NCBI GenBank assembly: GCA_026417155.1
Contig: JAOADU010000021.1
Location: forward strand, 521-64,520
DNA: 64,000 bases
Origin: Bacteroidales bacterium
GTDB lineage: Bacteria > Bacteroidota > Bacteroidia > Bacteroidales > GWA2-32-17
Direction of reading: 5' to 3'
Below are positions 1-64,000 of this stretch, piece by piece (the first letter of the stretch is position 1; every line of letters starts with the position of its first letter). The position numbers were made by a program, and so were the translations under genes. The notes below the pieces were generated by a model that saw only the letters and a list, made by a program, of their open reading frames with translations, searched no databases and was not told the DNA's origin.

Positions 1-1
1 A

Positions 2-712
2 GAAAGTCCTACTCATGTATCGTGGAAATCGAAAATTGAGACCCTGCTCGATCAAGCTATCGAATTAATACAAGAACAAATATATCGTGGCTTGTGTCTT
101 GATTGTTCTGAATTAAATCATTCATCATGTAAACAATGCCGCACTTCATCTAAAGAATTAGCTTTTAGGTTTATTCAATCATTACCTCATATTCAGGAAA
201 TGCTATCGAAAGATGTAGATGCCATATACAAAGGCGACCCTGCTTCAAAAAGCACTAAAGAAGTTATATTATGTTACCCTGGTATATTGGCTATAACAAA
301 CTATCGTATAGCACATGAATTATATAAATTAAATGTCCCAGTTATTCCACGAATGATAACCGAGTTTGCTCATTCCGAAACAGGCATAGACATACATCCA
401 GGAGCACACATAGGCGAATATTTTGCCATCGATCATGGAACAGGAATTGTTATTGGTGAAACTTGTGTGATAGGCAATCATGTAAAAATTTATCAAGGCG
501 TTACATTAGGTGCAAAAAGTTTTCCCCTCGACGAAAACGGCAACCCCATCAAAGGCATTCCACGCCATCCTATTGTAGAAGATCACGTTATTATTTATGC
601 AGAAGCTACCATATTAGGCAGAGTTACAATCGGTCATCATTCCATCATTGGAGCTAACCAATGGATAACAACCGATATTGCTCCTTATACAAAATTGAGT
701 ATCAATATTTAG
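2..712 (+). CDS. cysE: Serine O-acetyltransferase, 5'-partial (gene continues upstream of the window)
   Basis: Frame 2 is open from the window edge (ESPTHVSWKSKIETLLDQAIELIQEQIYRGLCLDC...), so the TTG at 92 is not the real start. Hexapeptide-repeat beta-helix GAHIGEYFAIDHGTGIVIGETCVIGNHVKIYQGVTLGA plus the DPASKS region are typical of CysE. Confidence 0.85.
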   Translation, partial: ESPTHVSWKSKIETLLDQAIELIQEQIYRGLCLDCSELNHSSCKQCRTSSKELAFRFIQSLPHIQEMLSKDVDAIYKGDPASKSTKEVILCYPGILAITNYRIAHELYKLNVPVIPRMITEFAHSETGIDIHPGAHIGEYFAIDHGTGIVIGETCVIGNHVKIYQGVTLGAKSFPLDENGNPIKGIPRHPIVEDHVIIYAEATILGRVTIGHHSIIGANQWITTDIAPYTKLSINI

Positions 713-1745
713 TTCTACCCCATTCGGACAATCGGGTCGAAAGCGAAAAAGTATTCGTTGCCCCGGCTAAATGATATGATGCACGGGCATAATGTAACTG
801 AAACCGATATAACTTTAAACCCAAACCCCACGAAAAACCCGTCATTGACAATCGGGTATATGTTCCAAGTTCTTTGCGTCGCTGAAAATTGTAGCCCACT
901 GCAACATATAAATTTTTCGACAAAACAATATCGGTGCCAAGTACAGTATGCCGTAGCAATTCATCGCTCCATCGCTGAATTTTTGAATAATGCTTAGTTG
1001 TATCTAATAAATTATTCGATTCGTTTCTGTAATCTGACAAATCCCAGCGATTAAGATTGGTAAAAGTAACCGACAAACGTAATGGAGCATGTTTAAGCTT
1101 TTTACTAACTCCCATTTTAACGTCATAGCGAATTGGTTCATTCTGTTGAGTTTCGTAAGGTTTAATCATCGCACCTAAATTATTCAATACAAGAGCAATA
1201 CTCCATAATTTTTCGGGATGATAATATCTTAAACCAGCATCAAAAGCAATTCCAAAAGATGTGTGCGATTCGTACTGCGAAAAAACTGGCTTTATGGCAA
1301 AACCATATGTCCACAACGAATCGTTTCGAAATGGCTTACTGTAAGCTATACACAACGAATAATCGGCAGCAGAAAAATTACCTTGTGGATTGCCCAACTC
1401 ATCGAATCGAGCAAAATTTCCAAAATTGACATATTGCATACCGAAGAAAAGCTGTCCCCATGGTTTTTGTGAAATACCCAAGCCAACTGTACCATAAAAA
1501 ACATCGGTGAAAATACGAGATGCCGTTAAAAACACTTGCCTTTGAGTAGAATCGGTTATTAATGAAGGGTTTGAAAAAATAAACGAAGGTTCATTGCTAA
1601 CGATGCTTACATTATGTCCGCCTAACGAGGCTACATGTGCCGAAGCTGGCAAAGAAAGAAAACTATACGCCGATGTCCCTCCAATTTGACTATACGAAGC
1701 TTGCAACTGAGTTCCTAAAAGTATAATAATGACAAGTAGCCGCAT
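702..1745 (-). CDS. porQ: PorQ-like type IX secretion outer-membrane beta-barrel protein
   Basis: Signal peptide MRLLVIIILLGTQLQASYSQ (ATG at 1745; the track start at 1763 is a TTG). The N-terminal motif IGGTSAYSFLSLPASAHVASLGG resembles the GG-x-S-x-Y-x-FL-x-L...ALGG motif I recall for PorQ. The rest has alternating aromatic/polar beta-barrel character. Assignment is from memory of the family, not from a search. Confidence 0.55.
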   Translation of the reverse strand: MRLLVIIILLGTQLQASYSQIGGTSAYSFLSLPASAHVASLGGHNVSIVSNEPSFIFSNPSLITDSTQRQVFLTASRIFTDVFYGTVGLGISQKPWGQLFFGMQYVNFGNFARFDELGNPQGNFSAADYSLCIAYSKPFRNDSLWTYGFAIKPVFSQYESHTSFGIAFDAGLRYYHPEKLWSIALVLNNLGAMIKPYETQQNEPIRYDVKMGVSKKLKHAPLRLSVTFTNLNRWDLSDYRNESNNLLDTTKHYSKIQRWSDELLRHTVLGTDIVLSKNLYVAVGYNFQRRKELGTYTRLSMTGFSWGLGLKLYRFQLHYARASYHLAGATNTFSLSTRLSEWGRTKY

Positions 1746-1786
1746 AACATGTATAAAACGCAAAAATAGTGAAAAAAGTATATGGG

Positions 1787-2680
1787 TTATCTCAATTTTC
1801 GACTAATAAATAAAAACTTAAAAATATCAATATAATTGCCATACCAAAACGGATTTAATAAAAATGCTTCTTTATACAACTTCCAAGCAAGTTGAAACTG
1901 ATGATTTTGAGTATAAAAATATGCCATGGCATTGAATCGCATGCTCCAATTCTTTTTTGCAAGCTTGTATTTACGTATTTCTTTTTTCCATTTTATATAT
2001 AATTTAAAAACATCATTCCCTGCATCAGGATTTTTCATAATTGTATTTTCGTGGGTTATACCTAAAGGAGAATAATAATAATTACTTAACTCATTATTAA
2101 TGCAGTAAAAATCATATCTTTTAGACATGCGTAAATATAAATCCCAGTCAATTAATACACCTGTTTCGTCGTATAAACCAACTTCTGAAAAACACTCTCT
2201 ATTAACAATAATTGCTGAGGTTTGAATATTTCTATTAATATCAAATAAATAATTTTTGTAATAATTTCCTGTGTAATAAGTAATATTTTTAAATATTTTT
2301 TTATCGTTTATTTCATTTACTTTATGAAAAAATATTTTATATTTTTTCTCTTTTTCTATTACTTCTTTGCAAATCTCAAGCTTATTATTTAGCCATTCAT
2401 CATCGTGACAAATAAATGCAATCCACTCATATTTGGCAGCTTTTATGCCTGTATTATGAGCAGCACCTGCACCTTTGTTTTCTTTATGACGAATATAGAT
2501 TATTCTTTCATCTGTATATTCTTTTACTATGGTATCCAAAGACGGCTCAGAACCATCGTCGACAATAATTAATTCAAAGTATGGATACGTTTGGTTTAAT
2601 ACGCTATTTATTGCCCGGCGTAAAATATCAGGCGGTGTATTGAATGCTGGTAAAACCACCGAAAAATAAATCATAGGCAA
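1787..2680 (-). CDS. Glycosyltransferase family 2
   Basis: N-terminal GT-A signature SVVLPAFNTPPDILRRAINSVLNQTYPYFELIIVDDGS and DxD-type HDDEW. An ATG alternative start is at 2674. Confidence 0.85.
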   Translation of the reverse strand: MPMIYFSVVLPAFNTPPDILRRAINSVLNQTYPYFELIIVDDGSEPSLDTIVKEYTDERIIYIRHKENKGAGAAHNTGIKAAKYEWIAFICHDDEWLNNKLEICKEVIEKEKKYKIFFHKVNEINDKKIFKNITYYTGNYYKNYLFDINRNIQTSAIIVNRECFSEVGLYDETGVLIDWDLYLRMSKRYDFYCINNELSNYYYSPLGITHENTIMKNPDAGNDVFKLYIKWKKEIRKYKLAKKNWSMRFNAMAYFYTQNHQFQLAWKLYKEAFLLNPFWYGNYIDIFKFLFISRKLR

Positions 2681-2693
2681 TGATTAATATATT

Positions 2694-2921
2694 TTATAAA
2701 GTTAGGTGAATTGTAATGTTAGAAACGTGATGGTAATGTTTGTAATCCAATATAATTTCTTCTTCATTTAGTGATAACGTTCTAAATACTTTGGGTAACA
2801 GTGAAAAACAACCTGAAACTCCTCTAAAAAATAAATACTTTATTGTGTTATTTTCTTCTGAATAAATTTTTGAAATGTCAAAAACGAATTCTTCTATATT
2901 AGATACTTCGGCTCTTTTCAT
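2694..2921 (-). pseudogene. Short FRG-domain-like fragment (probable gene remnant)
   Basis: The 75-aa ORF contains YLFFRGVSGCFSLLPKVFR, resembling the N-terminal FRG-x...L-x-P-x-xFR core of FRG-domain proteins. It stops far short of a full domain. Confidence 0.3.
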
Positions 2922-2926
2922 ATAAT

Positions 2927-3796
2927 TTATTTTTGAAATTCTGGGTATGATTTTATTTTCAATATATGCAATAATTTTTTTATGGGATAAGTAATATAAA
3001 ATCCTATTTTGTAATTGTAGCTTTTATAAATCCTGTTAATCAATTCATCTTTTTGAAGTAAATGATATTTTATACACAAATTCATATTCAAGGAGTATTG
3101 TGTATTAAGTTGTTGTAAATCTATATCTGAGGCAACTATTATAAAATAATCTTCAACTACCTCAAAAGGGTTGGGTTTAATAACTTCTTCTTTTAAAATT
3201 TTGTCTATATTAACATCAGTTATTTTGAAAGATAAGTTTTCTTTTTCTGCGGGCATTATTAAATTTACATTTGAAAATTGATAAAGCAATTGTTGAAATT
3301 TAAAATATGAGGAAATTAAATTACAAAATTCTTCTCGATAAAATTCTTTTACATGAAATGGATTTTGAATATTATTTATTTCAGACATTTTTTTATTGGG
3401 TGTAGAAATAACCAATAAACCACTATCTTTTAAAACTCTTTTTACTTCACTTAAAAAACTTTGTGGATTATTTAAATGTTCTATGGTTTCATAAGATATT
3501 ACAACATCTATACTTTTATCTTGTAATGGTATGCTTTCTGCATTAGCACTAACAAATTCTAAGTTGTCTTTTATATATTTTTTTTTATTAGTTTCTATTA
3601 CTTCGGCATTTATATCAATTGCATATACATATTTGGCTTTATTGCTTAAAAAGTAACTACCATAGCCCGTACCGCAAGCTATGTCTAACACAACTTTGTT
3701 GCTTACAAAATTTTCTGCAAATAAGTATCTATTTATATGTTCAAATGTAACAATGTCAATAATCTTTATGTCAACTCTTTCGCCTTTATGGTCCAT
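2927..3796 (-). CDS. Class I SAM-dependent methyltransferase with C-terminal extension
   Basis: SAM-binding motif I VLDIACGTGYGS, then YAIDIN and DVVISYETIEHL (motifs II/III). Confidence 0.8.
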   Translation of the reverse strand: MDHKGERVDIKIIDIVTFEHINRYLFAENFVSNKVVLDIACGTGYGSYFLSNKAKYVYAIDINAEVIETNKKKYIKDNLEFVSANAESIPLQDKSIDVVISYETIEHLNNPQSFLSEVKRVLKDSGLLVISTPNKKMSEINNIQNPFHVKEFYREEFCNLISSYFKFQQLLYQFSNVNLIMPAEKENLSFKITDVNIDKILKEEVIKPNPFEVVEDYFIIVASDIDLQQLNTQYSLNMNLCIKYHLLQKDELINRIYKSYNYKIGFYITYPIKKLLHILKIKSYPEFQK

Positions 3797-3797
3797 A

Positions 3798-4427
3798 TTA
3801 AGAAATTCTTTTTAAATAACCATTTACGTTAAATGTAGCATTCTGACCAAAGAAATTACAATATTTAGCGTCAATAATAAAGCCTTTATTCTCTTTTAAA
3901 AATTCATCAATGGCTTTTAGAGGTCCTTCGTTATAATGCTTTGATAATTTTAAATGTGAAATTATTCCATCTTCTATAACTATGTAAGAACTTATACTTA
4001 CAATAGGTGCAAATTTCATCAATACATTTTTTACATCTTCGTATTTGTGACTACCATCATCTATTACCAAAATTTTATTAAACTCTTTAGTTAGAGATAA
4101 ATCATAATTTTCGTATCCGTTAAAAAAGAATTTTATGTTTTTCTTTTGTTTTACTAAAGGAGCAATATTATCTTTAATATCAATAGTGTGAACTTCACCT
4201 TTCCCTATTAAATCGAGTAAGTCAGAAAAATACAAAGCCGATCCTCCATTATATGATCCTATCTCTATAATTAAATCTGGTTTTACATCAAAAATTAGCA
4301 TTTGATATAATAAATAATCAAAAGGATTGTGCAATATAGAAATGCCTCTATAAGTTACTTTATAATGAGCTTCATATATGCTTTGAAGGTTAAATTTTAC
4401 TTTTGGTAATCTATTTATTTTTAACAT
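3798..4427 (-). CDS. CmcI (cephalosporin hydroxylase) family methyltransferase-like protein
   Basis: DYLLYQMLIFDVKPDLIIEIGSYNGGSALYFSDLL and VIDDGSH match the CmcI/rhamnosyl O-methyltransferase-type family as I recall it. A 1-nt gap to the upstream MTase suggests an operon. Confidence 0.65.
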   Translation of the reverse strand: MLKINRLPKVKFNLQSIYEAHYKVTYRGISILHNPFDYLLYQMLIFDVKPDLIIEIGSYNGGSALYFSDLLDLIGKGEVHTIDIKDNIAPLVKQKKNIKFFFNGYENYDLSLTKEFNKILVIDDGSHKYEDVKNVLMKFAPIVSISSYIVIEDGIISHLKLSKHYNEGPLKAIDEFLKENKGFIIDAKYCNFFGQNATFNVNGYLKRIS

Positions 4428-4436
4428 GTTTATTAA

Positions 4437-5657
4437 TTATTTAATTAATTCAAAATTAACTTCTGGTAAAAAATATCCTGGCAATCTTGTTTTAAAAGGA
4501 TGGTTTCTTAATGACATATCTTCTGTAATTTCGAAAAACACACATTGTTCATCGAATAAATTAACTTTATATGGAGAATATGTAGTGAATGCTACTCCAA
4601 TGTAATATTTTCCCGAATTAAACAAATGAGAAGGAATTTCGGCTTTTATAGTATATTGTCCCGTTTCTGTAGGTATTTCATTTTTATCCTGCACTAATAC
4701 CATCAATTTTTCGTTATTTATGGAATAAACATGTAAGTTTAAGTATGTTTCTATCTTTTTTAACAGTGTGAAATGTACAATTATGTTTATTTTTTCAGAC
4801 CTATCGTAAAAATATTTCTTTTCGTTTTGCTCATTACATAAAGAAACATTTATTAATCTAACAACATCATCTCCATAACCACCAACATTTTCCCATGATT
4901 TAACATGAACTTCCTGAGCAAATTCACTTAGATATTTTTCGATTACAAAATGTGTTTTATCAAATAATTTTATTTTTCCTTTTTCTAAATAAATTGTTGA
5001 AGAACAAAATTGTTCTATTGCATTCATATTATGGCTCACAAATAAAATCGTTCGCCCACTTTTCGACACTTCATCCATTTTTCCCATACTTTTTTTCTGA
5101 AATTCGGCGTCGCCAACAGCAAGAACTTCATCTATAAGCAAAATATCTGCATCGAGGTGGGCAGCAACTGCAAATGCGAGCCTTAATTGCATTCCTGATG
5201 AATAATGTTTTACAGGAGTATCCAGAAACTTTTCTACACCTGCAAAAGCCACTATTTCGTCAAGTTTGCGTTTTATTTCGGTTCGTTTCATTCCCAAAAT
5301 GGCTCCGTTAAAATAAATATTTTCGCGACCTGTTAATTCGCCGTGAAAACCCGTACCTACCTCCAATAAACTAGCAACTTTTCCCCTTAAAATAGCACGT
5401 CCTTTGGTTGGCAACGTAATTCTAGACAGTATTTTTAGCAATGTACTTTTTCCGGCACCATTTCGACCGATAATGCCCACTTTTTCGCCTGCGTTAATTT
5501 CAAAACTTATATCATCTAAAGCTTTTACGTACTCTTTTTTGTTTTTATGTATATGAAACAGGTTGCGTAATCCATCTCGCAGCGTATAATAATTATGCAA
5601 TGAGCCTATACGATATATTTTTTCTATATGTTCGACTGTTAATATTGGTTTCATCAC
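4437..5657 (-). CDS. wzt: Polysaccharide/O-antigen ABC exporter ATP-binding protein (Wzt/TagH-like) with C-terminal extra domain
   Basis: Walker A GRNGAGKST, ABC signature YSSGMQLRLAFA, Walker B ILLIDEVLAVGD. About 150 aa of beta-rich C-terminal extension follow the NBD. ATGA overlap with the permease gene. Confidence 0.9.
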   Translation of the reverse strand: MMKPILTVEHIEKIYRIGSLHNYYTLRDGLRNLFHIHKNKKEYVKALDDISFEINAGEKVGIIGRNGAGKSTLLKILSRITLPTKGRAILRGKVASLLEVGTGFHGELTGRENIYFNGAILGMKRTEIKRKLDEIVAFAGVEKFLDTPVKHYSSGMQLRLAFAVAAHLDADILLIDEVLAVGDAEFQKKSMGKMDEVSKSGRTILFVSHNMNAIEQFCSSTIYLEKGKIKLFDKTHFVIEKYLSEFAQEVHVKSWENVGGYGDDVVRLINVSLCNEQNEKKYFYDRSEKINIIVHFTLLKKIETYLNLHVYSINNEKLMVLVQDKNEIPTETGQYTIKAEIPSHLFNSGKYYIGVAFTTYSPYKVNLFDEQCVFFEITEDMSLRNHPFKTRLPGYFLPEVNFELIK

Positions 5658-6478
5658 GAAATATCGGCAAAATTGTATTCAACTTTTCTAAAATACAGTA
5701 ATCCTAAAACAAAAACAATAATACAGATAAGCGAACTAATTAACAACCCTTCAACATTAATAGTTGTATTAAACAACGCATAACGAAACAATTCTATAAT
5801 TCCTGTTATAGGATTAAAATAATAAGCCACCTTTATCCACTGTATATTGATATAATGATTTGAATAAAATACTGGAGAAACGAAAAACATCAATTGTACC
5901 ATAAAAGGTATTATGTATTTTACATCACGATATTTTACATTAAGTGCCGAAAAAAAAGAGCCTATGCCTAAAATTAACATCGTAATCAATAAATAAACCA
6001 TAGGCAATAAAAATATTACCTGCCATTGAGGATATACATTGAAATATATCATAAATGGAATTAAAATTATGAATGAAATCAGAAAATCGAATGTACTAAC
6101 CAATAAGGAACTCAATGGAAAAAAAATTCTTGGAAAATATATTTTCTTAATAATATGTGCATTCGATACTATACTCTGCGTAGTCTGAGTTATTGCCGAT
6201 GAAAATAAGTTCCATAATATCATTCCTGATAATACAAACAATATGTAGGGGACATTCGATTCAATTGGAGTAAAATTTGTTGCAATGGAAAAAACAACAA
6301 AAACTGCTGTCATTAATACTGGTTGTAAAATTACCCATAAAAAGCCAAGTAAAGCTTGTTTATACTTTATCTTTATGTCCTTCCATGCTAAAAAAAAGAG
6401 CGTATCTTTAAATTCTGATAATTCTTTAAAATCGAAAAACACAAACTTACTTGGTGGTTTGATGATTATTTCTGTCAT
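5654..6478 (-). CDS. wzm: ABC-2 type polysaccharide exporter permease (Wzm-like)
   Basis: About 6 hydrophobic segments. N-terminal LAWKDIKIKYKQALLGFLWVILQP is typical of ABC-2 (Wzm/TagG) permeases. Coupled to wzt. Confidence 0.85.
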   Translation of the reverse strand: MTEIIIKPPSKFVFFDFKELSEFKDTLFFLAWKDIKIKYKQALLGFLWVILQPVLMTAVFVVFSIATNFTPIESNVPYILFVLSGMILWNLFSSAITQTTQSIVSNAHIIKKIYFPRIFFPLSSLLVSTFDFLISFIILIPFMIYFNVYPQWQVIFLLPMVYLLITMLILGIGSFFSALNVKYRDVKYIIPFMVQLMFFVSPVFYSNHYINIQWIKVAYYFNPITGIIELFRYALFNTTINVEGLLISSLICIIVFVLGLLYFRKVEYNFADIS

Positions 6479-6500
6479 ATCTTAATTTGAGAATATTTCG

Positions 6501-6508
6501 TAATTTTG
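6501..6508 (+). promoter_or_regulatory. Candidate Bacteroidota -7 promoter box (TAATTTTG)
   Basis: Matches TAnnTTTG, 9 nt upstream of the ATG at 6517, in the 38-bp divergent gap between wzm and the large T9SS gene. This is a motif match only. Confidence 0.3.
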
Positions 6509-6516
6509 ATACAAAT

Positions 6517-9500
6517 ATGCAAAAAATAATTTATATACTAATTTCAACACTTATCATTACTAGCGTTAAAAGCTCCATTGTACTTGCTCAAAATATTAAC
6601 TTTCAAGGATTAAATTTATGGTTAAGAGCTGATAGCTTAGTTTTTCATAATTCAAACTATGTTTACGAATGGAAAGACATATCGGGCAATAATTTTCACC
6701 TTACACAATCAAATTCACTTTATCAACCCACATTTGTTCCACAGATTGATTCTCTTAATCATTTACCCGCAATATTATTTAACAACTCCTATATTTTAAA
6801 CAATCAATCTATTACTATTGGCACATTCTATATTGTTTGTAATTATAATGCAAATACATTTCAAGATTATTGCGGACTAATAACTCAAGCCTCTGTAAGC
6901 GATGGAAACACCGATTATCTTATTGTTTCTTCTCCAGGCAATACTAATTTCTACCATTCCATTCTTAATCAAAATTTATACATCAATCAAAATCAAACCT
7001 ATAATTTTGCTCCTCTTAGACGCCCAAAAATCATTAAAGGTATCCTTAATACTCCTGTAAGTTGGAATAGTTTGATGATCGGATACGACCGTTCGTTATT
7101 TACAAGATTTTGGAATGGCTATGTTTTTGAAATAATTATTTATGATAGAACATTATCGATTTCAGAGCAACTAATGGTTGAACAATACATAATGAATAAA
7201 TATGCACCATCTGTCAATTTGCCTAACGATACCATACTTACAACTTTATGTCCAATAGTAGTCAAACCGCAGGGTTATTACACTTCGTATCAATGGAGTA
7301 CTGGACAAACATCTGATAGCATTGTGATTGAGCAAAGCGGAACATATTATATTACTGCTACTGATATATTTGGTCGTCAAAGTATTGATAGTATAAAGAT
7401 TTCTTTCCCTTTTCCAAATTTTGAATCAAATCGTTTTTTATGCCCCAATGACAGTATTATCATTGATACACAACTTAGCGAAACTTTATTCTCTTTTTTG
7501 TGGAATGATTCATCTTCACAATCTTTTATCACTGTTCATACACCAGGGTCATTTTGGGTTACAATTACAGATAGTACAAACTGTATATACCAATCAGACA
7601 CTATTAACGTTTCCCTTGATTCATTTGCCAATGAAAACTTATTATCTGATACCGTTTACTTGTGTCGTGGCGATACATTATCATTATTAACTAATTCTGC
7701 CATAAAATATTACTGGAACACGGGGGATTCAACATCTTTCATCGTTCCCTTAAATACTGGGTCATATAAAATTACAGCATATAATTCCAACCAATGTCAA
7801 AATATAGATAGTTGTTTTATAGTTATAAAAGGCCAGAAACCATCTCCACAAATACTTAAAAATAATTCCTGTGTAAACACAATTCAAAGTTATACAGGGA
7901 ATTCAACTGGAAATATTATACAATGGACATGGACATTTCACGATACAATAATAAACGGACAAATAGTTAATTATTCCTATCATCAACCGGGAATTTATTC
8001 TGTCTCTTTATATGTTAAAGATACAAACACCTGTCATTCAGTTGTTAGCATTATAGATACTGTTTTTAATACGCCTCGTAGTAGTTTCAGCATTATTAAA
8101 GGATGTAACCCAAACGAATTTGTGTTACTCAGTAAAGTAAATCACACTATTCCCATCCATGACTATATATGGAATATCAATGGACAAACTTATTACAATG
8201 ATTCATTAATAACTATCATTTCTAATAATGCTTCTGTAAGCCTAACAACAGTTGATATTAAGGGTTGTCGAGATACAGTTGTACAAATTGTAAATCAAAA
8301 TATTTCAAATGAAGTAATTCCTGCACAAATTATTTATCCTAAACAGAATCAGAACATTTTTAAAAATACTTTCTTTTTTCATTGGAATAACTATTCTCAG
8401 TTGAGTTTGCTCGAACTTAGTTTTAACAACAATTTTAATCCAATAATTCTTCGAACTCCAAAATCAATTACCAATTCTTATTTTATCAACAATTTAATAA
8501 AAAATCGCATATATTACGGCAGAGTTTGGACATATAATGCCTGTCATGATTCTGTTGCAACAAATTTTCAATTCAATACATTTTTGCCCGATAGCATAGA
8601 TGGTTTAACTATTTGGTTACGTAGCGATTCGGAAGTTGTAGTTAATTCACAAAATAAAATAATACAGTGGAAAGATGTTTCGGGCAATCAACACCATTTT
8701 GATACATTAAGTTTAGCACAAGCTCCTTATTATGTTGCCAATATTGATAGTATAGGACAGCTACCATCCATTGTTTTCAATAATGGTGCGCTAGTTTTAA
8801 ATAACACTACAAACATAGGAACCTTATTTATTGTTGCTAATTATAAGTTTCAATCTTTCCAAAACTTCTCCGGATTATTAACACGAAAAGAAGTTGTAGA
8901 TGGAAATTCCGACTTTTTTATAATTTCTTCCGCTTCAGGAACAAATTTATATCAATCTATTTTAAACCAACAAATGTACATAAACAACCAATCTACATAC
9001 AACTTTGCACCATTACAAAGACCTAAAATAATTAAAGGAATATTAAACAATCCCGTTTTATGGGGTGATTTACTAATAGGCTTAGATAGAAATATAGCGG
9101 GTAGATATTGGCAAGGGAATGTTTGGGAATTTCTTTCATTTAATAAAGCATTAACGTTAAACGAACAAAATCTCATCGAAACCTACCTTATGGACAAATA
9201 TGCTCCACCTGTTTCTTTGCCTGCCGACACAGTGCTTACTTCTTTCTGTCCGTTTACAATTAAACCCAAAGGGTACTTCACTTCCTATTTATGGAATACA
9301 AACGATACGTCCGATTCTATTACGGTTACCAAAAGTGGTAAATACATAATTACTGCTACTGACATCTTTGGACGTATTAGCAAAGATTCTATGATAGTTA
9401 CGTTCCCTCAGACCAATATTCCTGATACAATTGTTATTTGCTATGGCGATTCTTCATTAGTAACATCTGCACTCGGAAATCTGGTTGATTATTATTGGAG

Positions 9501-11640
9501 CACAGGAAGCAAAAAGAACTATTCATATGTCAAGCAACATGGTTGGCACTATGTTACCATCACCGATTTAACAGCATGTTCATCCATAGATTCGTTTTTT
9601 GTTAAAGTTGATAGTTTAAGCATTATTCCACTATTTATCAACGATACATTAAATCTTTGCAGTGGAAATATACTTTCAATTCAGCAAACTATTCCTAATA
9701 TTACGCACTACTTTTGGAAACCAACGTTAGATACTACAAGCACTATTGTGGTCAATCAAAGCCAATATTACTCTGTAGAAATCGAAAACAAATATGGTTG
9801 CCGAAACAAAGATTCCGTCTATGTAAATATTAAAGGAATTGCTCCAATAGCACAATTTACAGCTTCGCATACTTGCTTAGGCGATACAACTATTCTTGTT
9901 AGCACCTCATATTCCATTGATACCTCTGCCATTATACATTGGCAATGGATTATCAACCAACACGACACAATACTTGGTCAGCAAACCCCATTTATATTTA
10001 CTAATTATGGAAATCAGCTAATTAAATTAATAGTTCAAACACAAAATGGTTGTAGTCAATTCGTTGAAGATACTATTTTAGTTCATCCTTTACCCAATGT
10101 TAATTTTAATGTTTCTGGATTTTGTCAGCTACAACAAACGAATTTCTTCTCTTCAGCAAGTTTGCCTTGGGGACAAGTTGTTGATTACTACTGGAATTTT
10201 GGCGACGGACATACATCCATTGACCAAAATCCATCACACATTTATGATCAACCTGGTAATTATACCGTTTCTTTTACCGCAATAAGTAATGAAGGATGTG
10301 CCAAAACTATCTCAAAACAAATAGATATTAAGTATACGCCCCATGCAGGTTTTTACTATGGAGCTTCGTGTGCTCAAAGTCCAACTTATTTTACCGATAC
10401 TAGTCGTACATTGTCATATTTCCCTATTATTCAATGGAAATGGGATTTTGGCAATGGAACTATTTCCACTTTACAAAATCCTACTTGTATATATCAACAA
10501 GCTGGAAATTATATGGCTACATTAACAATTAAAATTGCCAATGGTTGTACCGATAGTATCTCCAAACAAATAACGGTTACTTCTTCGCCTCAAGCAATGT
10601 TTACACACGACAGCGCTTGTGTACATCAACCTCTTCAGATTACCGATGCTTCTACTATTCAAAATAGTCAAATCACTAAATGGAATTGGTATGTAAACAA
10701 TCAATACTTCTCATCTAACCAAAATATTGTTCTTTATCCTCAACAAACGGGTAATATTTCTGTGTTATTAATTGTAGAATCGCAAACTCATTGCTTAGAT
10801 ACATTTTACAAAACTATACAAATAAAGCCCAAACCTACCGTTAACTTTACAGCCAATCCTAATTACGGGCCTGCTCCTCTTTTCGTTGAATTCAACAATC
10901 AATCCGAAAATGGTCAATCGTACTGGAATTTTGGCGATAATACATATTCACACATTACGCATCCAACACATATTTTCAATGATACTGGCACCTACTCTGT
11001 TTGGCTAAAACTTATTAACAATAATGGTTGTTACGATTCTATTAGCAAAATCATCTTAGTAGTTCCAAATATAAGCGACCTTTCTATTGACGATATACAA
11101 ATATTATGGCAACAACCTTACATTATTGTTTTAGCCAACATTGCAAATACTGGAACTTTGCCTATTGAAAATCCTGAATTACAACTATGGACTAATGGAC
11201 GATTTTTAGTTTCGGAAATACTTTACGACACTTTATTTTCAGGCGATAAAATTTGGTACACTTTCAATGGAAAAATTAATACTAACTATATCGAACCTCG
11301 CTTTGTTTGCATAACAGGCAATATTACTCAGCCCACTAGTGAGGTTAACTACCAAAACAATACTTATTGTAAATCTATTTCAGATGAAGAACAAATTTTA
11401 AATATTTATCCAAATCCCGTAAAGGATAAACTTATTATTGAACTTCAATCGTCCGATAATCAACCAATGTCTCTTATTATAAGCGATATTACGGGTAAAA
11501 TTTTACTCGCTAAAGATATATTTTTAAATAAAAACTTCAATCGCATTCAAATAGATGTCTCTGAACTGTCGGAAGGGATTTATTTTATTCAATTGACATC
11601 AAAAAAACTTAATTTCGTTTACAAATTTTTAAGATACTAA
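6517..11640 (+). CDS. Large T9SS-secreted surface protein: two LamG-like modules, Ig-like and PKD-like domains, type A C-terminal sorting domain
   Basis: Signal peptide MQKIIYILISTLIITSVKSSIVLAQ (ATG at 6517; the track start at 6487 is a TTG). PKD signatures include YYWNFGDGHTSIDQNPSHIYDQPGNYTVSFTAISNEGC and WKWDFGNGTISTLQNPTCIYQQAGNYMATL. C-terminal Por_Secre_tail-like LNIYPNPVKDKLIIELQS...GIYFIQLTS. Confidence 0.85.
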   Translation: MQKIIYILISTLIITSVKSSIVLAQNINFQGLNLWLRADSLVFHNSNYVYEWKDISGNNFHLTQSNSLYQPTFVPQIDSLNHLPAILFNNSYILNNQSITIGTFYIVCNYNANTFQDYCGLITQASVSDGNTDYLIVSSPGNTNFYHSILNQNLYINQNQTYNFAPLRRPKIIKGILNTPVSWNSLMIGYDRSLFTRFWNGYVFEIIIYDRTLSISEQLMVEQYIMNKYAPSVNLPNDTILTTLCPIVVKPQGYYTSYQWSTGQTSDSIVIEQSGTYYITATDIFGRQSIDSIKISFPFPNFESNRFLCPNDSIIIDTQLSETLFSFLWNDSSSQSFITVHTPGSFWVTITDSTNCIYQSDTINVSLDSFANENLLSDTVYLCRGDTLSLLTNSAIKYYWNTGDSTSFIVPLNTGSYKITAYNSNQCQNIDSCFIVIKGQKPSPQILKNNSCVNTIQSYTGNSTGNIIQWTWTFHDTIINGQIVNYSYHQPGIYSVSLYVKDTNTCHSVVSIIDTVFNTPRSSFSIIKGCNPNEFVLLSKVNHTIPIHDYIWNINGQTYYNDSLITIISNNASVSLTTVDIKGCRDTVVQIVNQNISNEVIPAQIIYPKQNQNIFKNTFFFHWNNYSQLSLLELSFNNNFNPIILRTPKSITNSYFINNLIKNRIYYGRVWTYNACHDSVATNFQFNTFLPDSIDGLTIWLRSDSEVVVNSQNKIIQWKDVSGNQHHFDTLSLAQAPYYVANIDSIGQLPSIVFNNGALVLNNTTNIGTLFIVANYKFQSFQNFSGLLTRKEVVDGNSDFFIISSASGTNLYQSILNQQMYINNQSTYNFAPLQRPKIIKGILNNPVLWGDLLIGLDRNIAGRYWQGNVWEFLSFNKALTLNEQNLIETYLMDKYAPPVSLPADTVLTSFCPFTIKPKGYFTSYLWNTNDTSDSITVTKSGKYIITATDIFGRISKDSMIVTFPQTNIPDTIVICYGDSSLVTSALGNLVDYYWSTGSKKNYSYVKQHGWHYVTITDLTACSSIDSFFVKVDSLSIIPLFINDTLNLCSGNILSIQQTIPNITHYFWKPTLDTTSTIVVNQSQYYSVEIENKYGCRNKDSVYVNIKGIAPIAQFTASHTCLGDTTILVSTSYSIDTSAIIHWQWIINQHDTILGQQTPFIFTNYGNQLIKLIVQTQNGCSQFVEDTILVHPLPNVNFNVSGFCQLQQTNFFSSASLPWGQVVDYYWNFGDGHTSIDQNPSHIYDQPGNYTVSFTAISNEGCAKTISKQIDIKYTPHAGFYYGASCAQSPTYFTDTSRTLSYFPIIQWKWDFGNGTISTLQNPTCIYQQAGNYMATLTIKIANGCTDSISKQITVTSSPQAMFTHDSACVHQPLQITDASTIQNSQITKWNWYVNNQYFSSNQNIVLYPQQTGNISVLLIVESQTHCLDTFYKTIQIKPKPTVNFTANPNYGPAPLFVEFNNQSENGQSYWNFGDNTYSHITHPTHIFNDTGTYSVWLKLINNNGCYDSISKIILVVPNISDLSIDDIQILWQQPYIIVLANIANTGTLPIENPELQLWTNGRFLVSEILYDTLFSGDKIWYTFNGKINTNYIEPRFVCITGNITQPTSEVNYQNNTYCKSISDEEQILNIYPNPVKDKLIIELQSSDNQPMSLIISDITGKILLAKDIFLNKNFNRIQIDVSELSEGIYFIQLTSKKLNFVYKFLRY
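6610..7410 (+). repeat. Internal duplicated module A (LamG-like + Ig-like) of the 1707-aa protein
   Basis: LNLWLRADSLVFHNSNYVYEWKDISGNNFHL...HLPAILFNN...FAPLRRPKIIKGILNTPV...EQYIMNKYAPSVNLPNDTILTTLCPIVVKPQGYYTSYQWSTGQTSDSI...ITATDIFGRQSIDSI aligns colinearly with module B. Confidence 0.8.
8602..9418 (+). repeat. Internal duplicated module B (LamG-like + Ig-like)
   Basis: LTIWLRSDSEVVVNSQNKIIQWKDVSGNQHHF...QLPSIVFNN...FAPLQRPKIIKGILNNPV...ETYLMDKYAPPVSLPADTVLTSFCPFTIKPKGYFTSYLWNTNDTSDSI...ITATDIFGRISKDSM. It lies about 2.0 kb downstream of module A. Confidence 0.8.
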
Positions 11641-11641
11641 T

Positions 11642-13285
11642 ATGTATTTACTTTTAGCTACTTACAATCAACATAAGTATAAAGAAATGTTAGAGTTAAT
11701 GCCTTTTTCGGTACAACTATCTTCTTTAACACTCGACCCTATTCCCTTAAAATCTATCGACGAAACAGGTCAAACATATGAAGAAAATGCACTCATAAAA
11801 GTACGCACAGTAGCAAAATATAAACCCTATACAGCCATTATAGCCGACGACTCTGGATTAGAAGTCTTCGAACTCAACGGACAACCCGGCGTATACTCTG
11901 CTCGATATGCAGGCGACAAAGCTACCGATAACGACAATATACAAAAATTACTTCATGAACTTAACGGCAAAACTAATCGTCAAGCTCAGTTCAGATGCTG
12001 TATTGCATTTAGATATTTAAACGAAGAGCATATATTCGAGGGCATTTGCAAAGGAAGCATAATAGAAGAGCCACGCGGCACCAATGGCTTTGGATACGAC
12101 CCTATTTTCATACCTGAAGGGTATCATCAAACATTTGCCGAAATGCCACAAGAACTTAAAAATAAAATTAGCCATCGTGCCATTGCTGTACAAAAACTTA
12201 TTCAATTTCTAGAAGAAAATAAATTTATTTACAAACCTTTGCAATTTAATCATTCCCAAGGAACTACTAATATTTATTTTGATACTCTTTCGAACTTTTT
12301 GCATTATAAAAAAGATCAACGCAAAGTTTTTATTATCGATAAATCTATTTATAATATTTATAATGATAATTTTAAATACCTAGAAGAACCCGTTTTATTG
12401 ATAAAAGCATCTGAGAAAAATAAATCGCTAAAAACGGTTAAAAAAATTTTCGATTTTTTTTATGAAAACTCTGTTGATCGAAATACTAATGTTTTCGTAA
12501 TTGGTGGTGGCGTTACAACCGATATGGGAGCTTTTGCTACTTCAACATGGAAACGAGGCTGCAGGTTAACGCTTATACCTACTACTGCTATGGCAATGGT
12601 AGATGCCTCCATTGGTGGAAAAACCGCTATAAATTTTAAACACACAAAAAACCTTATTGGTACTTTTTACCAACCCGAAGCTATTTTAATTGATATTAAC
12701 ATTTTCAATAATTTGCCACAAGAATATTTAGAACAAGCTTTTGCTGAAATAATAAAACATGCTATTTGTTTCGACAAACAATATTTTCATGCTTTATTAA
12801 ATGAAGCCAAAACTCGTTATGCTCCCGAAGGTATAAGATTTTATGTTGATGATATAAAAAAAAGTATTGAAATTAAACTAAACATCGTATTACAAGACAC
12901 AGAAGAAAAACATATGCGAAAATTATTAAATTTTGGACATACTGTTGGACATGCTATCGAAATGGCTTACAATTTACCCCATGGCAAAGCACTTTATAGA
13001 GGAATGATGCTCGAATTAAAAACTTTTATTAAAATGGGTTATTGTAACGAAGATGTTTTACATAAACTTTTTTCTATTTATAATGGATATTTTATTTTAT
13101 ATAATTACCCACGTATTTCTTTCAAGAAAATTAAGCATTACATCTTACAAGACAAGAAGATTAACAACGACTTTATTATACTGCCCATCATTAAAGACAT
13201 AGGCACTACAGAGCTATTAAAAATTAACAAGTCTGAATTTTTAAAAACACTGAAACTTGTTATTGATGAAACATATAAAAGTTAA
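11642..13285 (+). CDS. aroB: Fusion protein: RdgB/HAM1 non-canonical purine NTP pyrophosphatase (N-terminal) + 3-dehydroquinate synthase AroB (C-terminal)
   Basis: N-terminal half: LATYNQHKYKEM, DDSGLEVFELNGQPGVYSARYAG, FGYDPIFIPEGYHQTFAEM...KNKISHRAIA (RdgB). C-terminal half: VIGGGVTTDMGAFATSTW, IPTTAMAMVDASIGGKTAINF, LLNFGHTVGHAIE (AroB). It is one uninterrupted 547-codon ORF. Confidence 0.8.
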   Translation: MYLLLATYNQHKYKEMLELMPFSVQLSSLTLDPIPLKSIDETGQTYEENALIKVRTVAKYKPYTAIIADDSGLEVFELNGQPGVYSARYAGDKATDNDNIQKLLHELNGKTNRQAQFRCCIAFRYLNEEHIFEGICKGSIIEEPRGTNGFGYDPIFIPEGYHQTFAEMPQELKNKISHRAIAVQKLIQFLEENKFIYKPLQFNHSQGTTNIYFDTLSNFLHYKKDQRKVFIIDKSIYNIYNDNFKYLEEPVLLIKASEKNKSLKTVKKIFDFFYENSVDRNTNVFVIGGGVTTDMGAFATSTWKRGCRLTLIPTTAMAMVDASIGGKTAINFKHTKNLIGTFYQPEAILIDINIFNNLPQEYLEQAFAEIIKHAICFDKQYFHALLNEAKTRYAPEGIRFYVDDIKKSIEIKLNIVLQDTEEKHMRKLLNFGHTVGHAIEMAYNLPHGKALYRGMMLELKTFIKMGYCNEDVLHKLFSIYNGYFILYNYPRISFKKIKHYILQDKKINNDFIILPIIKDIGTTELLKINKSEFLKTLKLVIDETYKS

Positions 13286-14504
13286 TATACCATATATTTC
13301 AGGAATCTGGCAAGCACCGTCGTCAAAAAGCGAGTTAATTCGTCGCATAGCTATTGCCATGCGATGCAAAGATCAAAGTACATTCTCTAATGTTACTTGG
13401 TGCAACGATAGTTACGCCATGTTGAATATTGCCGAAAACTGGGGAGCTCATATCAACATTTCTCAAGGAATTATGCATATTAAGGGTACTCCCGTTCCTG
13501 TTTTGCATGAATATCAATGCGATGAATCGGCGCTATGTTTACGTTTAATGTTGCCTATTTTGTCTATGCATAACGGGACTTTTTTATTACTAGCTCAAGG
13601 AACTCTATTAAAACGACCTATAGGCGAAATAGAACAAATTCTCCAACAAATGGGAGCAAGCATTCACAACCAACAAAACTACCCACCCATAAAAATCACT
13701 GGATCCATAAAACCCAATAAAATTACTATTGAATATCCTATATCATCTCAACATATAAGTGGTTTACTAATGACATTGCCATTACTACCTGAAAATAGTT
13801 ACATTAAACTTAACAGAGTTGTTAGCTTGCCTTACATTCAACTTACCATTCAAGTACTTCGCGAAGCAGGAATAGTCATTCAAACAAACGAAACACTAAC
13901 AGAATATCATATAGAAGGGAATCAAGTAATAAAACCTATTACAACTAATATTGAAGGCGATTGGAGTGCAGCATCGTTAATATGTGCTGCAGCAGCCATA
14001 GATGGCAATATACAATTAAACAATTTATCAGTCAACTCGTTACAAGCCGATAAGGAAATTCTACATTTTTTAAATCATAAGAAATTACATATTAGCACAC
14101 AAAAAATACACTCATTTACTGCTGATATAACTCATTACCCCGATTTATTTCCTGCACTGCTAATTTTAGCTGCACATGCCAATAATAACTCGGAAATACA
14201 TGGCATTAACCGTTTAATACACAAAGAAAGCAATCGACTCGAAGCATTTGTAAAAGAATTTTCAAAATTTGGTATTCGTTTTTCGATTGATGGCGACATA
14301 TTAAAAATTCGTCCTCCTATTGAATTAGTTTCGTGCGAAATTGATCCTCATTACGACCATCGCATAGCCATGGCGGCTGCATTAATGGTTATAGGGACAA
14401 AAGCAACCGTAACTATTCATAATGCTCAATGTGTCAACAAATCGTATCCTTCTTTTTGGGAAGATTTAAGTTGTTTGGGTGCAAAAATTACTGAAATAGA
14501 ATAA
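13266..14504 (+). CDS. aroA: 3-phosphoshikimate 1-carboxyvinyltransferase (EPSP synthase)
   Basis: APSSKSELIRRIAIA, LLKRPIGEI, HKESNRLEAF and DHRIAMAAALM motifs. ATG at 13266 (the track TTG is at 13257). Overlaps the aroB stop by 20 nt. Confidence 0.9.
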   Translation: MKHIKVNIPYISGIWQAPSSKSELIRRIAIAMRCKDQSTFSNVTWCNDSYAMLNIAENWGAHINISQGIMHIKGTPVPVLHEYQCDESALCLRLMLPILSMHNGTFLLLAQGTLLKRPIGEIEQILQQMGASIHNQQNYPPIKITGSIKPNKITIEYPISSQHISGLLMTLPLLPENSYIKLNRVVSLPYIQLTIQVLREAGIVIQTNETLTEYHIEGNQVIKPITTNIEGDWSAASLICAAAAIDGNIQLNNLSVNSLQADKEILHFLNHKKLHISTQKIHSFTADITHYPDLFPALLILAAHANNNSEIHGINRLIHKESNRLEAFVKEFSKFGIRFSIDGDILKIRPPIELVSCEIDPHYDHRIAMAAALMVIGTKATVTIHNAQCVNKSYPSFWEDLSCLGAKITEIE

Positions 14505-14610
14505 TAAAGCACTGCTTTTTCGCAGAGCTACAGTTTTTGATTTTTTCTTTTGAAAATTGTTTAATCTATTGCAACAAAACTATTCTTCAAAAAGCAATCA
14601 ATAAAATTAC

Positions 14611-15084
14611 TTAAGATACATACGCCTTATACATCCAAATTAACTTTTCTTTTTCACGAATATAATCGCTCATCAATGCGTTTGTGCCTTCATCATTGGT
14701 TTCGGCAGAAAGTTTTAGAATTTCGCGCTCCATCTCTAAAACAGTTTGAAATGCCTCAATAACGCTAAGTACCGTTGATTTTGCATCAAATAAATTTCGG
14801 GCTTCTTTTACTTTACTATACATTAAAAAGTCGCTAAAAGAATGCAGCGGAACTTCGCCAAGTGTCAATATTCTTTCGGCAATTTCATCAATTTTTAGCT
14901 GCAAATCGTTATATAATTCTTCAAATTTTAAATGAAGTTCGAAAAACTTTTCGCCTTTAATGTTCCAATGAAATCCGCGAACATTCATGTAAAATACATG
15001 ATAATTGGCTAATAACACATTTAATTTTTCACTTAATTCTTTCGATTTGAGGCTATCTAAGCCTATTTGATTTTTTGTTTCCAT
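14611..15084 (-). CDS. dps: Dps family DNA-protecting ferritin-like protein
   Basis: LNVLLANYHVFYMNVRGFHWNIKGEKFFELHLKFEELY...DEIAERI is the classic Dps ferroxidase-centre region. Lies 4 nt downstream of the fur-like gene. Confidence 0.9.
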   Translation of the reverse strand: METKNQIGLDSLKSKELSEKLNVLLANYHVFYMNVRGFHWNIKGEKFFELHLKFEELYNDLQLKIDEIAERILTLGEVPLHSFSDFLMYSKVKEARNLFDAKSTVLSVIEAFQTVLEMEREILKLSAETNDEGTNALMSDYIREKEKLIWMYKAYVS

Positions 15085-15088
15085 ATTC

Positions 15089-15499
15089 TTACATTTTTAT
15101 TGGTTTTCCTTTAATTTCAACTTTAACATCAATTATTTCGTAATTATTGATTTGTTTCGTATTAAAATATTCTTTCAATATGTTACTCAATGTTTCATCA
15201 TAAAAATCAATAATTTGTCCTGTTTCTATATTATGAATATGATGATGAGGCTGATCTTTAAAATCGTATCGAAGCTTGCCATCAATTGTTGATATTTTTT
15301 CCACAATGCCTTTTTCATAAAATTGTTCTAAAATATTGTATAAAGTAGCTTTCGATAAGCCATGTACTTGCATTTTCAAGTCAGCATACAATTCTTCAAC
15401 ACAAGGATGATTTTTTCGACGAATTAAGGCCTCTAAAACAAGTGCCCGCTGATGCGTTACTTTTAAACCTGCACGAGATAATATTTCTTGAATATTCAT
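15089..15499 (-). CDS. Fur family transcriptional regulator (PerR/Fur-like)
   Basis: Winged-helix LKVTHQRALVLEAL...HPCVEELYADL...SKATLYNILEQFYEKGIV and His cluster QPHHHIHNIETG. Both CxxC pairs of the structural Zn site are absent. Confidence 0.8.
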   Translation of the reverse strand: MNIQEILSRAGLKVTHQRALVLEALIRRKNHPCVEELYADLKMQVHGLSKATLYNILEQFYEKGIVEKISTIDGKLRYDFKDQPHHHIHNIETGQIIDFYDETLSNILKEYFNTKQINNYEIIDVKVEIKGKPIKM

Positions 15500-15516
15500 G
15501 AGCTTTTAATTTGATA

Positions 15517-15524
15517 CAAAGATA
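15517..15524 (-). promoter_or_regulatory. Candidate -7 promoter box TATCTTTG for the fur-like/dps operon
   Basis: The minus-strand sequence matches TAnnTTTG and ends 17 nt upstream of the ATG at 15499. Confidence 0.4.
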
Positions 15525-15536
15525 ATAAATATTTTT

Positions 15537-15557
15537 AAATAATAATTTTTATTATTT
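15537..15557. promoter_or_regulatory. Perfect 9-3-9 inverted repeat AAATAATAA-TTT-TTATTATTT, candidate Fur/PerR-type operator
   Basis: The palindrome was read directly from the sequence. It sits just upstream of the -7 box, over the expected -33 region of the fur-like gene. It is AT-rich like Fur/PerR boxes (TTATAAT-N-ATTATAA type). Confidence 0.4.
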
Positions 15558-15580
15558 GATATTTAGCATTTTTTAAGAAA

Positions 15581-18283
15581 TTATTTTTTTAAGACTCGTA
15601 TCGAGTATTTTTCTTTCTTGCCATTAATACTTATGTAGTATAATCCTGATGGATAATGAAACAAAGATATTTTCATTAAATTTGGATAGAATTTTTGCTC
15701 AACTAATTGTCCTAACTGATTAAAAATGCTCACCGTAACGTTAATTTCAGGTTTGCTTAAATATATTTCATCTAAGGTAGGATTGGGATATATACTTGTT
15801 GTCGATACCCATGAATTATTGCTTACATGAATGGTTGTATCGAATAATTTGCTTGCATATACAGCATTCTGAATAAGTTCAGAATAATTTTTGCCTAAAA
15901 TCATCATAAAATTATATACCGTTGTGTCGTTTGAATGTAATGCAACAGGACCATACCCAACAAATATTGACACATCGTTACCATTAGTATTTCCTGCTGA
16001 TAAGCGTTTTTGTTTTATTACCTGTTTTATTTCATTCAGGTCTATGCCGTCTGTAACTTTAATGCTCTGATTGCTACCATCATTATCTACTGCATAGATA
16101 CATGTTTGTTTTTTATCTGGCAACAATAATCCGCAATGAATACCATTAATATAAGGAGCGTAAACATAAATAATCTTCATTAAACTATCATATCGAACAA
16201 CATTCTTTTCGGCATTATACAAATCTATATCTGCATACAATCCAATATAAAAAGAGTCGATCGATGTTGTGGCGTAGTTTATTATCTTATATTGCAAATT
16301 TATTAAATCATTCAACGAATCTGACTTGTATAAACTAATGCTATGAAAAATACTAACATTAAAATTATTTTGAGCAGCATTTCCTGAAAAAGCAGAATGA
16401 GCCTTTAAGCTATCTGGTTCGTTTTCAATCGAAACTTTTTGCACAGGCAGAAAGTCTCTATTTGACGAAAAACTCCATAATGCCGTATTTTTTGCATATA
16501 CAAACAGTCCCATATCCGAAACCAACGATGAAGGTTGTTGGTATAATATCCCTTGCCCTTGAACAGGGTATAATTCATTATATCCAACTTTTCCATTAGA
16601 GCATACCGTAAGAGTTATATTGTTATTCGAAATTGTTTGGTAGCTTTTATTTATTGTTGTTCTATAATGAAACGAATCGACATACTCATTATCTGTTACA
16701 TGAATAAATAAATCAGTATTTGCATCTAATGGACACTGTGGCAAAATTAATAATGAACAACGTAGCGAATTATTTGCAATGATTTCAAGACTATCAATAT
16801 ATTGTATATTTATTTCATTCAATGGTAATAAATAATTCGAATCACTTGAAACAGATATATGCAAGTTTTGCAAGGGTTTAAATAAATTTATCAATGAAAA
16901 AGTTAAGATTATTGTATCATGCATTTCTTCAACTTGAAAATTGAATACATTTACTGCTTTTCTAATAGGTTGTGTAACTGCCTTTAATGCATTAACACGA
17001 CCTTTGCCGAGTTTATTTTGAAATTGTTGATTCGGAGCAATAGTATCAATGATATCTGTCGATTGAGCTACAATAGCCTTAAGTTGAAACATATTTATTT
17101 TTTTTTGATACTGCGAATAAGCAAGAGCTGCAACCGACGAAGCCAAGGGCGAAGCATACGACGTGCCCCAACCAAATGTATATCCATTATTTGAAAAAGT
17201 AGAATAAACGTTTTCGCCAGGTGCTGAAACATCGACATGATAGCCATAACACGATTTGTTCCATTTGACATCTATTTGATTGGTTGCTGCAACACACATT
17301 ACTTCGGGATAAGCTGCCGGATAATAAATATCGTTTGTTGTATGGCCTTTATTTCCTGCTGCTGCAAAAACTAGGCATCCTCTATTATACGTAGCATATC
17401 GTATTACATCATAGCTAAATTCTGTAGGGATTGGGCTACCCCAAGAGCAATTTATTATTTTACAGCCATGATCGGCAGCATATACAACACCTTCGTAACT
17501 TCGTGACAATACTCCCATAGAATCAATTATTTTTACGGGCAAGAACCGTACTTTATAAGCTACTCCAGCTATACCAATAGCATTGTTTGTTGTAGGAGCT
17601 GCCATCCCTGCAACAAATACACCATGTGGATTGGCACCTAAATTATTTTCACTCCATTCTGGGCTATTATCGTTATTCCCCATATCCCACCCTCTATAAT
17701 TATCGGTAAATCCATCCCCATCATTATCAACACCATCTATTGGATCTGCATAATTATAAGCAATATTTTCCCACAAATCGTCATGAGCAAGTTCTACGCC
17801 CGTATCAATTATTCCTATTACTACTGTACTATCGCCTTTTGAAATGTTCCAAGCGTCAAAAGCTTTTACATTTTGTAAATAATATTGTGCCCCCAAAGAA
17901 GGATCGTTTGTAGATTCTAATAATTCGGGATAATCTTTTTTATGGCAATAAAGTATTTCTGATAAATTACTTATTTTTCTTATTAAATCGGCTGTGTTAA
18001 TACTATCATATATCCTTAGCTCATAAATAGTTGATAAATCGGTACAATATGGAAAAAAAATATACGAAGTGTCGGGCATATAACTGTTTGGAAACAATTG
18101 TGTTAATTTATAAGTATAGTTATTCAGTATTGCTTTTAATGACGAAATTTGTACATTATCGTTTTTACAAAATTGCTTAAAATGTGGATTTACTTTAAAA
18201 ATTAAATTCGTTTGAGCATAATTCGATGTAAATAAAAGGCTGAATATTAAGATAGTAAAAAATTTTCTCAAAAAAACATACAT
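15581..18283 (-). CDS. S8 family subtilisin-like serine peptidase, T9SS type A cargo
   Basis: Catalytic triad contexts VIGIIDTGVELAHDDL (Asp), NPHGVFVAGMAA (His), GTSYASPLASSVAAL (Ser). Signal peptide. C-terminal IYPNPTLDEIYLSKPE...GLYYISINGKK sorting domain. Confidence 0.9.
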   Translation of the reverse strand: MYVFLRKFFTILIFSLLFTSNYAQTNLIFKVNPHFKQFCKNDNVQISSLKAILNNYTYKLTQLFPNSYMPDTSYIFFPYCTDLSTIYELRIYDSINTADLIRKISNLSEILYCHKKDYPELLESTNDPSLGAQYYLQNVKAFDAWNISKGDSTVVIGIIDTGVELAHDDLWENIAYNYADPIDGVDNDGDGFTDNYRGWDMGNNDNSPEWSENNLGANPHGVFVAGMAAPTTNNAIGIAGVAYKVRFLPVKIIDSMGVLSRSYEGVVYAADHGCKIINCSWGSPIPTEFSYDVIRYATYNRGCLVFAAAGNKGHTTNDIYYPAAYPEVMCVAATNQIDVKWNKSCYGYHVDVSAPGENVYSTFSNNGYTFGWGTSYASPLASSVAALAYSQYQKKINMFQLKAIVAQSTDIIDTIAPNQQFQNKLGKGRVNALKAVTQPIRKAVNVFNFQVEEMHDTIILTFSLINLFKPLQNLHISVSSDSNYLLPLNEINIQYIDSLEIIANNSLRCSLLILPQCPLDANTDLFIHVTDNEYVDSFHYRTTINKSYQTISNNNITLTVCSNGKVGYNELYPVQGQGILYQQPSSLVSDMGLFVYAKNTALWSFSSNRDFLPVQKVSIENEPDSLKAHSAFSGNAAQNNFNVSIFHSISLYKSDSLNDLINLQYKIINYATTSIDSFYIGLYADIDLYNAEKNVVRYDSLMKIIYVYAPYINGIHCGLLLPDKKQTCIYAVDNDGSNQSIKVTDGIDLNEIKQVIKQKRLSAGNTNGNDVSIFVGYGPVALHSNDTTVYNFMMILGKNYSELIQNAVYASKLFDTTIHVSNNSWVSTTSIYPNPTLDEIYLSKPEINVTVSIFNQLGQLVEQKFYPNLMKISLFHYPSGLYYISINGKKEKYSIRVLKK

Positions 18284-18388
18284 AGAAATAAAACCCTATT
18301 TTAATTTTAACGTAAAATGTTTGTAAATTTAGATATTATTTTACGAAAGTTATTTAACTGTTGACGAATAATTATAAAATATAAACTT

Positions 18389-19126
18389 ATGGCAATGAAT
18401 TGCATAATCATCGATGATGATAAAATGTCACGAAAAATATTGGAAGAATACATTCAACGCACAGATTCATTAAAACTTCTTCATTCTTATGCCAATGCAA
18501 TAGACGCTATCAATCAAATGCATACATTACCAGAGCCAGTACATCTTATTTTTCTAGACATTGAAATGCCCGAAATGAATGGTATTGATTTTTTAAACAC
18601 ACTTAAACAAACTAACAGTCAGATTATTATTGTTTCGGCTAAAGACAAATATGCAGTAACTGCTTTTGAATACGATGTAACCGATTATCTGCTCAAACCC
18701 TTTAACTATGCCCGATTTTACAAATCTGTTGACCGTGCTTTTAAAAAAATTGACAATTTTATGTCAGTAAAATCATTAAATAACGAAAACACTACCTCCG
18801 AAGAAATTTTTATAAAGAAAAATGCTACATTACTTAAATTAAATTTCAACGACATTTTATTTATTGAAGCCCTCGAAAATTATATTATCATCAATACATT
18901 TGACGAAAAATATACTATTCACTTTACGATGAAAGCTATCGAAGAAAAACTGCCTCCCAATAAATTTAAACGAATTCACCGTTCTTATATCATTAACTTA
19001 AATAAAATTAAAGGTATCGAAGAAAATTCTGTCCTTATAAAAACTAACGAAGGAACCAAATTACTCCCTATTGGCAAATCGTATAAAGAAGACTTAATCA
19101 AAACTTTAAACGTCATTCTCAAATAA
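18389..19126 (+). CDS. LytR/AlgR family response regulator (receiver + LytTR DNA-binding domain)
   Basis: Receiver IIIDDDKMSRKILEEYI ... IFLDIEMPEMNGIDFL ... SAKDKYA. LytTR region: FIEALENYIIINT...RIHRSYIINLNKI. Confidence 0.9.
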   Translation: MAMNCIIIDDDKMSRKILEEYIQRTDSLKLLHSYANAIDAINQMHTLPEPVHLIFLDIEMPEMNGIDFLNTLKQTNSQIIIVSAKDKYAVTAFEYDVTDYLLKPFNYARFYKSVDRAFKKIDNFMSVKSLNNENTTSEEIFIKKNATLLKLNFNDILFIEALENYIIINTFDEKYTIHFTMKAIEEKLPPNKFKRIHRSYIINLNKIKGIEENSVLIKTNEGTKLLPIGKSYKEDLIKTLNVILK

Positions 19127-19127
19127 C

Positions 19128-20318
19128 ATGTTTACACTTCGTGATTTGTTTTTCAAACATGTTGCCCAAACTTCTAACAATTCATTGTCATTTACCGTCA
19201 GTTTTGCAAAAAACGAATTCATCTACGATCAAAACAATAATCCATATTTAGATTGTATTTCGGGCATTGCAGTTAGTAACGTTGGTCACAACAATCCTTA
19301 TGTAGTAAATGCCATAAAAAAACAAGCCGATCTCTTTTTACATACTATGGTTTATGGCGAACACATTCAACAACCACAAGTATTATTAGCCAAAAAACTA
19401 TCCGACTTAACCCACAATCAGTTACATCAAGTATATTTTCTAAATTCGGGTGCTGAAGCTGTTGATGCTGCCATTAAGCTTGCAAGAAAATTTACAAACC
19501 GTAAACAAATAATCGCTTGCCGTAATTCATATCATGGCAGTACTATTGGCGCTATGAGCCTTATGTCGAACTATGAATATTACAGCGCTTATGGACCATT
19601 CTTACAAGATATTGATTTTATTGAGTTTAACAATATTGATTCATTAAATAAAATTACTCAACAAACGGCTGCAGTTATTATTGAACTAATTCAAGGAGAG
19701 GCAGGTTATATTCCCATTCAAAATGAATTTTTAATTGCTCTACACGAAACATGCAAAATTCACCATTGCCTTCTTATTTTCGATGAAATTCAAACAGGAA
19801 TAGGAAGAACTGGAAAATTTTTTGCATTTGAGCATTTTAATATAGTCCCCGATGTCCTTCTATTAGCCAAAGCCTTAGGTGGAGGGCTTCCATTAAGTGC
19901 AATTATGGCAAAAGAGCATGTTTTATCAGCTTTTAAAGACAATCCTCCATTAGGACATCTCACTACGTTTGGCGGAAACCCATTATCGTGTGCAGCATCG
20001 CTAGCTGCCATTGAATTTATCGAAACACACGACATTCTCAAAAACGTACAAGACAAAGAAAAACTATTCTTTAAACTACTTGCCAACCATAGCGATAAAA
20101 AAATTAGAGGACTGGGACTAATGCTTGCCATACAATTAAATTCTGACACTACTGTTCAAAAAATAATAGCTTATTGCTTCGAAAAAGGACTTTTGCTCGA
20201 TTGGTTTTTATTTAATCCTTCTGCTATAAGAATTGCTCCTCCATTAACTATTAATACCGAGCAAATCACATTTTTATGCCAAATATTAAATGAGGCATTA
20301 AATTTGCATGGTTATTAG
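19128..20318 (+). CDS. Class III PLP-dependent aminotransferase (acetylornithine/ornithine aminotransferase family)
   Basis: NSGAEAVDAAIKLAR, LLIFDEIQTGIGRTGKFFAFEH, LLAKALGGGLPLSA, TFGGNPLSCA. Confidence 0.85.
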   Translation: MFTLRDLFFKHVAQTSNNSLSFTVSFAKNEFIYDQNNNPYLDCISGIAVSNVGHNNPYVVNAIKKQADLFLHTMVYGEHIQQPQVLLAKKLSDLTHNQLHQVYFLNSGAEAVDAAIKLARKFTNRKQIIACRNSYHGSTIGAMSLMSNYEYYSAYGPFLQDIDFIEFNNIDSLNKITQQTAAVIIELIQGEAGYIPIQNEFLIALHETCKIHHCLLIFDEIQTGIGRTGKFFAFEHFNIVPDVLLLAKALGGGLPLSAIMAKEHVLSAFKDNPPLGHLTTFGGNPLSCAASLAAIEFIETHDILKNVQDKEKLFFKLLANHSDKKIRGLGLMLAIQLNSDTTVQKIIAYCFEKGLLLDWFLFNPSAIRIAPPLTINTEQITFLCQILNEALNLHGY

Positions 20319-20345
20319 TTTTTGATTAACTTTGCATCAATTCAT

Positions 20346-20731
20346 GGGGCTGACCTGGATTTGACAGCAAGTGAAGGGAATTGTAAGCATGCCGAGCCAT
20401 GAGAATACGCTCGTTAAACAGGTTCTCAAGCCAATAAATGGCAACGAAAATTATGCACTCGCCGCTTAATAAATAGCGGTTTTATTCGTCGGCTCTAGGA
20501 GTCGACGAACGAGCACCTCGCAGAAGCCCAGTCCCTGTGGCGTCTGAGCACGAGGTGTCGTAAAACAGGGATAGATATAAGCTTGCTTCGGGCTTATATC
20601 GAAAAAATAGAAGCTAAGGTATGCGTAGGTTGCTTGTGACCAGCGTATGCCCGACAATCAATCACAAGCTAAGCATGTAGAAAGCAATTTTGTTCCTTGT
20701 TTGGACCCGGGTTCGACTCCCGGCAGCTCCA
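20346..20731 (+). ncRNA. ssrA: tmRNA (SsrA)
   Basis: 5' GGGGCTGACCTGGATTTGACAGC pairs with 3' GGACCCGGGTTCGACTCCCGGCAGCTCCA (tRNA-like acceptor and T arm). The internal tag ORF GGC AAC GAA AAT TAT GCA CTC GCC GCT TAA TAA at 20440-20472 encodes GNENYALAA. A T9 run follows. Confidence 0.92.
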
Positions 20732-20787
20732 CTATAATAGTTTTTTTTTCACATAATTTAAACCACCAAACTTTTAAAACATTACCT

Positions 20788-21234
20788 CTAAAAAATACTT
20801 ATACCAAATTTTACTAAAATTATAATTACTGCGTATCGCAACGATTTTCCCAAAAACATTAGAATCCATACACGAGCAGCGTCTGCTTTAAACATTCCCA
20901 GCACTAATGCTAAAGCATCTCCTATTCCGGGCAACCACGATAAAAACGCAGCCCATGAGGTATATTTTTTTACAATCAACGTTGCTCGTTCTATTTTTTG
21001 TTCTGATATTTTTAAATATTTCGACAACCATTGGGTTTTGCCTAATTTCCCGATATAATAATTTGTCATTCCTCCCAAAGTATTCCCTGCCGAAGCTACG
21101 AGCCATAACAAAAACACTTGATAATTTAACCCAACCATTACTGCCAACACCGCATCAGAACTAAATGGAATAATTGTTGCCGATAAAAAAGAAACAACCA
21201 ACAACCCTATATATCCTAAATCTGTCCATTCCAT
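20788..21234 (-). CDS. YqaA/DedA-superfamily small membrane protein
   Basis: 148 aa, 4 TM segments. SATIIPFSSDAVLAVMV...GNTLGGMTNYYIGKLG resembles the YqaA family. TAATG overlap with cvpA. Confidence 0.7.
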   Translation of the reverse strand: MEWTDLGYIGLLVVSFLSATIIPFSSDAVLAVMVGLNYQVFLLWLVASAGNTLGGMTNYYIGKLGKTQWLSKYLKISEQKIERATLIVKKYTSWAAFLSWLPGIGDALALVLGMFKADAARVWILMFLGKSLRYAVIIILVKFGISIF

Positions 21235-21749
21235 TACTTTTCATCCTTTTTATCAAACTGTAATTCTACAAAATGAATTAATGATGGAAATGCCGTGGAT
21301 ACAAATGTATTTATAGGTTTAAATAACAAGGACTTTTGTTTACTTTCTTGGCTAATAATCGTTTCATTTGCATCAAATTTTTGTATTAAAAATAAAAACA
21401 ATCCTACAATTAATAATCCTTTCAAAAGACCAAAAAAAAGTCCTAAAATTTTATTAATAAAGCCCAATCCTGTAGTAGAAAAAAATTTATCTGCTATCCA
21501 AACCCCAATCTTCATAAACAACAATGCTCCTAAAAAAGTTATTGAAAGTACAATCAACTTAAAATATTTTGATTGGGATGAAAACATTCCGGCTAACCAA
21601 CTTCCTACAACATCAGAAAAATGAATCGCTACATAAATAGCAATAAATAATGCTATTGTTGAAAATAACTCTTTAAAGAAACCATTTGTCAGACCTTTAA
21701 AACCAAACCATAAAAAAGGAACAGCCAAAATGATGTCTAATATTTCCAT
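21234..21749 (-). CDS. cvpA: CvpA family membrane protein
   Basis: MEILDIILAVPFLWFGFKGLTNGFFKELFS N-terminus and 4 TM topology are typical of CvpA. Confidence 0.75.
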   Translation of the reverse strand: MEILDIILAVPFLWFGFKGLTNGFFKELFSTIALFIAIYVAIHFSDVVGSWLAGMFSSQSKYFKLIVLSITFLGALLFMKIGVWIADKFFSTTGLGFINKILGLFFGLLKGLLIVGLFLFLIQKFDANETIISQESKQKSLLFKPINTFVSTAFPSLIHFVELQFDKKDEK

Positions 21750-21783
21750 AAATAACTATTTTTGTGTAAAAATAATCATAAAA

Positions 21784-23301
21784 ATGCCAATATTAAATTC
21801 ATTGATACATTGGTTCAACATTAAACGCATTAACCAAATTGAACTGATGAAAAAATATCCCCAAGAGGTACAAAACGAACAACTTGCCAATTTAATCACA
21901 AAAGCACAAGACACAGAATTTGGTAAAAAATATTCCTTTAAAAAGATTGAAACACCTCGTCAATTTTCTGAAACTGTTCCATTACATGATTACGAACAAT
22001 TTAAACCTTACATTGAATCAATATTAAACGGGAAACAAAATGTAACTTGGCCTTCAGAAATTAAATGGTTTGCAAAATCGTCCGGAACAACCTCATCAAA
22101 AAGCAAATTTATACCTGTTAGTAAAGAAGCACTTGAAGATTGTCATTACAAAGGAGGAAGAGATGTTATTGCTTTGTACTTAAAGCAGTTTCCTGATAGC
22201 GAAATTTTTCTGGGTAAAACACTTGCATTAGGTGGAAGTCATAAGATTAGCGAATTTAACAGCGATATTTATTATGGCGATTTATCGGCAGTACTTATGC
22301 AAAATCTCCCATTCTGGGCAGAATTTTTACGCACCCCAAATCTTAACATCGCCTTAATGGACGAATGGGAAGAAAAAATAGAAAAAATGGCTCACGAAAC
22401 TGTCAAACATAATGTAACTGTCTTAGCAGGTGTCCCTTCGTGGATGGTTGTATTAATTAAACGAATATTTGAAATTACCGGCAAAGATTCTTTAAATGAT
22501 ATTTGGCCCAATTTAGAACTTTTTATTCATGGCGGTGTTAGCTTTGAACCGTATCGTCAGTATTTTCATTCATTTTTTAAAAATAAACCCATACGCTATT
22601 TAGAAACTTATAACGCTTCGGAAGGTTTTTTTGCTATACAAGACCATTTACATGAGCACGATATGTTATTAATGCTCGATTTGGGAATTTATTATGAATT
22701 TATTCCCATGAGTCAATGGGGGAAGCCCGATGCTCAAACACTTTCCATTTCTGAAGTTGAATTAAATACTCCGTATGCCGTTGTTATTAGCACCAATGCA
22801 GGCTTATGGAGGTATATTATTGGCGATACCATTAAATTCACATCACTTTATCCGCATAAAATAAAAATTACAGGGCGTACCAAGCATTTTATTAACGCTT
22901 TTGGCGAAGAGCTTGTTGTTGAAAATGCCGAAACAGCTATTAGAGTTGCTTGCGAGAAAACAGGAGCTGTAATTTGCGAATACACAGCAGCACCAGTATT
23001 TATGAATCAACAACAAAACGGAGCACACGAATGGATATTTGAATTTGAAAAAGAACCCGAAAATATGCACTTTTTCATGCAAGTGCTTGACAATACTTTA
23101 AAGCAAGCAAATTCTGATTACGAAGCTAAACGTTATAAAGACATTACACTCGCTTTTCCTAAGTATCATATTGCTAAAAAAGGAACTTTTCATGAATGGC
23201 TAAAACGGCATAATAAACTTGGAGGCCAACATAAAATTCCACGACTTGCCAATGACCGACAACTCATTGAAGAATTGCTTATGTTACAAAAACATCTATA
23301 A
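21784..23301 (+). CDS. GH3-family (acyl-acid amido synthetase-like) protein
   Basis: WFAKSSGTTSSKSKFIPVS (adenylation P-loop-like), YNASEGFFAIQD, YIIGDTIKFT. The likely ATG at 21784 (MPILNSLIHW) lies downstream of the track start at 21730. Confidence 0.85.
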   Translation: MPILNSLIHWFNIKRINQIELMKKYPQEVQNEQLANLITKAQDTEFGKKYSFKKIETPRQFSETVPLHDYEQFKPYIESILNGKQNVTWPSEIKWFAKSSGTTSSKSKFIPVSKEALEDCHYKGGRDVIALYLKQFPDSEIFLGKTLALGGSHKISEFNSDIYYGDLSAVLMQNLPFWAEFLRTPNLNIALMDEWEEKIEKMAHETVKHNVTVLAGVPSWMVVLIKRIFEITGKDSLNDIWPNLELFIHGGVSFEPYRQYFHSFFKNKPIRYLETYNASEGFFAIQDHLHEHDMLLMLDLGIYYEFIPMSQWGKPDAQTLSISEVELNTPYAVVISTNAGLWRYIIGDTIKFTSLYPHKIKITGRTKHFINAFGEELVVENAETAIRVACEKTGAVICEYTAAPVFMNQQQNGAHEWIFEFEKEPENMHFFMQVLDNTLKQANSDYEAKRYKDITLAFPKYHIAKKGTFHEWLKRHNKLGGQHKIPRLANDRQLIEELLMLQKHL

Positions 23302-23303
23302 TT

Positions 23304-24035
23304 ATGCTATTTTATCTTTTAATGTATTTTACTGTTTTTACTAACAATCCATATAAGAGTATTTCAATAGAACATCAGGCAGTTTACTCCGATATTTTTC
23401 AATCTTTATATATTCAGCAATATCATACACTACAAAAACTCGACACAAATGGCACAGTACTTTATACTTATTCTAATGCATCGCTTGGAAATGTTACACA
23501 TGTAGATGTGAGCAATCCGCTCGAAATTCTTGTTTATCATAAAGAATTCAACACCGTTGTTTTTCTATCTAATCAATTAAATGCTATTACACAACCTATA
23601 TCGTTAGATATGCTATTTTTAAAAAATGTTCAGGCTATTTGCCAATCCAAACATGGCGGTTTTTGGGTGTATGATGCCAATCAAATGCAGTTAATTTTAC
23701 TCAATAGTTCACTAACAGAAGTTTACAAAGGATCTAAAATACCCATAGAAAACATTACAAACATGCTCGAATTGGGCAATTATATTTATATATCATCACG
23801 CAATAGGGGCATTTGGAAATTTAACCAAAAAGGCGAATTTATTGAATTTATAGCTATTGAACAACTTCAATCAATAACAACTTTTAAAAATCAATTAGTA
23901 TTCATCAAAAATAATGAAATTGTATTGCCTCACAATACTAAAATACAAGTAACAGACTCTTTTCAAGACATTGTTTTTTTAAGCAACACATTTGTAATTT
24001 CTCGCAATAATCAATTGCAATTTTTCAAAATATGA
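23304..24035 (+). CDS. Hypothetical protein (beta-rich), probably co-transcribed with the GH3 gene
   Basis: 243-aa ORF starting 2 nt after the GH3 stop. I recognised no motif. Confidence 0.5.
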   Translation: MLFYLLMYFTVFTNNPYKSISIEHQAVYSDIFQSLYIQQYHTLQKLDTNGTVLYTYSNASLGNVTHVDVSNPLEILVYHKEFNTVVFLSNQLNAITQPISLDMLFLKNVQAICQSKHGGFWVYDANQMQLILLNSSLTEVYKGSKIPIENITNMLELGNYIYISSRNRGIWKFNQKGEFIEFIAIEQLQSITTFKNQLVFIKNNEIVLPHNTKIQVTDSFQDIVFLSNTFVISRNNQLQFFKI

Positions 24036-24040
24036 CAACT

Positions 24041-27022
24041 CTATTCGTCAATTCTATTTCCTTGACTATCAAAGCGAATTACTTTAATTTTTCTTGATTT
24101 TTCAATAATATAGAAAGGCATAAATAAATTATCGAATTTATCGTCAATATTAATTTCAAAATGATTCTGTAGCAATTGTAAACGATTGCCTAATATACTT
24201 TCATCCATGCTTAATGTATATTTGCCAGCAGGTAAATATAACTCATAATATCCGTTCTTATCGGTCAATGCAGTATAAACTTTATGATTGCTCGCTACAA
24301 TTTTTATACGAGAAACATCTAATTTAAAGTCGGCTGTAGGAGAGTTAGGATCTCGCTGAATAAATACTTTTCCTGTAATTTTTACACCTCTAATGAACGG
24401 AATATCTACCACAGTATTTTTGTTTACCACTAAAGTGTCGCTTATATTGGGAAACCATCCTTTTAAATCAACTATCGAAAATGCTGTAATTGAATAAACT
24501 CCTAAAGGTATATTTTTAAGTACACATTCGCCTCTTTCGTTTGTCATCACTTCCCATCCGTTTACACGAATAACCACATTTTCGAGTACTGTTTCATTTG
24601 CATCACGCTTAGCATTTCCGTTAATATCATAATATGCTTTAAAGGTTATAGTTCCATGGGTTGGTTTTACAAATGGCACAGGAATTCCAAATTCCTTTCG
24701 CACACCTAATCCTATGTAAATATTATGGGTCCAAGTAGGTTCTTTTATCTCATTTTCAGGATTATTCATGAAATAATAATAATCGGGCAAAATATTACGA
24801 CTATCCTTTGCAAAATTTATTTCTGTAAATATTCTAAAACGCCATCCAGATCGGGTAAAATACATCATTTCTGGTGTAAAATTTATCTGATTGCCACTTA
24901 AAGTACTATATGAATAACTAACTAATTGCTGATATATAAATGATGGATTTTTAAACTGATGCTGATAACGACTGCTTAAACCGATAGATTGAGGATTTTT
25001 TCGGCTCTGATTGAAAAATGATTGTTTTGAAAAATTAAGATTGCCCAGTGTATAACGCAACATAAAGGAAATGGTTCGATATTGTACAAATAAGGCTGTT
25101 TGTGTAAAAAAATAATCGTTGCTCAATGTATCCATGGCTCGGTTATAACCACTTCGAATATTGAAGAATGAACGAATATTTTTTTCTAAGTTGTAATTAC
25201 TAACATTAAAACCCACGCCCCTTGAATGCACATCAAAATTCATAGAACGTGAAGCATGATAGAATAAAAATGGATTGTAAAATAAGCCATTTCGGTTTGT
25301 ACGAGTTACATTTAACTGATTATTCAACAAATAATTAGTATAAAGATTTGAAAATACTTGTGTTTTATATCTATAAAAATTATTTTGTAGTTGAATGTTC
25401 CATACTTTTTTTAGCACAACATTATTTGACATATTAGCTACAATCCGTTCGTTTTTAAAAATTCCAAAATTGGGAGAGGTATAATTTCCGTTTAAATGCA
25501 AATGCCAAATATTTTTTATAGGACTTCCTGAATAATAGGCACCAAGCATGTACCCCATTTTAATATAATTAGAATCGTTTTGCACGCTTCGAGTACCACC
25601 TATGCGTAACCCAAAGGTATGATATTTCAATGCTTTTACTGAGATATTTGATTGTGCTGCATCAATAGTTGTATTTGTATTTTGGTTAATACTTCTGCCT
25701 AAAATTGTATTGGTTCTAATAATTTTATTTTCGAAGTAATGATTTATTCCAAAACTATAAATTTTTGGCATAAAACGAAAAAGCTCAGGCGAAGCAATAT
25801 AAAAAGCCCCTACTCTATGATTTCTGGTTATGTAATACTCACCACGCAGCCCTTTGCCATTCTGATAAGTTCCAAGCAATCCTGAACTAATGTTGCCCAA
25901 CATTACATAAAACTTTCTATGATAGTATGCTAGCGAATAAACAGCATTTTCGTATGGAATAGTTGTAAAATAATTCGAAAAATAAGTCAATTGTGTTTGA
26001 TACATTAGCAACGAACTATCTTTTAAAAACATATCGCCTCTTAAATGTAAGGTCATCATCGGTTGTTGTCCCAAAATATTAAAGATATTTGCATCTAAAA
26101 TTAAAGGAACAGTAACTGCACCATATTTATTAACTTCCCAAGAATCTGATAACTCAACAAAATCGATACTATTCCCTGTTCTAAATTTTCTTTTCTCGCT
26201 CGGATTTGGCGAAAAACTATTAAAATTTAGCTTATATTTTTTAGCTTCACCTGTAGTTCCTGGACGATAATCTTCTACATCTATTAATTTAAAATTTCTG
26301 GGTGTTTGAAATTTATTAAATGTATAATAGAATTCTGTATCAGCAAATGCAGGTAATGTTACAGCAATTGGAAATTTTACTTCTTTATCGTTTAAAGAAT
26401 CTTTAATTAATACATCTTTTCTAAAACTACTTGCTTGCAATATAATATCCTGCTCTTCTGTTGATTCGTTAATAATTCCTACCCTGAATGGCATTGACGT
26501 AGTGTTATGTGGCAAATAATATTTATTTTCGGAAACTGTTAATGCCCACCGAATATTTTTTTTCAATAATCCATAAAAATAATTCGTCCCTAAATGGTTG
26601 CCTTTCTCATCTGTAATAAAGGCATGAAACATAAATCTTGTATTCCCTTTAAATTTTTCTCGTGGAATTATATGAACCGGAACAATTAAACTATCACCAA
26701 CTTCAATTTCGTACAATTTATGATTTTTTGCTATTACTTTCCATTCAACTGGTATAGTATAATCTATATATATTTTTAATTTTTCAGAAGAAATATTTGT
26801 AACAACTAACACATTAGCAATTAGTTCACCTTTTTGAAATTCTACAACTTGCTGTAAAAACCGTGTATGAATTTTTCCATTATTGTTGCGTAGATTATTT
26901 GAAGATGTTAATGTATTGTTAGGCGACTTTAGAGTATCTGTTTCTTGCGATATTGCCGCAGAAAAAATTAATAAAATAATTATATGAATTAATATTATTT
27001 TCAAACTTTTACGGTATTTCAA
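24041..27022 (-). CDS. 993-aa predicted outer-membrane protein: N-terminal Ig-like region, central beta-barrel-like region, C-terminal CarboxypepD_reg/SdrD-B-like domains (usher-like candidate)
   Basis: TTG start with signal peptide KYRKSLKIILIHIIILLIFSAAISQE. The 14-nt overlap with the upstream gene suggests coupling. Residues about 320-770 are rich in alternating aromatic/polar strands (e.g. YSLAYYHRKFYVMLGNIS, GAFYIASPELF, FTQTALFVQYRTISFMLRYTLGNLNF). C-terminal YYDINGNAKRDANE...VIRVNGWEVMTNERGECVLKNIPLGVYSI and TDKNGYYELYLPAGKYTLS. Confidence 0.7.
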   Translation of the reverse strand: MKYRKSLKIILIHIIILLIFSAAISQETDTLKSPNNTLTSSNNLRNNNGKIHTRFLQQVVEFQKGELIANVLVVTNISSEKLKIYIDYTIPVEWKVIAKNHKLYEIEVGDSLIVPVHIIPREKFKGNTRFMFHAFITDEKGNHLGTNYFYGLLKKNIRWALTVSENKYYLPHNTTSMPFRVGIINESTEEQDIILQASSFRKDVLIKDSLNDKEVKFPIAVTLPAFADTEFYYTFNKFQTPRNFKLIDVEDYRPGTTGEAKKYKLNFNSFSPNPSEKRKFRTGNSIDFVELSDSWEVNKYGAVTVPLILDANIFNILGQQPMMTLHLRGDMFLKDSSLLMYQTQLTYFSNYFTTIPYENAVYSLAYYHRKFYVMLGNISSGLLGTYQNGKGLRGEYYITRNHRVGAFYIASPELFRFMPKIYSFGINHYFENKIIRTNTILGRSINQNTNTTIDAAQSNISVKALKYHTFGLRIGGTRSVQNDSNYIKMGYMLGAYYSGSPIKNIWHLHLNGNYTSPNFGIFKNERIVANMSNNVVLKKVWNIQLQNNFYRYKTQVFSNLYTNYLLNNQLNVTRTNRNGLFYNPFLFYHASRSMNFDVHSRGVGFNVSNYNLEKNIRSFFNIRSGYNRAMDTLSNDYFFTQTALFVQYRTISFMLRYTLGNLNFSKQSFFNQSRKNPQSIGLSSRYQHQFKNPSFIYQQLVSYSYSTLSGNQINFTPEMMYFTRSGWRFRIFTEINFAKDSRNILPDYYYFMNNPENEIKEPTWTHNIYIGLGVRKEFGIPVPFVKPTHGTITFKAYYDINGNAKRDANETVLENVVIRVNGWEVMTNERGECVLKNIPLGVYSITAFSIVDLKGWFPNISDTLVVNKNTVVDIPFIRGVKITGKVFIQRDPNSPTADFKLDVSRIKIVASNHKVYTALTDKNGYYELYLPAGKYTLSMDESILGNRLQLLQNHFEINIDDKFDNLFMPFYIIEKSRKIKVIRFDSQGNRIDE

Positions 27023-27656
27023 CTAAACAAAAATGAATTTTAATTTGATATGTTCCAGGTCTTAAAGTAAACCCTGGTATAATTCTGTAATCTATGGTAA
27101 AGCTATATTCATTATAATTCGTTAAGTAGCTTCCTGCTCCATTCGTAGGGTTTAATGAATTGCAAGTGCCCGCTGGATTAATATTTGGCAAACTTGGTAT
27201 TATATCTAAAATATCGTATTGATTGTTTCCTGCAAATATTTGAAATGTACCACTACTCACAGGAGTCCCGCAACCATTATAAACTTTTACTTGAATTAAA
27301 TTTAATTCAGGAACATTTCCAGCACTTCCATAAGTATTTAAAACTTCCCACTGATTGGGGGGTAAAGTATTATTATTATCAATGTACATCAACAAACGCC
27401 ATTTACAACTTCCCGGATTTATCTCATCTATTCGCAAACGAAGCTGTGTTGCTCCACTAATAGTTTGCCCACTTATATACTTTTTTATATCAGAAAATAC
27501 AAAATCAACATTACCTGGAGTTGTCATATAAAATCGGCTTGTACCGCTTATAGCATCAGAACAATTTGATGTCACGGGATTTGTACAAACCTGTGCATGT
27601 AAATTATTAATGCATAAAAATATTATAATAAAGGCGATATTACTAACTCTTCTCAT
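27009..27656 (-). CDS. Secreted 215-aa protein, paralog of the 258-aa protein (candidate minor/tip subunit)
   Basis: Signal peptide MRRVSNIAFIIIFLCINNLHAQ. Shares MTTPGNVDFVFSDIKKY and YSFTIDYRIIPG...RPGTYQIKIHF with the upstream paralog. Cys-rich, unlike the paralog. Confidence 0.7.
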   Translation of the reverse strand: MRRVSNIAFIIIFLCINNLHAQVCTNPVTSNCSDAISGTSRFYMTTPGNVDFVFSDIKKYISGQTISGATQLRLRIDEINPGSCKWRLLMYIDNNNTLPPNQWEVLNTYGSAGNVPELNLIQVKVYNGCGTPVSSGTFQIFAGNNQYDILDIIPSLPNINPAGTCNSLNPTNGAGSYLTNYNEYSFTIDYRIIPGFTLRPGTYQIKIHFCLVEIP

Positions 27657-27666
27657 ACCTTATACT

Positions 27667-27701
27667 AATAAAGGGTTAGCTTTATTTGCTAACCCTTTAT
27701 T
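27667..27701 (-). terminator. Strong stem-loop between the two subunit genes (intrinsic terminator/attenuator candidate)
   Basis: 14-bp perfect stem (core AAAGGGTTAGC / GCTAACCCTTT) with a 7-nt loop. On the minus-strand transcript the GC core is followed by UUUAUUAGUAU. Confidence 0.55.
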
Positions 27702-27715
27702 TTCTAATTTATCTA

Positions 27716-28492
27716 CTATTGATCTTCGAGTAAAATGTATTTAACATTCATGGTATAAACACCTGGCTCAGCATATGTATTTGGCCCATTCACTGTAACA
27801 ATATCTTCGGCTGTTCCATCATTCAAACCAGCATTGGGGAATATAGCTGGCAAACCAGGTAAAATGCGATAATCAATAGTAAAATAGTAATCGCTGAAAG
27901 TACCTGCAGGTGCAATAGCAGTTAAGTAACTTCCACCGGGAGCACCTTCGCCTGCATTTGTTCCAAACTGACCCTGAATGTATTTTTGATCAACACCAGG
28001 AGTAGTGTAAGGTGTTGCACTATACCAAATGCTATTAACACCCACTGCCAAGGTTTGTGCAGGAGCAAATGGATTGCTATAATCGGTTTGAGCACCAGTG
28101 GCCGTTGGATCATATTGGTTAGGTTCGTACTGACGTAATTCTAATGCACTTAATGGAATTTGATTAATTGAATTAGCGCCACCACCATTGCTATAAGAAA
28201 CTTGTTGATCCCAAAACTGACCATTTTGAGAAGTTCCTACAGCATACAAATCCCAACTAACAGATGAAGATACTTTTAGGATTGTTGCAGCATACTTAAT
28301 AATACCACCATAGTAATCTTTAATTTCATCGAACACAAAATCAATTTGATCCGATGTAGTCATGTGGAGTTGCAATACAGGTTGCAGATCCATGGTTACT
28401 GTTACATTCTTTTCGTCAATTAACTGGCCGAATGTTAAGCCACTAAGTAGGAAAATTCCTACAAACAAACTTAAAACTTTTTTCATAGACAT
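27716..28492 (-). CDS. Secreted 258-aa protein (candidate major subunit)
   Basis: Signal peptide MSMKKVLSLFVGIFLLSGLTFGQ with no lipobox Cys. The mature N-terminus has an alternating stretch NVTVTMDLQPVLQL. MTTSDQIDFVFDEIKDY and YYFTIDYRILPG...EPGVYTMNVKY are shared with the 215-aa paralog. No T9SS C-terminal domain. Confidence 0.7.
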   Translation of the reverse strand: MSMKKVLSLFVGIFLLSGLTFGQLIDEKNVTVTMDLQPVLQLHMTTSDQIDFVFDEIKDYYGGIIKYAATILKVSSSVSWDLYAVGTSQNGQFWDQQVSYSNGGGANSINQIPLSALELRQYEPNQYDPTATGAQTDYSNPFAPAQTLAVGVNSIWYSATPYTTPGVDQKYIQGQFGTNAGEGAPGGSYLTAIAPAGTFSDYYFTIDYRILPGLPAIFPNAGLNDGTAEDIVTVNGPNTYAEPGVYTMNVKYILLEDQ

Positions 28493-28699
28493 AAAATTTA
28501 GTTAGACATAAGGTTTTATAAAATTTTTAAAAATACATTATTTACTTTGTAACTAAACGAAGCGAAGTTACCACGCTTTCTGCAAATCCATCCTTGATGT
28601 TTTTGCAGAGAAAAAATCATTTGCTTCCTTTCAATTATTAACATTTGTTTTAGGGTTAATTCTATGCCTTTATACTTAATAATCATAAAAAAGTTTCAA

Positions 28700-29545
28700 T
28701 TATTTAATTTCAAAATCTGCTTGTGCTGCTATCATTTCTTCGGCATCACCAAAATCTACCACACCCACAGCAGTATATTTACCAGGCAATAACTCGTTTG
28801 GCAAGTCTATTTTAAATTCTCTGATAAATTGAGGCAAAATGGTAAACCTTTTTACATTTACTTTTTTCTGTTCACCCGTTTGTAAATTTGTTAATGAAAT
28901 ATACGAACTACAAAAACTTATCCCATCTCCGACGTTTTTGACCTTCAAGTCGAAATATTTTTTACCTTCCTTATCAACAAACTGAAATTTTTCAATATTA
29001 ACCTTATTAGTTTTCACGTTAGGTGGGTTCTGATAAATATAAACACCAAAACCAATGGAAGGTAAAATACCCATTGCCAAACGGTTAGGATGTGGTTCCA
29101 AATCAAGTGGCGATCTTTCTACAACTTGATCAATTGTTACAATTGTCCATAATGCCTTATACATATCGGCACTATCTGGAATACTTATTGTTAATTTTAC
29201 TTTTATCTCTTCACCAGGCTTTAATTCGAAATAACTAGGTGCTACGCTTATATATCTCGATAAACAATATTTGCATTGTGAGGGTTGTGGAGCAACGGGC
29301 TTACCCTGAGGATTCATCTCAAAATCGTTAAAACCCACATTAAATCGATAATTTTTTTTTGTATCGTTTTTTACTTTAATTTCCTTTGTAACACTTGTAC
29401 CGGGCTTAATATTTAAGTGCATACTCGAGGGAGAAACTGCAACTCCCATATCCTGAAATGCAGAATCGGGAATAGATGGTCGTTGTTGTGCTGTAACTAC
29501 TATAACTGTGAGAAGGAAAAGCATTGTTAGACATTTGTTTTTCAT
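28700..29545 (-). CDS. Secreted two-domain Ig-like protein (periplasmic chaperone-like candidate)
   Basis: ATG at 29545 gives the signal peptide MKNKCLTMLFLLTVIVVTAQQ. Two halves have the pattern of beta-sandwich domains: VAVSPSSMHLNIKPGTSVTKEIKVKNDTKKNYRFNV and NIEKFQFVDKEGKKYFDLKVKNVGDGISF...LPGKYTAVGVVDFG. Confidence 0.65.
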   Translation of the reverse strand: MKNKCLTMLFLLTVIVVTAQQRPSIPDSAFQDMGVAVSPSSMHLNIKPGTSVTKEIKVKNDTKKNYRFNVGFNDFEMNPQGKPVAPQPSQCKYCLSRYISVAPSYFELKPGEEIKVKLTISIPDSADMYKALWTIVTIDQVVERSPLDLEPHPNRLAMGILPSIGFGVYIYQNPPNVKTNKVNIEKFQFVDKEGKKYFDLKVKNVGDGISFCSSYISLTNLQTGEQKKVNVKRFTILPQFIREFKIDLPNELLPGKYTAVGVVDFGDAEEMIAAQADFEIK

Positions 29546-29591
29546 ATTCAGCAATTTATGCCCTTTTACGATAATATCATTATTGTAGTTA

Positions 29592-29599
29592 CAAAGCTA
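29592..29599 (-). promoter_or_regulatory. Candidate -7 box TAGCTTTG for the chaperone-like gene
   Basis: The minus strand matches TAnnTTTG about 45 nt upstream of the ATG at 29545. A cTTG lies 21 nt further upstream. A T10 run (A10 on the plus strand, 29601-29610) occupies the spacer. Confidence 0.35.
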
Positions 29600-29674
29600 T
29601 AAAAAAAAAATTAAAATAAGCAAGTCATAAAAAGAAACCATTAGAAATAATATTCTGTCTATATCATAGAAACA

Positions 29675-29705
29675 TTTGTTTGAAATCTATTTTATTGTAT
29701 ATTTG
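29675..29705 (+). promoter_or_regulatory. Candidate Bacteroidota sigma-A promoter: TTTG - 19 nt - TATATTTG
   Basis: TTTG at 29675-29678 and TAnnTTTG at 29698-29705, 17 nt before the ATG at 29723. The spacing fits the -33/-7 consensus as I recall it. Confidence 0.5.
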
Positions 29706-29722
29706 CTCAAAAAATAAATATT

Positions 29723-29842
29723 ATGGAAACCTTAAAAGAAGAATGGGAAAGTCCTGCTATTACAGAAATTTCTATTAAAGATGCAAAAGGTGGAGGTTAT
29801 ACCTTTGACGATGGAGACCTTGCTCCATCATTGAGTGCATAA
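29723..29842 (+). CDS. 39-aa upstream small ORF (METLKEEWESPAITEISIKDAKGGGYTFDDGDLAPSLSA)
   Basis: Found by manual translation; it is below the track length cutoff. It starts at the first ATG after an in-frame TGA at 29681. Its stop TAA overlaps the ATG at 29842 of the adhesin reading frame (TAATG). It sits directly downstream of a good promoter match. Confidence 0.35.
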   Translation: METLKEEWESPAITEISIKDAKGGGYTFDDGDLAPSLSA

Positions 29843-29868
29843 TGTTTAATAACCTAAATTTTTTAACT

Positions 29869-32800
29869 ATGAAAATATTTTGTTTTTTTATCGGATTATT
29901 TGTTTCATGTGCTTTATTTTCCCAACGAAACGATTTATTATGGTTAAAACATGTTACAGGGGTTGGTAATAGCATCCCTACAGCTATTGTAATTGATGCC
30001 GCAGGAAATCATTACATTGCGGGAAATTTTACTACAACCATTAGTGTCGAATCCAATAATTATACTTCTGTAGGCGGACAAGACATTTATGTAATAAAGT
30101 ATAATAATCAAGGACAAGCACTCTGGACTATCACGATTGGAGGAACAAGTGCCGAAAATGTTAATGGGCTAGCATTAAGTCCCGATGGAAGTTTTTTATA
30201 TGTAGGCGGTCAATTCCAAAGTGCAAGTTGTAGTTTTGGTTCTACTAATCTCTCAACCTCCGGAGTAAATGATGTTTTTCTTGCAAAATATCAAACCTCT
30301 AATGGAAATTTAGTCTGGGCTATAAAATCGGCCTATGGAACAAATCAACAATTAGTAGGAAATTTAACTGTCGATCCTTCGGGCAATATAGTACAAATTG
30401 GTAAATATATTGATAATGTAACTTTTTACGGAGGCACTGTAACGCTAAATTCTCCTTTTGTAGGTATTCAGCAAAATTATGTTTCAAAATTCGATCAAAA
30501 CGGTAATTTAATTTGGGCAAAACAATTTACCGGCGATAACTCTAATAGTTATATTCGAAATGTAAGTGCCGACAACAACTATTATTATTTCAGTGGTTTA
30601 TATGCTGGAACTTTTAACTTAGATGCAAATGTTTTAAATAGTACTAGCAACACAAGAGACATGATTTTATTTCGCACCGATTTAAATGGTAATGTTCAAT
30701 GGTACAGAAAAGTAACTGGAACAGGCGAAGATTACATCATTCGACATCATACCGATTTTTCTAGTTTTCAATATGTAACAGGTTATTATTCTAGCCCAAC
30801 ATTAACAATAGATTCAACAGCCACAGTTACTTCTTTAAAAAATTGCCCAAATGTAGGAAGCAACGATATATTTACAGCGTGTTATTCGTATGATGGAACA
30901 CTACAATGGGTTAGAGCATATGGATCTACTGGTAGCGATCTTGGTCTTGGAGTTTTTGCCAATGCCGACCACGTTATTTTCACAGGTTCTTATACAGGAA
31001 ACATTTCGTTTGGCTCATTTAATTTAACCAATAGTTCTACCGACGCTTATATGCTCGAAACAGACCGAAATGGGAATGTGTTAGGCGTAAATCGTGGATG
31101 GGGAACAAACACAGAAAGCTGTGAAAATGGTACTATCGATGCTAATAATGCAAACTTGTTTGTTGGCTCATTTAATTCCACTACATTTAATCTTTCTAAT
31201 AAAACTCTTACAAATCCATCGGCAGCAACGTACGATATGTTTTTCGCAAAATTTGGTCGTATAATTCTGACATTTAATGTAACCAACAACTTGTGTTACG
31301 GTGATGCCAATGGAAGTATCGATTTAACTGTTTCGGGCGATGGATTGGCACCGTACTCCTATCAATGGTCTGGACCTTATGGATTTACATCAAACAATGA
31401 AGATATATCAAATTTGCCAGCCGGATGGTATAAGGTAACCGTTACCGATGCAAATAATATTAAAAAAATAGATTCGGCTTATGTTGCCGAAGGAAATGCT
31501 ATTTTATTGGTTTTCAATACTACTAATACCAGTTGTTATGGAATACACGATGGTTCTATAGATTTAAGTGTTAGTGGTGGTGCTTCACCATATTCGTTTG
31601 TTTGGTCAACCGGTCAAAATACCGAAGACATTACTGGTTTAATGCCTGGTACGTACTACGTCACCGTTACCGATGCTAACATGTGTACTACAACTGGTTC
31701 ATCAACAATTACTTCACCAGCAGCTCTTAATATCATTGAAGTCATTTCTCCTCCATCGTGTGTGCCTGGAAATGATGCATCAATTGATATAACAGTATTA
31801 GGCGGAACTGCTCCTTTTTCATTCCTATGGTCAACAGGAAGTACAACTGAAGATCTTTCATCGCTCAGCGTAGGATCATATTCTGTTACGGTAACCGACT
31901 TCAATAATTGTACAATAAGCAAAACTTTTCAAATTGTTAATCCTTGGGCGCCTACCATTTCTGCTATTGTCAATGCTCCTTCATGCTCGCCCGGAAATGA
32001 TGGAAGCATAGATGTGATTATTAGTGGTGGCACTATTCCTTACTCTTTTATATGGAATGATGGAGATATTAATGAAGATAAATTTAATTTATCAGCTGGC
32101 ACATATAGTATAACAGTTACTGATGCCAATAATTGTTCGGCTGTTAAATCAAATATTATTGTACCAGTAAGTAATCCACCATCATTATCATATATTGCAA
32201 AAAAACCTTCGTGTAATCCTGGAAGTGATGGAGAAATTGATTTAATCGTTTACAATGGAACCATGCCATTTACTTATCAATGGAATAATGGAGCTACTAC
32301 TCAAGATATCAGTGCACTTATACCAGCTCAATATTCGGTTACTGTTAGCGATAGTAAAAATTGTACAGCAACATTAACTATTCCATTAACCATTGATTCA
32401 CCATTAGTTAGCATAACATACAATGGGAATACAACCTTTTGCCAAGGAAATACGTTAATGCTATATGCAACCAATAGCAATGGTTTTTCGTTCGAGTGGC
32501 AACTAAATGGTAACAGTATAGCAAATAGCAACGTACCTGTTTGGGCTGCCAATCAAACAGGGAACTATTCTGTGGTAGCAACAAATGCATCTGGCTGTAA
32601 AGGCTATTCAAATACTGTTTCTATTAATGTTTTACCTAATCCTACTATTACCATTAATGCCTCATCTAATTTTATTTGTGAGGGAACACCTGTATTATTA
32701 ACAGCTAATGGAGCCTTGAACTATGTATGGAGCTCGGGCAGTACACAAAACCCTATACAAGTACAACCATCTTCAACTACAACATACACCGTAACCGGAA

Positions 32801-35151
32801 CCGATGCTAATGGTTGTAAAAATACTGCTCAGTCTACTATTACAGTTAATCAAAAACCAGTTATTTCTGGAATCGTTAACAACGAAAACTGCAACAATGG
32901 CAATGGTAGTATAAACATTACCGTAACAGGTGGACAAACTCCTTATTCTTACTCTTGGTCGAATGGTGCTACTACCGAAGATATTTCAAATTTAAACGAT
33001 GGTACTTACACTGTAACAGTTACTACAGCATTTAACTGTACACAAACTTACTCTGCAACTGTACTTCCATTTATACCATTACAAGCTTCCATAAATACTC
33101 ATTCATTAATTATATTCTGCCAACAAATCCCTAATGGCGAAGCTCATGTTGTTGCTTCAAACGGGAAATCGCCTTACACATATCAATGGTCGAATGGAGT
33201 AAATACTTCATATAATACACAAATTGGTGTAGGCACTACTTATGTAACAGTTACCGATCAATGCAATCATACAGTAGTCGATTCGATAAAAGTTACTTCT
33301 TTGCCTCCGTTACAAATACAAATCACTTCTTCTGAACCAGCAACCTGTCTTACTTCGGCCGATGGAGAAGCAACAGTTGTAACCATAAATGGTGTCCCAC
33401 CGTTTACCTATGCTTGGTCAAATTCAAGCAATACTACTCCAAATGTAAACAATTTACCTGTTGGAATGCAATATGTTACCGTTACCGATGCTTGTGGCTC
33501 TAAAGTTGATTCCGTATTAATTGATCATTTACCATCTATGCAAGCATCTATTCTTTATTTTACTCAAGTTAGTTGTAGTGGAGCAAATGATGGTTCTGCT
33601 GCTGTTTCTATTTTAGATGGCGTACCACCATTCAGCTATCAATGGTCGAATGGCGAAACGACAGCTACTGCTACCCAGCTTTCCGAAGGTTTTCATGCCG
33701 TAACAGTTACTGATGCTTGCGGATGGACAACCTTATCAGTTACAATAACTGCTCCAACGCCTTTGAATATAAACATTACCGATTCTTCTGCCGCATCTTG
33801 TTCAAATATTTCTGACGGAACGGCTTTTGTAACAGCTATAAATGGCACGCTTCCCTACACATATCTTTGGTCGTCGGGCGAAACAAATTCTAATGCTACT
33901 CACTTGAGTGCTGGATGGAACTATGTTACTGTAAGCGATGCTTGTACTACACTCGTCGATTCTGTATTTATCACAATAGTGCCACCATTATCTGCAAGCA
34001 TTTCATTTATTAACGATGCTACATGTAAACACACTAATGATGGAAAAGCTTTTGTAATTACCGAAAATGGAGTACCACCTTTCCAATATACTTGGTCAAA
34101 TTCAACAAGTACATCAAATACAGCATTAGATTTACCCGTTGGATGGAACTACGTTACTGTTTCTGATATTTGTACAACAATTAAAGATTCGGTTTATATT
34201 GGTTATCGTCCACCATTAAATCCAGTTTTAACTGTAACACCATCTAAATGTAGCTTTGATAGTTCTGGTTCTGCATCCATTCAAACATTTTTTGGCGTTC
34301 CTCCCTTTAATTATCTATGGAGCACTTCATCTACCGATACTGCTATTTATAATTTACCAGTAGGCAATTATTCTGTAACCATATCAGACTTTTGCAATGA
34401 TACTGTGATCACATTCAATGTTACACATCAAAAACCTCTCAGCATATCTATTGTAAAAAACAATCCTACATGCTATAAGCTATCTAATGGTTCAATAACA
34501 CTAATTGCCGAGAATGGAGTTCAACCCATATCATATAGCTGGGCAAACCATACTTCTACAAATCCTACTTTACCATCACTCTCGGCAGGGTGGTATCGCT
34601 TTACAGTTTCCGATTATTGTATAAGCATTATAGATTCAACATTACTTACAGAACCTTCGCCATTGGGTATAATTACAAACATTACTGATGCAACCATGTA
34701 TTCCATCAATGATGGAAGTATAGAAATTACCACTGTTGGAGGGACACCGCCTTATCAATATCAATGGTCGAATAATCAAACAACTGAAGACATAAACAAT
34801 TTATTACCTGGCAATTACTACTTAACAATTACCGATATTCATCAATGTCAATTCGTTGATACATTTTACGTTGGTTATAAAGCATCGTTTATAGAAATAT
34901 ATAACGCATTTACCCCTAACGGTGATGGCAAAAACGATGTTTGGAACATTAAGAATATTGAACATTTCCCGAATTGTGAAGTTGTTGTTTACGACCAATG
35001 GGGTGTAAAAGTCTTTGAATCTGATGGATATACCAAACCGTGGGATGGTACGTACAAAGACAAACCACTCCCTGCTGGGGTTTATTACTATGTTATTGAT
35101 TTGAAAAATAATGAAAAAGCAATTACTGGTTCATTAACAATTTTAAAATAA
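29869..35151 (+). CDS. Giant SprB-repeat adhesin-like protein with beta-propeller (SBBP-like) N-terminal region and T9SS type B (gliding-motility-associated) C-terminal domain
   Basis: Signal peptide MKIFCFFIGLFVSCALFSQ (ATG at 29869; alternative coupled ATG at 29842). About 14 repeats of the form C-x-G-x-x-[DN]G-S-I...GG-x-x-P[YF]-x-[YF]-x-WS (e.g. LCYGDANGSIDLTVSGDGLAPYSYQWSG). C-terminal AFTPNGDGKNDVWNI...VYDQWGVKVFE...WDGTYKDKPLPAGVYYYVI. Confidence 0.9.
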   Translation: MKIFCFFIGLFVSCALFSQRNDLLWLKHVTGVGNSIPTAIVIDAAGNHYIAGNFTTTISVESNNYTSVGGQDIYVIKYNNQGQALWTITIGGTSAENVNGLALSPDGSFLYVGGQFQSASCSFGSTNLSTSGVNDVFLAKYQTSNGNLVWAIKSAYGTNQQLVGNLTVDPSGNIVQIGKYIDNVTFYGGTVTLNSPFVGIQQNYVSKFDQNGNLIWAKQFTGDNSNSYIRNVSADNNYYYFSGLYAGTFNLDANVLNSTSNTRDMILFRTDLNGNVQWYRKVTGTGEDYIIRHHTDFSSFQYVTGYYSSPTLTIDSTATVTSLKNCPNVGSNDIFTACYSYDGTLQWVRAYGSTGSDLGLGVFANADHVIFTGSYTGNISFGSFNLTNSSTDAYMLETDRNGNVLGVNRGWGTNTESCENGTIDANNANLFVGSFNSTTFNLSNKTLTNPSAATYDMFFAKFGRIILTFNVTNNLCYGDANGSIDLTVSGDGLAPYSYQWSGPYGFTSNNEDISNLPAGWYKVTVTDANNIKKIDSAYVAEGNAILLVFNTTNTSCYGIHDGSIDLSVSGGASPYSFVWSTGQNTEDITGLMPGTYYVTVTDANMCTTTGSSTITSPAALNIIEVISPPSCVPGNDASIDITVLGGTAPFSFLWSTGSTTEDLSSLSVGSYSVTVTDFNNCTISKTFQIVNPWAPTISAIVNAPSCSPGNDGSIDVIISGGTIPYSFIWNDGDINEDKFNLSAGTYSITVTDANNCSAVKSNIIVPVSNPPSLSYIAKKPSCNPGSDGEIDLIVYNGTMPFTYQWNNGATTQDISALIPAQYSVTVSDSKNCTATLTIPLTIDSPLVSITYNGNTTFCQGNTLMLYATNSNGFSFEWQLNGNSIANSNVPVWAANQTGNYSVVATNASGCKGYSNTVSINVLPNPTITINASSNFICEGTPVLLTANGALNYVWSSGSTQNPIQVQPSSTTTYTVTGTDANGCKNTAQSTITVNQKPVISGIVNNENCNNGNGSINITVTGGQTPYSYSWSNGATTEDISNLNDGTYTVTVTTAFNCTQTYSATVLPFIPLQASINTHSLIIFCQQIPNGEAHVVASNGKSPYTYQWSNGVNTSYNTQIGVGTTYVTVTDQCNHTVVDSIKVTSLPPLQIQITSSEPATCLTSADGEATVVTINGVPPFTYAWSNSSNTTPNVNNLPVGMQYVTVTDACGSKVDSVLIDHLPSMQASILYFTQVSCSGANDGSAAVSILDGVPPFSYQWSNGETTATATQLSEGFHAVTVTDACGWTTLSVTITAPTPLNINITDSSAASCSNISDGTAFVTAINGTLPYTYLWSSGETNSNATHLSAGWNYVTVSDACTTLVDSVFITIVPPLSASISFINDATCKHTNDGKAFVITENGVPPFQYTWSNSTSTSNTALDLPVGWNYVTVSDICTTIKDSVYIGYRPPLNPVLTVTPSKCSFDSSGSASIQTFFGVPPFNYLWSTSSTDTAIYNLPVGNYSVTISDFCNDTVITFNVTHQKPLSISIVKNNPTCYKLSNGSITLIAENGVQPISYSWANHTSTNPTLPSLSAGWYRFTVSDYCISIIDSTLLTEPSPLGIITNITDATMYSINDGSIEITTVGGTPPYQYQWSNNQTTEDINNLLPGNYYLTITDIHQCQFVDTFYVGYKASFIEIYNAFTPNGDGKNDVWNIKNIEHFPNCEVVVYDQWGVKVFESDGYTKPWDGTYKDKPLPAGVYYYVIDLKNNEKAITGSLTILK
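31273..34872 (+). repeat. SprB-repeat array (protein-level tandem repeats of about 75-80 aa), interrupted by Ig-like domains at about 32390-32870
   Basis: Recurrent ...NGSI.L.V.GG..PY.Y.WS.G.T.....L..G.Y.VTVTD...C... units read from the translation. Confidence 0.85.
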
Positions 35152-35159
35152 CTTAGATT

Positions 35160-36068
35160 ATGAGAACTCTAAAAACCATCATTAGCATATATTTTGTTGG
35201 CTTAAGTGCAATGTTATATGCACAACAAATTCCAACATTAAGTCAATACATGGAAAACAATTATTTACTAAATCCTGGGGCAGCAGGTACAAATTCCAGT
35301 AACCCTATATCATTTCATTACAAAAAATGGTGGTCAGGGTTTAGCGAATCGCCTACCATGCAATCCATTACAGCTCATTATTCTTTAACACCATCTGTTG
35401 GTTTAGGGGGCAAAATTTTTAATTATTCATTAGGTCCTCTTTCCAAATTAGGTATCGAAGGAACATATGCCTATCACTTTAAAGTTACGGAAAATTCAAA
35501 ATTATCGTTAGGATTATCTGCTCAACTATATCAATTTTACATAAATAAGAATTTATTAAAACTAGAAGAAGAAAACGACGCAGCAATTGTATATAGTAGC
35601 GACAAAATTATTGTTCCCGATGCTGCTTTCGGTATTTATTATTATCACGAAAAATATTTTGCTGGAATTTCGGTATATCAATTGTTCAACCGCAAGGTAC
35701 ATATGATGAATAACAATTACCTCGAAAACCGTCAAATACGTCATTACTTTCTTACTGCCGGATACAGGTTTGATATTAACAACAACATAAGCCTTGAACC
35801 ATCATTTTTAATTAAATTAATAGAAAAAGGTATCGGACAAGCAGATGTAAATCTTCGTACGATTTTTAATGAATTATTATGGGCAGGTTTTTCATATCGA
35901 ACTAGCGAATCGCTTGTTCTAAATGCAGGTATAAAAAGAGAGCGGTTTGCTTTGGGTTATGCATACGATTGGCCATTATCTGATATAAAACAACACAGCC
36001 TAGGTTCGCACGAATTATATTTTTCTTTCTTTTTTAATAAATCGAAGACAAAGCTTGTTACACCATAA
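35160..36068 (+). CDS. sprF: PorP/SprF family type IX secretion membrane protein
   Basis: Signal peptide plus QQIPTLSQYMENNYLLNPGAAGT (the family signature Q-x-P-x-x-SQY...NPA/G). It lies immediately downstream (8 nt) of a type B C-terminal-domain protein, the canonical pairing. Confidence 0.88.
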   Translation: MRTLKTIISIYFVGLSAMLYAQQIPTLSQYMENNYLLNPGAAGTNSSNPISFHYKKWWSGFSESPTMQSITAHYSLTPSVGLGGKIFNYSLGPLSKLGIEGTYAYHFKVTENSKLSLGLSAQLYQFYINKNLLKLEEENDAAIVYSSDKIIVPDAAFGIYYYHEKYFAGISVYQLFNRKVHMMNNNYLENRQIRHYFLTAGYRFDINNNISLEPSFLIKLIEKGIGQADVNLRTIFNELLWAGFSYRTSESLVLNAGIKRERFALGYAYDWPLSDIKQHSLGSHELYFSFFFNKSKTKLVTP

Positions 36069-36138
36069 AAATTTTCAAAAAATTGAAAATAAATTTGGCA
36101 AAATTAAAAATTGCTATTACATTTGCGTCTCAAATTTT

Positions 36139-36213
36139 GGGAGCTTAGCTCAGCTGGTTCAGAGCACCTGCCTTACAAGCAGGGGGTCAATGGTTCGAAT
36201 CCATTAGCTCCCA
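36139..36213 (+). tRNA. tRNA-Val (anticodon TAC)
   Basis: 75-nt cloverleaf folded by hand. Acceptor GGGAGCT/AGCTCCC, D arm GCTC...GAGC, anticodon stem CCTGC/GCAGG with loop CTTACAA, T arm AATGG-TTCGAAT-CCATT, discriminator A. CCA is not encoded. Confidence 0.92.
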
Positions 36214-36224
36214 CTTTTAGTGCC

Positions 36225-36254
36225 AAGCTTCATGAAAAACATGAAGCTTTTTTA
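36225..36254. terminator. Bidirectional intrinsic terminator hairpin
   Basis: AAGCTTCATG-AAAAA-CATGAAGCTT is a perfect 10-bp stem followed by TTTTTATTTT. It sits between tRNA-Val (+) and the 3' end of pgeF (-). Confidence 0.65.
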
Positions 36255-37070
36255 TTTTCGCATCATAATACCCGACATCATTCTCCCTGTCATACCGTAT
36301 TTACTATTTCTAGCCGAAAAAAACAGGTGTGGATTACAATGTGTACATAAATCACAAACATCTATATTTTCTATCGGAACTCCTACTTGTTGAGCATCAT
36401 AAATAATCGCTTTATTTAGATCTAAAATATATGATTTTTCATTTTTCGTAAAAAAATGATTACCAATTTCTCCATACGAAGTAAAAAATTCTTGTTGTAC
36501 ATCTTCGCCTACTTCATAACAACATTTTTTAATGGAAGGTCCAATGGCTATAATTATTGTTTTGGGATTGCTTCCTAAATAAATCAATTCTTGTAAAATT
36601 TTTAAAGTTATCCGCTTTGCCGTTCCTCTCCAACCCGAATGAGCTATTGCTGCTATTCGCTGTATCGGATCGAAAAAAAACACTGGTACACAATCGGCTG
36701 TTAATACACAAGCACAAATTTCCGATTCGGTTATAATATAACCATCATTATTTTTAATGGCATCGGATTTTGTAAATACACCTCTTCCTGCTTCTGTTTT
36801 ATTCAAAAAGTGTATATTACAACTATGGGTTTGTCTGGAAAATACGAATTGATGAAAATTGATATTTAACGCACTTGCTAACTGTTTTCTGTTTTCTATA
36901 ACTTTTTGATAATCATCTGTTTCAACAAATCCCATATTTAATGAAGCCTGTGGATGAGCACTCACTCCGCCTAACCGCAAAGTAGAAAAGTGTACTAATT
37001 CATTGAAACTCGATAATTTGGGAAATTCTATCCATGCAATTCTTCCTTTCCGTCTAACAACAAAACCCAT
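36252..37070 (-). CDS. pgeF: Peptidoglycan editing factor PgeF / YfiH (DUF152, laccase-domain) family protein
   Basis: LTADCVPVFFFDP, AIAHSGWRGT and CTHCNPHLFFSAR (the C-x-x-C...F[FY]S-x-R end) are typical of YfiH/PgeF. Confidence 0.85.
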   Translation of the reverse strand: MGFVVRRKGRIAWIEFPKLSSFNELVHFSTLRLGGVSAHPQASLNMGFVETDDYQKVIENRKQLASALNINFHQFVFSRQTHSCNIHFLNKTEAGRGVFTKSDAIKNNDGYIITESEICACVLTADCVPVFFFDPIQRIAAIAHSGWRGTAKRITLKILQELIYLGSNPKTIIIAIGPSIKKCCYEVGEDVQQEFFTSYGEIGNHFFTKNEKSYILDLNKAIIYDAQQVGVPIENIDVCDLCTHCNPHLFFSARNSKYGMTGRMMSGIMMRK

Positions 37071-37118
37071 TGTTATTTAATGAATCAAGTTAAACAAATA
37101 AGGTTTTGTTTGCATGTT

Positions 37119-40100
37119 TTAGTAGATTACGGTTACAGGACCAGTTTTAATACGTAATTGATCGTTATTGTCTTTAAATTTAGCCATCCATGTATATGTG
37201 CCTGGTGGAACTATTTCACTACCACCTTTTATTCTTCCATCCCAAACTTTTTCGATATTCGTTGTTTCGAAAATAACTTCACCCCAGCGATCGTAAACAA
37301 TTAAATGGAATGTTTCAAAATTGATATTTGTTGCATAAACTCGCCATACTTCATTTTTACCGTCATTATCAGGACTAAAAGCAGTAGGTGCATAAAACGT
37401 ATAATCGCTAATTACACGTATAATTTGCCAAGAAGTATCAACGCAACCATGTTGGCTTATTGCTACTAAATATACATTATATTCTGCAGGCACAGGTGGA
37501 TATAAATGATATGGACTTTCGAGTGATGAAGAATCTCCATCTCCAAAGTTCCAATAATACGAAACCGCACCGGTTGATAAGTTAATGAAATGTACATTCG
37601 TATTGAGCATATTTACCGTTAATGGATCGGTAATAAATTTTGATTCTGGCAAGGGATATACTTTAATTAAATTGGGAATGATTTGTTGTGTTTTGCAGCC
37701 ATGCTCATTCATAGTAGTTAAGCTCACTGTATATTCACCTGGCAAATTGTACCAATGTACAGGATTTTTCAGGTTACTTATGTTAGAGGAATTTGGGTCG
37801 CCAAAATTCCATATATACGTTTGTCCTTCATCGGGCGATGATTCGTAAAACTGTACCATTAATGGCACACAACCCGACGTTGGGTGAGCCTGAATGTTAT
37901 TTGGCGGCGAAGGTATTACACTTACATAAAATGTGAAATAGATAGGCGGAGTATTACAATTATCTTCTACTTTAATAATATATCCAGAAGATATTTCGGG
38001 ATACATTGTATAGGGGAGAGTTATATTTGCTGTATCATTTAGGGTAATTGTATAGTTTCCGTTACCACCGTTAATAAATCCAGTAAATGTTAATGGTTCG
38101 CCCACACATAATGTCGAATCGTTAATTTGAATATTTCCCGATAACGGTGGACGAACTTGTACCGTAGTAGAGCTTACAGATATACACCCTCTTGTATCAG
38201 TTACTGTTACAGAATAATTTGTATTTACAGTAGGCCAAACATTAATTGTTGTATCGTGTGAGCCAGTATTCCAGGTAAAAGTATAACCCGGAGTTCCACC
38301 CGTAGCCGATACATATAAATGGGCTGTATCATTTATACAGATTACAACATTTTGTGTAATAGATGCATACAATTTTTGTGGTTCTCTGACTAATGCCGAA
38401 TCCACAATGGTACAACCATGGCTATCGGTTACAGTTACAAAATAATAACCTGCTGGTAAATAATTAATATCTTCAGTTGAAGCACCATTACTCCATAATA
38501 CTTGATAGGGGGGAACTCCTCCAGAAATTGTTAAATTAATTGCACCATTTATTTCACCAAAACATCTTACATCAGTTACAGAGAGTTGTATGCTTACATA
38601 AGTAGGCGGTTCATTCACTACCATTTGATAGGTTTCGGTACATCCATTGTAATCTGTTATTGTAACGGAGTAATTCCCCGCAGGGATATTATTCAAATCT
38701 TGGGTTGTTTGTCCACTATTCCATTGATAACTATAAGGTGGCGTACCACCTGTAGGTGATAAATCAATAACACCTGTATGATAACCATGGCATAAAACAT
38801 CGGTTACAGCATATGTTGCTGTAAGAGGTGCAAATGGTTGATTGATAAATGTTGATGCATATGCAACACAACCATTCGCATCGGTAATTGTAACAGAATA
38901 CGTTCCTGTAGGAATATTGTTCAAATCTTCGCTTGTAGAACCTGTATTCCAAAGATAAGTATATGGAGGCGTACCACCTGCCACAATTAAATTAGCACTT
39001 CCATTTGACAAACCATAGCATGTTACATGTGTTGGCATAATAAAGCCTGCCAATAAGGGAGGTTCATTAACCGTTTCGGTTAATGTAATTGTACAACCAT
39101 TTGCATCGGTTACTGTTACTGTATAAGTTCCTGCTGGTATATTTGATAAATCCTGCAAAGTAGATCCATTAGACCAAAGATATGTATATGGTGGAACACC
39201 ATCGAAGGCTGATATAGCAATATAGCCATTTGTTCCGCCAAAACAAGTAACATGTTGTACAGAGTCTAAAGTAACACCCACATACGTTGGTGGTTCTGTA
39301 ATAGTTGTGCTATCAACTTTAGGACATCCAACCGCATCAACAACTGATAGTGTATATGTTCCTGCTGGCAGATTCGTTGCATTAGGTCCATTCCCGCCTA
39401 CAGGTATCCACTGATAAGTATATGGTGGAGTTCCTCCTGTAACCTGCGAGTAAATAATTCCTGTGCTTTGTCCGTGACACAACACATGAACCGGTGTAAG
39501 GGTAATATTTATCGGTGGGTTTGTTTCAATTATCGTTGCTTGAGCTGTCTGTGAACATCCATTAGCGTCACTGATTGTTACAGAATACGTACCGCTTAAC
39601 AAATTGGAAATGGTATGAGATGTTGAATTTGTTGTTTGAACAATTCCATTAGACCATGTGTAAGTATAAGGGGGTGTTCCGTTGGCTATCGTTACGGTAA
39701 TAGATCCAATGCTGTCGCCCGCACATACATTATTTGTTTGAGTAATAGAAACTAATTGAAATTCAGGATTAGGTATCATTACAAATCCAGGGAATACCGT
39801 ATCGGCATTAAAACCTGCCATTTCCCATGTATTATTATACCAAGTTAAAGGAATGTATCCTAATGGCAAAGAGATATCAATAAGTGGTCCTATATGAAAT
39901 GTCCAATCTAAAATTTGTGGTGGTTCGGTTCCACCGCTTCCATCATCGTATTGACCTCCTGTTCCTGTGCTATCTAATAACTGACGAAGTTCTGCAAACT
40001 CTTCGCCTAATATTGCTGGCGAGCAGACTTCAATATCTTCGTCGGGTTTGTTTTCATTAGGCAACGGTAAACAAAATTCGGGTACTACTACTTCATTTTT

Positions 40101-41375
40101 AAATGGTAAATCTATCGTAATAGTAAATTCTAATGCTTGTATGATAAAACTAAATGCCATACTATCCCATACATGATTGTTGAACTGATTGTCGAGGTGT
40201 GCAGCTGCACCTATAGGCATCTGTGGCCATCCATAGCAGGGATAGCGATATTTAAGATTCATACAAGTTGGAAAAGCAATACTATCCGATACTCCTTGAT
40301 CGACTATCTGATTACCGTTATGTGGGTCTTCAACCCAATACTCTACAGGTGTAGGGAAGGTAAAAATGGTTAAAATCGTAGGAGTAAATGTCAAGTCTTG
40401 TTGTAATGTATTTGTCATTGTTAAATATGCCGACAACAAATTGTATTCAATAGTAATGATGCTGAAACTATAAGTTCCGTGTAGCATTTGTAAAAACTGT
40501 TGAATGGCCGGACCTTGTGGTGGGGGTATAAATCCTGCCAAAAAAGATAAAAATTGAATAATATCCAATTCAATATAAGCATACGTGCTATCTCCATTGG
40601 CACCTAAAATTTGATGGCAAGGATCATTTGTATTAAGCCAATCGGTTGTAGGAATGTAGGGCAACGTAATCCATCCACTCAGACCTATTCCGAATAAATT
40701 ATTAAAAGTAATGGGTAATACATCATCATGACAGATAGTAAATGGGGGAAAATTATTAGGGTCGTAACAAGGATAAGCTACTTCGCCAGTTTGTCCATTC
40801 AAATAAAAAATTGCGATAGAATCATCCGGAACATTAATGTTCATGATAGGAATTGTTGTACATCCTCCCAAACAAACATCAGCATTTAACCCTATACCAA
40901 ACCCATATTCTAAATCGAGCGACACAACTCCAGCCTGAGGAAAGTGGCTGTACAATTCCCAACCAGGTAAAACATCATAATCGGTTTTAATAGTTACTAC
41001 CTCACCCGGATTAAAGGTATAATTGTTTGGAATTTCATATGTAATTCGAACAGGATAATCAATGTCTATCCAACCCGTTGTCCATCCATACATTTCAAAT
41101 TCAGATGCAAGCAATAAGTGCAAATTCATATTAAACATAGCGCCTACATTACCTATAAGCCAAATGTTTTGCATGAAACCGAAAGACATGGAAGTGTCGA
41201 ATTGAACATTGAATAGTTCGTATGAAAAATTAAGATTAAATGGACTCCCATTAGGACCCCACATGTTTTGATTTTCGGTATGAAAAGGCACATCATGAGT
41301 AATAGTATATGTTTGGGCTTGGGCCTTTACAAAAAATAATATTAGCAATAATATGATAAATAACTTTCGATTCAT
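37119..41375 (-). CDS. Giant surface protein: unknown about 540-aa N-terminal region, 6 SprB repeats, Ig-like and 2 PKD domains, T9SS type B C-terminal domain
   Basis: Signal peptide MNRKLFIILLLILFFVKAQAQ. SprB repeats such as VCAGDSIGSITVTIANGTPPYTYTWSNG. PKD YIWNFGDPNSSNISNLKNPVHWYNLPGEYTVSL and YYWNFGDGDSSSLESPYHLY. C-terminal AFSPDNDGKNEVWRV...VYDRWGEVIFE...WDGRIKGGSEIVPPGTYTW. Confidence 0.9.
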   Translation of the reverse strand: MNRKLFIILLLILFFVKAQAQTYTITHDVPFHTENQNMWGPNGSPFNLNFSYELFNVQFDTSMSFGFMQNIWLIGNVGAMFNMNLHLLLASEFEMYGWTTGWIDIDYPVRITYEIPNNYTFNPGEVVTIKTDYDVLPGWELYSHFPQAGVVSLDLEYGFGIGLNADVCLGGCTTIPIMNINVPDDSIAIFYLNGQTGEVAYPCYDPNNFPPFTICHDDVLPITFNNLFGIGLSGWITLPYIPTTDWLNTNDPCHQILGANGDSTYAYIELDIIQFLSFLAGFIPPPQGPAIQQFLQMLHGTYSFSIITIEYNLLSAYLTMTNTLQQDLTFTPTILTIFTFPTPVEYWVEDPHNGNQIVDQGVSDSIAFPTCMNLKYRYPCYGWPQMPIGAAAHLDNQFNNHVWDSMAFSFIIQALEFTITIDLPFKNEVVVPEFCLPLPNENKPDEDIEVCSPAILGEEFAELRQLLDSTGTGGQYDDGSGGTEPPQILDWTFHIGPLIDISLPLGYIPLTWYNNTWEMAGFNADTVFPGFVMIPNPEFQLVSITQTNNVCAGDSIGSITVTIANGTPPYTYTWSNGIVQTTNSTSHTISNLLSGTYSVTISDANGCSQTAQATIIETNPPINITLTPVHVLCHGQSTGIIYSQVTGGTPPYTYQWIPVGGNGPNATNLPAGTYTLSVVDAVGCPKVDSTTITEPPTYVGVTLDSVQHVTCFGGTNGYIAISAFDGVPPYTYLWSNGSTLQDLSNIPAGTYTVTVTDANGCTITLTETVNEPPLLAGFIMPTHVTCYGLSNGSANLIVAGGTPPYTYLWNTGSTSEDLNNIPTGTYSVTITDANGCVAYASTFINQPFAPLTATYAVTDVLCHGYHTGVIDLSPTGGTPPYSYQWNSGQTTQDLNNIPAGNYSVTITDYNGCTETYQMVVNEPPTYVSIQLSVTDVRCFGEINGAINLTISGGVPPYQVLWSNGASTEDINYLPAGYYFVTVTDSHGCTIVDSALVREPQKLYASITQNVVICINDTAHLYVSATGGTPGYTFTWNTGSHDTTINVWPTVNTNYSVTVTDTRGCISVSSTTVQVRPPLSGNIQINDSTLCVGEPLTFTGFINGGNGNYTITLNDTANITLPYTMYPEISSGYIIKVEDNCNTPPIYFTFYVSVIPSPPNNIQAHPTSGCVPLMVQFYESSPDEGQTYIWNFGDPNSSNISNLKNPVHWYNLPGEYTVSLTTMNEHGCKTQQIIPNLIKVYPLPESKFITDPLTVNMLNTNVHFINLSTGAVSYYWNFGDGDSSSLESPYHLYPPVPAEYNVYLVAISQHGCVDTSWQIIRVISDYTFYAPTAFSPDNDGKNEVWRVYATNINFETFHLIVYDRWGEVIFETTNIEKVWDGRIKGGSEIVPPGTYTWMAKFKDNNDQLRIKTGPVTVIY
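38395..39740 (-). repeat. SprB-repeat array (6 units) in the 1418-aa protein
   Basis: Six consecutive about 75-aa units each containing C-x-G-x-x-x-G...GG[TV]PPY-x-[YV]-x-W. Confidence 0.85.
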
Positions 41376-41983
41376 GGTAAATCATATTTAACAGAAAGTA
41401 AGCTTTTTCTTACCATTTCATATACAAAAGGCTTTACTGCTTCGGGGTATGTTGCATTTACCCACACCGTATTATTTAAATCGCCTGTAAATAACATTAA
41501 CCGTTCGAATGGAATTTCTTTTCCTGCTTCTTTAGAGGGTAAAGAAAAAGAAATCGTTACCATTTTTGCCGGGAAGCCTGCAGTTGTTTGTACGTCTTCT
41601 ATGCTTTTTATGGTTGCATTTTGTTTAGCAATTTTTTCGTTGGTAATATTTTCAACTACTCTTGTAAAATGAAAGCCTTTAATTTCTGTACAAGTAATAG
41701 AAGTTGTTGTTGCTAAATGTATAAAGCCATTAATTCTTTCTGAATATTTATAGCTGTAAGGAGGAGCTATCCAGATTTTTGTTTGAGGAATATTCACATA
41801 AGGCAACAAAGTCTTAAATTTTAAACTATCGCCAAAATGATTTTTAAATTCTTCTTTATTGGTAATTACTTTAACAGTTTTAATATTTGAATCCTTTAAC
41901 TGAGAAGAAGGAACTATTTGTACTTTTTGAGCATGAACAATAAATGCAAGAAAAGCAAAGATTAAAACGAAATATAATTTCAT
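41372..41983 (-). CDS. Hypothetical secreted protein, translationally coupled to the 1418-aa adhesin gene
   Basis: Signal peptide MKLYFVLIFAFLAFIVHAQ. Its stop overlaps the downstream start (ATGA at 41372-41375). I recognised no motif. Confidence 0.55.
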   Translation of the reverse strand: MKLYFVLIFAFLAFIVHAQKVQIVPSSQLKDSNIKTVKVITNKEEFKNHFGDSLKFKTLLPYVNIPQTKIWIAPPYSYKYSERINGFIHLATTTSITCTEIKGFHFTRVVENITNEKIAKQNATIKSIEDVQTTAGFPAKMVTISFSLPSKEAGKEIPFERLMLFTGDLNNTVWVNATYPEAVKPFVYEMVRKSLLSVKYDLP

Positions 41984-42327
41984 ACTTTTTTCTTTTAGAC
42001 GTTATCTTTTTTTATGAGTTGCTTCACTGTTTTTATATTTTTTTAATTTATGTTTAATAAGCAATGCACAATCTAAATATGCTTCGGCTGTTTTATTACA
42101 ACAAGCATTTTTAAATTTATTTTCAAGTTCTTTAATTAATTCTATTGAAAATTGTTCTATTATATCCATTTGAATTTTTTTTTCAAAAATAAAAATTTCC
42201 TTTTTTATACGCAAAATATAACTTAACAGTTGCATAATATTTGACTTAATTTTCGAATATTTTCGTCCAACTAAAAAATATTTGGTTATTTCATTTTTTA
42301 TTTTTACATTTGACAAACTAAAACAAT

Positions 42328-42819
42328 ATGAATATGAAAACAGCCTTAGTTTTTATCATTTTTATTTTCACGTGTAGTGGTGTATTTTCGCAAAAACAAA
42401 TTGAATTTGCTATAACATGCCAAGATGGTAATCTGTTTCGCAACGATGCTAATGTTTATTCTTTTGGTCCATTCAAAATTATCGGTTTAAAAACAAAAGC
42501 CGATTTTGAACAGTTTGAAAAACAGCTAAAGAAACAATCTATTGTAACAAAATTTGAATACGTTGCTCCCGATAATGCTGATGGCACAAAAAACGCTATG
42601 TTATCTATTAATACTAACGAAGAAAATGCTATTGTTAATTTGTTTAAAGCTATCAATCTTTCTAAATTAACTGTAAACGATAGATCATTTACAATAGATC
42701 AAAAAGAAGATTTAAAAGCATATCTGCAAGAATTAAAAAACAAACATCTCGAAAAGCAAAATTTTATTCAAAATCAGCGTCGTGCTGTTCCTCAGCCAAA
42801 AAATCAAACCAATGAATAA
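42328..42819 (+). CDS. Hypothetical secreted protein
   Basis: Signal peptide MNMKTALVFIIFIFTCSGVFSQ. 163 aa, no recognisable motif. Confidence 0.5.
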   Translation: MNMKTALVFIIFIFTCSGVFSQKQIEFAITCQDGNLFRNDANVYSFGPFKIIGLKTKADFEQFEKQLKKQSIVTKFEYVAPDNADGTKNAMLSINTNEENAIVNLFKAINLSKLTVNDRSFTIDQKEDLKAYLQELKNKHLEKQNFIQNQRRAVPQPKNQTNE

Positions 42820-42836
42820 CCTAAATTCATACAACT

Positions 42837-43067
42837 ATGGGAAAAGGTGATAGAAAGTCAAGACGAGGAAAAATTACTTTGGGTAGTTATGGTGTAAGAA
42901 GACCCAGAAAAAAGAAAAAAAACAAAGTTCTTGCAAGCTCAACTTCTGAGAGTCCTAAACAATCAGAAATTACAGAAATAGCTTCAGCTACAAAAACTAA
43001 AAAAACCGTTTCTAAAAAGACAACAACTTCCAAAAAAACAAACAAAAGTGTTGAAAATAATGAATAA
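42837..43067 (+). CDS. 30S ribosomal protein THX with long Lys/Ser/Thr-rich C-terminal tail
   Basis: The N-terminus MGKGDRKSRRGKITLGSYGVRRPRKKKK matches the Thermus Thx sequence [26 protein letters not shown] almost position for position. Confidence 0.8.
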   Translation: MGKGDRKSRRGKITLGSYGVRRPRKKKKNKVLASSTSESPKQSEITEIASATKTKKTVSKKTTTSKKTNKSVENNE

Positions 43068-43096
43068 AAGCTGTCAGTTGACAGCTTTTTTTGTTT
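43067..43096 (+). terminator. Intrinsic terminator after the THX gene
   Basis: AAAGCTGTCAGTTGACAGCTTT palindromic stem followed by a T-run (TTTTTTGTTTT). Confidence 0.65.
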
Positions 43097-43127
43097 TCTA
43101 AATCATTAAATTTGCAAGCAAAAATTT

Positions 43128-44063
43128 ATGTTAAAAGCCCCTATTAAATTTTTCGCAGGTCGAGCATCGCGTTATCTTGGCGAACAAATTGCAAAAAAAT
43201 TTGGATTAGAGCTTGGAAAATCTTCCGTAACAGTCTTTAGTGATGGTGAGTTCCAACCCTCTTTCGATGAAACCGTACGTGGATGCAATGTTTTTCTTAT
43301 TCAAAGCACTTTCCCTCCTGTCGATAATCTTATGGAATTATTACTCATGGCAGATGCCGCAAAACGAGCCTCGGCATATAAAGTTATAGCCGTTATACCA
43401 TATTTTGGTTGGGCTAGGCAAGATAGAAAAGACAAACCCCGTGTTTCTATAGCAGCCAAAGTTGTTGCCGATTTGCTGCAAACATCTGGCTTTGATAGAA
43501 TAATGACCATGGATTTACATGCCGATCAAATACAAGGATTCTTTAATATCCCCGTAGATCACATTTATGCATCGGCAATTTTTGTTCCTTATATCAAATC
43601 TTTAAATTTAGATAATTTAGTTGTTGCTGCCCCTGATATGGGTGGTTCGAAAAGAGCCAATGCTTACTCACGTTTTCTTGGCTGTGAAATGGTAATTTGT
43701 TATAAACTTCGAAAACAAGCCAATATGGTTGATCATATTTCCATGATAGGCGATGTTAAAGACAAAAATGTTGTTATTCTTGATGATATGATTGACACTG
43801 CAGGAACTGTTTGCATTGCTGCCGAAATGATGATGAATAAAGGAGCCCGAAGTGTACGCGTTGTAGCAACCCACCCTATTTTATCAGGAGCTGCTTATGA
43901 ACGCATAGAACAATCGCCAATATCTGAAGTTATTGTAACCGATTCTATTCCTTTACAAAAAAATTGTTCAAAAATTAAAGTCCTCACCATTGCCGATCTT
44001 TTTGCCGATGTAATTAGTAAAGTTTATAATTATCAATCGATTAGCCCTACATTTATTGTATAA
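43128..44063 (+). CDS. prs: Ribose-phosphate pyrophosphokinase
   Basis: IPYFGWARQDRK, DLHADQIQGFF, VVILDDMIDTAGT (PRPP-binding loop). Confidence 0.95.
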   Translation: MLKAPIKFFAGRASRYLGEQIAKKFGLELGKSSVTVFSDGEFQPSFDETVRGCNVFLIQSTFPPVDNLMELLLMADAAKRASAYKVIAVIPYFGWARQDRKDKPRVSIAAKVVADLLQTSGFDRIMTMDLHADQIQGFFNIPVDHIYASAIFVPYIKSLNLDNLVVAAPDMGGSKRANAYSRFLGCEMVICYKLRKQANMVDHISMIGDVKDKNVVILDDMIDTAGTVCIAAEMMMNKGARSVRVVATHPILSGAAYERIEQSPISEVIVTDSIPLQKNCSKIKVLTIADLFADVISKVYNYQSISPTFIV

Positions 44064-46166
44064 TTAAACCAACTTAAAATCGAGATGTCTTTTTTCTAAA
44101 TTAATTTTTACAACTTCTACCGCAACCCGATCGCCTATTTTAAAGCGTTTTTTATATCGTTTGCCCACAACTTCCATTCGTTCTTCATCATATATATAAA
44201 AATCGTCATCTAGGGTTCGTAACGAAATCATACCTTCTGCTTTGTTTTCTATTAACTGAACATATATTCCCCATTCGGTAATTCCGGAAATAAATCCTTC
44301 AAACTTTTGTCCAACCTTATCTGCCATAAATTCTATTTGTTTATATTTGATAGATGCTCGTTCGGCATCGGCAGCTAATAATTCCATTTCGGTAGAATGC
44401 TTACATCGCTGCTCCCATTCATCATTCCTATTTACAAACTGTTTTTCGGTTAAGTATTTATTTAATATTCGATGTACCATTAAATCGGGATACCGCCTAA
44501 TGGGTGAAGTAAAGTGTGTATAATAATCAAAAGCTAAACCATAATGACCAATATTTTTCGTTGAATAAACAGCTTTCGCCATAGAACGAATTGCCATATT
44601 TTCAATAATATCTCGTTCGGGCTTATATTTTATTTCGTCTAACATTTTATTTATTGAACTCACAAAATGTTGCTGCGAACGTAGCGATATTTCAAAACCC
44701 CATTGTTTGGCAAAAAGCCTAAATTGTCTTAATTTTTCGGGGTCGGGTTTGTCGTGAATTCTATACACAAAAACACTTCCTTTCTTTTTGCCAAGATACT
44801 CTGCAACTTTTCGGTTGGCAAGAAGCATAAATTCTTCAATGAGTTTATTGGATTCTTTCGTTTCTTTAAAATAAACACTTAATGGTTTGCCATTTTCGTC
44901 TAATTTGAATTTAACTTCAACTTTATCAAAAGCCATAGCTCCTTTTTTCATGCGTTCTTCTCGCAACATACGTGCAAATGTTTGTAATTGCTGTAATTCT
45001 TGACAAAAATCGCCTTCCCCTTTATCTAAAATATTTTGTGCCTCCTCATACGTAAACCGACGATTACTTCTAATAATTGTTTTGCCAAACCATTCTTCTT
45101 TAATATTCATCCCTTCATCTACAACAAAAACTGCCGAGAAACAAAGCTTTTCTTCATTAGGACGCAACGAACAAACATAATTAGATAATTTTTCGGGCAA
45201 CATGGGAATTACTCTGTCAACCAAATATATTGAAGTAGCACGTTTAAATGCTTCCTTGTCTATAATAGAATTCTCGTGTACATAATAACTTACATCGGCA
45301 ATGTGAATGCCTATTTCCCATAACCCTCGTTCTAACATTCTAATTGATAATGCATCATCAAAATCTTTGGCATCTTCAGGATCTATCGTAAACGTGGTAA
45401 CTTCTCTAAAATCTCTTCGTTTAATGTATTCTTCTTTGGGAATTTCTATCGGAATTTCTTGAGCAGCATCTTCTACCTCTTTGGGGAATTTGTATGGTAA
45501 ATTAAACTCAGCTAAAATTGCATGTATTTCGGTTTGATGTTCGCCTGCAAAACCCAGTACATCTACTACTTCGCCAATAGGATTTTTGCTTCGTTCGCCC
45601 CATTCAACAATTTTCACAACAACTTTTTGACCTTGCTGAGCATTTTTTAATAGATCTTTTGGTATATAAATGTCGTAAGGATAGATTCTCGGATCTGTAA
45701 CCAAAAATGCAAATGAATGGGTAACTTCAATAGTTCCAACAATAAGTTTTTGCGATCGTTCTAATACTTCCAATACAACACCTTCAAGTATTCCTGTTTT
45801 CTTTTGAGCGAACAACCTAACTTTAACTTTATCGCCCGGTAGTGCTTTATTTAAATACCGCGGATATATTTGAATTTCCTTTCCGGTTTGCTCGTCTATT
45901 ACCGTTCCTATGCCATGGGCATTGATTTGAATATTTCCTATAATAATTCCTGTTTCAGATTTTAATCTATACTTACCTCTCGATACTTCTTCCAGTATAT
46001 CCTGCTTTGCCAATTCTTCGAGAGCATACAAGACCTCATATTTTTCTGAAACATTTGTAATTTGAAGTTGTTTGCTTACTTGCTTATAATTTAAACATCG
46101 TGTCGGATTGTTATTAAAAAATCCTTTTACTAAATTTAAAATATTTGTTCCTTTTCTTTTCGACAT
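44064..46166 (-). CDS. rnr: Ribonuclease R
   Basis: RNB catalytic region TIDPEDAKDFDDALS, ATSIYLVDRVIPMLP, HFTSPIRRYPDLMVHR. C-terminal S1 domain FEGFISGITEWGIYVQL. Confidence 0.95.
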   Translation of the reverse strand: MSKRKGTNILNLVKGFFNNNPTRCLNYKQVSKQLQITNVSEKYEVLYALEELAKQDILEEVSRGKYRLKSETGIIIGNIQINAHGIGTVIDEQTGKEIQIYPRYLNKALPGDKVKVRLFAQKKTGILEGVVLEVLERSQKLIVGTIEVTHSFAFLVTDPRIYPYDIYIPKDLLKNAQQGQKVVVKIVEWGERSKNPIGEVVDVLGFAGEHQTEIHAILAEFNLPYKFPKEVEDAAQEIPIEIPKEEYIKRRDFREVTTFTIDPEDAKDFDDALSIRMLERGLWEIGIHIADVSYYVHENSIIDKEAFKRATSIYLVDRVIPMLPEKLSNYVCSLRPNEEKLCFSAVFVVDEGMNIKEEWFGKTIIRSNRRFTYEEAQNILDKGEGDFCQELQQLQTFARMLREERMKKGAMAFDKVEVKFKLDENGKPLSVYFKETKESNKLIEEFMLLANRKVAEYLGKKKGSVFVYRIHDKPDPEKLRQFRLFAKQWGFEISLRSQQHFVSSINKMLDEIKYKPERDIIENMAIRSMAKAVYSTKNIGHYGLAFDYYTHFTSPIRRYPDLMVHRILNKYLTEKQFVNRNDEWEQRCKHSTEMELLAADAERASIKYKQIEFMADKVGQKFEGFISGITEWGIYVQLIENKAEGMISLRTLDDDFYIYDEERMEVVGKRYKKRFKIGDRVAVEVVKINLEKRHLDFKLV

Positions 46167-46263
46167 TTTTATTGCAAAGATAGATAAAATAATAAGGTAA
46201 GATAATTTTCATATTTTAGCTTTCTTTTAAACTTTAGTAACTTTAAGCAAAATTTTACAAAGA

Positions 46264-49044
46264 ATGAAAAAAATATTTTTTCTCGATGCTTATGCTTTAA
46301 TTTTTAGAGCTTATTATGCATTTATTAAAAACCCACGCATTAACTCAAAAGGTGTAAACACATCGGCAATTTTTGGATTTTTCAATACTTTTCTCGATGT
46401 AATACAAAAAGAAAATCCAACCCATTTGGCTGTTGCTTTTGATTCATCGGCAAAAACATTTCGACACGATTTATTTGCCGCATACAAAGCAACCCGCGAA
46501 GCCACTCCCGAAGATATACGACAATCTATACCATATATCAAACAAATACTTGAAGCACTTGAAGTACCTTTATTCGAAATTCCAGGATTCGAAGCCGATG
46601 ATGTAATTGGCACATTAGCAAAAAAATATGCCGAAAAAGGCTTCACTGTTTTTATGATGACATCAGATAAAGATTATTGCCAGCTTGTTGATCATAATAT
46701 TTTTATTTATAAACCCTCACGTTCGGGAAATGATGTAGAAATACTAGGAATTCCTGAAGTACTAAAAGTCTTCGAAGTTCATCATCCCAAACAAGTTATT
46801 GATGTGCTGGGTTTATGGGGCGACAGTTCCGATAATATCCCAGGTGCACCCGGCATAGGCGAAAAAACCGCCAAAAAACTTATTAAAGAATATGGAAGCA
46901 TTGAAAATCTTATTGCTCAAGCAGACAAATTGCAAGGAAAAATTAAAGAGACCATTATTAATCATAAAGATCAAATTTTGTTATCTAAAAAGTTAGTAAC
47001 CATATTTACCGATGTTCCATTGAATATTCGCGAACAAGACATAGAATTAAATAAACCCGACATTAATAAAATTATACCTATATTCGAAGAATTAGAATTT
47101 AAAACATTATTGCGACGCTTTTATGAATGGTCTAAAGGAATTAATTTGCCCAATTCAAAAACGAATCAATTAGAAACATCGCCTACATTATTCGATCAAG
47201 TTCTGATTGCCGAAAATTTGATATCGAAACATAAAACAATTCATGACACAGCTCATCATTATGAATTAATTAAAAGTGAAAAAGATGTTGAAAAACTTGC
47301 TCAATCATTACTTCAATGCAAAGAGTTTAGTTTCGACACAGAAACAAATTCATTAGATACGATTAAGCCCGAAATTGTTGGAATTTCTTTTTGCCATGAG
47401 CCAAATCATGCATTTTACATAACGTTACCCGTAAACCGTCAAGATACCGAGCGTTGGCTTTCCTATTTAAAGCCTGTTTTTGAAAATGAAAATATTTTAA
47501 AAATTGCTCAAAATCTGAAATTTGATTATCAAGTGTTGACACATTATGGAATAAATATAAAACCTCCTATTTTTGATACGATGGTTGCTCATTATATCTT
47601 AGAACCTGAGCAATCTCACAATTTAGATTTTTTAGCTAAAGCTTTTTTAAATTATTCACCCATATCATTTGAACAATTGACGGGTGAGAAAAAAACAAAG
47701 CAATATAACTTACGCTTACTTGACATAAACAAATTAAAAGACTATTGTTGTGAAGATAGCGATATAGCTTTCCAATTAAAACAAGTTCTTGCCCCATTGT
47801 TAGTTGAAAAGAATTTATGGAAACTTTTTGAATTAGTCGAAATGCCTTTAGTACAAGTATTAGCCGACATGGAATTATATGGAATAAGCATAGAAGAAAC
47901 TGTTTTACATTCTCTATCACAAGTACTTATTCAGCAATTACAAACCATAGAACAAGAAATTTATCAATTATCGGGAGCTATTTTCAATATTAATTCACCA
48001 CGTCAACTTGGCGAAATATTATTTGAAAAACTTTCGATCGACGCAAATGCAAAAAAAACGAAAACTAAACAATATGCTACTGGCGAAGAAGAACTGTTGA
48101 AATATATTGATAAACATCCTATCATTTCTAAAATATTGGAATATCGCACATTACAAAAATTACTCAACACATACACCGAAGCACTACCTAAGCTAATACA
48201 TCCTACTTCCAAAAAACTTCATACTTCATTTAGCCAAGTAACAACAGCTACAGGACGCTTAAGCAGTCAAAACCCCAATCTGCAAAATATTCCTATTCGT
48301 GAAGAATTAGGACGCGAAATTAGAAAAGCATTTGTACCTTCGGAAAAATATCAGTATATCATCTCTGCCGATTACTCACAAATAGAATTACGTATTATGG
48401 CACATTTGAGTAACGACGAAAACATGATTAATGATTTTAGCCATAACATGGACATTCATGCTGCCACAGCTTCTCGAATTTTTAACGTTTCTATAGAAGA
48501 AGTTACAAAAGACATGCGTAGAAAAGCCAAAATTGCAAATTTTGGTATAATTTATGGAATCTCTGCCTTTGGCCTTTCTCAACGGTTAGGAATTGGTCGT
48601 AGTGAAGCCAAACAACTCATAGACCAATATTTTTCAAAATACCCCAAAATACAAGAATATATGCAACAACAAATTGCCTTTGCTCGCGAACACGGTTTTG
48701 TTGAAACTATTTTGAAGCGTCGTCGTTACTTGCCCGATATCAATTCTCGAAATGCCACGGTCAGAAGCTTTGCCGAACGTAACGCAATTAATGCTCCTAT
48801 ACAAGGATCTGCAGCCGATATAATAAAACTAGCAATGGTAGATATTCACAAAGAATTAAAACAACGCCATTTAAAAACACGTATGTTATTGCAAGTACAT
48901 GACGAATTGGTTTTTGAAACTACGAATGAAGAATTGCATGAAGCAACTACTATCATTAAAAATAAAATGGAAAATGTATATTCGCTAAAAGTTCCTTTGT
49001 CGGTAGAAATAGGTTACGGTAAAAATTGGTTTGAAGCACATTAA
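46264..49044 (+). CDS. polA: DNA polymerase I
   Basis: 5'-nuclease LDAYALIFRAYYA...GDSSDNIPGAPGIGEKTA. 3'-5' exonuclease FSFDTETNSL. Polymerase motifs SADYSQIELRIMAH, RRKAKIANFGIIYG, LQVHDELVFE. Confidence 0.97.
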   Translation: MKKIFFLDAYALIFRAYYAFIKNPRINSKGVNTSAIFGFFNTFLDVIQKENPTHLAVAFDSSAKTFRHDLFAAYKATREATPEDIRQSIPYIKQILEALEVPLFEIPGFEADDVIGTLAKKYAEKGFTVFMMTSDKDYCQLVDHNIFIYKPSRSGNDVEILGIPEVLKVFEVHHPKQVIDVLGLWGDSSDNIPGAPGIGEKTAKKLIKEYGSIENLIAQADKLQGKIKETIINHKDQILLSKKLVTIFTDVPLNIREQDIELNKPDINKIIPIFEELEFKTLLRRFYEWSKGINLPNSKTNQLETSPTLFDQVLIAENLISKHKTIHDTAHHYELIKSEKDVEKLAQSLLQCKEFSFDTETNSLDTIKPEIVGISFCHEPNHAFYITLPVNRQDTERWLSYLKPVFENENILKIAQNLKFDYQVLTHYGINIKPPIFDTMVAHYILEPEQSHNLDFLAKAFLNYSPISFEQLTGEKKTKQYNLRLLDINKLKDYCCEDSDIAFQLKQVLAPLLVEKNLWKLFELVEMPLVQVLADMELYGISIEETVLHSLSQVLIQQLQTIEQEIYQLSGAIFNINSPRQLGEILFEKLSIDANAKKTKTKQYATGEEELLKYIDKHPIISKILEYRTLQKLLNTYTEALPKLIHPTSKKLHTSFSQVTTATGRLSSQNPNLQNIPIREELGREIRKAFVPSEKYQYIISADYSQIELRIMAHLSNDENMINDFSHNMDIHAATASRIFNVSIEEVTKDMRRKAKIANFGIIYGISAFGLSQRLGIGRSEAKQLIDQYFSKYPKIQEYMQQQIAFAREHGFVETILKRRRYLPDINSRNATVRSFAERNAINAPIQGSAADIIKLAMVDIHKELKQRHLKTRMLLQVHDELVFETTNEELHEATTIIKNKMENVYSLKVPLSVEIGYGKNWFEAH

Positions 49045-49171
49045 ATTTATTTTACTTTTTTTAATATTTGAATATTTGTAATATGAACTACTGCGTACAA
49101 TTTCAAATAGCTTTCATTTGATTTTCTAATTAGGTTTAATTTTTTAATTAAAAAAATTATCTCAATATTAA

Positions 49172-50422
49172 TTATTCTTCGTTCCTATCTACCCATAAAT
49201 AAACTTTGTCGTTTTTTCTAACCATATCAAATAATTTTACACTGCATTTTTGTCCTTTTTTTGCTTCATTTACAGGCTTTTCATCTACCCATAATTCTTC
49301 AACTATACATTCTACAACACCTGTTGTCGGACCAATAATTAATATCTCTTGTTTTTCAGATAAACTGTGTGTTTCAATTAATATTTCAGCAACCTGAACC
49401 TGTTTAAAATAATTTGTAATTTTTCCAATATAAATCTTTTGTTTCGTAGCACTGCTACCGTATTTTTTGCTCCATTCGCCTAAATGTTGTCCCAGATAAT
49501 ACCCCTCCCAAAATCCACGATTATACACTTGTTTCAATCGTTCTTGCCATTGTTTTATTTTTTCATTAGTAAAGCTCCCTTCAAAATAAGCATTAACTGC
49601 TTCTTGATAACATTGAGTTACAATTTTTACATATTCGGGCGATCGTGCTCTTCCTTCTATTTTTAATACACTAACCCCTGCGTTTAGTATTTTATCCAAT
49701 ATATGAATTGTACACAAATCTTTTGGCGACATAATGTATTCGTTCTCAATATCGAGCTGATAACCTGTTTCTTTATCGGTTACAGTATATGTACGACGAC
49801 AATTTTGTAAGCATGCACCTCTATTGGCTGAATGATTATTTTCGTGAAGGCTTAAATAACATTTTCCGCTTATTGACATACACAGTGCACCATGTACAAA
49901 TAATTCTATTCGAACATACTTTCCGTTAGGTCCTCGAATATTTTGTTCAATTATAGATTGATAAATACTTTTTGTTTGCACAAGAGTTAATTCTCGAGCT
50001 AGTACTATTACATCGCAATATTGAGAAAAAAAACGAACTGCTTCTATGTTGCTTATGTTTAATTGAGTTGATGCATGGACTTCCATTCCTACATGTCGGG
50101 CATATAAGATTGCTGCCATATCGGTAGCAATAATTGCATGTATTCCGTATTCTTTAGCTGCGTTAATTAAACGCTGCATCTCGTCAATTTCATTATCGTA
50201 AATAACAGTATTGACCGTTAAGTATGTTTTTACATTATATTGATTACAAATATCTACAATTGCTTTAAAATCGTCGAGAGTAAAATTTAAGGTTGATGCC
50301 GAACGCATATTAAGTTTGCCTACCCCAAAATAAACCGATTGTGCACCTCCTTGAATAGCTGCCATCAATGTTTCGTAAGAACCAACAGGCGACATCACTT
50401 CAATATCGTGTCTATGAAGCAT
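49172..50422 (-). CDS. Peptidase U32 family protein
   Basis: VYFGVGKLNMR, ELFVHGALCMSISGKCYLS and the EGR..SPEYV region are typical of the U32 family. Confidence 0.85.
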   Translation of the reverse strand: MLHRHDIEVMSPVGSYETLMAAIQGGAQSVYFGVGKLNMRSASTLNFTLDDFKAIVDICNQYNVKTYLTVNTVIYDNEIDEMQRLINAAKEYGIHAIIATDMAAILYARHVGMEVHASTQLNISNIEAVRFFSQYCDVIVLARELTLVQTKSIYQSIIEQNIRGPNGKYVRIELFVHGALCMSISGKCYLSLHENNHSANRGACLQNCRRTYTVTDKETGYQLDIENEYIMSPKDLCTIHILDKILNAGVSVLKIEGRARSPEYVKIVTQCYQEAVNAYFEGSFTNEKIKQWQERLKQVYNRGFWEGYYLGQHLGEWSKKYGSSATKQKIYIGKITNYFKQVQVAEILIETHSLSEKQEILIIGPTTGVVECIVEELWVDEKPVNEAKKGQKCSVKLFDMVRKNDKVYLWVDRNEE

Positions 50423-51401
50423 AAAATTTTTTTATTTGTTTCACTATATTTTCCAAATTTTGCTTTTTCATACAATTAAAATGCTTTTTAGGACATCTCT
50501 TATATCCCAATTTACTGCAAGGGCGACAAGGTAAATCTGTTACTTCGTGAATAGTAAACAAATGTTTGGGCATATACGGAAACATTCCAAACTGTGGTAT
50601 CGTATTCCCCCATACAGTAACCATCTTTTTCTGATATGCCGCTGCTATATGCATAAGTCCAGTATCGGCAGTTAAAATCATAGTTGCTTGTTTTATTAAC
50701 GAAGCCGATTGTAAAATACTATATTGCCCACAAGCATTGTAAATATATGGATATGATGTACTAGTTATAATTTCATTGGCTTTTTCAGCATCAGTTTGAT
50801 CGCCCAATAATACAACAGGCAATCTGACTTCATCAATTATTCGAATCAACATGTCGGATGGAATTTTTTTAGTTACATGTTTTGCACCTATTACTGCTAC
50901 CCAATAACCGTTCCACAAAAATTCGGGCAAGTTTTTTAATTCTACTTCATCATTTTCTGTAATATGTAACTCTAACCCTTTACCATCATTCTGAACGTCA
51001 AATAATTTAACTGTTTCGAAATACCTGTCAACTATGTGAACATTGGGCAGTCGGTTAATTTTAAAATTTACCATCAACCACTTTTGCCAATTAAGTTTTG
51101 GAAAACTAAATGCCAATATTTGAGTGCGATTTTTTATAATACATGTTCGCAAATTATGATGTAAATCTATGATATAATCGTACGTTTCGGCTTTTATTTC
51201 TTTAATTGTATCCGACAATTTCGGCTGTAATATTAAAACTTTATCAATATGCGGATTATGTTGAATCAATTGCTTATACATTGGTTTTGTTAAAAAATGC
51301 ACCTCGGCACCTTCCACTTGTTGTTTCAAACAACGAACTATCGGCGTTGTTAATACTATATCGCCTATAGAGCTAAACCGAACAACTAAAAACTTTACCA
51401 T
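50412..51401 (-). CDS. Glycosyltransferase family 9 (heptosyltransferase-like)
   Basis: MVKFLVVRFSSIGDIVLTTPIVRCLK N-terminus and TADTGLMHIAAA are typical of GT9. Overlaps the U32 gene by 11 nt. Confidence 0.8.
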   Translation of the reverse strand: MVKFLVVRFSSIGDIVLTTPIVRCLKQQVEGAEVHFLTKPMYKQLIQHNPHIDKVLILQPKLSDTIKEIKAETYDYIIDLHHNLRTCIIKNRTQILAFSFPKLNWQKWLMVNFKINRLPNVHIVDRYFETVKLFDVQNDGKGLELHITENDEVELKNLPEFLWNGYWVAVIGAKHVTKKIPSDMLIRIIDEVRLPVVLLGDQTDAEKANEIITSTSYPYIYNACGQYSILQSASLIKQATMILTADTGLMHIAAAYQKKMVTVWGNTIPQFGMFPYMPKHLFTIHEVTDLPCRPCSKLGYKRCPKKHFNCMKKQNLENIVKQIKKFYAS

Positions 51402-51423
51402 TGATTGATATTATACAGCAAAA

Positions 51424-52005
51424 TTAGTAATTCAATGCTATCCATGCTTCAATAACCTTAGGATAATGCAAATATTCCAATTTATGTATGCGATGTGAAA
51501 GTGTTTCTACTGTATCTTCCGGTAAAACAGGACATATTGCCTGAAATAGAATCTTCCCTTTGTCGTATTCATGATTTACTTCGTGAATGGTAATTCCTGA
51601 AAATGATTCACGATTCTTAAGAACAGCTTCATGAACATTATTTCCAAACATTCCTTTTCCGCCAAATTTTGGCAACAGTGCAGGATGAATGTTAACAATC
51701 CTGTTAAAGTATGATTCAATAATATTAGACGGTACTAACCATAAAAAACCGGCTAATACGATATAATCTATTGAAAATGTTGTTAAGGCATCGAGTACAT
51801 CATTGTTTTCGTAAAACATCTTTTTATTAAACAGAAATATTGGGATATTACATGTTTTCATTCGTTCAATTACAGCTGCGTTAGGATTATTCACAAAAGC
51901 AACTTCTACTTTTATTGATTTATGCGATGCAAAATATTGTACAATATTTTGCGCATTCGATCCGCTACCCGATGCAAAAATTGCTATCCTCACTTTTTGG
52001 GTCAT
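51424..52005 (-). CDS. purN: Phosphoribosylglycinamide formyltransferase
   Basis: IAIFASGSGSNAQNI, YIVLAGFLWLVP, NIHPALLPKFGGKGM, GITIHEV. Confidence 0.9.
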   Translation of the reverse strand: MTQKVRIAIFASGSGSNAQNIVQYFASHKSIKVEVAFVNNPNAAVIERMKTCNIPIFLFNKKMFYENNDVLDALTTFSIDYIVLAGFLWLVPSNIIESYFNRIVNIHPALLPKFGGKGMFGNNVHEAVLKNRESFSGITIHEVNHEYDKGKILFQAICPVLPEDTVETLSHRIHKLEYLHYPKVIEAWIALNY

Positions 52006-52171
52006 GAAATTGTTAAATTTTCATGCAAAGTTACAGGATAAATATTTGATATTCAAAAGCAAGTTATGATTGTTCATCAAAATTTTTCAAAAAAGTTTGA
52101 TAAAATCATGATAAATTTATTTCTTTGCAATCTCAAAATGAAATTATAGTACTAACCAAAACTTTAAAACT

Positions 52172-52408
52172 ATGTCAGACATTGCTTCAAGAGTTAAAGC
52201 AATTATCGTTGACAAATTAGGTGTTGACGAAAATGAAGTTACCAATGAAGCTAGCTTCACCAACGATTTAGGCGCAGATTCGTTGGATACTGTTGAATTA
52301 ATCATGGAATTTGAAAAAGAATTTAACATTGCCATTCCCGACGATCAAGCCGAAAAAATTTCAACCGTAGGTGATGCTATTGCTTACATTGAAAAAAACG
52401 CTAAGTAA
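52172..52408 (+). CDS. acpP: Acyl carrier protein
   Basis: [17 protein letters not shown] phosphopantetheine-attachment motif. 78 aa. Confidence 0.97.
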
Positions 52409-52424
52409 GACATAATCTGGTTTT

Positions 52425-53675
52425 ATGGCATTAAAAAGAGTTGTTGTTACCGGTTTAGGTGCATTAACACCATTGGGGAATACTGTTCCCGAATTTTGGG
52501 AAAGCTTAAAAAATGGTGTCAGTGGTTCCGATTTAATCACTCATTTTGATGCATCTAAATTTAAAACCAGATTTGCTTGCGAAGTAAAAAACTTCAATGT
52601 AGAAAATTTTATTGACCGCAAAGAAGCCAGGAGACTGGACAGGTATGCCCAGTTTGCCCTGGTTACTGCGGACGAAGCCATTAAAGATTCAGGATTAGAC
52701 TTAACAAAGGTTGACCCCGACGAAGCCGGTGTTGTTTGGGCATCGGGGATTGGTGGCATTAAAACATTTGAAGAAGAAGTATTTGCATATGTAAAAGGCG
52801 ATGGTACTCCTAAATTTAGTCCTTTCTTTATTCCCAAAATGATTGCCGACATTGCCGCCGGACATATTTCGATGAAATATAATTTTAGAGGACCTAACTT
52901 TTGTACTGTTTCTGCCTGTGCTTCTTCGTCGCATGCCATAATCGAAGCCTATGTACAAATACAACTTGGCAAGGCTAAAATTATGATTACTGGCGGTTCG
53001 GAAGCATCTATTACCGAAGCTTCTATCGGGGGTTTTAATGCTATGCAAGCACTTTCAACCAATAACGATGAATACAAAACAGCTTCACGTCCGTTCTGTA
53101 AAACGCGCGATGGTTTCGTTATGGGCGAAGGAGCTGCCGCATTAGTATTGGAAGAATACGAATATGCCGTTGCTCGTGGAGCAAAAATTTATGCCGAAAT
53201 CGTAGGAACAGGACTCACTGCCGATGCTTACCATCTTACTGCCCCTCACCCCGAAGGATTGGGAGCAAAAAAAGTAATGGAAATGGCTATCAAAGAAGCC
53301 AAAATATCTCCAACAGAAGTTGATTACATCAATGTACATGGTACGGCAACTCCCCTTGGCGATGTCGCCGAATTAAAAGCTATTCAGCAAGTGTTTGGAG
53401 AGCATGCTTATAATCTGAATATTAGCTCCACAAAATCTATGCATGGACACTTGTTAGGTGGTGCTGGTGCTATCGAAGCTTTAGCAACCATTTTAGCCAT
53501 TGTTCATAATACAGCGCCTCCTACAATAAATCATAAAGAATACGACGAAAATATTGACCCTAAACTTAATTTAACTCTTCATAAAGCTCAAGAAAGAACT
53601 ATCCATTATGCTTTAAGCAACACCTTTGGATTTGGTGGACATAACGCATGTATTCTCTTTAAAAAGCATTCATAA
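52425..53675 (+). CDS. fabF: Beta-ketoacyl-ACP synthase II
   Basis: Active-site TVSACASSSHAI (Cys), INVHGTATPLGD and KSMHGHLLGGAG (His/His), C-terminal NTFGFGGHNA. Confidence 0.97.
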   Translation: MALKRVVVTGLGALTPLGNTVPEFWESLKNGVSGSDLITHFDASKFKTRFACEVKNFNVENFIDRKEARRLDRYAQFALVTADEAIKDSGLDLTKVDPDEAGVVWASGIGGIKTFEEEVFAYVKGDGTPKFSPFFIPKMIADIAAGHISMKYNFRGPNFCTVSACASSSHAIIEAYVQIQLGKAKIMITGGSEASITEASIGGFNAMQALSTNNDEYKTASRPFCKTRDGFVMGEGAAALVLEEYEYAVARGAKIYAEIVGTGLTADAYHLTAPHPEGLGAKKVMEMAIKEAKISPTEVDYINVHGTATPLGDVAELKAIQQVFGEHAYNLNISSTKSMHGHLLGGAGAIEALATILAIVHNTAPPTINHKEYDENIDPKLNLTLHKAQERTIHYALSNTFGFGGHNACILFKKHS

Positions 53676-53677
53676 CT

Positions 53678-54391
53678 TTGTTTTCTTTTTTTAAAAAAAA
53701 ACATCCTATTGCCGAATTTTTAATTAACGTATTTGGGTTTTATCCTAAGAATATCTATTTGTTTGAATTAGCTTTTATACACAAATCAGCATCGTTATAC
53801 CATAACAAAAATTTTTCTCTTAACAATGAGCGCTTAGAATTTTTAGGTGATGCTGTTTTAAATATTATTGTAGGTGAATATTTATACTATGAGTTTCCTA
53901 ACGAAAATGAAGGTTTTTTAACGAATCTTCGGTCAAAAATTGTCAATCGTAACACTTTAAACGAAATTGCGTATCATTTAAACATACAACAATGCATGGT
54001 TACGCAACAAGAACATAGCCATTTAAATTCGAAAATTTATGGAAATACCCTTGAAGCACTTATAGGAGCCATTTTTATTGATCAAGGATATAATAAAGCC
54101 CATAAGATTGTATTGGAAAAAATTATATTACCACATATAGATATTCCTTCGTTAATACTTAATGACACTAACTATAAAGGGCAAATTTTAGACTGGATTC
54201 AAAAAAAACATTATCAATTAGAATTTAAAAACTACGAAACAATACTTCAAAATAACCAACAAGGATACATATCAGAATTATACATCAACAAACAGCTTTA
54301 TGGAACAGGAAAAGGGATATCCAAAAAAAACGCAGAACAAGAAGCCTCGAAACAAGCTTTAATAAAAATTGGAATATTAAAACAAGAGTAA
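53678..54391 (+). CDS. rnc: Ribonuclease III
   Basis: NERLEFLGDAVL signature, EALIGAIFID, C-terminal dsRBD GKGISKKNAEQEASKQAL. Confidence 0.92.
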   Translation: MFSFFKKKHPIAEFLINVFGFYPKNIYLFELAFIHKSASLYHNKNFSLNNERLEFLGDAVLNIIVGEYLYYEFPNENEGFLTNLRSKIVNRNTLNEIAYHLNIQQCMVTQQEHSHLNSKIYGNTLEALIGAIFIDQGYNKAHKIVLEKIILPHIDIPSLILNDTNYKGQILDWIQKKHYQLEFKNYETILQNNQQGYISELYINKQLYGTGKGISKKNAEQEASKQALIKIGILKQE

Positions 54392-54485
54392 ACTTGTTCA
54401 AATATTTATGCATGCAGTGTATAAAGAGAAATAAATGAAACTTGAAAAAACTAAATTTACGTTCGCTATAATCCAAAAATTCGTG

Positions 54486-54493
54486 TATTTTTG
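54486..54493 (+). promoter_or_regulatory. Candidate -7 box TATTTTTG upstream of deoC
   Basis: TAnnTTTG match 24 nt upstream of the ATG at 54518. This is a motif match only. Confidence 0.3.
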
Positions 54494-54517
54494 TATAATT
54501 TTTAAAATATTAAATGT

Positions 54518-55375
54518 ATGAGATTTACAAAAGAACAAATTGCTGCCGATATAATACAAATGGCAAAATTTTCTGAACAGGAAAATGATGCTCAAGTATT
54601 AAAGCAAATTTTTAATTTACTCGATCTTACTTCGCTCAATACAACCGATTACAACGAAAAGATACTATCAATGGTTAACGCAGTCAACGATTTTGAAAAA
54701 CATTTTCCTTCATGTCCTAATGTTGCAGCAATTTGTGTATATCCGAATTTTGCTGATTTAGTAAAAAAGCATCTAACTGCAAAAGGCATTAAAATAGCTG
54801 TCGTATCAGCCGGTTTCCCTTCATCGCAAACCTTTTTGGCCGTGAAATTATCTGAAACAAATATCGCAGTTTCAAAAGGCGCCGATGAGGTTGACGTTGT
54901 TATTTCTGTCGGCAAATTTTTAAATAAAGAATTTCAAGCAGTTGCCGACGAATTAACATTATTAAAAACTGCATGTGGTCATGCACACATGAAAGTTATT
55001 CTTGAAACTGGAGCATTACCCGATGAAGAATCAATTTATACAGCCAGTATGCTTAGTATGGAAGCCGGAGCCGACTTTATTAAAACTTCCACAGGAAAAC
55101 TCGAGCCCGCTGCTACCTACGAAGCCATGTATGTTATGGTACATGCTATTAAAGATTATTATCACAAAACCGGTAAAAAAATTGGAATTAAACCTGCTGG
55201 CGGCATAGTTACAGTTAAACAAGCATTAGTTTATTATTCTATAGTTAAAAATATTCTTGGAGAAGAATGGCTCAATAATCGTTTATTCCGAATTGGAGCC
55301 AGCCGTTTAGCAAATAATATTCTCACTAAATTAAATGAATTGAACGGAATTAAATCTGAAGTAAAATATTTTTAA
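54518..55375 (+). CDS. deoC: Deoxyribose-phosphate aldolase (long form)
   Basis: GADEVDVVI, KVILETGAL, ADFIKTSTGK (Schiff-base Lys), GIKPAGGI. Confidence 0.85.
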   Translation: MRFTKEQIAADIIQMAKFSEQENDAQVLKQIFNLLDLTSLNTTDYNEKILSMVNAVNDFEKHFPSCPNVAAICVYPNFADLVKKHLTAKGIKIAVVSAGFPSSQTFLAVKLSETNIAVSKGADEVDVVISVGKFLNKEFQAVADELTLLKTACGHAHMKVILETGALPDEESIYTASMLSMEAGADFIKTSTGKLEPAATYEAMYVMVHAIKDYYHKTGKKIGIKPAGGIVTVKQALVYYSIVKNILGEEWLNNRLFRIGASRLANNILTKLNELNGIKSEVKYF

Positions 55376-55381
55376 TTTTAC

Positions 55382-56458
55382 ATGCCATTGCGCCATTATT
55401 GGGTTATTGGAGTAATGTCGGGGACATCGCTCGATGGTTTAGATATTGCATATTGCGAATTTTGGCAAACAAAAAAATGGCATTACCGAATTCATTATGC
55501 ACAAACAGTATCATATTCATTAGCATGGAAACAAAAGCTTTCGCAGGCACATTTATTAGAAAGCTATGCATTTATCGAATTGCATAAAGATTACGGAATT
55601 TTTATTGGCGAAGAGATAAATCGTTTTATCCGCCATTTTAATATATCCAGGATAGATTTAATTGCCTCTCACGGACATACCATTTTTCATCAACCTAACA
55701 AGGGCATAAATTTTCAGGTTGGTAATGGCGCATTTATTGCTGCTCGCACAGGAATTACAACTATTTACGACTTTCGTACCCTCGATATTGCCTTTGGTGG
55801 ACAAGGTGCTCCCCTTGTTCCATTAGGCGACGAACTTCTCTTTCCCGATTATGATTATTGTCTGAATATCGGTGGTATTAGTAACATTTCTTTCCAACAT
55901 AATCATCAACGAATAGCATTCGATATTTGTCCGTCGAATTTTGTTTTAAACTTTCTGGCTCAAAAAAAGGGTTATGATTTTGATAAAGCTGGACAATTGG
56001 CAAGATTAGGACAAATTGATAACGAACTTTTTCATAAGCTTAATTGTTTGCCGTACTACAAAATTTCTTATCCAAAATCTTTAGGTCGTGAATGGATAGA
56101 ACAAGAATTTTTGCCTATTATTGAAAATTCTTGCATTTCAACAGAAAATAAACTTGCAACATGTGTTGAACACATTGCTTATCAAATTGGTAGATATACA
56201 CAAAAACAAGGAAAAATGATAATTACTGGTGGTGGAGCTCATAACTCGTTTTTAATAGAAAGAATTAAAGCTAATACTCGTAGCGAAGTTATTATACCAG
56301 ATGCACTAACTATTGATTTTAAAGAAGCCTTAATATTTGCTTTCTTAGGTTTATTAAGATATTTACGAAAACCAACTGCACTTTCATCAGTCACTGGTTC
56401 GCAAATAGACTCTATTTCGGGTATTTGTGCAATAATAGAAAAGGCTACCTTACGGTAG
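55382..56458 (+). CDS. anmK: Anhydro-N-acetylmuramic acid kinase
   Basis: IGVMSGTSLDGLDIA N-terminus, DFRTLDIAFGGQGAPLVP, ITGGGAHN. Confidence 0.9.
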   Translation: MPLRHYWVIGVMSGTSLDGLDIAYCEFWQTKKWHYRIHYAQTVSYSLAWKQKLSQAHLLESYAFIELHKDYGIFIGEEINRFIRHFNISRIDLIASHGHTIFHQPNKGINFQVGNGAFIAARTGITTIYDFRTLDIAFGGQGAPLVPLGDELLFPDYDYCLNIGGISNISFQHNHQRIAFDICPSNFVLNFLAQKKGYDFDKAGQLARLGQIDNELFHKLNCLPYYKISYPKSLGREWIEQEFLPIIENSCISTENKLATCVEHIAYQIGRYTQKQGKMIITGGGAHNSFLIERIKANTRSEVIIPDALTIDFKEALIFAFLGLLRYLRKPTALSSVTGSQIDSISGICAIIEKATLR

Positions 56459-56485
56459 CCCTTCCCATGTTTGTTAAAAGTGTTA

Positions 56486-57295
56486 CTAAAAATTAAGCGA
56501 AATGCCCGACGCCCAAGGATAAAGTTCGGGTCCTTTTCCGCTTTTGAATAGTGGCACCGGCATATAATTAATATAAATGCCCACGTTATTGATTCCAAAC
56601 CTTAGCTCAAAAGAATAATTGACTGGCATTAAATGAAAATCGTCATTATTTTTGAATAATTTTTTATCGCTACCAGGAAAATAAACACTCTTGTTATAGC
56701 TTTTAATTCTTAGCGATCCAACCACACCACCAGCTATGTATAATTTATCTTTAGATTGATTAATTGGAATATGAAATTCTAGGAATAATGGTAATCTCAA
56801 ATAAACAATATTTAGCTGGCTCTTTTTAACTAATGAATCGTATGTAAAAGCTAACGTATAGGCATCGCCAAATAAAATGGTTTGACGATTAAAACGATAC
56901 CGATGCCAAGCCAAACCTAAGCCTGTTACTATCCCAGTTTTCTTGGGAATGATGGTTATGCTATGTTCGAATAAATTCAAATTAAAATTTATCGATTTGG
57001 GTATGTTTAAGTCTAAATATCCTAATTGATTGGGTAGCGCAAAAGAACCTGACGGTGTTAAATAACCTGTCAACCCGAGTTCTAAGGCAGCCCATTTGCC
57101 TTTGAATTTTTTTGATTTATTTATTGCATTTTCGTCATTTTTAGTGTTGGGCTTAATCTCAATAGTACTATCTCCCTTTTCTGAAATGATTAAAATTTTG
57201 CCTTTATTCCATTTAATAGTTGTGGTATCAAATTGTGCTTTTAGTGTCGCACAAATTAAAATTCCTACCGTTATAAAAACTATTCTTGTTTTCAT
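56486..57295 (-). CDS. Hypothetical outer-membrane beta-barrel protein (last gene of the ECF sigma operon)
   Basis: Signal peptide MKTRIVFITVGILICATLKAQ, alternating-strand composition, and a C-terminal ...SGISLNF ending in Phe (OMP terminal signature). Confidence 0.55.
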   Translation of the reverse strand: MKTRIVFITVGILICATLKAQFDTTTIKWNKGKILIISEKGDSTIEIKPNTKNDENAINKSKKFKGKWAALELGLTGYLTPSGSFALPNQLGYLDLNIPKSINFNLNLFEHSITIIPKKTGIVTGLGLAWHRYRFNRQTILFGDAYTLAFTYDSLVKKSQLNIVYLRLPLFLEFHIPINQSKDKLYIAGGVVGSLRIKSYNKSVYFPGSDKKLFKNNDDFHLMPVNYSFELRFGINNVGIYINYMPVPLFKSGKGPELYPWASGISLNF

Positions 57296-57343
57296 ATATC
57301 TTATTTTTTTAATAAGACGTTTTTATGTTTTGTTTTGTTACAC

Positions 57344-58567
57344 TTATTTTTTTGATACTCTCGAAAAATAAAAATTTCCGATAGCTATTTCTTTTTTTCT
57401 AGCATTTATCTGTTCGTATTCTTGAATTTTGATATTTGCTCCTGCATTACTCAAATATTCAGAACCTTTTTGCAACACCGTCCACCATGAAAGTTTGTTT
57501 TCGGTTTTATATGCTTCAACTTGTTGCAGTGAAGTGAGTTGTACCATTTCATGAAAATAATTGTACCGATTATTGGTAAATATTTTATCTAAACTTTCTT
57601 TCAAAATCTCTTTTTCTACTATAGAATCTACTTTGTTGAATACATAGTTATCAACCATCAAATTTTGTGCTGTGTCTTCTTTTTGTTCAACAATAAAATT
57701 TTTGTTTGTTTCAATCATTAAAGTGTCGGTTTTTAGTGACAATTCATCGTTTGCATTGGCATATAATAGTTGTTGTCGCTGTATAATTGTGTTAGAAAAT
57801 TTTTTTGGTAATTCATATATTGGTTTTATTGGAATTGATCGAACCGATTTTGATAGTGTAAATAATGGCTTTTTTTGAATCGTCGGGCTGTTGTATATCA
57901 TAATGAATAAGAGCAATGTTGCTGCAATCCCTGCAGACCAATAAATAAAAGGCATTGAGATTACTTTTTTCTTTTTCAATTGCTTTTTATTGGGATAATG
58001 AACATTGATGTTGGGCTTTAATTTCGTTTGCTTGAACTGGAATAATATGTTCGCACGAACTTTATCATTAGCAATTAATTTTTCAAGGGTAATTTTTTCT
58101 TGTTCAGAAATTTGTTCTTCTATGTATTGAATACATAGTTCTTCGAAATAATTAGCAAATGATGGATCTTTCTTTAAGCTTTCTTTATTATTGTATAAGG
58201 TTGGAGCATTATCATAAAGCTTTGTTTTCTCATAAAGTAAGAATATTTTCTGCTTTTCGCTGTCATTCTTAATGGTTTCTAATACATATTGTTTCTCCTG
58301 AAGTGACAAACTATCTTCAAAATAACGAATACAAAGGTCTTCCCATTCATTTATTATGTATTGTTCTGAATTTTTCTTTAATTTTTCTTTTTGTTGATAA
58401 GAGATATTATCAGGTATTGCATACGTTTGTTGGTATATTTCAAATAATTCTTTGTACTCATTTTTTTGATTTATAAGTTGTAGCAAATATTTTTTTTCTT
58501 CGTCTGTAAGATTCTGCTCGAAGTATGCAATAATCAATTGTTCTATGTTATATCTGCTTTTTTTCAT
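57344..58567 (-). CDS. Putative membrane anti-sigma factor with three tandem anti-sigma-domain-like repeats
   Basis: Begins 3 nt after the ECF sigma gene. Three about 67-aa repeats (see finding). Single TM FIYWSAGIAATLLLFIMIY at about aa 208-226, then an extracytoplasmic region of about 180 aa. Confidence 0.55.
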   Translation of the reverse strand: MKKSRYNIEQLIIAYFEQNLTDEEKKYLLQLINQKNEYKELFEIYQQTYAIPDNISYQQKEKLKKNSEQYIINEWEDLCIRYFEDSLSLQEKQYVLETIKNDSEKQKIFLLYEKTKLYDNAPTLYNNKESLKKDPSFANYFEELCIQYIEEQISEQEKITLEKLIANDKVRANILFQFKQTKLKPNINVHYPNKKQLKKKKVISMPFIYWSAGIAATLLLFIMIYNSPTIQKKPLFTLSKSVRSIPIKPIYELPKKFSNTIIQRQQLLYANANDELSLKTDTLMIETNKNFIVEQKEDTAQNLMVDNYVFNKVDSIVEKEILKESLDKIFTNNRYNYFHEMVQLTSLQQVEAYKTENKLSWWTVLQKGSEYLSNAGANIKIQEYEQINARKKEIAIGNFYFSRVSKK

Positions 58568-58570
58568 TGT

Positions 58571-59056
58571 TTAAATTAGTACAGCGATATTGCCAATGTA
58601 GTTTTTTAGAAAGCTTCGGGCTCTAAAAATATATACTTTTACCTGCGATTCAGAAAGTCCGGTTATTTCGCCAATTTCTTCGTATGTATATCCTTCATAA
58701 TCACGCAACAGGACAACAGCTTTTTGTACCGGTGGTAGTTGATCAATAGCTTTATGTAGTATTTCCTGAATATCAGGATTGTTAGTAGTATATGAATGTT
58801 TACGTTCGTGTTCGGTTTCTAAAGTTGTTGTTCTATTTTCCTTTCTTATTACATCAATAGTTTGATGATAGGCTGTTGTAAATAAATACGATTTTGCTTT
58901 GGAAAATTCTACTTTATGTGCATTTTTCCATAATTTTTCGAAACTATCTTGTACAATGTCTTCGGCTTTTTCTTTATTTTTTATATTTTTAAGTACAAAG
59001 CGATATAGCGAATCGGCATATGCATCTACAATATTATTGTATTCGTCGGTCGTCAT
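58571..59056 (-). CDS. ECF-type RNA polymerase sigma-70 factor
   Basis: Region 2 AEDIVQDSFEKLW and YLFTTAYHQTIDVIR. Region 4 LRDYEGYTYEEIGEITGLSESQVKVYIFRAR. Confidence 0.9.
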   Translation of the reverse strand: MTTDEYNNIVDAYADSLYRFVLKNIKNKEKAEDIVQDSFEKLWKNAHKVEFSKAKSYLFTTAYHQTIDVIRKENRTTTLETEHERKHSYTTNNPDIQEILHKAIDQLPPVQKAVVLLRDYEGYTYEEIGEITGLSESQVKVYIFRARSFLKNYIGNIAVLI

Positions 59057-59159
59057 GCTTTGTTTTAATCTCAGAAGTTAGACGTAATTAAAGATAAAAA
59101 GTTACACTAACCTAACAAATTATTGCTTAATATTGCCTAACATTACATTAGCTTTTTTT

Positions 59160-61184
59160 ATGAAGAAATGGTACGAAATAGGCCTTATCATCTTTTCATT
59201 CATCATTTATGGGCAAGGAATTTTATTTTCTTTTACTAATTGGGATGATACTCAATACATTTTAAATAACGAATGGATACGCAATTTTGATAGCAATTTG
59301 TTTCGTAAAGCTTTTTCTGAAGCTCATTTTGGACATTATCATCCACTTACATGGATTTCGCTTGCTTTTGATTATAAACTTTTTGGCTTAAAAGCTTGGG
59401 GATTTCATTTGCACAATATTTTGTTGCACATTTTCAATGTTTTACTCGTTTTTACATTGACAAAGAAAATTATTTCATCAAACCAACTTTCATTTTTCGT
59501 GGCATTGGCATTTTCCTTGCATCCTTTTGTAAACGAATCGGTAATGTGGATTACTGAACGAAAAAATTTGTTATTTGTTTTCTTTTATCTGCTGTGTCTT
59601 TGGTTTTACATTCGTTCTATCGAAAAGGATTCGTTAGTATGGTTATTGATATCGTTTATAGTTTTTATTTTTTCGGCTTTATCGAAAGCCACTGCCATTA
59701 CTTTGCCTGTTGTTTTAGTTGGTCTGCTTTATTTGTACAATAAACTCACTTGGAAAAATATTATATACTTAATTCCATTTGCATTATTTACGCTTTTTGC
59801 AATTTATATGGCAAACAAAGCTCAAGCACCATTCTTAAAAAATAATGAATCGCTCGATGTTTATACATCGTTTATGTTTTCGTCATGGGCTTTTGGGCTA
59901 TATATTTTTAAAGCAATTTTGCCTACTTCTATGTCGGCTTTTCATCCAATTTTTCTCGATTCAATAGAACCTTATTATATTTTGGGCTTTCTGCTTTTTA
60001 TAATATTTATATTTTTCATTATCCGTGCAATCAAGCAAAAGAATAGAATTTTGGTTTTTGCATTATGCTTTTTTATGGTCAATATTGTGATTTATTTAAA
60101 AATTTTCAATGCTTTTGCCAGTTCTTATTTTATGGCAGAGCGTTATACTTACTTATCATATTGGGGCTTATATATTGCAATATTTAGTATTATTAAACCA
60201 TATTTAAAACACAAAATTGCTAATATCGTTATTTTTGTTTGGTTTATATTTCTATCGTTTCAATCATTTGTTTATGGAAAAACATGGCAAAATAGCCTTC
60301 GTTTGTGGGAAAATGTAATACATCATTATCCTAAAAGTCATATAGCTTTATTAAACTATGGAAATGCTTTACGTGAAAGCGGATATTACGATAAAGCTTT
60401 AGAAGCATATCATAAAATTGATACCACAAGTAGTTTATATGCCAAAATGCTCGAAAATAGAGCCTATGTTTATTATAAACAAAATAATTATCAAGCAGCA
60501 TTAAACGATTATCAAGCATTGCTTTTAATAGATAGTACTCGATACGATATAAAAACGTATATTGTCAACATTTTATTAGAAAACAACAAACTGGAATTAG
60601 CTAAGCAAACTGCAATGGATATTTTAAGAACTTTCCCCCAACAAAGCGAAGTATGGAATAGCTTAGGAAATTATTATTATCAAAAAAAGCAAGTCGATTC
60701 GGCACTATGGGCATATACTCATGCCATTTCCATAAAACCCAAAGGCATGTATTATTACAATCGTGCTAACGTTTATTCGCAAAATAATCAACTGCTATTA
60801 GCAATAGCCGATTACAATAAAGCCATAGAGCTCGATTCAATGCAAGCCGATTATTATCTCAATAGAGCTATTACATATTTCAAACTCAAAAACCATTTAG
60901 AAGCATTACATAATTTTAATAAGGCAATTTTATTAAAACCAACACAAAAAGATTATTACTTAAACAGGGCAACGTTGTACGTTTCGCAAAACATGTATCG
61001 TATGGCATTAGCAGATATTAACATGGCATTAGAATTGGATCCCAATGATGCAACTATATTAGTACGTCGAAGTTATTTGTATTATCAGTTAAATGAAAAA
61101 GAATCGGCTTGTAATGATGCCCAACGAGTAGTTGCATTAGGATATTCGCAATATATAGAATGGCAAAAAAAAGTTTGTCAATAA
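59160..61184 (+). CDS. Polytopic membrane protein with GT-C-like (PMT/TMTC-like) N-terminal domain and C-terminal TPR repeats
   Basis: ATG at 59160 (MKKWYEIGLIIFSF). The first loop has FTNWDDTQYILNN (an acidic DD motif as in GT-C enzymes). About 10 or more TM segments run to about aa 390. Six or more TPR-like units follow (e.g. YYNRANVYSQNNQLLLAIADYNKAIELD). Confidence 0.65.
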   Translation: MKKWYEIGLIIFSFIIYGQGILFSFTNWDDTQYILNNEWIRNFDSNLFRKAFSEAHFGHYHPLTWISLAFDYKLFGLKAWGFHLHNILLHIFNVLLVFTLTKKIISSNQLSFFVALAFSLHPFVNESVMWITERKNLLFVFFYLLCLWFYIRSIEKDSLVWLLISFIVFIFSALSKATAITLPVVLVGLLYLYNKLTWKNIIYLIPFALFTLFAIYMANKAQAPFLKNNESLDVYTSFMFSSWAFGLYIFKAILPTSMSAFHPIFLDSIEPYYILGFLLFIIFIFFIIRAIKQKNRILVFALCFFMVNIVIYLKIFNAFASSYFMAERYTYLSYWGLYIAIFSIIKPYLKHKIANIVIFVWFIFLSFQSFVYGKTWQNSLRLWENVIHHYPKSHIALLNYGNALRESGYYDKALEAYHKIDTTSSLYAKMLENRAYVYYKQNNYQAALNDYQALLLIDSTRYDIKTYIVNILLENNKLELAKQTAMDILRTFPQQSEVWNSLGNYYYQKKQVDSALWAYTHAISIKPKGMYYYNRANVYSQNNQLLLAIADYNKAIELDSMQADYYLNRAITYFKLKNHLEALHNFNKAILLKPTQKDYYLNRATLYVSQNMYRMALADINMALELDPNDATILVRRSYLYYQLNEKESACNDAQRVVALGYSQYIEWQKKVCQ

Positions 61185-61185
61185 A

Positions 61186-61947
61186 TTACATATACATTTT
61201 TCTAAAAATTTTCATATTCTTCGTTATTTGTTCTTTAGCTTGTTCTGTATGCTTACTACCGCCACCGTAATGAACAATACGGGCATCGGGAACAAAAGCT
61301 ACCTCAAGTCCTTGCTTTCTTACTATCCAGCACCATTCCAAATCTTCGATATACATCCAAAAGGTTTCCGTTAATTTTTTTTGTGGGAAAACATTTAATA
61401 GTGAGCGATGAAACATAAAAAAAGTGCCCCAAACCCAATCGGGAAAAGCCACTTCGGTATAATTAAAATACGGACCCCACAATATTTGCGAACGCATCTT
61501 TGGCGATAATAGTTTATGTATTCTACTTTTTTCAAACCAAAATTTCCACTTAAAAGGGAAAGGTTGACAATTATGTTGTGGCGAGCCATCGCTGTTTTCA
61601 ATTCGGCAAGTTGCAATTCCTACATTTTTATTTTCTTCTAAAAAAGAATGTACTATGCTTATGGCATTATTTAGCAATTCTGTATCATTGTTAAGTAGTA
61701 ATATATAATCTCCTTTTGCATGGTTAATTCCATCGTTACAACCTGCCGAAAAGCCTCTATTTTTATCATTTTTCACCAAAATAACTTCTGGAAACATTTC
61801 TTTAATCGCATCCGTATTATCATGTGTCGAAGCATTATCTACCACTATTATTTCGTAGTTAATTTCTTTAGTATATTGAATAATCGAACGAATACATTTG
61901 ATTGTATAATGAAGATTATTAAAATTTAATATTACTACCGATATCAT
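61186..61947 (-). CDS. Glycosyltransferase family 2
   Basis: ISVVILNFNNLHYTIKCIRSIIQ...IIVVDNAST and LLNNDTE (DxD-like). Confidence 0.85.
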   Translation of the reverse strand: MISVVILNFNNLHYTIKCIRSIIQYTKEINYEIIVVDNASTHDNTDAIKEMFPEVILVKNDKNRGFSAGCNDGINHAKGDYILLLNNDTELLNNAISIVHSFLEENKNVGIATCRIENSDGSPQHNCQPFPFKWKFWFEKSRIHKLLSPKMRSQILWGPYFNYTEVAFPDWVWGTFFMFHRSLLNVFPQKKLTETFWMYIEDLEWCWIVRKQGLEVAFVPDARIVHYGGGSKHTEQAKEQITKNMKIFRKMYM

Positions 61948-62834
61948 ATCTGTTCTTGAATTAATTTACTAAAAGGCATTTGAAACTTTTTATGGATTAA
62001 TTTCCGAAAAACTTCATTGGTTGATGGGGGTGATACTATACACTGCTCAATAATTCCTTTGTTAACATAAACCTGAATAGAATACCCATTGCAAACATCA
62101 CTATAAATAAAAGAAGGCGAATAAGCAAAATTCCATTCCCATGTCGAAAATTTTTCGAGCGAAAGTTGTTTTATTTTACTTATTTCGTTTTCTGTCAAGT
62201 TCATGGTTTTTGCCGAAAACCATTGTTTAAAAAAATCAGTTATTTGTTTTAATATTTCAGTAAGACTTATTTTTTGACGAATAACATCTAAGACATTCGT
62301 TGTAGCAGAAGGATTTGATGCTACAAAATTCCCCTCAAACTTTTTTCTATCGACTTGTAGTGCTTGTTTTAAGTTATTTTGATTAGCACAGAGCAATAAT
62401 GTTGCATGTTGCAATATTCGATGTTTAAAAATATGGGCAGCTGTTCCCGTAATTTTTTTATTTTCGACAATAATATCATTTTTATAATTCACATAAGGAT
62501 TTAGCCCAAGTGTTGATAAAAATTCTGATATGGGATTTAGTAATTCGGTTAAATGCAGCCGCTGAGCATTCATAATTAAAGAAATATTTAAATTACCCTC
62601 ATCGTGATAAACTGTACCACCACCTGAAATTCTTCTTGCCAAGGGAATTTGATGTTTCTGTAAGAAATCGAAGTTAGCTTCGGCGTAAGCATTCTGGTGT
62701 TTCCCAATAATTACAGATGATGAATTTATATAAAGTAAAATAATTTTTTCATTTCTGTGGTGAACCAAATAATACTCTAAAGCCACATTTTCGAATGGAT
62801 TGCGAAACGGACTAAGTAAAATGTAATGATTCAT
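61944..62834 (-). CDS. Lipoate-protein ligase family protein (LplA-like)
   Basis: LARRISGGGTVYHDEGNLN and KITGTAAH motifs of the BPL/LPL catalytic domain. ATGA overlaps on both sides. Confidence 0.8.
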   Translation of the reverse strand: MNHYILLSPFRNPFENVALEYYLVHHRNEKIILLYINSSSVIIGKHQNAYAEANFDFLQKHQIPLARRISGGGTVYHDEGNLNISLIMNAQRLHLTELLNPISEFLSTLGLNPYVNYKNDIIVENKKITGTAAHIFKHRILQHATLLLCANQNNLKQALQVDRKKFEGNFVASNPSATTNVLDVIRQKISLTEILKQITDFFKQWFSAKTMNLTENEISKIKQLSLEKFSTWEWNFAYSPSFIYSDVCNGYSIQVYVNKGIIEQCIVSPPSTNEVFRKLIHKKFQMPFSKLIQEQI

Positions 62835-63193
62835 TTTAATTTTGGATTGTTTTTATGTCGTTGTGCATCGCGTTCTGTTCTTTTCTTATATTTTTCCATA
62901 AATGCTGACGTAAGGTCAATTCCTGTCTGATTAGCAAGGCAAATTAGTACCCATAAAACATCGGCCATTTCTTCGGCTAAAGAACTTTGCGATTCATCGT
63001 TTTTGAACGACTGCTCGCCATACTTTCGAGCAATTATTCTTGCCAACTCGCCAACTTCTTCGGTTAGCAATACCATATTGGTAAGTTCATTAAAATACCG
63101 AACTCCTGTGGTACGTATCCATTCGTCGGTTAATTGCTGCAATTGTAACAATGTTATTGGTTCGTACTTCATTTTTTTAGCAAATTTAATCAT
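62831..63193 (-). CDS. MazG-like nucleotide pyrophosphohydrolase
   Basis: LTEEVGELARII and LAEEMADVLWVLICLAN (EExxE/ExxD four-helix MazG signature). 120 aa. Confidence 0.8.
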   Translation of the reverse strand: MIKFAKKMKYEPITLLQLQQLTDEWIRTTGVRYFNELTNMVLLTEEVGELARIIARKYGEQSFKNDESQSSLAEEMADVLWVLICLANQTGIDLTSAFMEKYKKRTERDAQRHKNNPKLK

Positions 63194-63247
63194 AAATATT
63201 TTGGTAACCCATTGTATACTTTCTGCGTAAAAGTGCGAAAAAAAATA

Positions 63248-64000
63248 ATGAAACTTATTACGAGTTTTTTGCTAATTATAACAGTTCTTTCTAATTATGG
63301 TCAACAAAAATGTGAACTCATACGAAGTAAAATTTATTCATCGAACGAGGATAGCATAAAGGTTCGTATTTTAATTGAAACAGCCCATTGTTATTATGAA
63401 GCTTTAGAATCCGATAGTGCCGAAAAATATTATCAACAAGCCCTAAGGTATTTAATAGACCTTCCCCATTCGAAACAAACTGCCACACTTCGCTCCGTTG
63501 CACTTCGAAAATTAAGCGATATTGAATACGATAAAGGACACTTTGAATTGGCACAAAAGTATTGTTTTCAAGCATTGAGCAGTGCATTATCTCAAAAAAT
63601 TTTGACTGAAATTTCGGCATGTTGCAACAATTTAGGTATCATTTATCACAACCGAGGATTATTTGATAGTGCAGCTTACTATTATTTTCAATCGTTAAAA
63701 ATAGACGAGCATTTAAAAGATTACAAAGGAATTGCAATAAGGTATAATAATTTGGGCAACGTGTATTATGCCCAACGTAGTCTCGATAAAGCCATAGAGT
63801 TTTACGAAAAATCGTTAAACATAAAAAAACAACTAAAAGATACCAGTGGCATTTCCTTTTCGTACTTAAATATTGGTGCCGTGTGGTATAGCCGTAAAAA
63901 TTTCGACAAAGCCTTAGAATATTTTCAACAATCGCTCGAACTGAAAAAGAAACTGAATGATGCAAATGGTATCATTTTATTGTATAATAATATCGGATTG
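63248..64000 (+). CDS. TPR-repeat protein, 3'-partial (continues beyond the window); absent from the ORF track
   Basis: Manual translation from the ATG at 63248 gives 251 codons with no stop up to the window end. Signal/anchor MKLITSFLLIITVLSNYGQQ. Repeated TPR units: NNLGIIYHNRGLFDSAAYYYFQSLKI, NNLGNVYYAQRSLDKAIEFYEKSLNI, LNIGAVWYSRKNFDKALEYFQQSLEL. Confidence 0.8.
   Translation, partial: MKLITSFLLIITVLSNYGQQKCELIRSKIYSSNEDSIKVRILIETAHCYYEALESDSAEKYYQQALRYLIDLPHSKQTATLRSVALRKLSDIEYDKGHFELAQKYCFQALSSALSQKILTEISACCNNLGIIYHNRGLFDSAAYYYFQSLKIDEHLKDYKGIAIRYNNLGNVYYAQRSLDKAIEFYEKSLNIKKQLKDTSGISFSYLNIGAVWYSRKNFDKALEYFQQSLELKKKLNDANGIILLYNNIGL

Follow-up and report, generated by a model that had tools for sequence, protein, structure and literature searches.

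The window analyzed here is a 64,000-nt stretch of a Bacteroidales contig. Within it, four open reading frames run in one direction on the minus strand (24041–29554), at coordinates that match those of an earlier note on this DNA; all features given below lie on this strand. In the order of transcription, they encode a chaperone-like periplasmic protein, a major fiber subunit, a Cys-rich paralog of that subunit, and a usher-like outer-membrane protein. Read from the sequence, each of the four begins with a signal-peptide-like segment followed by Gln, and none contains a lipobox; none matched a T9SS C-terminal domain in Pfam or NCBIfam. The secreted, co-directional genes without lipobox or T9SS tail that the earlier note had described are all present in the sequence.

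The 258-aa major subunit (27716–28492; mature part 236 aa) is a clear homolog of the fibril protomers TLP-1a/b, but not the same protein. Cryo-EM structures of TLP-1a/b (PDB 9IKJ, 9IKK) were obtained from pond water, a freshwater source, and define an orphan 8-nm tubular fibril that was never traced to an organism (Wang et al., PNAS 2024, CryoSeek; PMC11494351). That paper treats the fiber only, without a gene neighborhood, and names chaperone and usher only in its references (PMC11494351). Residues 2–234 aligned with 9ikk and 9ikj by phmmer (E = 4.8e-47 and 1.4e-46, respectively), the family profile matched the TLP-1 structures at E = 1.9e-66, and identity to TLP-1a/b is ~40% over the whole mature chain. 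An AF2 model of the subunit (pLDDT 89) superposed on 9ikj with a TM score of 0.86 and an rmsd of 2.6 Å (E = 4.6e-21), and its Foldseek matches to chaperone–usher pilins were weak, with E values of at least 0.02. At 90% identity, the subunit family falls into 964 clusters, none of which has a name or a Pfam domain. A likeness to SCPU/Csu-type pilins, suggested earlier from the last strand, finds no support: 0/113 family members matched PF05229, DUF4402, or Fimbrial at E ≤ 1.

Homology to TLP-1 also locates the exchanged strand. The mature N-terminus aligns with the start of the TLP-1 chains, and the predicted donor strand (β1), formed by the first 20 mature residues QLIDEKNVTVTMDLQPVLQL (28367–28426), is identical to TLP-1a/b residues 2–20 at 16 of 19 positions (phmmer). 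No other 20-residue window of the family is as conserved as this strand (rank 1/217; entropy 0.27 vs. 1.17 elsewhere); next come mature residues 41–60, 181–200, and 221–236, two of which are probably β2 and β7. In TLP-1, β2 and β7 line the acceptor cleft, and protomer n receives the missing strand of its Ig-like fold from the N-terminus of protomer n+4 (PMC11494351). The earlier choice of NVTVTMDLQPVLQL as donor strand is confirmed by this homology, the same segment being the exchanged β1 strand in the TLP-1a/b cryo-EM structures.

The second small protein (215 aa; 27009–27656) was likewise correctly recognized as a paralog of the first, by pairwise BLASTP (E = 8e-10) and by the N- and C-terminal motifs that the earlier note had listed. 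Its N-terminus had been thought to lack a stretch present only in the 258-aa protein; in fact, ~21 mature residues precede the shared M[TS]T..DF.F motif in both paralogs, and it is the nature of this segment that differs. In the major subunit, it is almost invariant and of β-strand type; among 65 orthologs of the 215-aa protein, Q-x-C-x7-C replaces the donor strand. These orthologs conserve further Cys residues (CKW, YNGC, AGSC, and FCLVE) and keep the C-terminal Y.F.IDYRI.PG....PG.YQ motif, and across related loci the gene always adjoins the usher-like gene. Because the Cys-x7-Cys N-terminus stands where a donor strand would be, the sequence suggests that the 215-aa paralog is probably a minor, tip, or cap subunit, able to accept but not to donate a strand. 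We regard it as unlikely that it instead serves as a base terminator or anchor like PapH, or as a periplasmic assembly regulator. Its single pilin-like domain without a separate adhesin domain would suit such a role, and PapH-type terminators are also single-domain paralogs with genes beside that of the major subunit; chaperone–usher logic, however, requires a terminator to supply the last-added subunit with a strand, whereas the 215-aa protein is without the invariant donor strand and retains the acceptor-side C-terminal motif, which fits a strand-accepting role.

Upstream of the subunit genes, the chaperone-like protein (28700–29554) has 284 aa when read from a TTG and 281 aa when started at the ATG at 29545, the start given in the earlier note. 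It combines a signal peptide with two predicted β-sandwich halves of the DUF916/WxLIP_PGBD type; no C-terminal transmembrane helix or anchor appears in its sequence. It scored 27.9–28.3 bits against Pfam WxLIP_PGBD (DUF916; cut-off 27.3), alongside weak MSP, ASH, and Cep192 matches. Across its family (n = 66), WxLIP_PGBD matched 57/66 members, PapD_N 13/66, and WxLIP_HBD 5/66, the PapD_N matches being sub-threshold (best E 9.8e-5) and accompanied by many other sub-threshold matches within the PapD-like clan. One homolog carries the JGI name "P pilus assembly chaperone PapD." Alignment of the family with six E. coli chaperones of the FimC type was colinear over 192 columns and not significant (hhalign, E = 0.075). 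These profiles point to the Ig fold that the earlier note had proposed, with the Ig-like DUF916 match above the Pfam cut-off and the PapD_N and PapD-like-clan matches below theirs, and it is as a reading of profile matches that its two Ig-like halves stand. We therefore describe the protein, on sequence grounds, as apparently chaperone-like, without sequence-level membership of the classical PapD family.

The usher-like protein (993 aa from a TTG; 24041–27022) overlaps the 215-aa gene by 14 nt, and the NCBI gene model gives it 987 aa. Its AF2 model (pLDDT 79.3) agrees with the domain layout proposed earlier from the sequence. Two N-terminal β-sandwich domains, predicted to be periplasmic (residues ~49–245; 26288–26878; DSSP), resemble ASH/Cep192-type Ig domains by Foldseek. 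They are followed by a predicted barrel of ~26 consecutive β strands (residues ~304–781; 24680–26113; DSSP, pLDDT mostly 85–95), which contains one short helix (666–675) and, in the model, no visible plug-sized insertion between strands. Two prealbumin/CarboxypepD_reg-like β-sandwiches (residues ~789–975; 24098–24658), also predicted to be periplasmic, close the chain; sub-threshold Pfam matches to CarboxypepD_reg, SpaA, and SdrD_B occurred in 22–25 of 25 family members. Long-form relatives carry a SPOR peptidoglycan-binding domain after these sandwiches (34.5 bits in P0363), which places the C-terminal end in the periplasm.

Fold comparison of the 993-aa model favors ushers. Its top seven PDB matches in Foldseek were all FimD (E 2e-14 to 3e-11 over ~800 columns, at low TM scores of 0.28–0.39), with PapC next (E = 9e-11) and TonB-dependent receptors, LptD, and AlgE far worse (E 1e-6 to 1e-5). 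Pfam Usher (PF00577) matched 0/25 family members, the family alignment with E. coli ushers was not significant (hhalign, E = 0.2), and neither TonB_dep_Rec nor Plug matched the protein or the 25 members. The family, collected at E ≤ 1e-30, comprises 252 clusters at 50% identity. The model thus suggests a usher-like fold without sequence-level membership of the classical usher family.

Two noncoding elements accompany the genes. A 207-nt spacer between the chaperone-like and major-subunit genes (28493–28699) could contain the major subunit's promoter or leader; it had no Rfam match, and a promoter scan with a sigma-70-type consensus, which does not cover Bacteroidota promoters, found no enrichment. 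In the 59-nt gap 3′ of the major-subunit stop codon lies a hairpin (27667–27701) with a 14-bp stem and a 7-nt loop (RNA fold −20.4 kcal/mol, z = −6.2). Its position is conserved: 81/82 related loci have a strong hairpin ≤90 nt from the subunit stop codon (median −24 kcal/mol, z −4.9), with sequences that vary from locus to locus. It probably acts as a terminator, attenuator, or transcript-stabilizing element.

The subunit gene occurs in 179 species genomes, nearly all of them Bacteroidota; Pseudotenacibaculum haliotis KCTC 52127 is an example of a cultured carrier. Synteny, which the earlier note had asked of related genomes, holds: essentially all related loci whose flanking DNA reached far enough (about 75/83) have the four genes side by side, in three gene orders, across subunit identities of 54–89% and usher identities of 28–71%, and with varying genes on either side. 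The closest metagenomic relatives of TLP-1a itself (50–56% identity) sit in the same four-gene cluster. Overall, none of the outcomes that the earlier note had named as telling against its reading was found: FimD and PapC outrank TonB-dependent receptors rather than an unrelated family claiming the 993-aa protein, a barrel and an Ig fold are predicted, and the genes stay together.

We consider it likely that the four-gene cluster is a TLP-1-type pilus biogenesis locus that works like a chaperone–usher system. As the subunit gene adjoins chaperone-like and usher-like genes, the cluster is probably the machinery missing for TLP-1 fibrils. The proposal of a divergent, possibly undescribed chaperone–usher-like fiber system is supported in its chaperone–usher-like character; the fiber itself was already known, its structure having been published in 2024 as an orphan. 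In the literature as far as searchable, no paper ties the TLP-1 fiber to such machinery or to Bacteroidota. If the reading is true, a chaperone–usher-type pilus pathway operates in Bacteroidota.

Assembly could proceed as follows. Judging from the sequences, the four proteins would be exported by Sec and cleaved by signal peptidase I, leaving an N-terminal Gln. The major subunit would have an Ig-like fold short of one strand, filled by the N-terminal strand of another subunit, a donor-strand exchange that is experimentally shown for TLP-1a/b and that we infer here by homology; the polymer would be an 8-nm tubule with a 15-Å lumen. In the periplasm, the two-domain Ig-like 284-aa protein would cap each subunit's open groove, perhaps with the invariant segment GFGVYIYQNPP, which closes its first domain. 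The fold likeness to FimD/PapC suggests that periplasmic β-sandwiches of the 993-aa protein receive chaperone–subunit complexes and that this protein catalyzes strand exchange, the polymer passing out via its barrel. With an acceptor part but a disulfide-type N-terminus and no donor strand, the 215-aa paralog would be incorporated first and so be located at the distal tip. The conserved hairpin would probably keep the major subunit high relative to the downstream genes, as in the pap and fim operons.

Several points count against this scheme. By sequence, neither the 993-aa nor the 284-aa protein belongs to the usher or PapD families; TM scores to FimD are low; and the predicted barrel has ~26 strands where ushers have 24, with no plug-sized insertion visible. 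In TLP-1, the donor is protomer n+4, and the tubule therefore consists of four separate strand-exchanged chains, for which one-chain extrusion by a single usher does not account. The subunits might instead self-polymerize by donor-strand exchange, as do TasA and archaeal cannulae, whose fibers assemble without chaperone or usher (PMC12518558), with the barrel as just an export pore or anchor and the DUF916 protein as a structural or anchoring partner, a role proposed for Firmicutes WxLIP, rather than a donor-strand chaperone. Such assembly would ease the conflict between four strands and one-chain extrusion, and it agrees with the lack of PapD or Usher family membership by sequence and with the best score of the 284-aa protein, WxLIP_PGBD, whose characterized role is WxL-protein and peptidoglycan binding. 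An open-groove subunit must nevertheless cross the diderm periplasm without polymerizing early, which is a chaperone's job, and for WxLIP itself, prediction has one of its strands entering the WxL partner (PMC10599100), which would be chaperone-like behavior. Moreover, the 284-aa protein has no transmembrane helix or anchor and strictly co-occurs with the subunits and the barrel, whose best fold matches are ushers of the same domain order and not generic porins; we accordingly hold self-polymerization to be rather improbable. That the four genes are mere neighbors, with the 993-aa protein a TonB-dependent-type or LptD-type transporter unrelated to the fiber, is highly implausible and already largely refuted by synteny: such transporters are among the Foldseek matches (E 1e-6 to 1e-5), and SusC-type proteins of Bacteroidota commonly carry CarboxypepD_reg domains at their N-terminus, but here these domains are C-terminal, TonB_dep_Rec and Plug are unmatched, ushers lead by ~8 orders of magnitude in E, and adjacency is strict in every locus with enough DNA although flanking genes vary.

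Read as a chaperone–usher-like system, the locus follows the logic of classical chaperone–usher pili (FimC/FimD, PapD/PapC). Its subunits would leave through Sec with one strand of the Ig-like fold missing and a donor strand at the N-terminus. A periplasmic protein of two Ig-like domains (here by profile matches) goes with them, as does an outer-membrane protein with the usher domain order of periplasmic N-terminal domain(s), barrel, and two C-terminal β-sandwiches (here in the AF2 model). The genes for these proteins are grouped with those of paralogous subunits, and a hairpin follows the gene of the major subunit. The locus differs in its lack of detectable homology to PF00577, in matches to PF00345 that stay below threshold, and in having a barrel of ~26 strands without a visible plug insertion rather than 24 strands, two N-terminal domains rather than one, and a subunit (~236 aa) larger than typical classical pilins. 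Strand exchange would run from n to n+4 in four chains that form a tubule, as in TLP-1, rather than from n to n+1, and the phylum is Bacteroidota rather than Proteobacteria.

Type V pili (FimA/Mfa1) are likewise Bacteroidota fibers polymerized by strand exchange. Their pilins are reported to be lipoprotein precursors processed by a protease (Shibata et al. 2020, cited in PMC12518558), and no usher is known for them; the proteins here differ in their SPase I-type signal peptides, N-terminal donor strand, and usher-like partner. Firmicutes WxLIP (DUF916 + DUF3324 + transmembrane helix), which is encoded in WxL clusters and has a role in binding peptidoglycan or the host, consists of two perpendicular Ig-like domains (PMC10599100). 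The 284-aa protein resembles it in scoring above the DUF916/WxLIP_PGBD cut-off and in relatives, some of which match DUF3324 in their second half, but it lacks the C-terminal transmembrane helix, has no WxL proteins nearby, and belongs to a diderm, beside an outer-membrane barrel. Archaic (sigma) pili (Csu, CupE, and the spore coat protein U family), of which CupE is the comparison used by the CryoSeek authors (PMC11494351), are also thin strand-exchanged fibers made by divergent chaperone–usher systems outside Enterobacteriaceae; the subunit family differs in that 0/113 members match the SCPU, DUF4402, or Fimbrial Pfam models. With TLP-1a/b, the 258-aa protein shares the mature N-terminus, the donor strand (16/19), and the fold (TM 0.86).

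The major subunit encoded by the cluster, a 258-aa protein (27716–28492, minus strand), is a member of the protomer family of the tubular fibrils TLP-1a and TLP-1b (PDB 9IKJ and 9IKK). As a single phmmer query against the PDB, it matched 9IKK and 9IKJ at E = 4.8e-47 and 1.4e-46 over residues 2–234 of 236, and its family profile matched the same entries at E = 1.9e-66 and 2.2e-65, respectively. An AF2 model (pLDDT 89) superposed on 9IKJ with a TM-score of 0.86 and an rmsd of 2.6 Å (E = 4.6e-21); the remaining PDB fold matches—CfaB, TasA, CS20, and PapA/PapH—all lay at E ≥ 0.02. Full-length sequence similarity, fold, and position of the N-terminal donor strand all agree with TLP-1. Neither the protein nor any of 113 relatives has a model in Pfam or NCBIfam, and the family comprises 964 clusters at 90% identity, every one named "hypothetical."

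The donor strand is the best-conserved part of this family. Mature residues 1–20 (QLIDEKNVTVTMDLQPVLQL) directly follow the signal-peptide cleavage site, and alignment from residue 2 sets LIDEKNVTVTMDLQPVLQL in the 258-aa protein against LISEQNVTVTMDLQPVLQL in TLP-1, with residues 2–20 identical to the TLP-1 donor strand β1 at 16 of 19 positions. Among 217 windows of 20 residues, this segment ranks first for conservation. The earlier note had guessed that an N-terminal segment of this protein donates a strand, and the guess was right, because the segment aligns to the donor strand of TLP-1 and heads the conservation ranking. The runners-up are mature residues 41–60, 181–200, and 221–236, two of which probably correspond to β2 and β7 of the acceptor cleft. 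From its homology to TLP-1a/b, as solved by cryo-EM, the 258-aa protein is predicted to be an incomplete Ig-like fold polymerized through its N-terminal extension, and the same homology suggests that it would assemble into an 8-nm tubule by n/n+4 exchange in this organism.

[quoted passage not shown] Their subunits are joined by donor-strand exchange in four chains, with subunit n+4 as donor, and the helix has a rise of 11.5 Å and a twist of 75° (PMC11494351); exchange between n and n+4 at this rise and twist therefore gives a tubule of four separate strand-exchanged chains. The authors proposed "uncharacterized bacterial pili," reported that neither metagenomics nor mass spectrometry turned up a sequence that matched, stated that they had not identified the source species, and used the words chaperone and usher in the reference list only (PMC11494351). 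We found no publication tying TLP-1 to a gene cluster, an usher, or Bacteroidota, in a search without most subscription journals that is accordingly no proof. The best metagenomic relatives of TLP-1a sit in the same four-gene cluster. Because they are only 50–56% identical to it, they do not pin down the exact source organism. Among the loci collected ahead of the metagenome scan, the nearest relative of TLP-1a (52% identity) is in locus L001, where the next genes after the usher-like one, at 10155–12966, encode an FKBP-type peptidyl-prolyl isomerase and a WG_beta_rep protein. L090 likewise has an FKBP-repeat protein in the vicinity of the cluster, and such neighbors may be accessory folding factors.

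The 258-aa gene lies within a cluster of four minus-strand genes (24041–29554) in a window of ~32% G+C. Upstream of it is the gene of a 284-aa chaperone-like protein (28700–29554), called from a TTG start (281 aa from the ATG at 29545). Downstream are those of a 215-aa Cys-rich paralogue (27009–27656) and a 993-aa usher-like protein (24041–27022), the latter overlapping the 215-aa frame by 14 nt if a TTG start is used. The 258-aa and 215-aa proteins are paralogues (BLASTP E = 8e-10), and the motifs previously listed as common to the two are present in both. All four proteins carry a signal-peptide-like N terminus on reading of the sequence; none has a lipobox, and the T9SS tail models of Pfam and NCBIfam match none of them. 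With small corrections, these ORF calls and profile searches agree with the earlier description of four codirectional secreted genes free of lipobox and T9SS tail. The probable cleavage sites (AQ|QRP, FG|QLID, HA|QVC, and IS|QETD) leave a mature N-terminal Gln in four of four proteins. The predicted signal peptidase I site thus lies directly before Gln throughout 24041–29554, and the deposited TLP-1a/b chains start at the same position as the mature 258-aa protein. Cyclization of an N-terminal Gln to pyroglutamate is a known habit of secreted Bacteroidota proteins. Divergent from the cluster (29842–35151, plus strand) is a gene for a 1769-aa secreted protein built of many Cys-containing modules of ~75 aa in tandem and ending in a gliding/T9SS-type tail. 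Locus L113 encodes a large T9SS-tailed protein immediately upstream of the cluster and L003 encodes one ~5 kb upstream, but L001 has none; this link to the cluster is probably a coincidence.

The four genes stay together across genomes. Using the major subunit as query against one genome per GTDB species, we found it in 179 species genomes, nearly all Bacteroidota, the carrier groups being Bacteroidales, Flavobacteriales, Vicingaceae, Crocinitomicaceae, and Salibacteraceae. Pseudotenacibaculum haliotis KCTC 52127, whose locus (L039) lies at ~138.6–153.3 kb of NZ_JBHULH010000004.1, is among the cultured carriers. In tblastn comparisons of 83 loci, the four genes are adjacent wherever the contig is long enough, most commonly in the order chaperone, major subunit, Cys-rich subunit, usher. 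In different loci, the cluster is flanked by unrelated genes. Two variant orders place the chaperone-like gene between the subunit genes or after the usher-like gene (L017, L019, and L062; L025 and L027–L030). Across loci, identity ranges from 54 to 89% for the major subunit, 36 to 81% for the chaperone, 33 to 84% for the Cys-rich subunit, and 28 to 71%, the lowest, for the usher. The cluster also occurs on metagenome-assembled contigs labeled Chlorobiota, Bifidobacteriaceae, and "Chitinophaga pinensis" (L049, L062, and L075); at least the Bifidobacteriaceae label looks like mis-binning, and the Chlorobiota occurrence may be genuine (FCB group) or may stem from gene transfer.

A hairpin with a 14-bp stem (27667–27701, minus strand; −20.4 kcal/mol, z = −6.2) occupies the 59-nt gap after the major-subunit gene. 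Of 82 related loci, 81 have a similarly strong hairpin of different sequence within 90 nt of the major-subunit stop codon, often followed by a T-run. The hairpin 3′ of the major-subunit gene is retained in all variant gene orders. A similar arrangement follows papA and fimA, and the hairpin fits a major subunit that would be produced in larger amounts than the products of the downstream genes. The cluster spacers gave no Rfam match, and a sigma-70 promoter scan of the spacers, with a model unsuited to Bacteroidota, showed no enrichment.

The predicted structure of the 993-aa protein has the layout of an usher. An AF2 model built on 25 homologues (pLDDT 79.3, most of the barrel at 85–95) consists of a signal peptide, β-sandwich domains at ~51–240, ~26 consecutive strands at 304–781, and two C-terminal β-sandwiches—that is, a periplasmic N-terminal domain, a large barrel, and paired C-terminal domains, as in ushers. 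In a Foldseek search of the PDB, the top seven matches were FimD (E = 2e-14 to 3e-11, ~800 aligned columns), followed by PapC (E = 9e-11). The TM-scores to FimD are low (0.28–0.39), as expected for multidomain proteins with mobile domains, and the modeled likeness is one of architecture, not close superposition. The DSSP string shows no plug insertion of ~80 residues within the run of barrel strands and is blind to a plug formed from residues ~246–300 or from a terminal domain. Other outer-membrane proteins fit less well: TonB-dependent receptors, LptD, AlgE, and porins reached only E = 1e-6 to 1e-5, about eight orders of magnitude weaker than ushers, and Pfam returned no Plug, TonB_dep_Rec, LptD, or POTRA match, so that a TonB-dependent receptor, LptD, or BamA identity is not supported.

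Judged by its sequence, the 993-aa protein is not an usher-family member. Family libraries returned only subthreshold CarboxypepD_reg, SpaA, and SdrD_B matches near its C terminus; PF00577 (Usher) matched 0 of 25 family members at E ≤ 1; hhalign against a small reference alignment of five E. coli ushers was not significant (E = 0.2); and a PDB search with the family profile gave no match. Single-sequence PDB searches with the 993-aa and 284-aa proteins gave chance-level matches only. Alignments of the terminal domains of the usher-like protein with the chaperone-like and subunit families by hhalign were likewise not significant and therefore give no evidence that these domains descend from the chaperone. 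An exhaustive profile search extended the family to 252 clusters at 50% identity (E ≤ 1e-30), in which many members are 1150–1560 aa long (for example P0363, P0267, P0271, and the L001 protein at 6617–10144). In some of these long forms, the C-terminal domains are followed by a SPOR peptidoglycan-binding domain (34.5 bits in P0363), which locates the C-terminal end on the periplasmic side, as in ushers; in others, the N terminus is extended by a Lys/Arg-rich stretch of 470–610 aa. The extensions of the long members are of these two kinds, and natural usher–chaperone or usher–subunit fusions were not found among them.

We infer a chaperone role for the 284-aa protein from its genomic context and from weak homology. 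It matches WxLIP_PGBD (DUF916, Ig-like) at 27.9–28.3 bits, against a Pfam cut-off of 27.3, and the PapD-like-clan families MSP, ASH, and Cep192 below threshold. Within 66 relatives, DUF916 is found in 57, PapD_N in 13 (best E = 9.8e-5), and DUF3324 in the second half of 5; PapD_C is not among the matches listed for these relatives. One relative carries the JGI name "P pilus assembly chaperone PapD." An hhalign comparison of the family with six E. coli chaperones was colinear over 192 columns spanning both domains and not significant (E = 0.075); this same nonsignificant alignment sets the invariant GFGVYIYQNPP of the family against the G1-strand/hinge motif ..IKLFYRP. The C terminus (...AAQADFEIK) is without a hydrophobic tail. 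Residues ~205–275, in the second half, also give a weak, repeated profile match to synaptotagmin C2 domains (E = 1.3e-4), probably a general β-sandwich similarity.

The Cys-rich 215-aa paralogue differs from the major subunit at the donor strand. Across 65 orthologues, the donor-strand position reads Q-x-C-x7-C and four more Cys positions are conserved, and the C-terminal motif Y.F.IDYRI.PG....PG.Y, common to the major subunit, is retained. By analogy, such a subunit would be able to accept but not donate a strand, which would have it assembled first, at the distal end; the rival reading makes it a basal or terminator subunit.

We consider it likely that the cluster encodes a chaperone–usher-type pathway that builds a TLP-1-type fiber; the earlier note's chaperone–usher-like reading is thereby supported, with added weight from the match to a solved orphan structure. 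In the proposed pathway, Sec would export all four proteins, and the 284-aa protein would cap the subunit groove in the periplasm by predicted donor-strand complementation. The chaperone–subunit complex would then be handed to the 993-aa outer-membrane protein, where strand exchange would be followed by export through it, with the 215-aa protein at the tip and the 258-aa protein forming the shaft. The main gap is geometric: a four-chain tubule vs. one chain per classical usher. Four chains could arise if several ushers cooperate, if a cap acts as template, or if exported chains associate laterally. The main rival is assembly without a chaperone, in which the subunits would self-assemble, the barrel would be a pore or an anchor, and the DUF916 protein would act as a structural partner; we regard this as improbable.

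The analysis demonstrates the identity and fold of the major subunit and the usher-like architecture alongside strict synteny, and donor-strand exchange is demonstrated in the homologous fibrils; the roles given to the chaperone-like, usher-like, and Cys-rich proteins are inferred. A broader version of the chaperone–usher-type reading, which we advance only tentatively, is that Bacteroidota possess a widespread chaperone–usher-type pathway of their own, not recognizable from sequence and without a model in Pfam or NCBIfam, that builds TLP-1 fibrils with a DUF916/DUF3324-type chaperone. With four chains (n/n+4) to build, the machine would then have to be of another kind than the Fim and Pap ushers, which make one chain; such a fiber could be served by several cooperating ushers or by a cap in which the Cys-rich paralogue templates four chains. 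If so, the Firmicutes WxL-interacting proteins (WxLIP) would be donor-strand chaperones, and monoderm WxL clusters would be linked to diderm usher systems.

Through this locus and ~180 similar species-level genomes, the orphan TLP-1a/b structure gains a source phylum, Bacteroidota, together with candidate assembly machinery and at least one carrier in culture, P. haliotis KCTC 52127. To our knowledge, chaperone–usher pili are catalogued in Proteobacteria, Cyanobacteria, and Deinococcus-Thermus, and the pili described from Bacteroidota belong to type V. If Bacteroidota have an usher-type pathway whose components escape recognition by sequence, it would broaden the range and diversity of chaperone–usher systems, raise the mechanistic question of how an usher makes a four-chain tubule, and bring a functional label to three large unnamed protein families.

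Among known systems, type V pili, WxL clusters, SCPU/Csu systems, and TonB-type transporters are all distinct from the cluster. The lipobox Cys of type V (FimA/Mfa) precursors is absent, and no FimA- or Mfa-type Pfam match was obtained. The SCPU/Csu-type likeness once proposed for the subunits did not hold, as neither paralogue nor any of 113 relatives gave a PF05229, DUF4402, or related fimbrial match at E ≤ 1. With WxL clusters, the 284-aa protein shares the DUF916 domain above cut-off, whereas the C-terminal transmembrane helix of WxLIP and the neighboring WxL proteins are missing here; the WxL Pfam model matched neither paralogue nor the 113 relatives of the 258-aa protein. Firmicutes DUF916–DUF3324 WxLIP consist of two perpendicular Ig-like domains, with a predicted strand insertion into the WxL partner (PMC10599100), which would be the same kind of interaction as that proposed for the 284-aa protein. 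Taken with this cluster, that prediction raises the possibility that WxLIP proteins act as donor-strand chaperones of a monoderm fiber or surface complex.

With the chaperone–usher pathway, the cluster shares clustered, coinherited genes for a chaperone-like protein, an usher-like protein, and paralogous subunits, here in three gene orders. It differs in that the 993-aa protein falls outside the Usher family (PF00577) and in that classical pili are single polymers with n+1-to-n exchange, whereas the homologous TLP-1 fibrils use n+4. Because usher-family membership fails by sequence, the chaperone-like protein gives no more than weak PapD-like signals, and the n+1 rule does not hold in the homologous fibrils, we set the system outside the classical, alternate, and archaic clades, as one that probably works like the chaperone–usher pathway.
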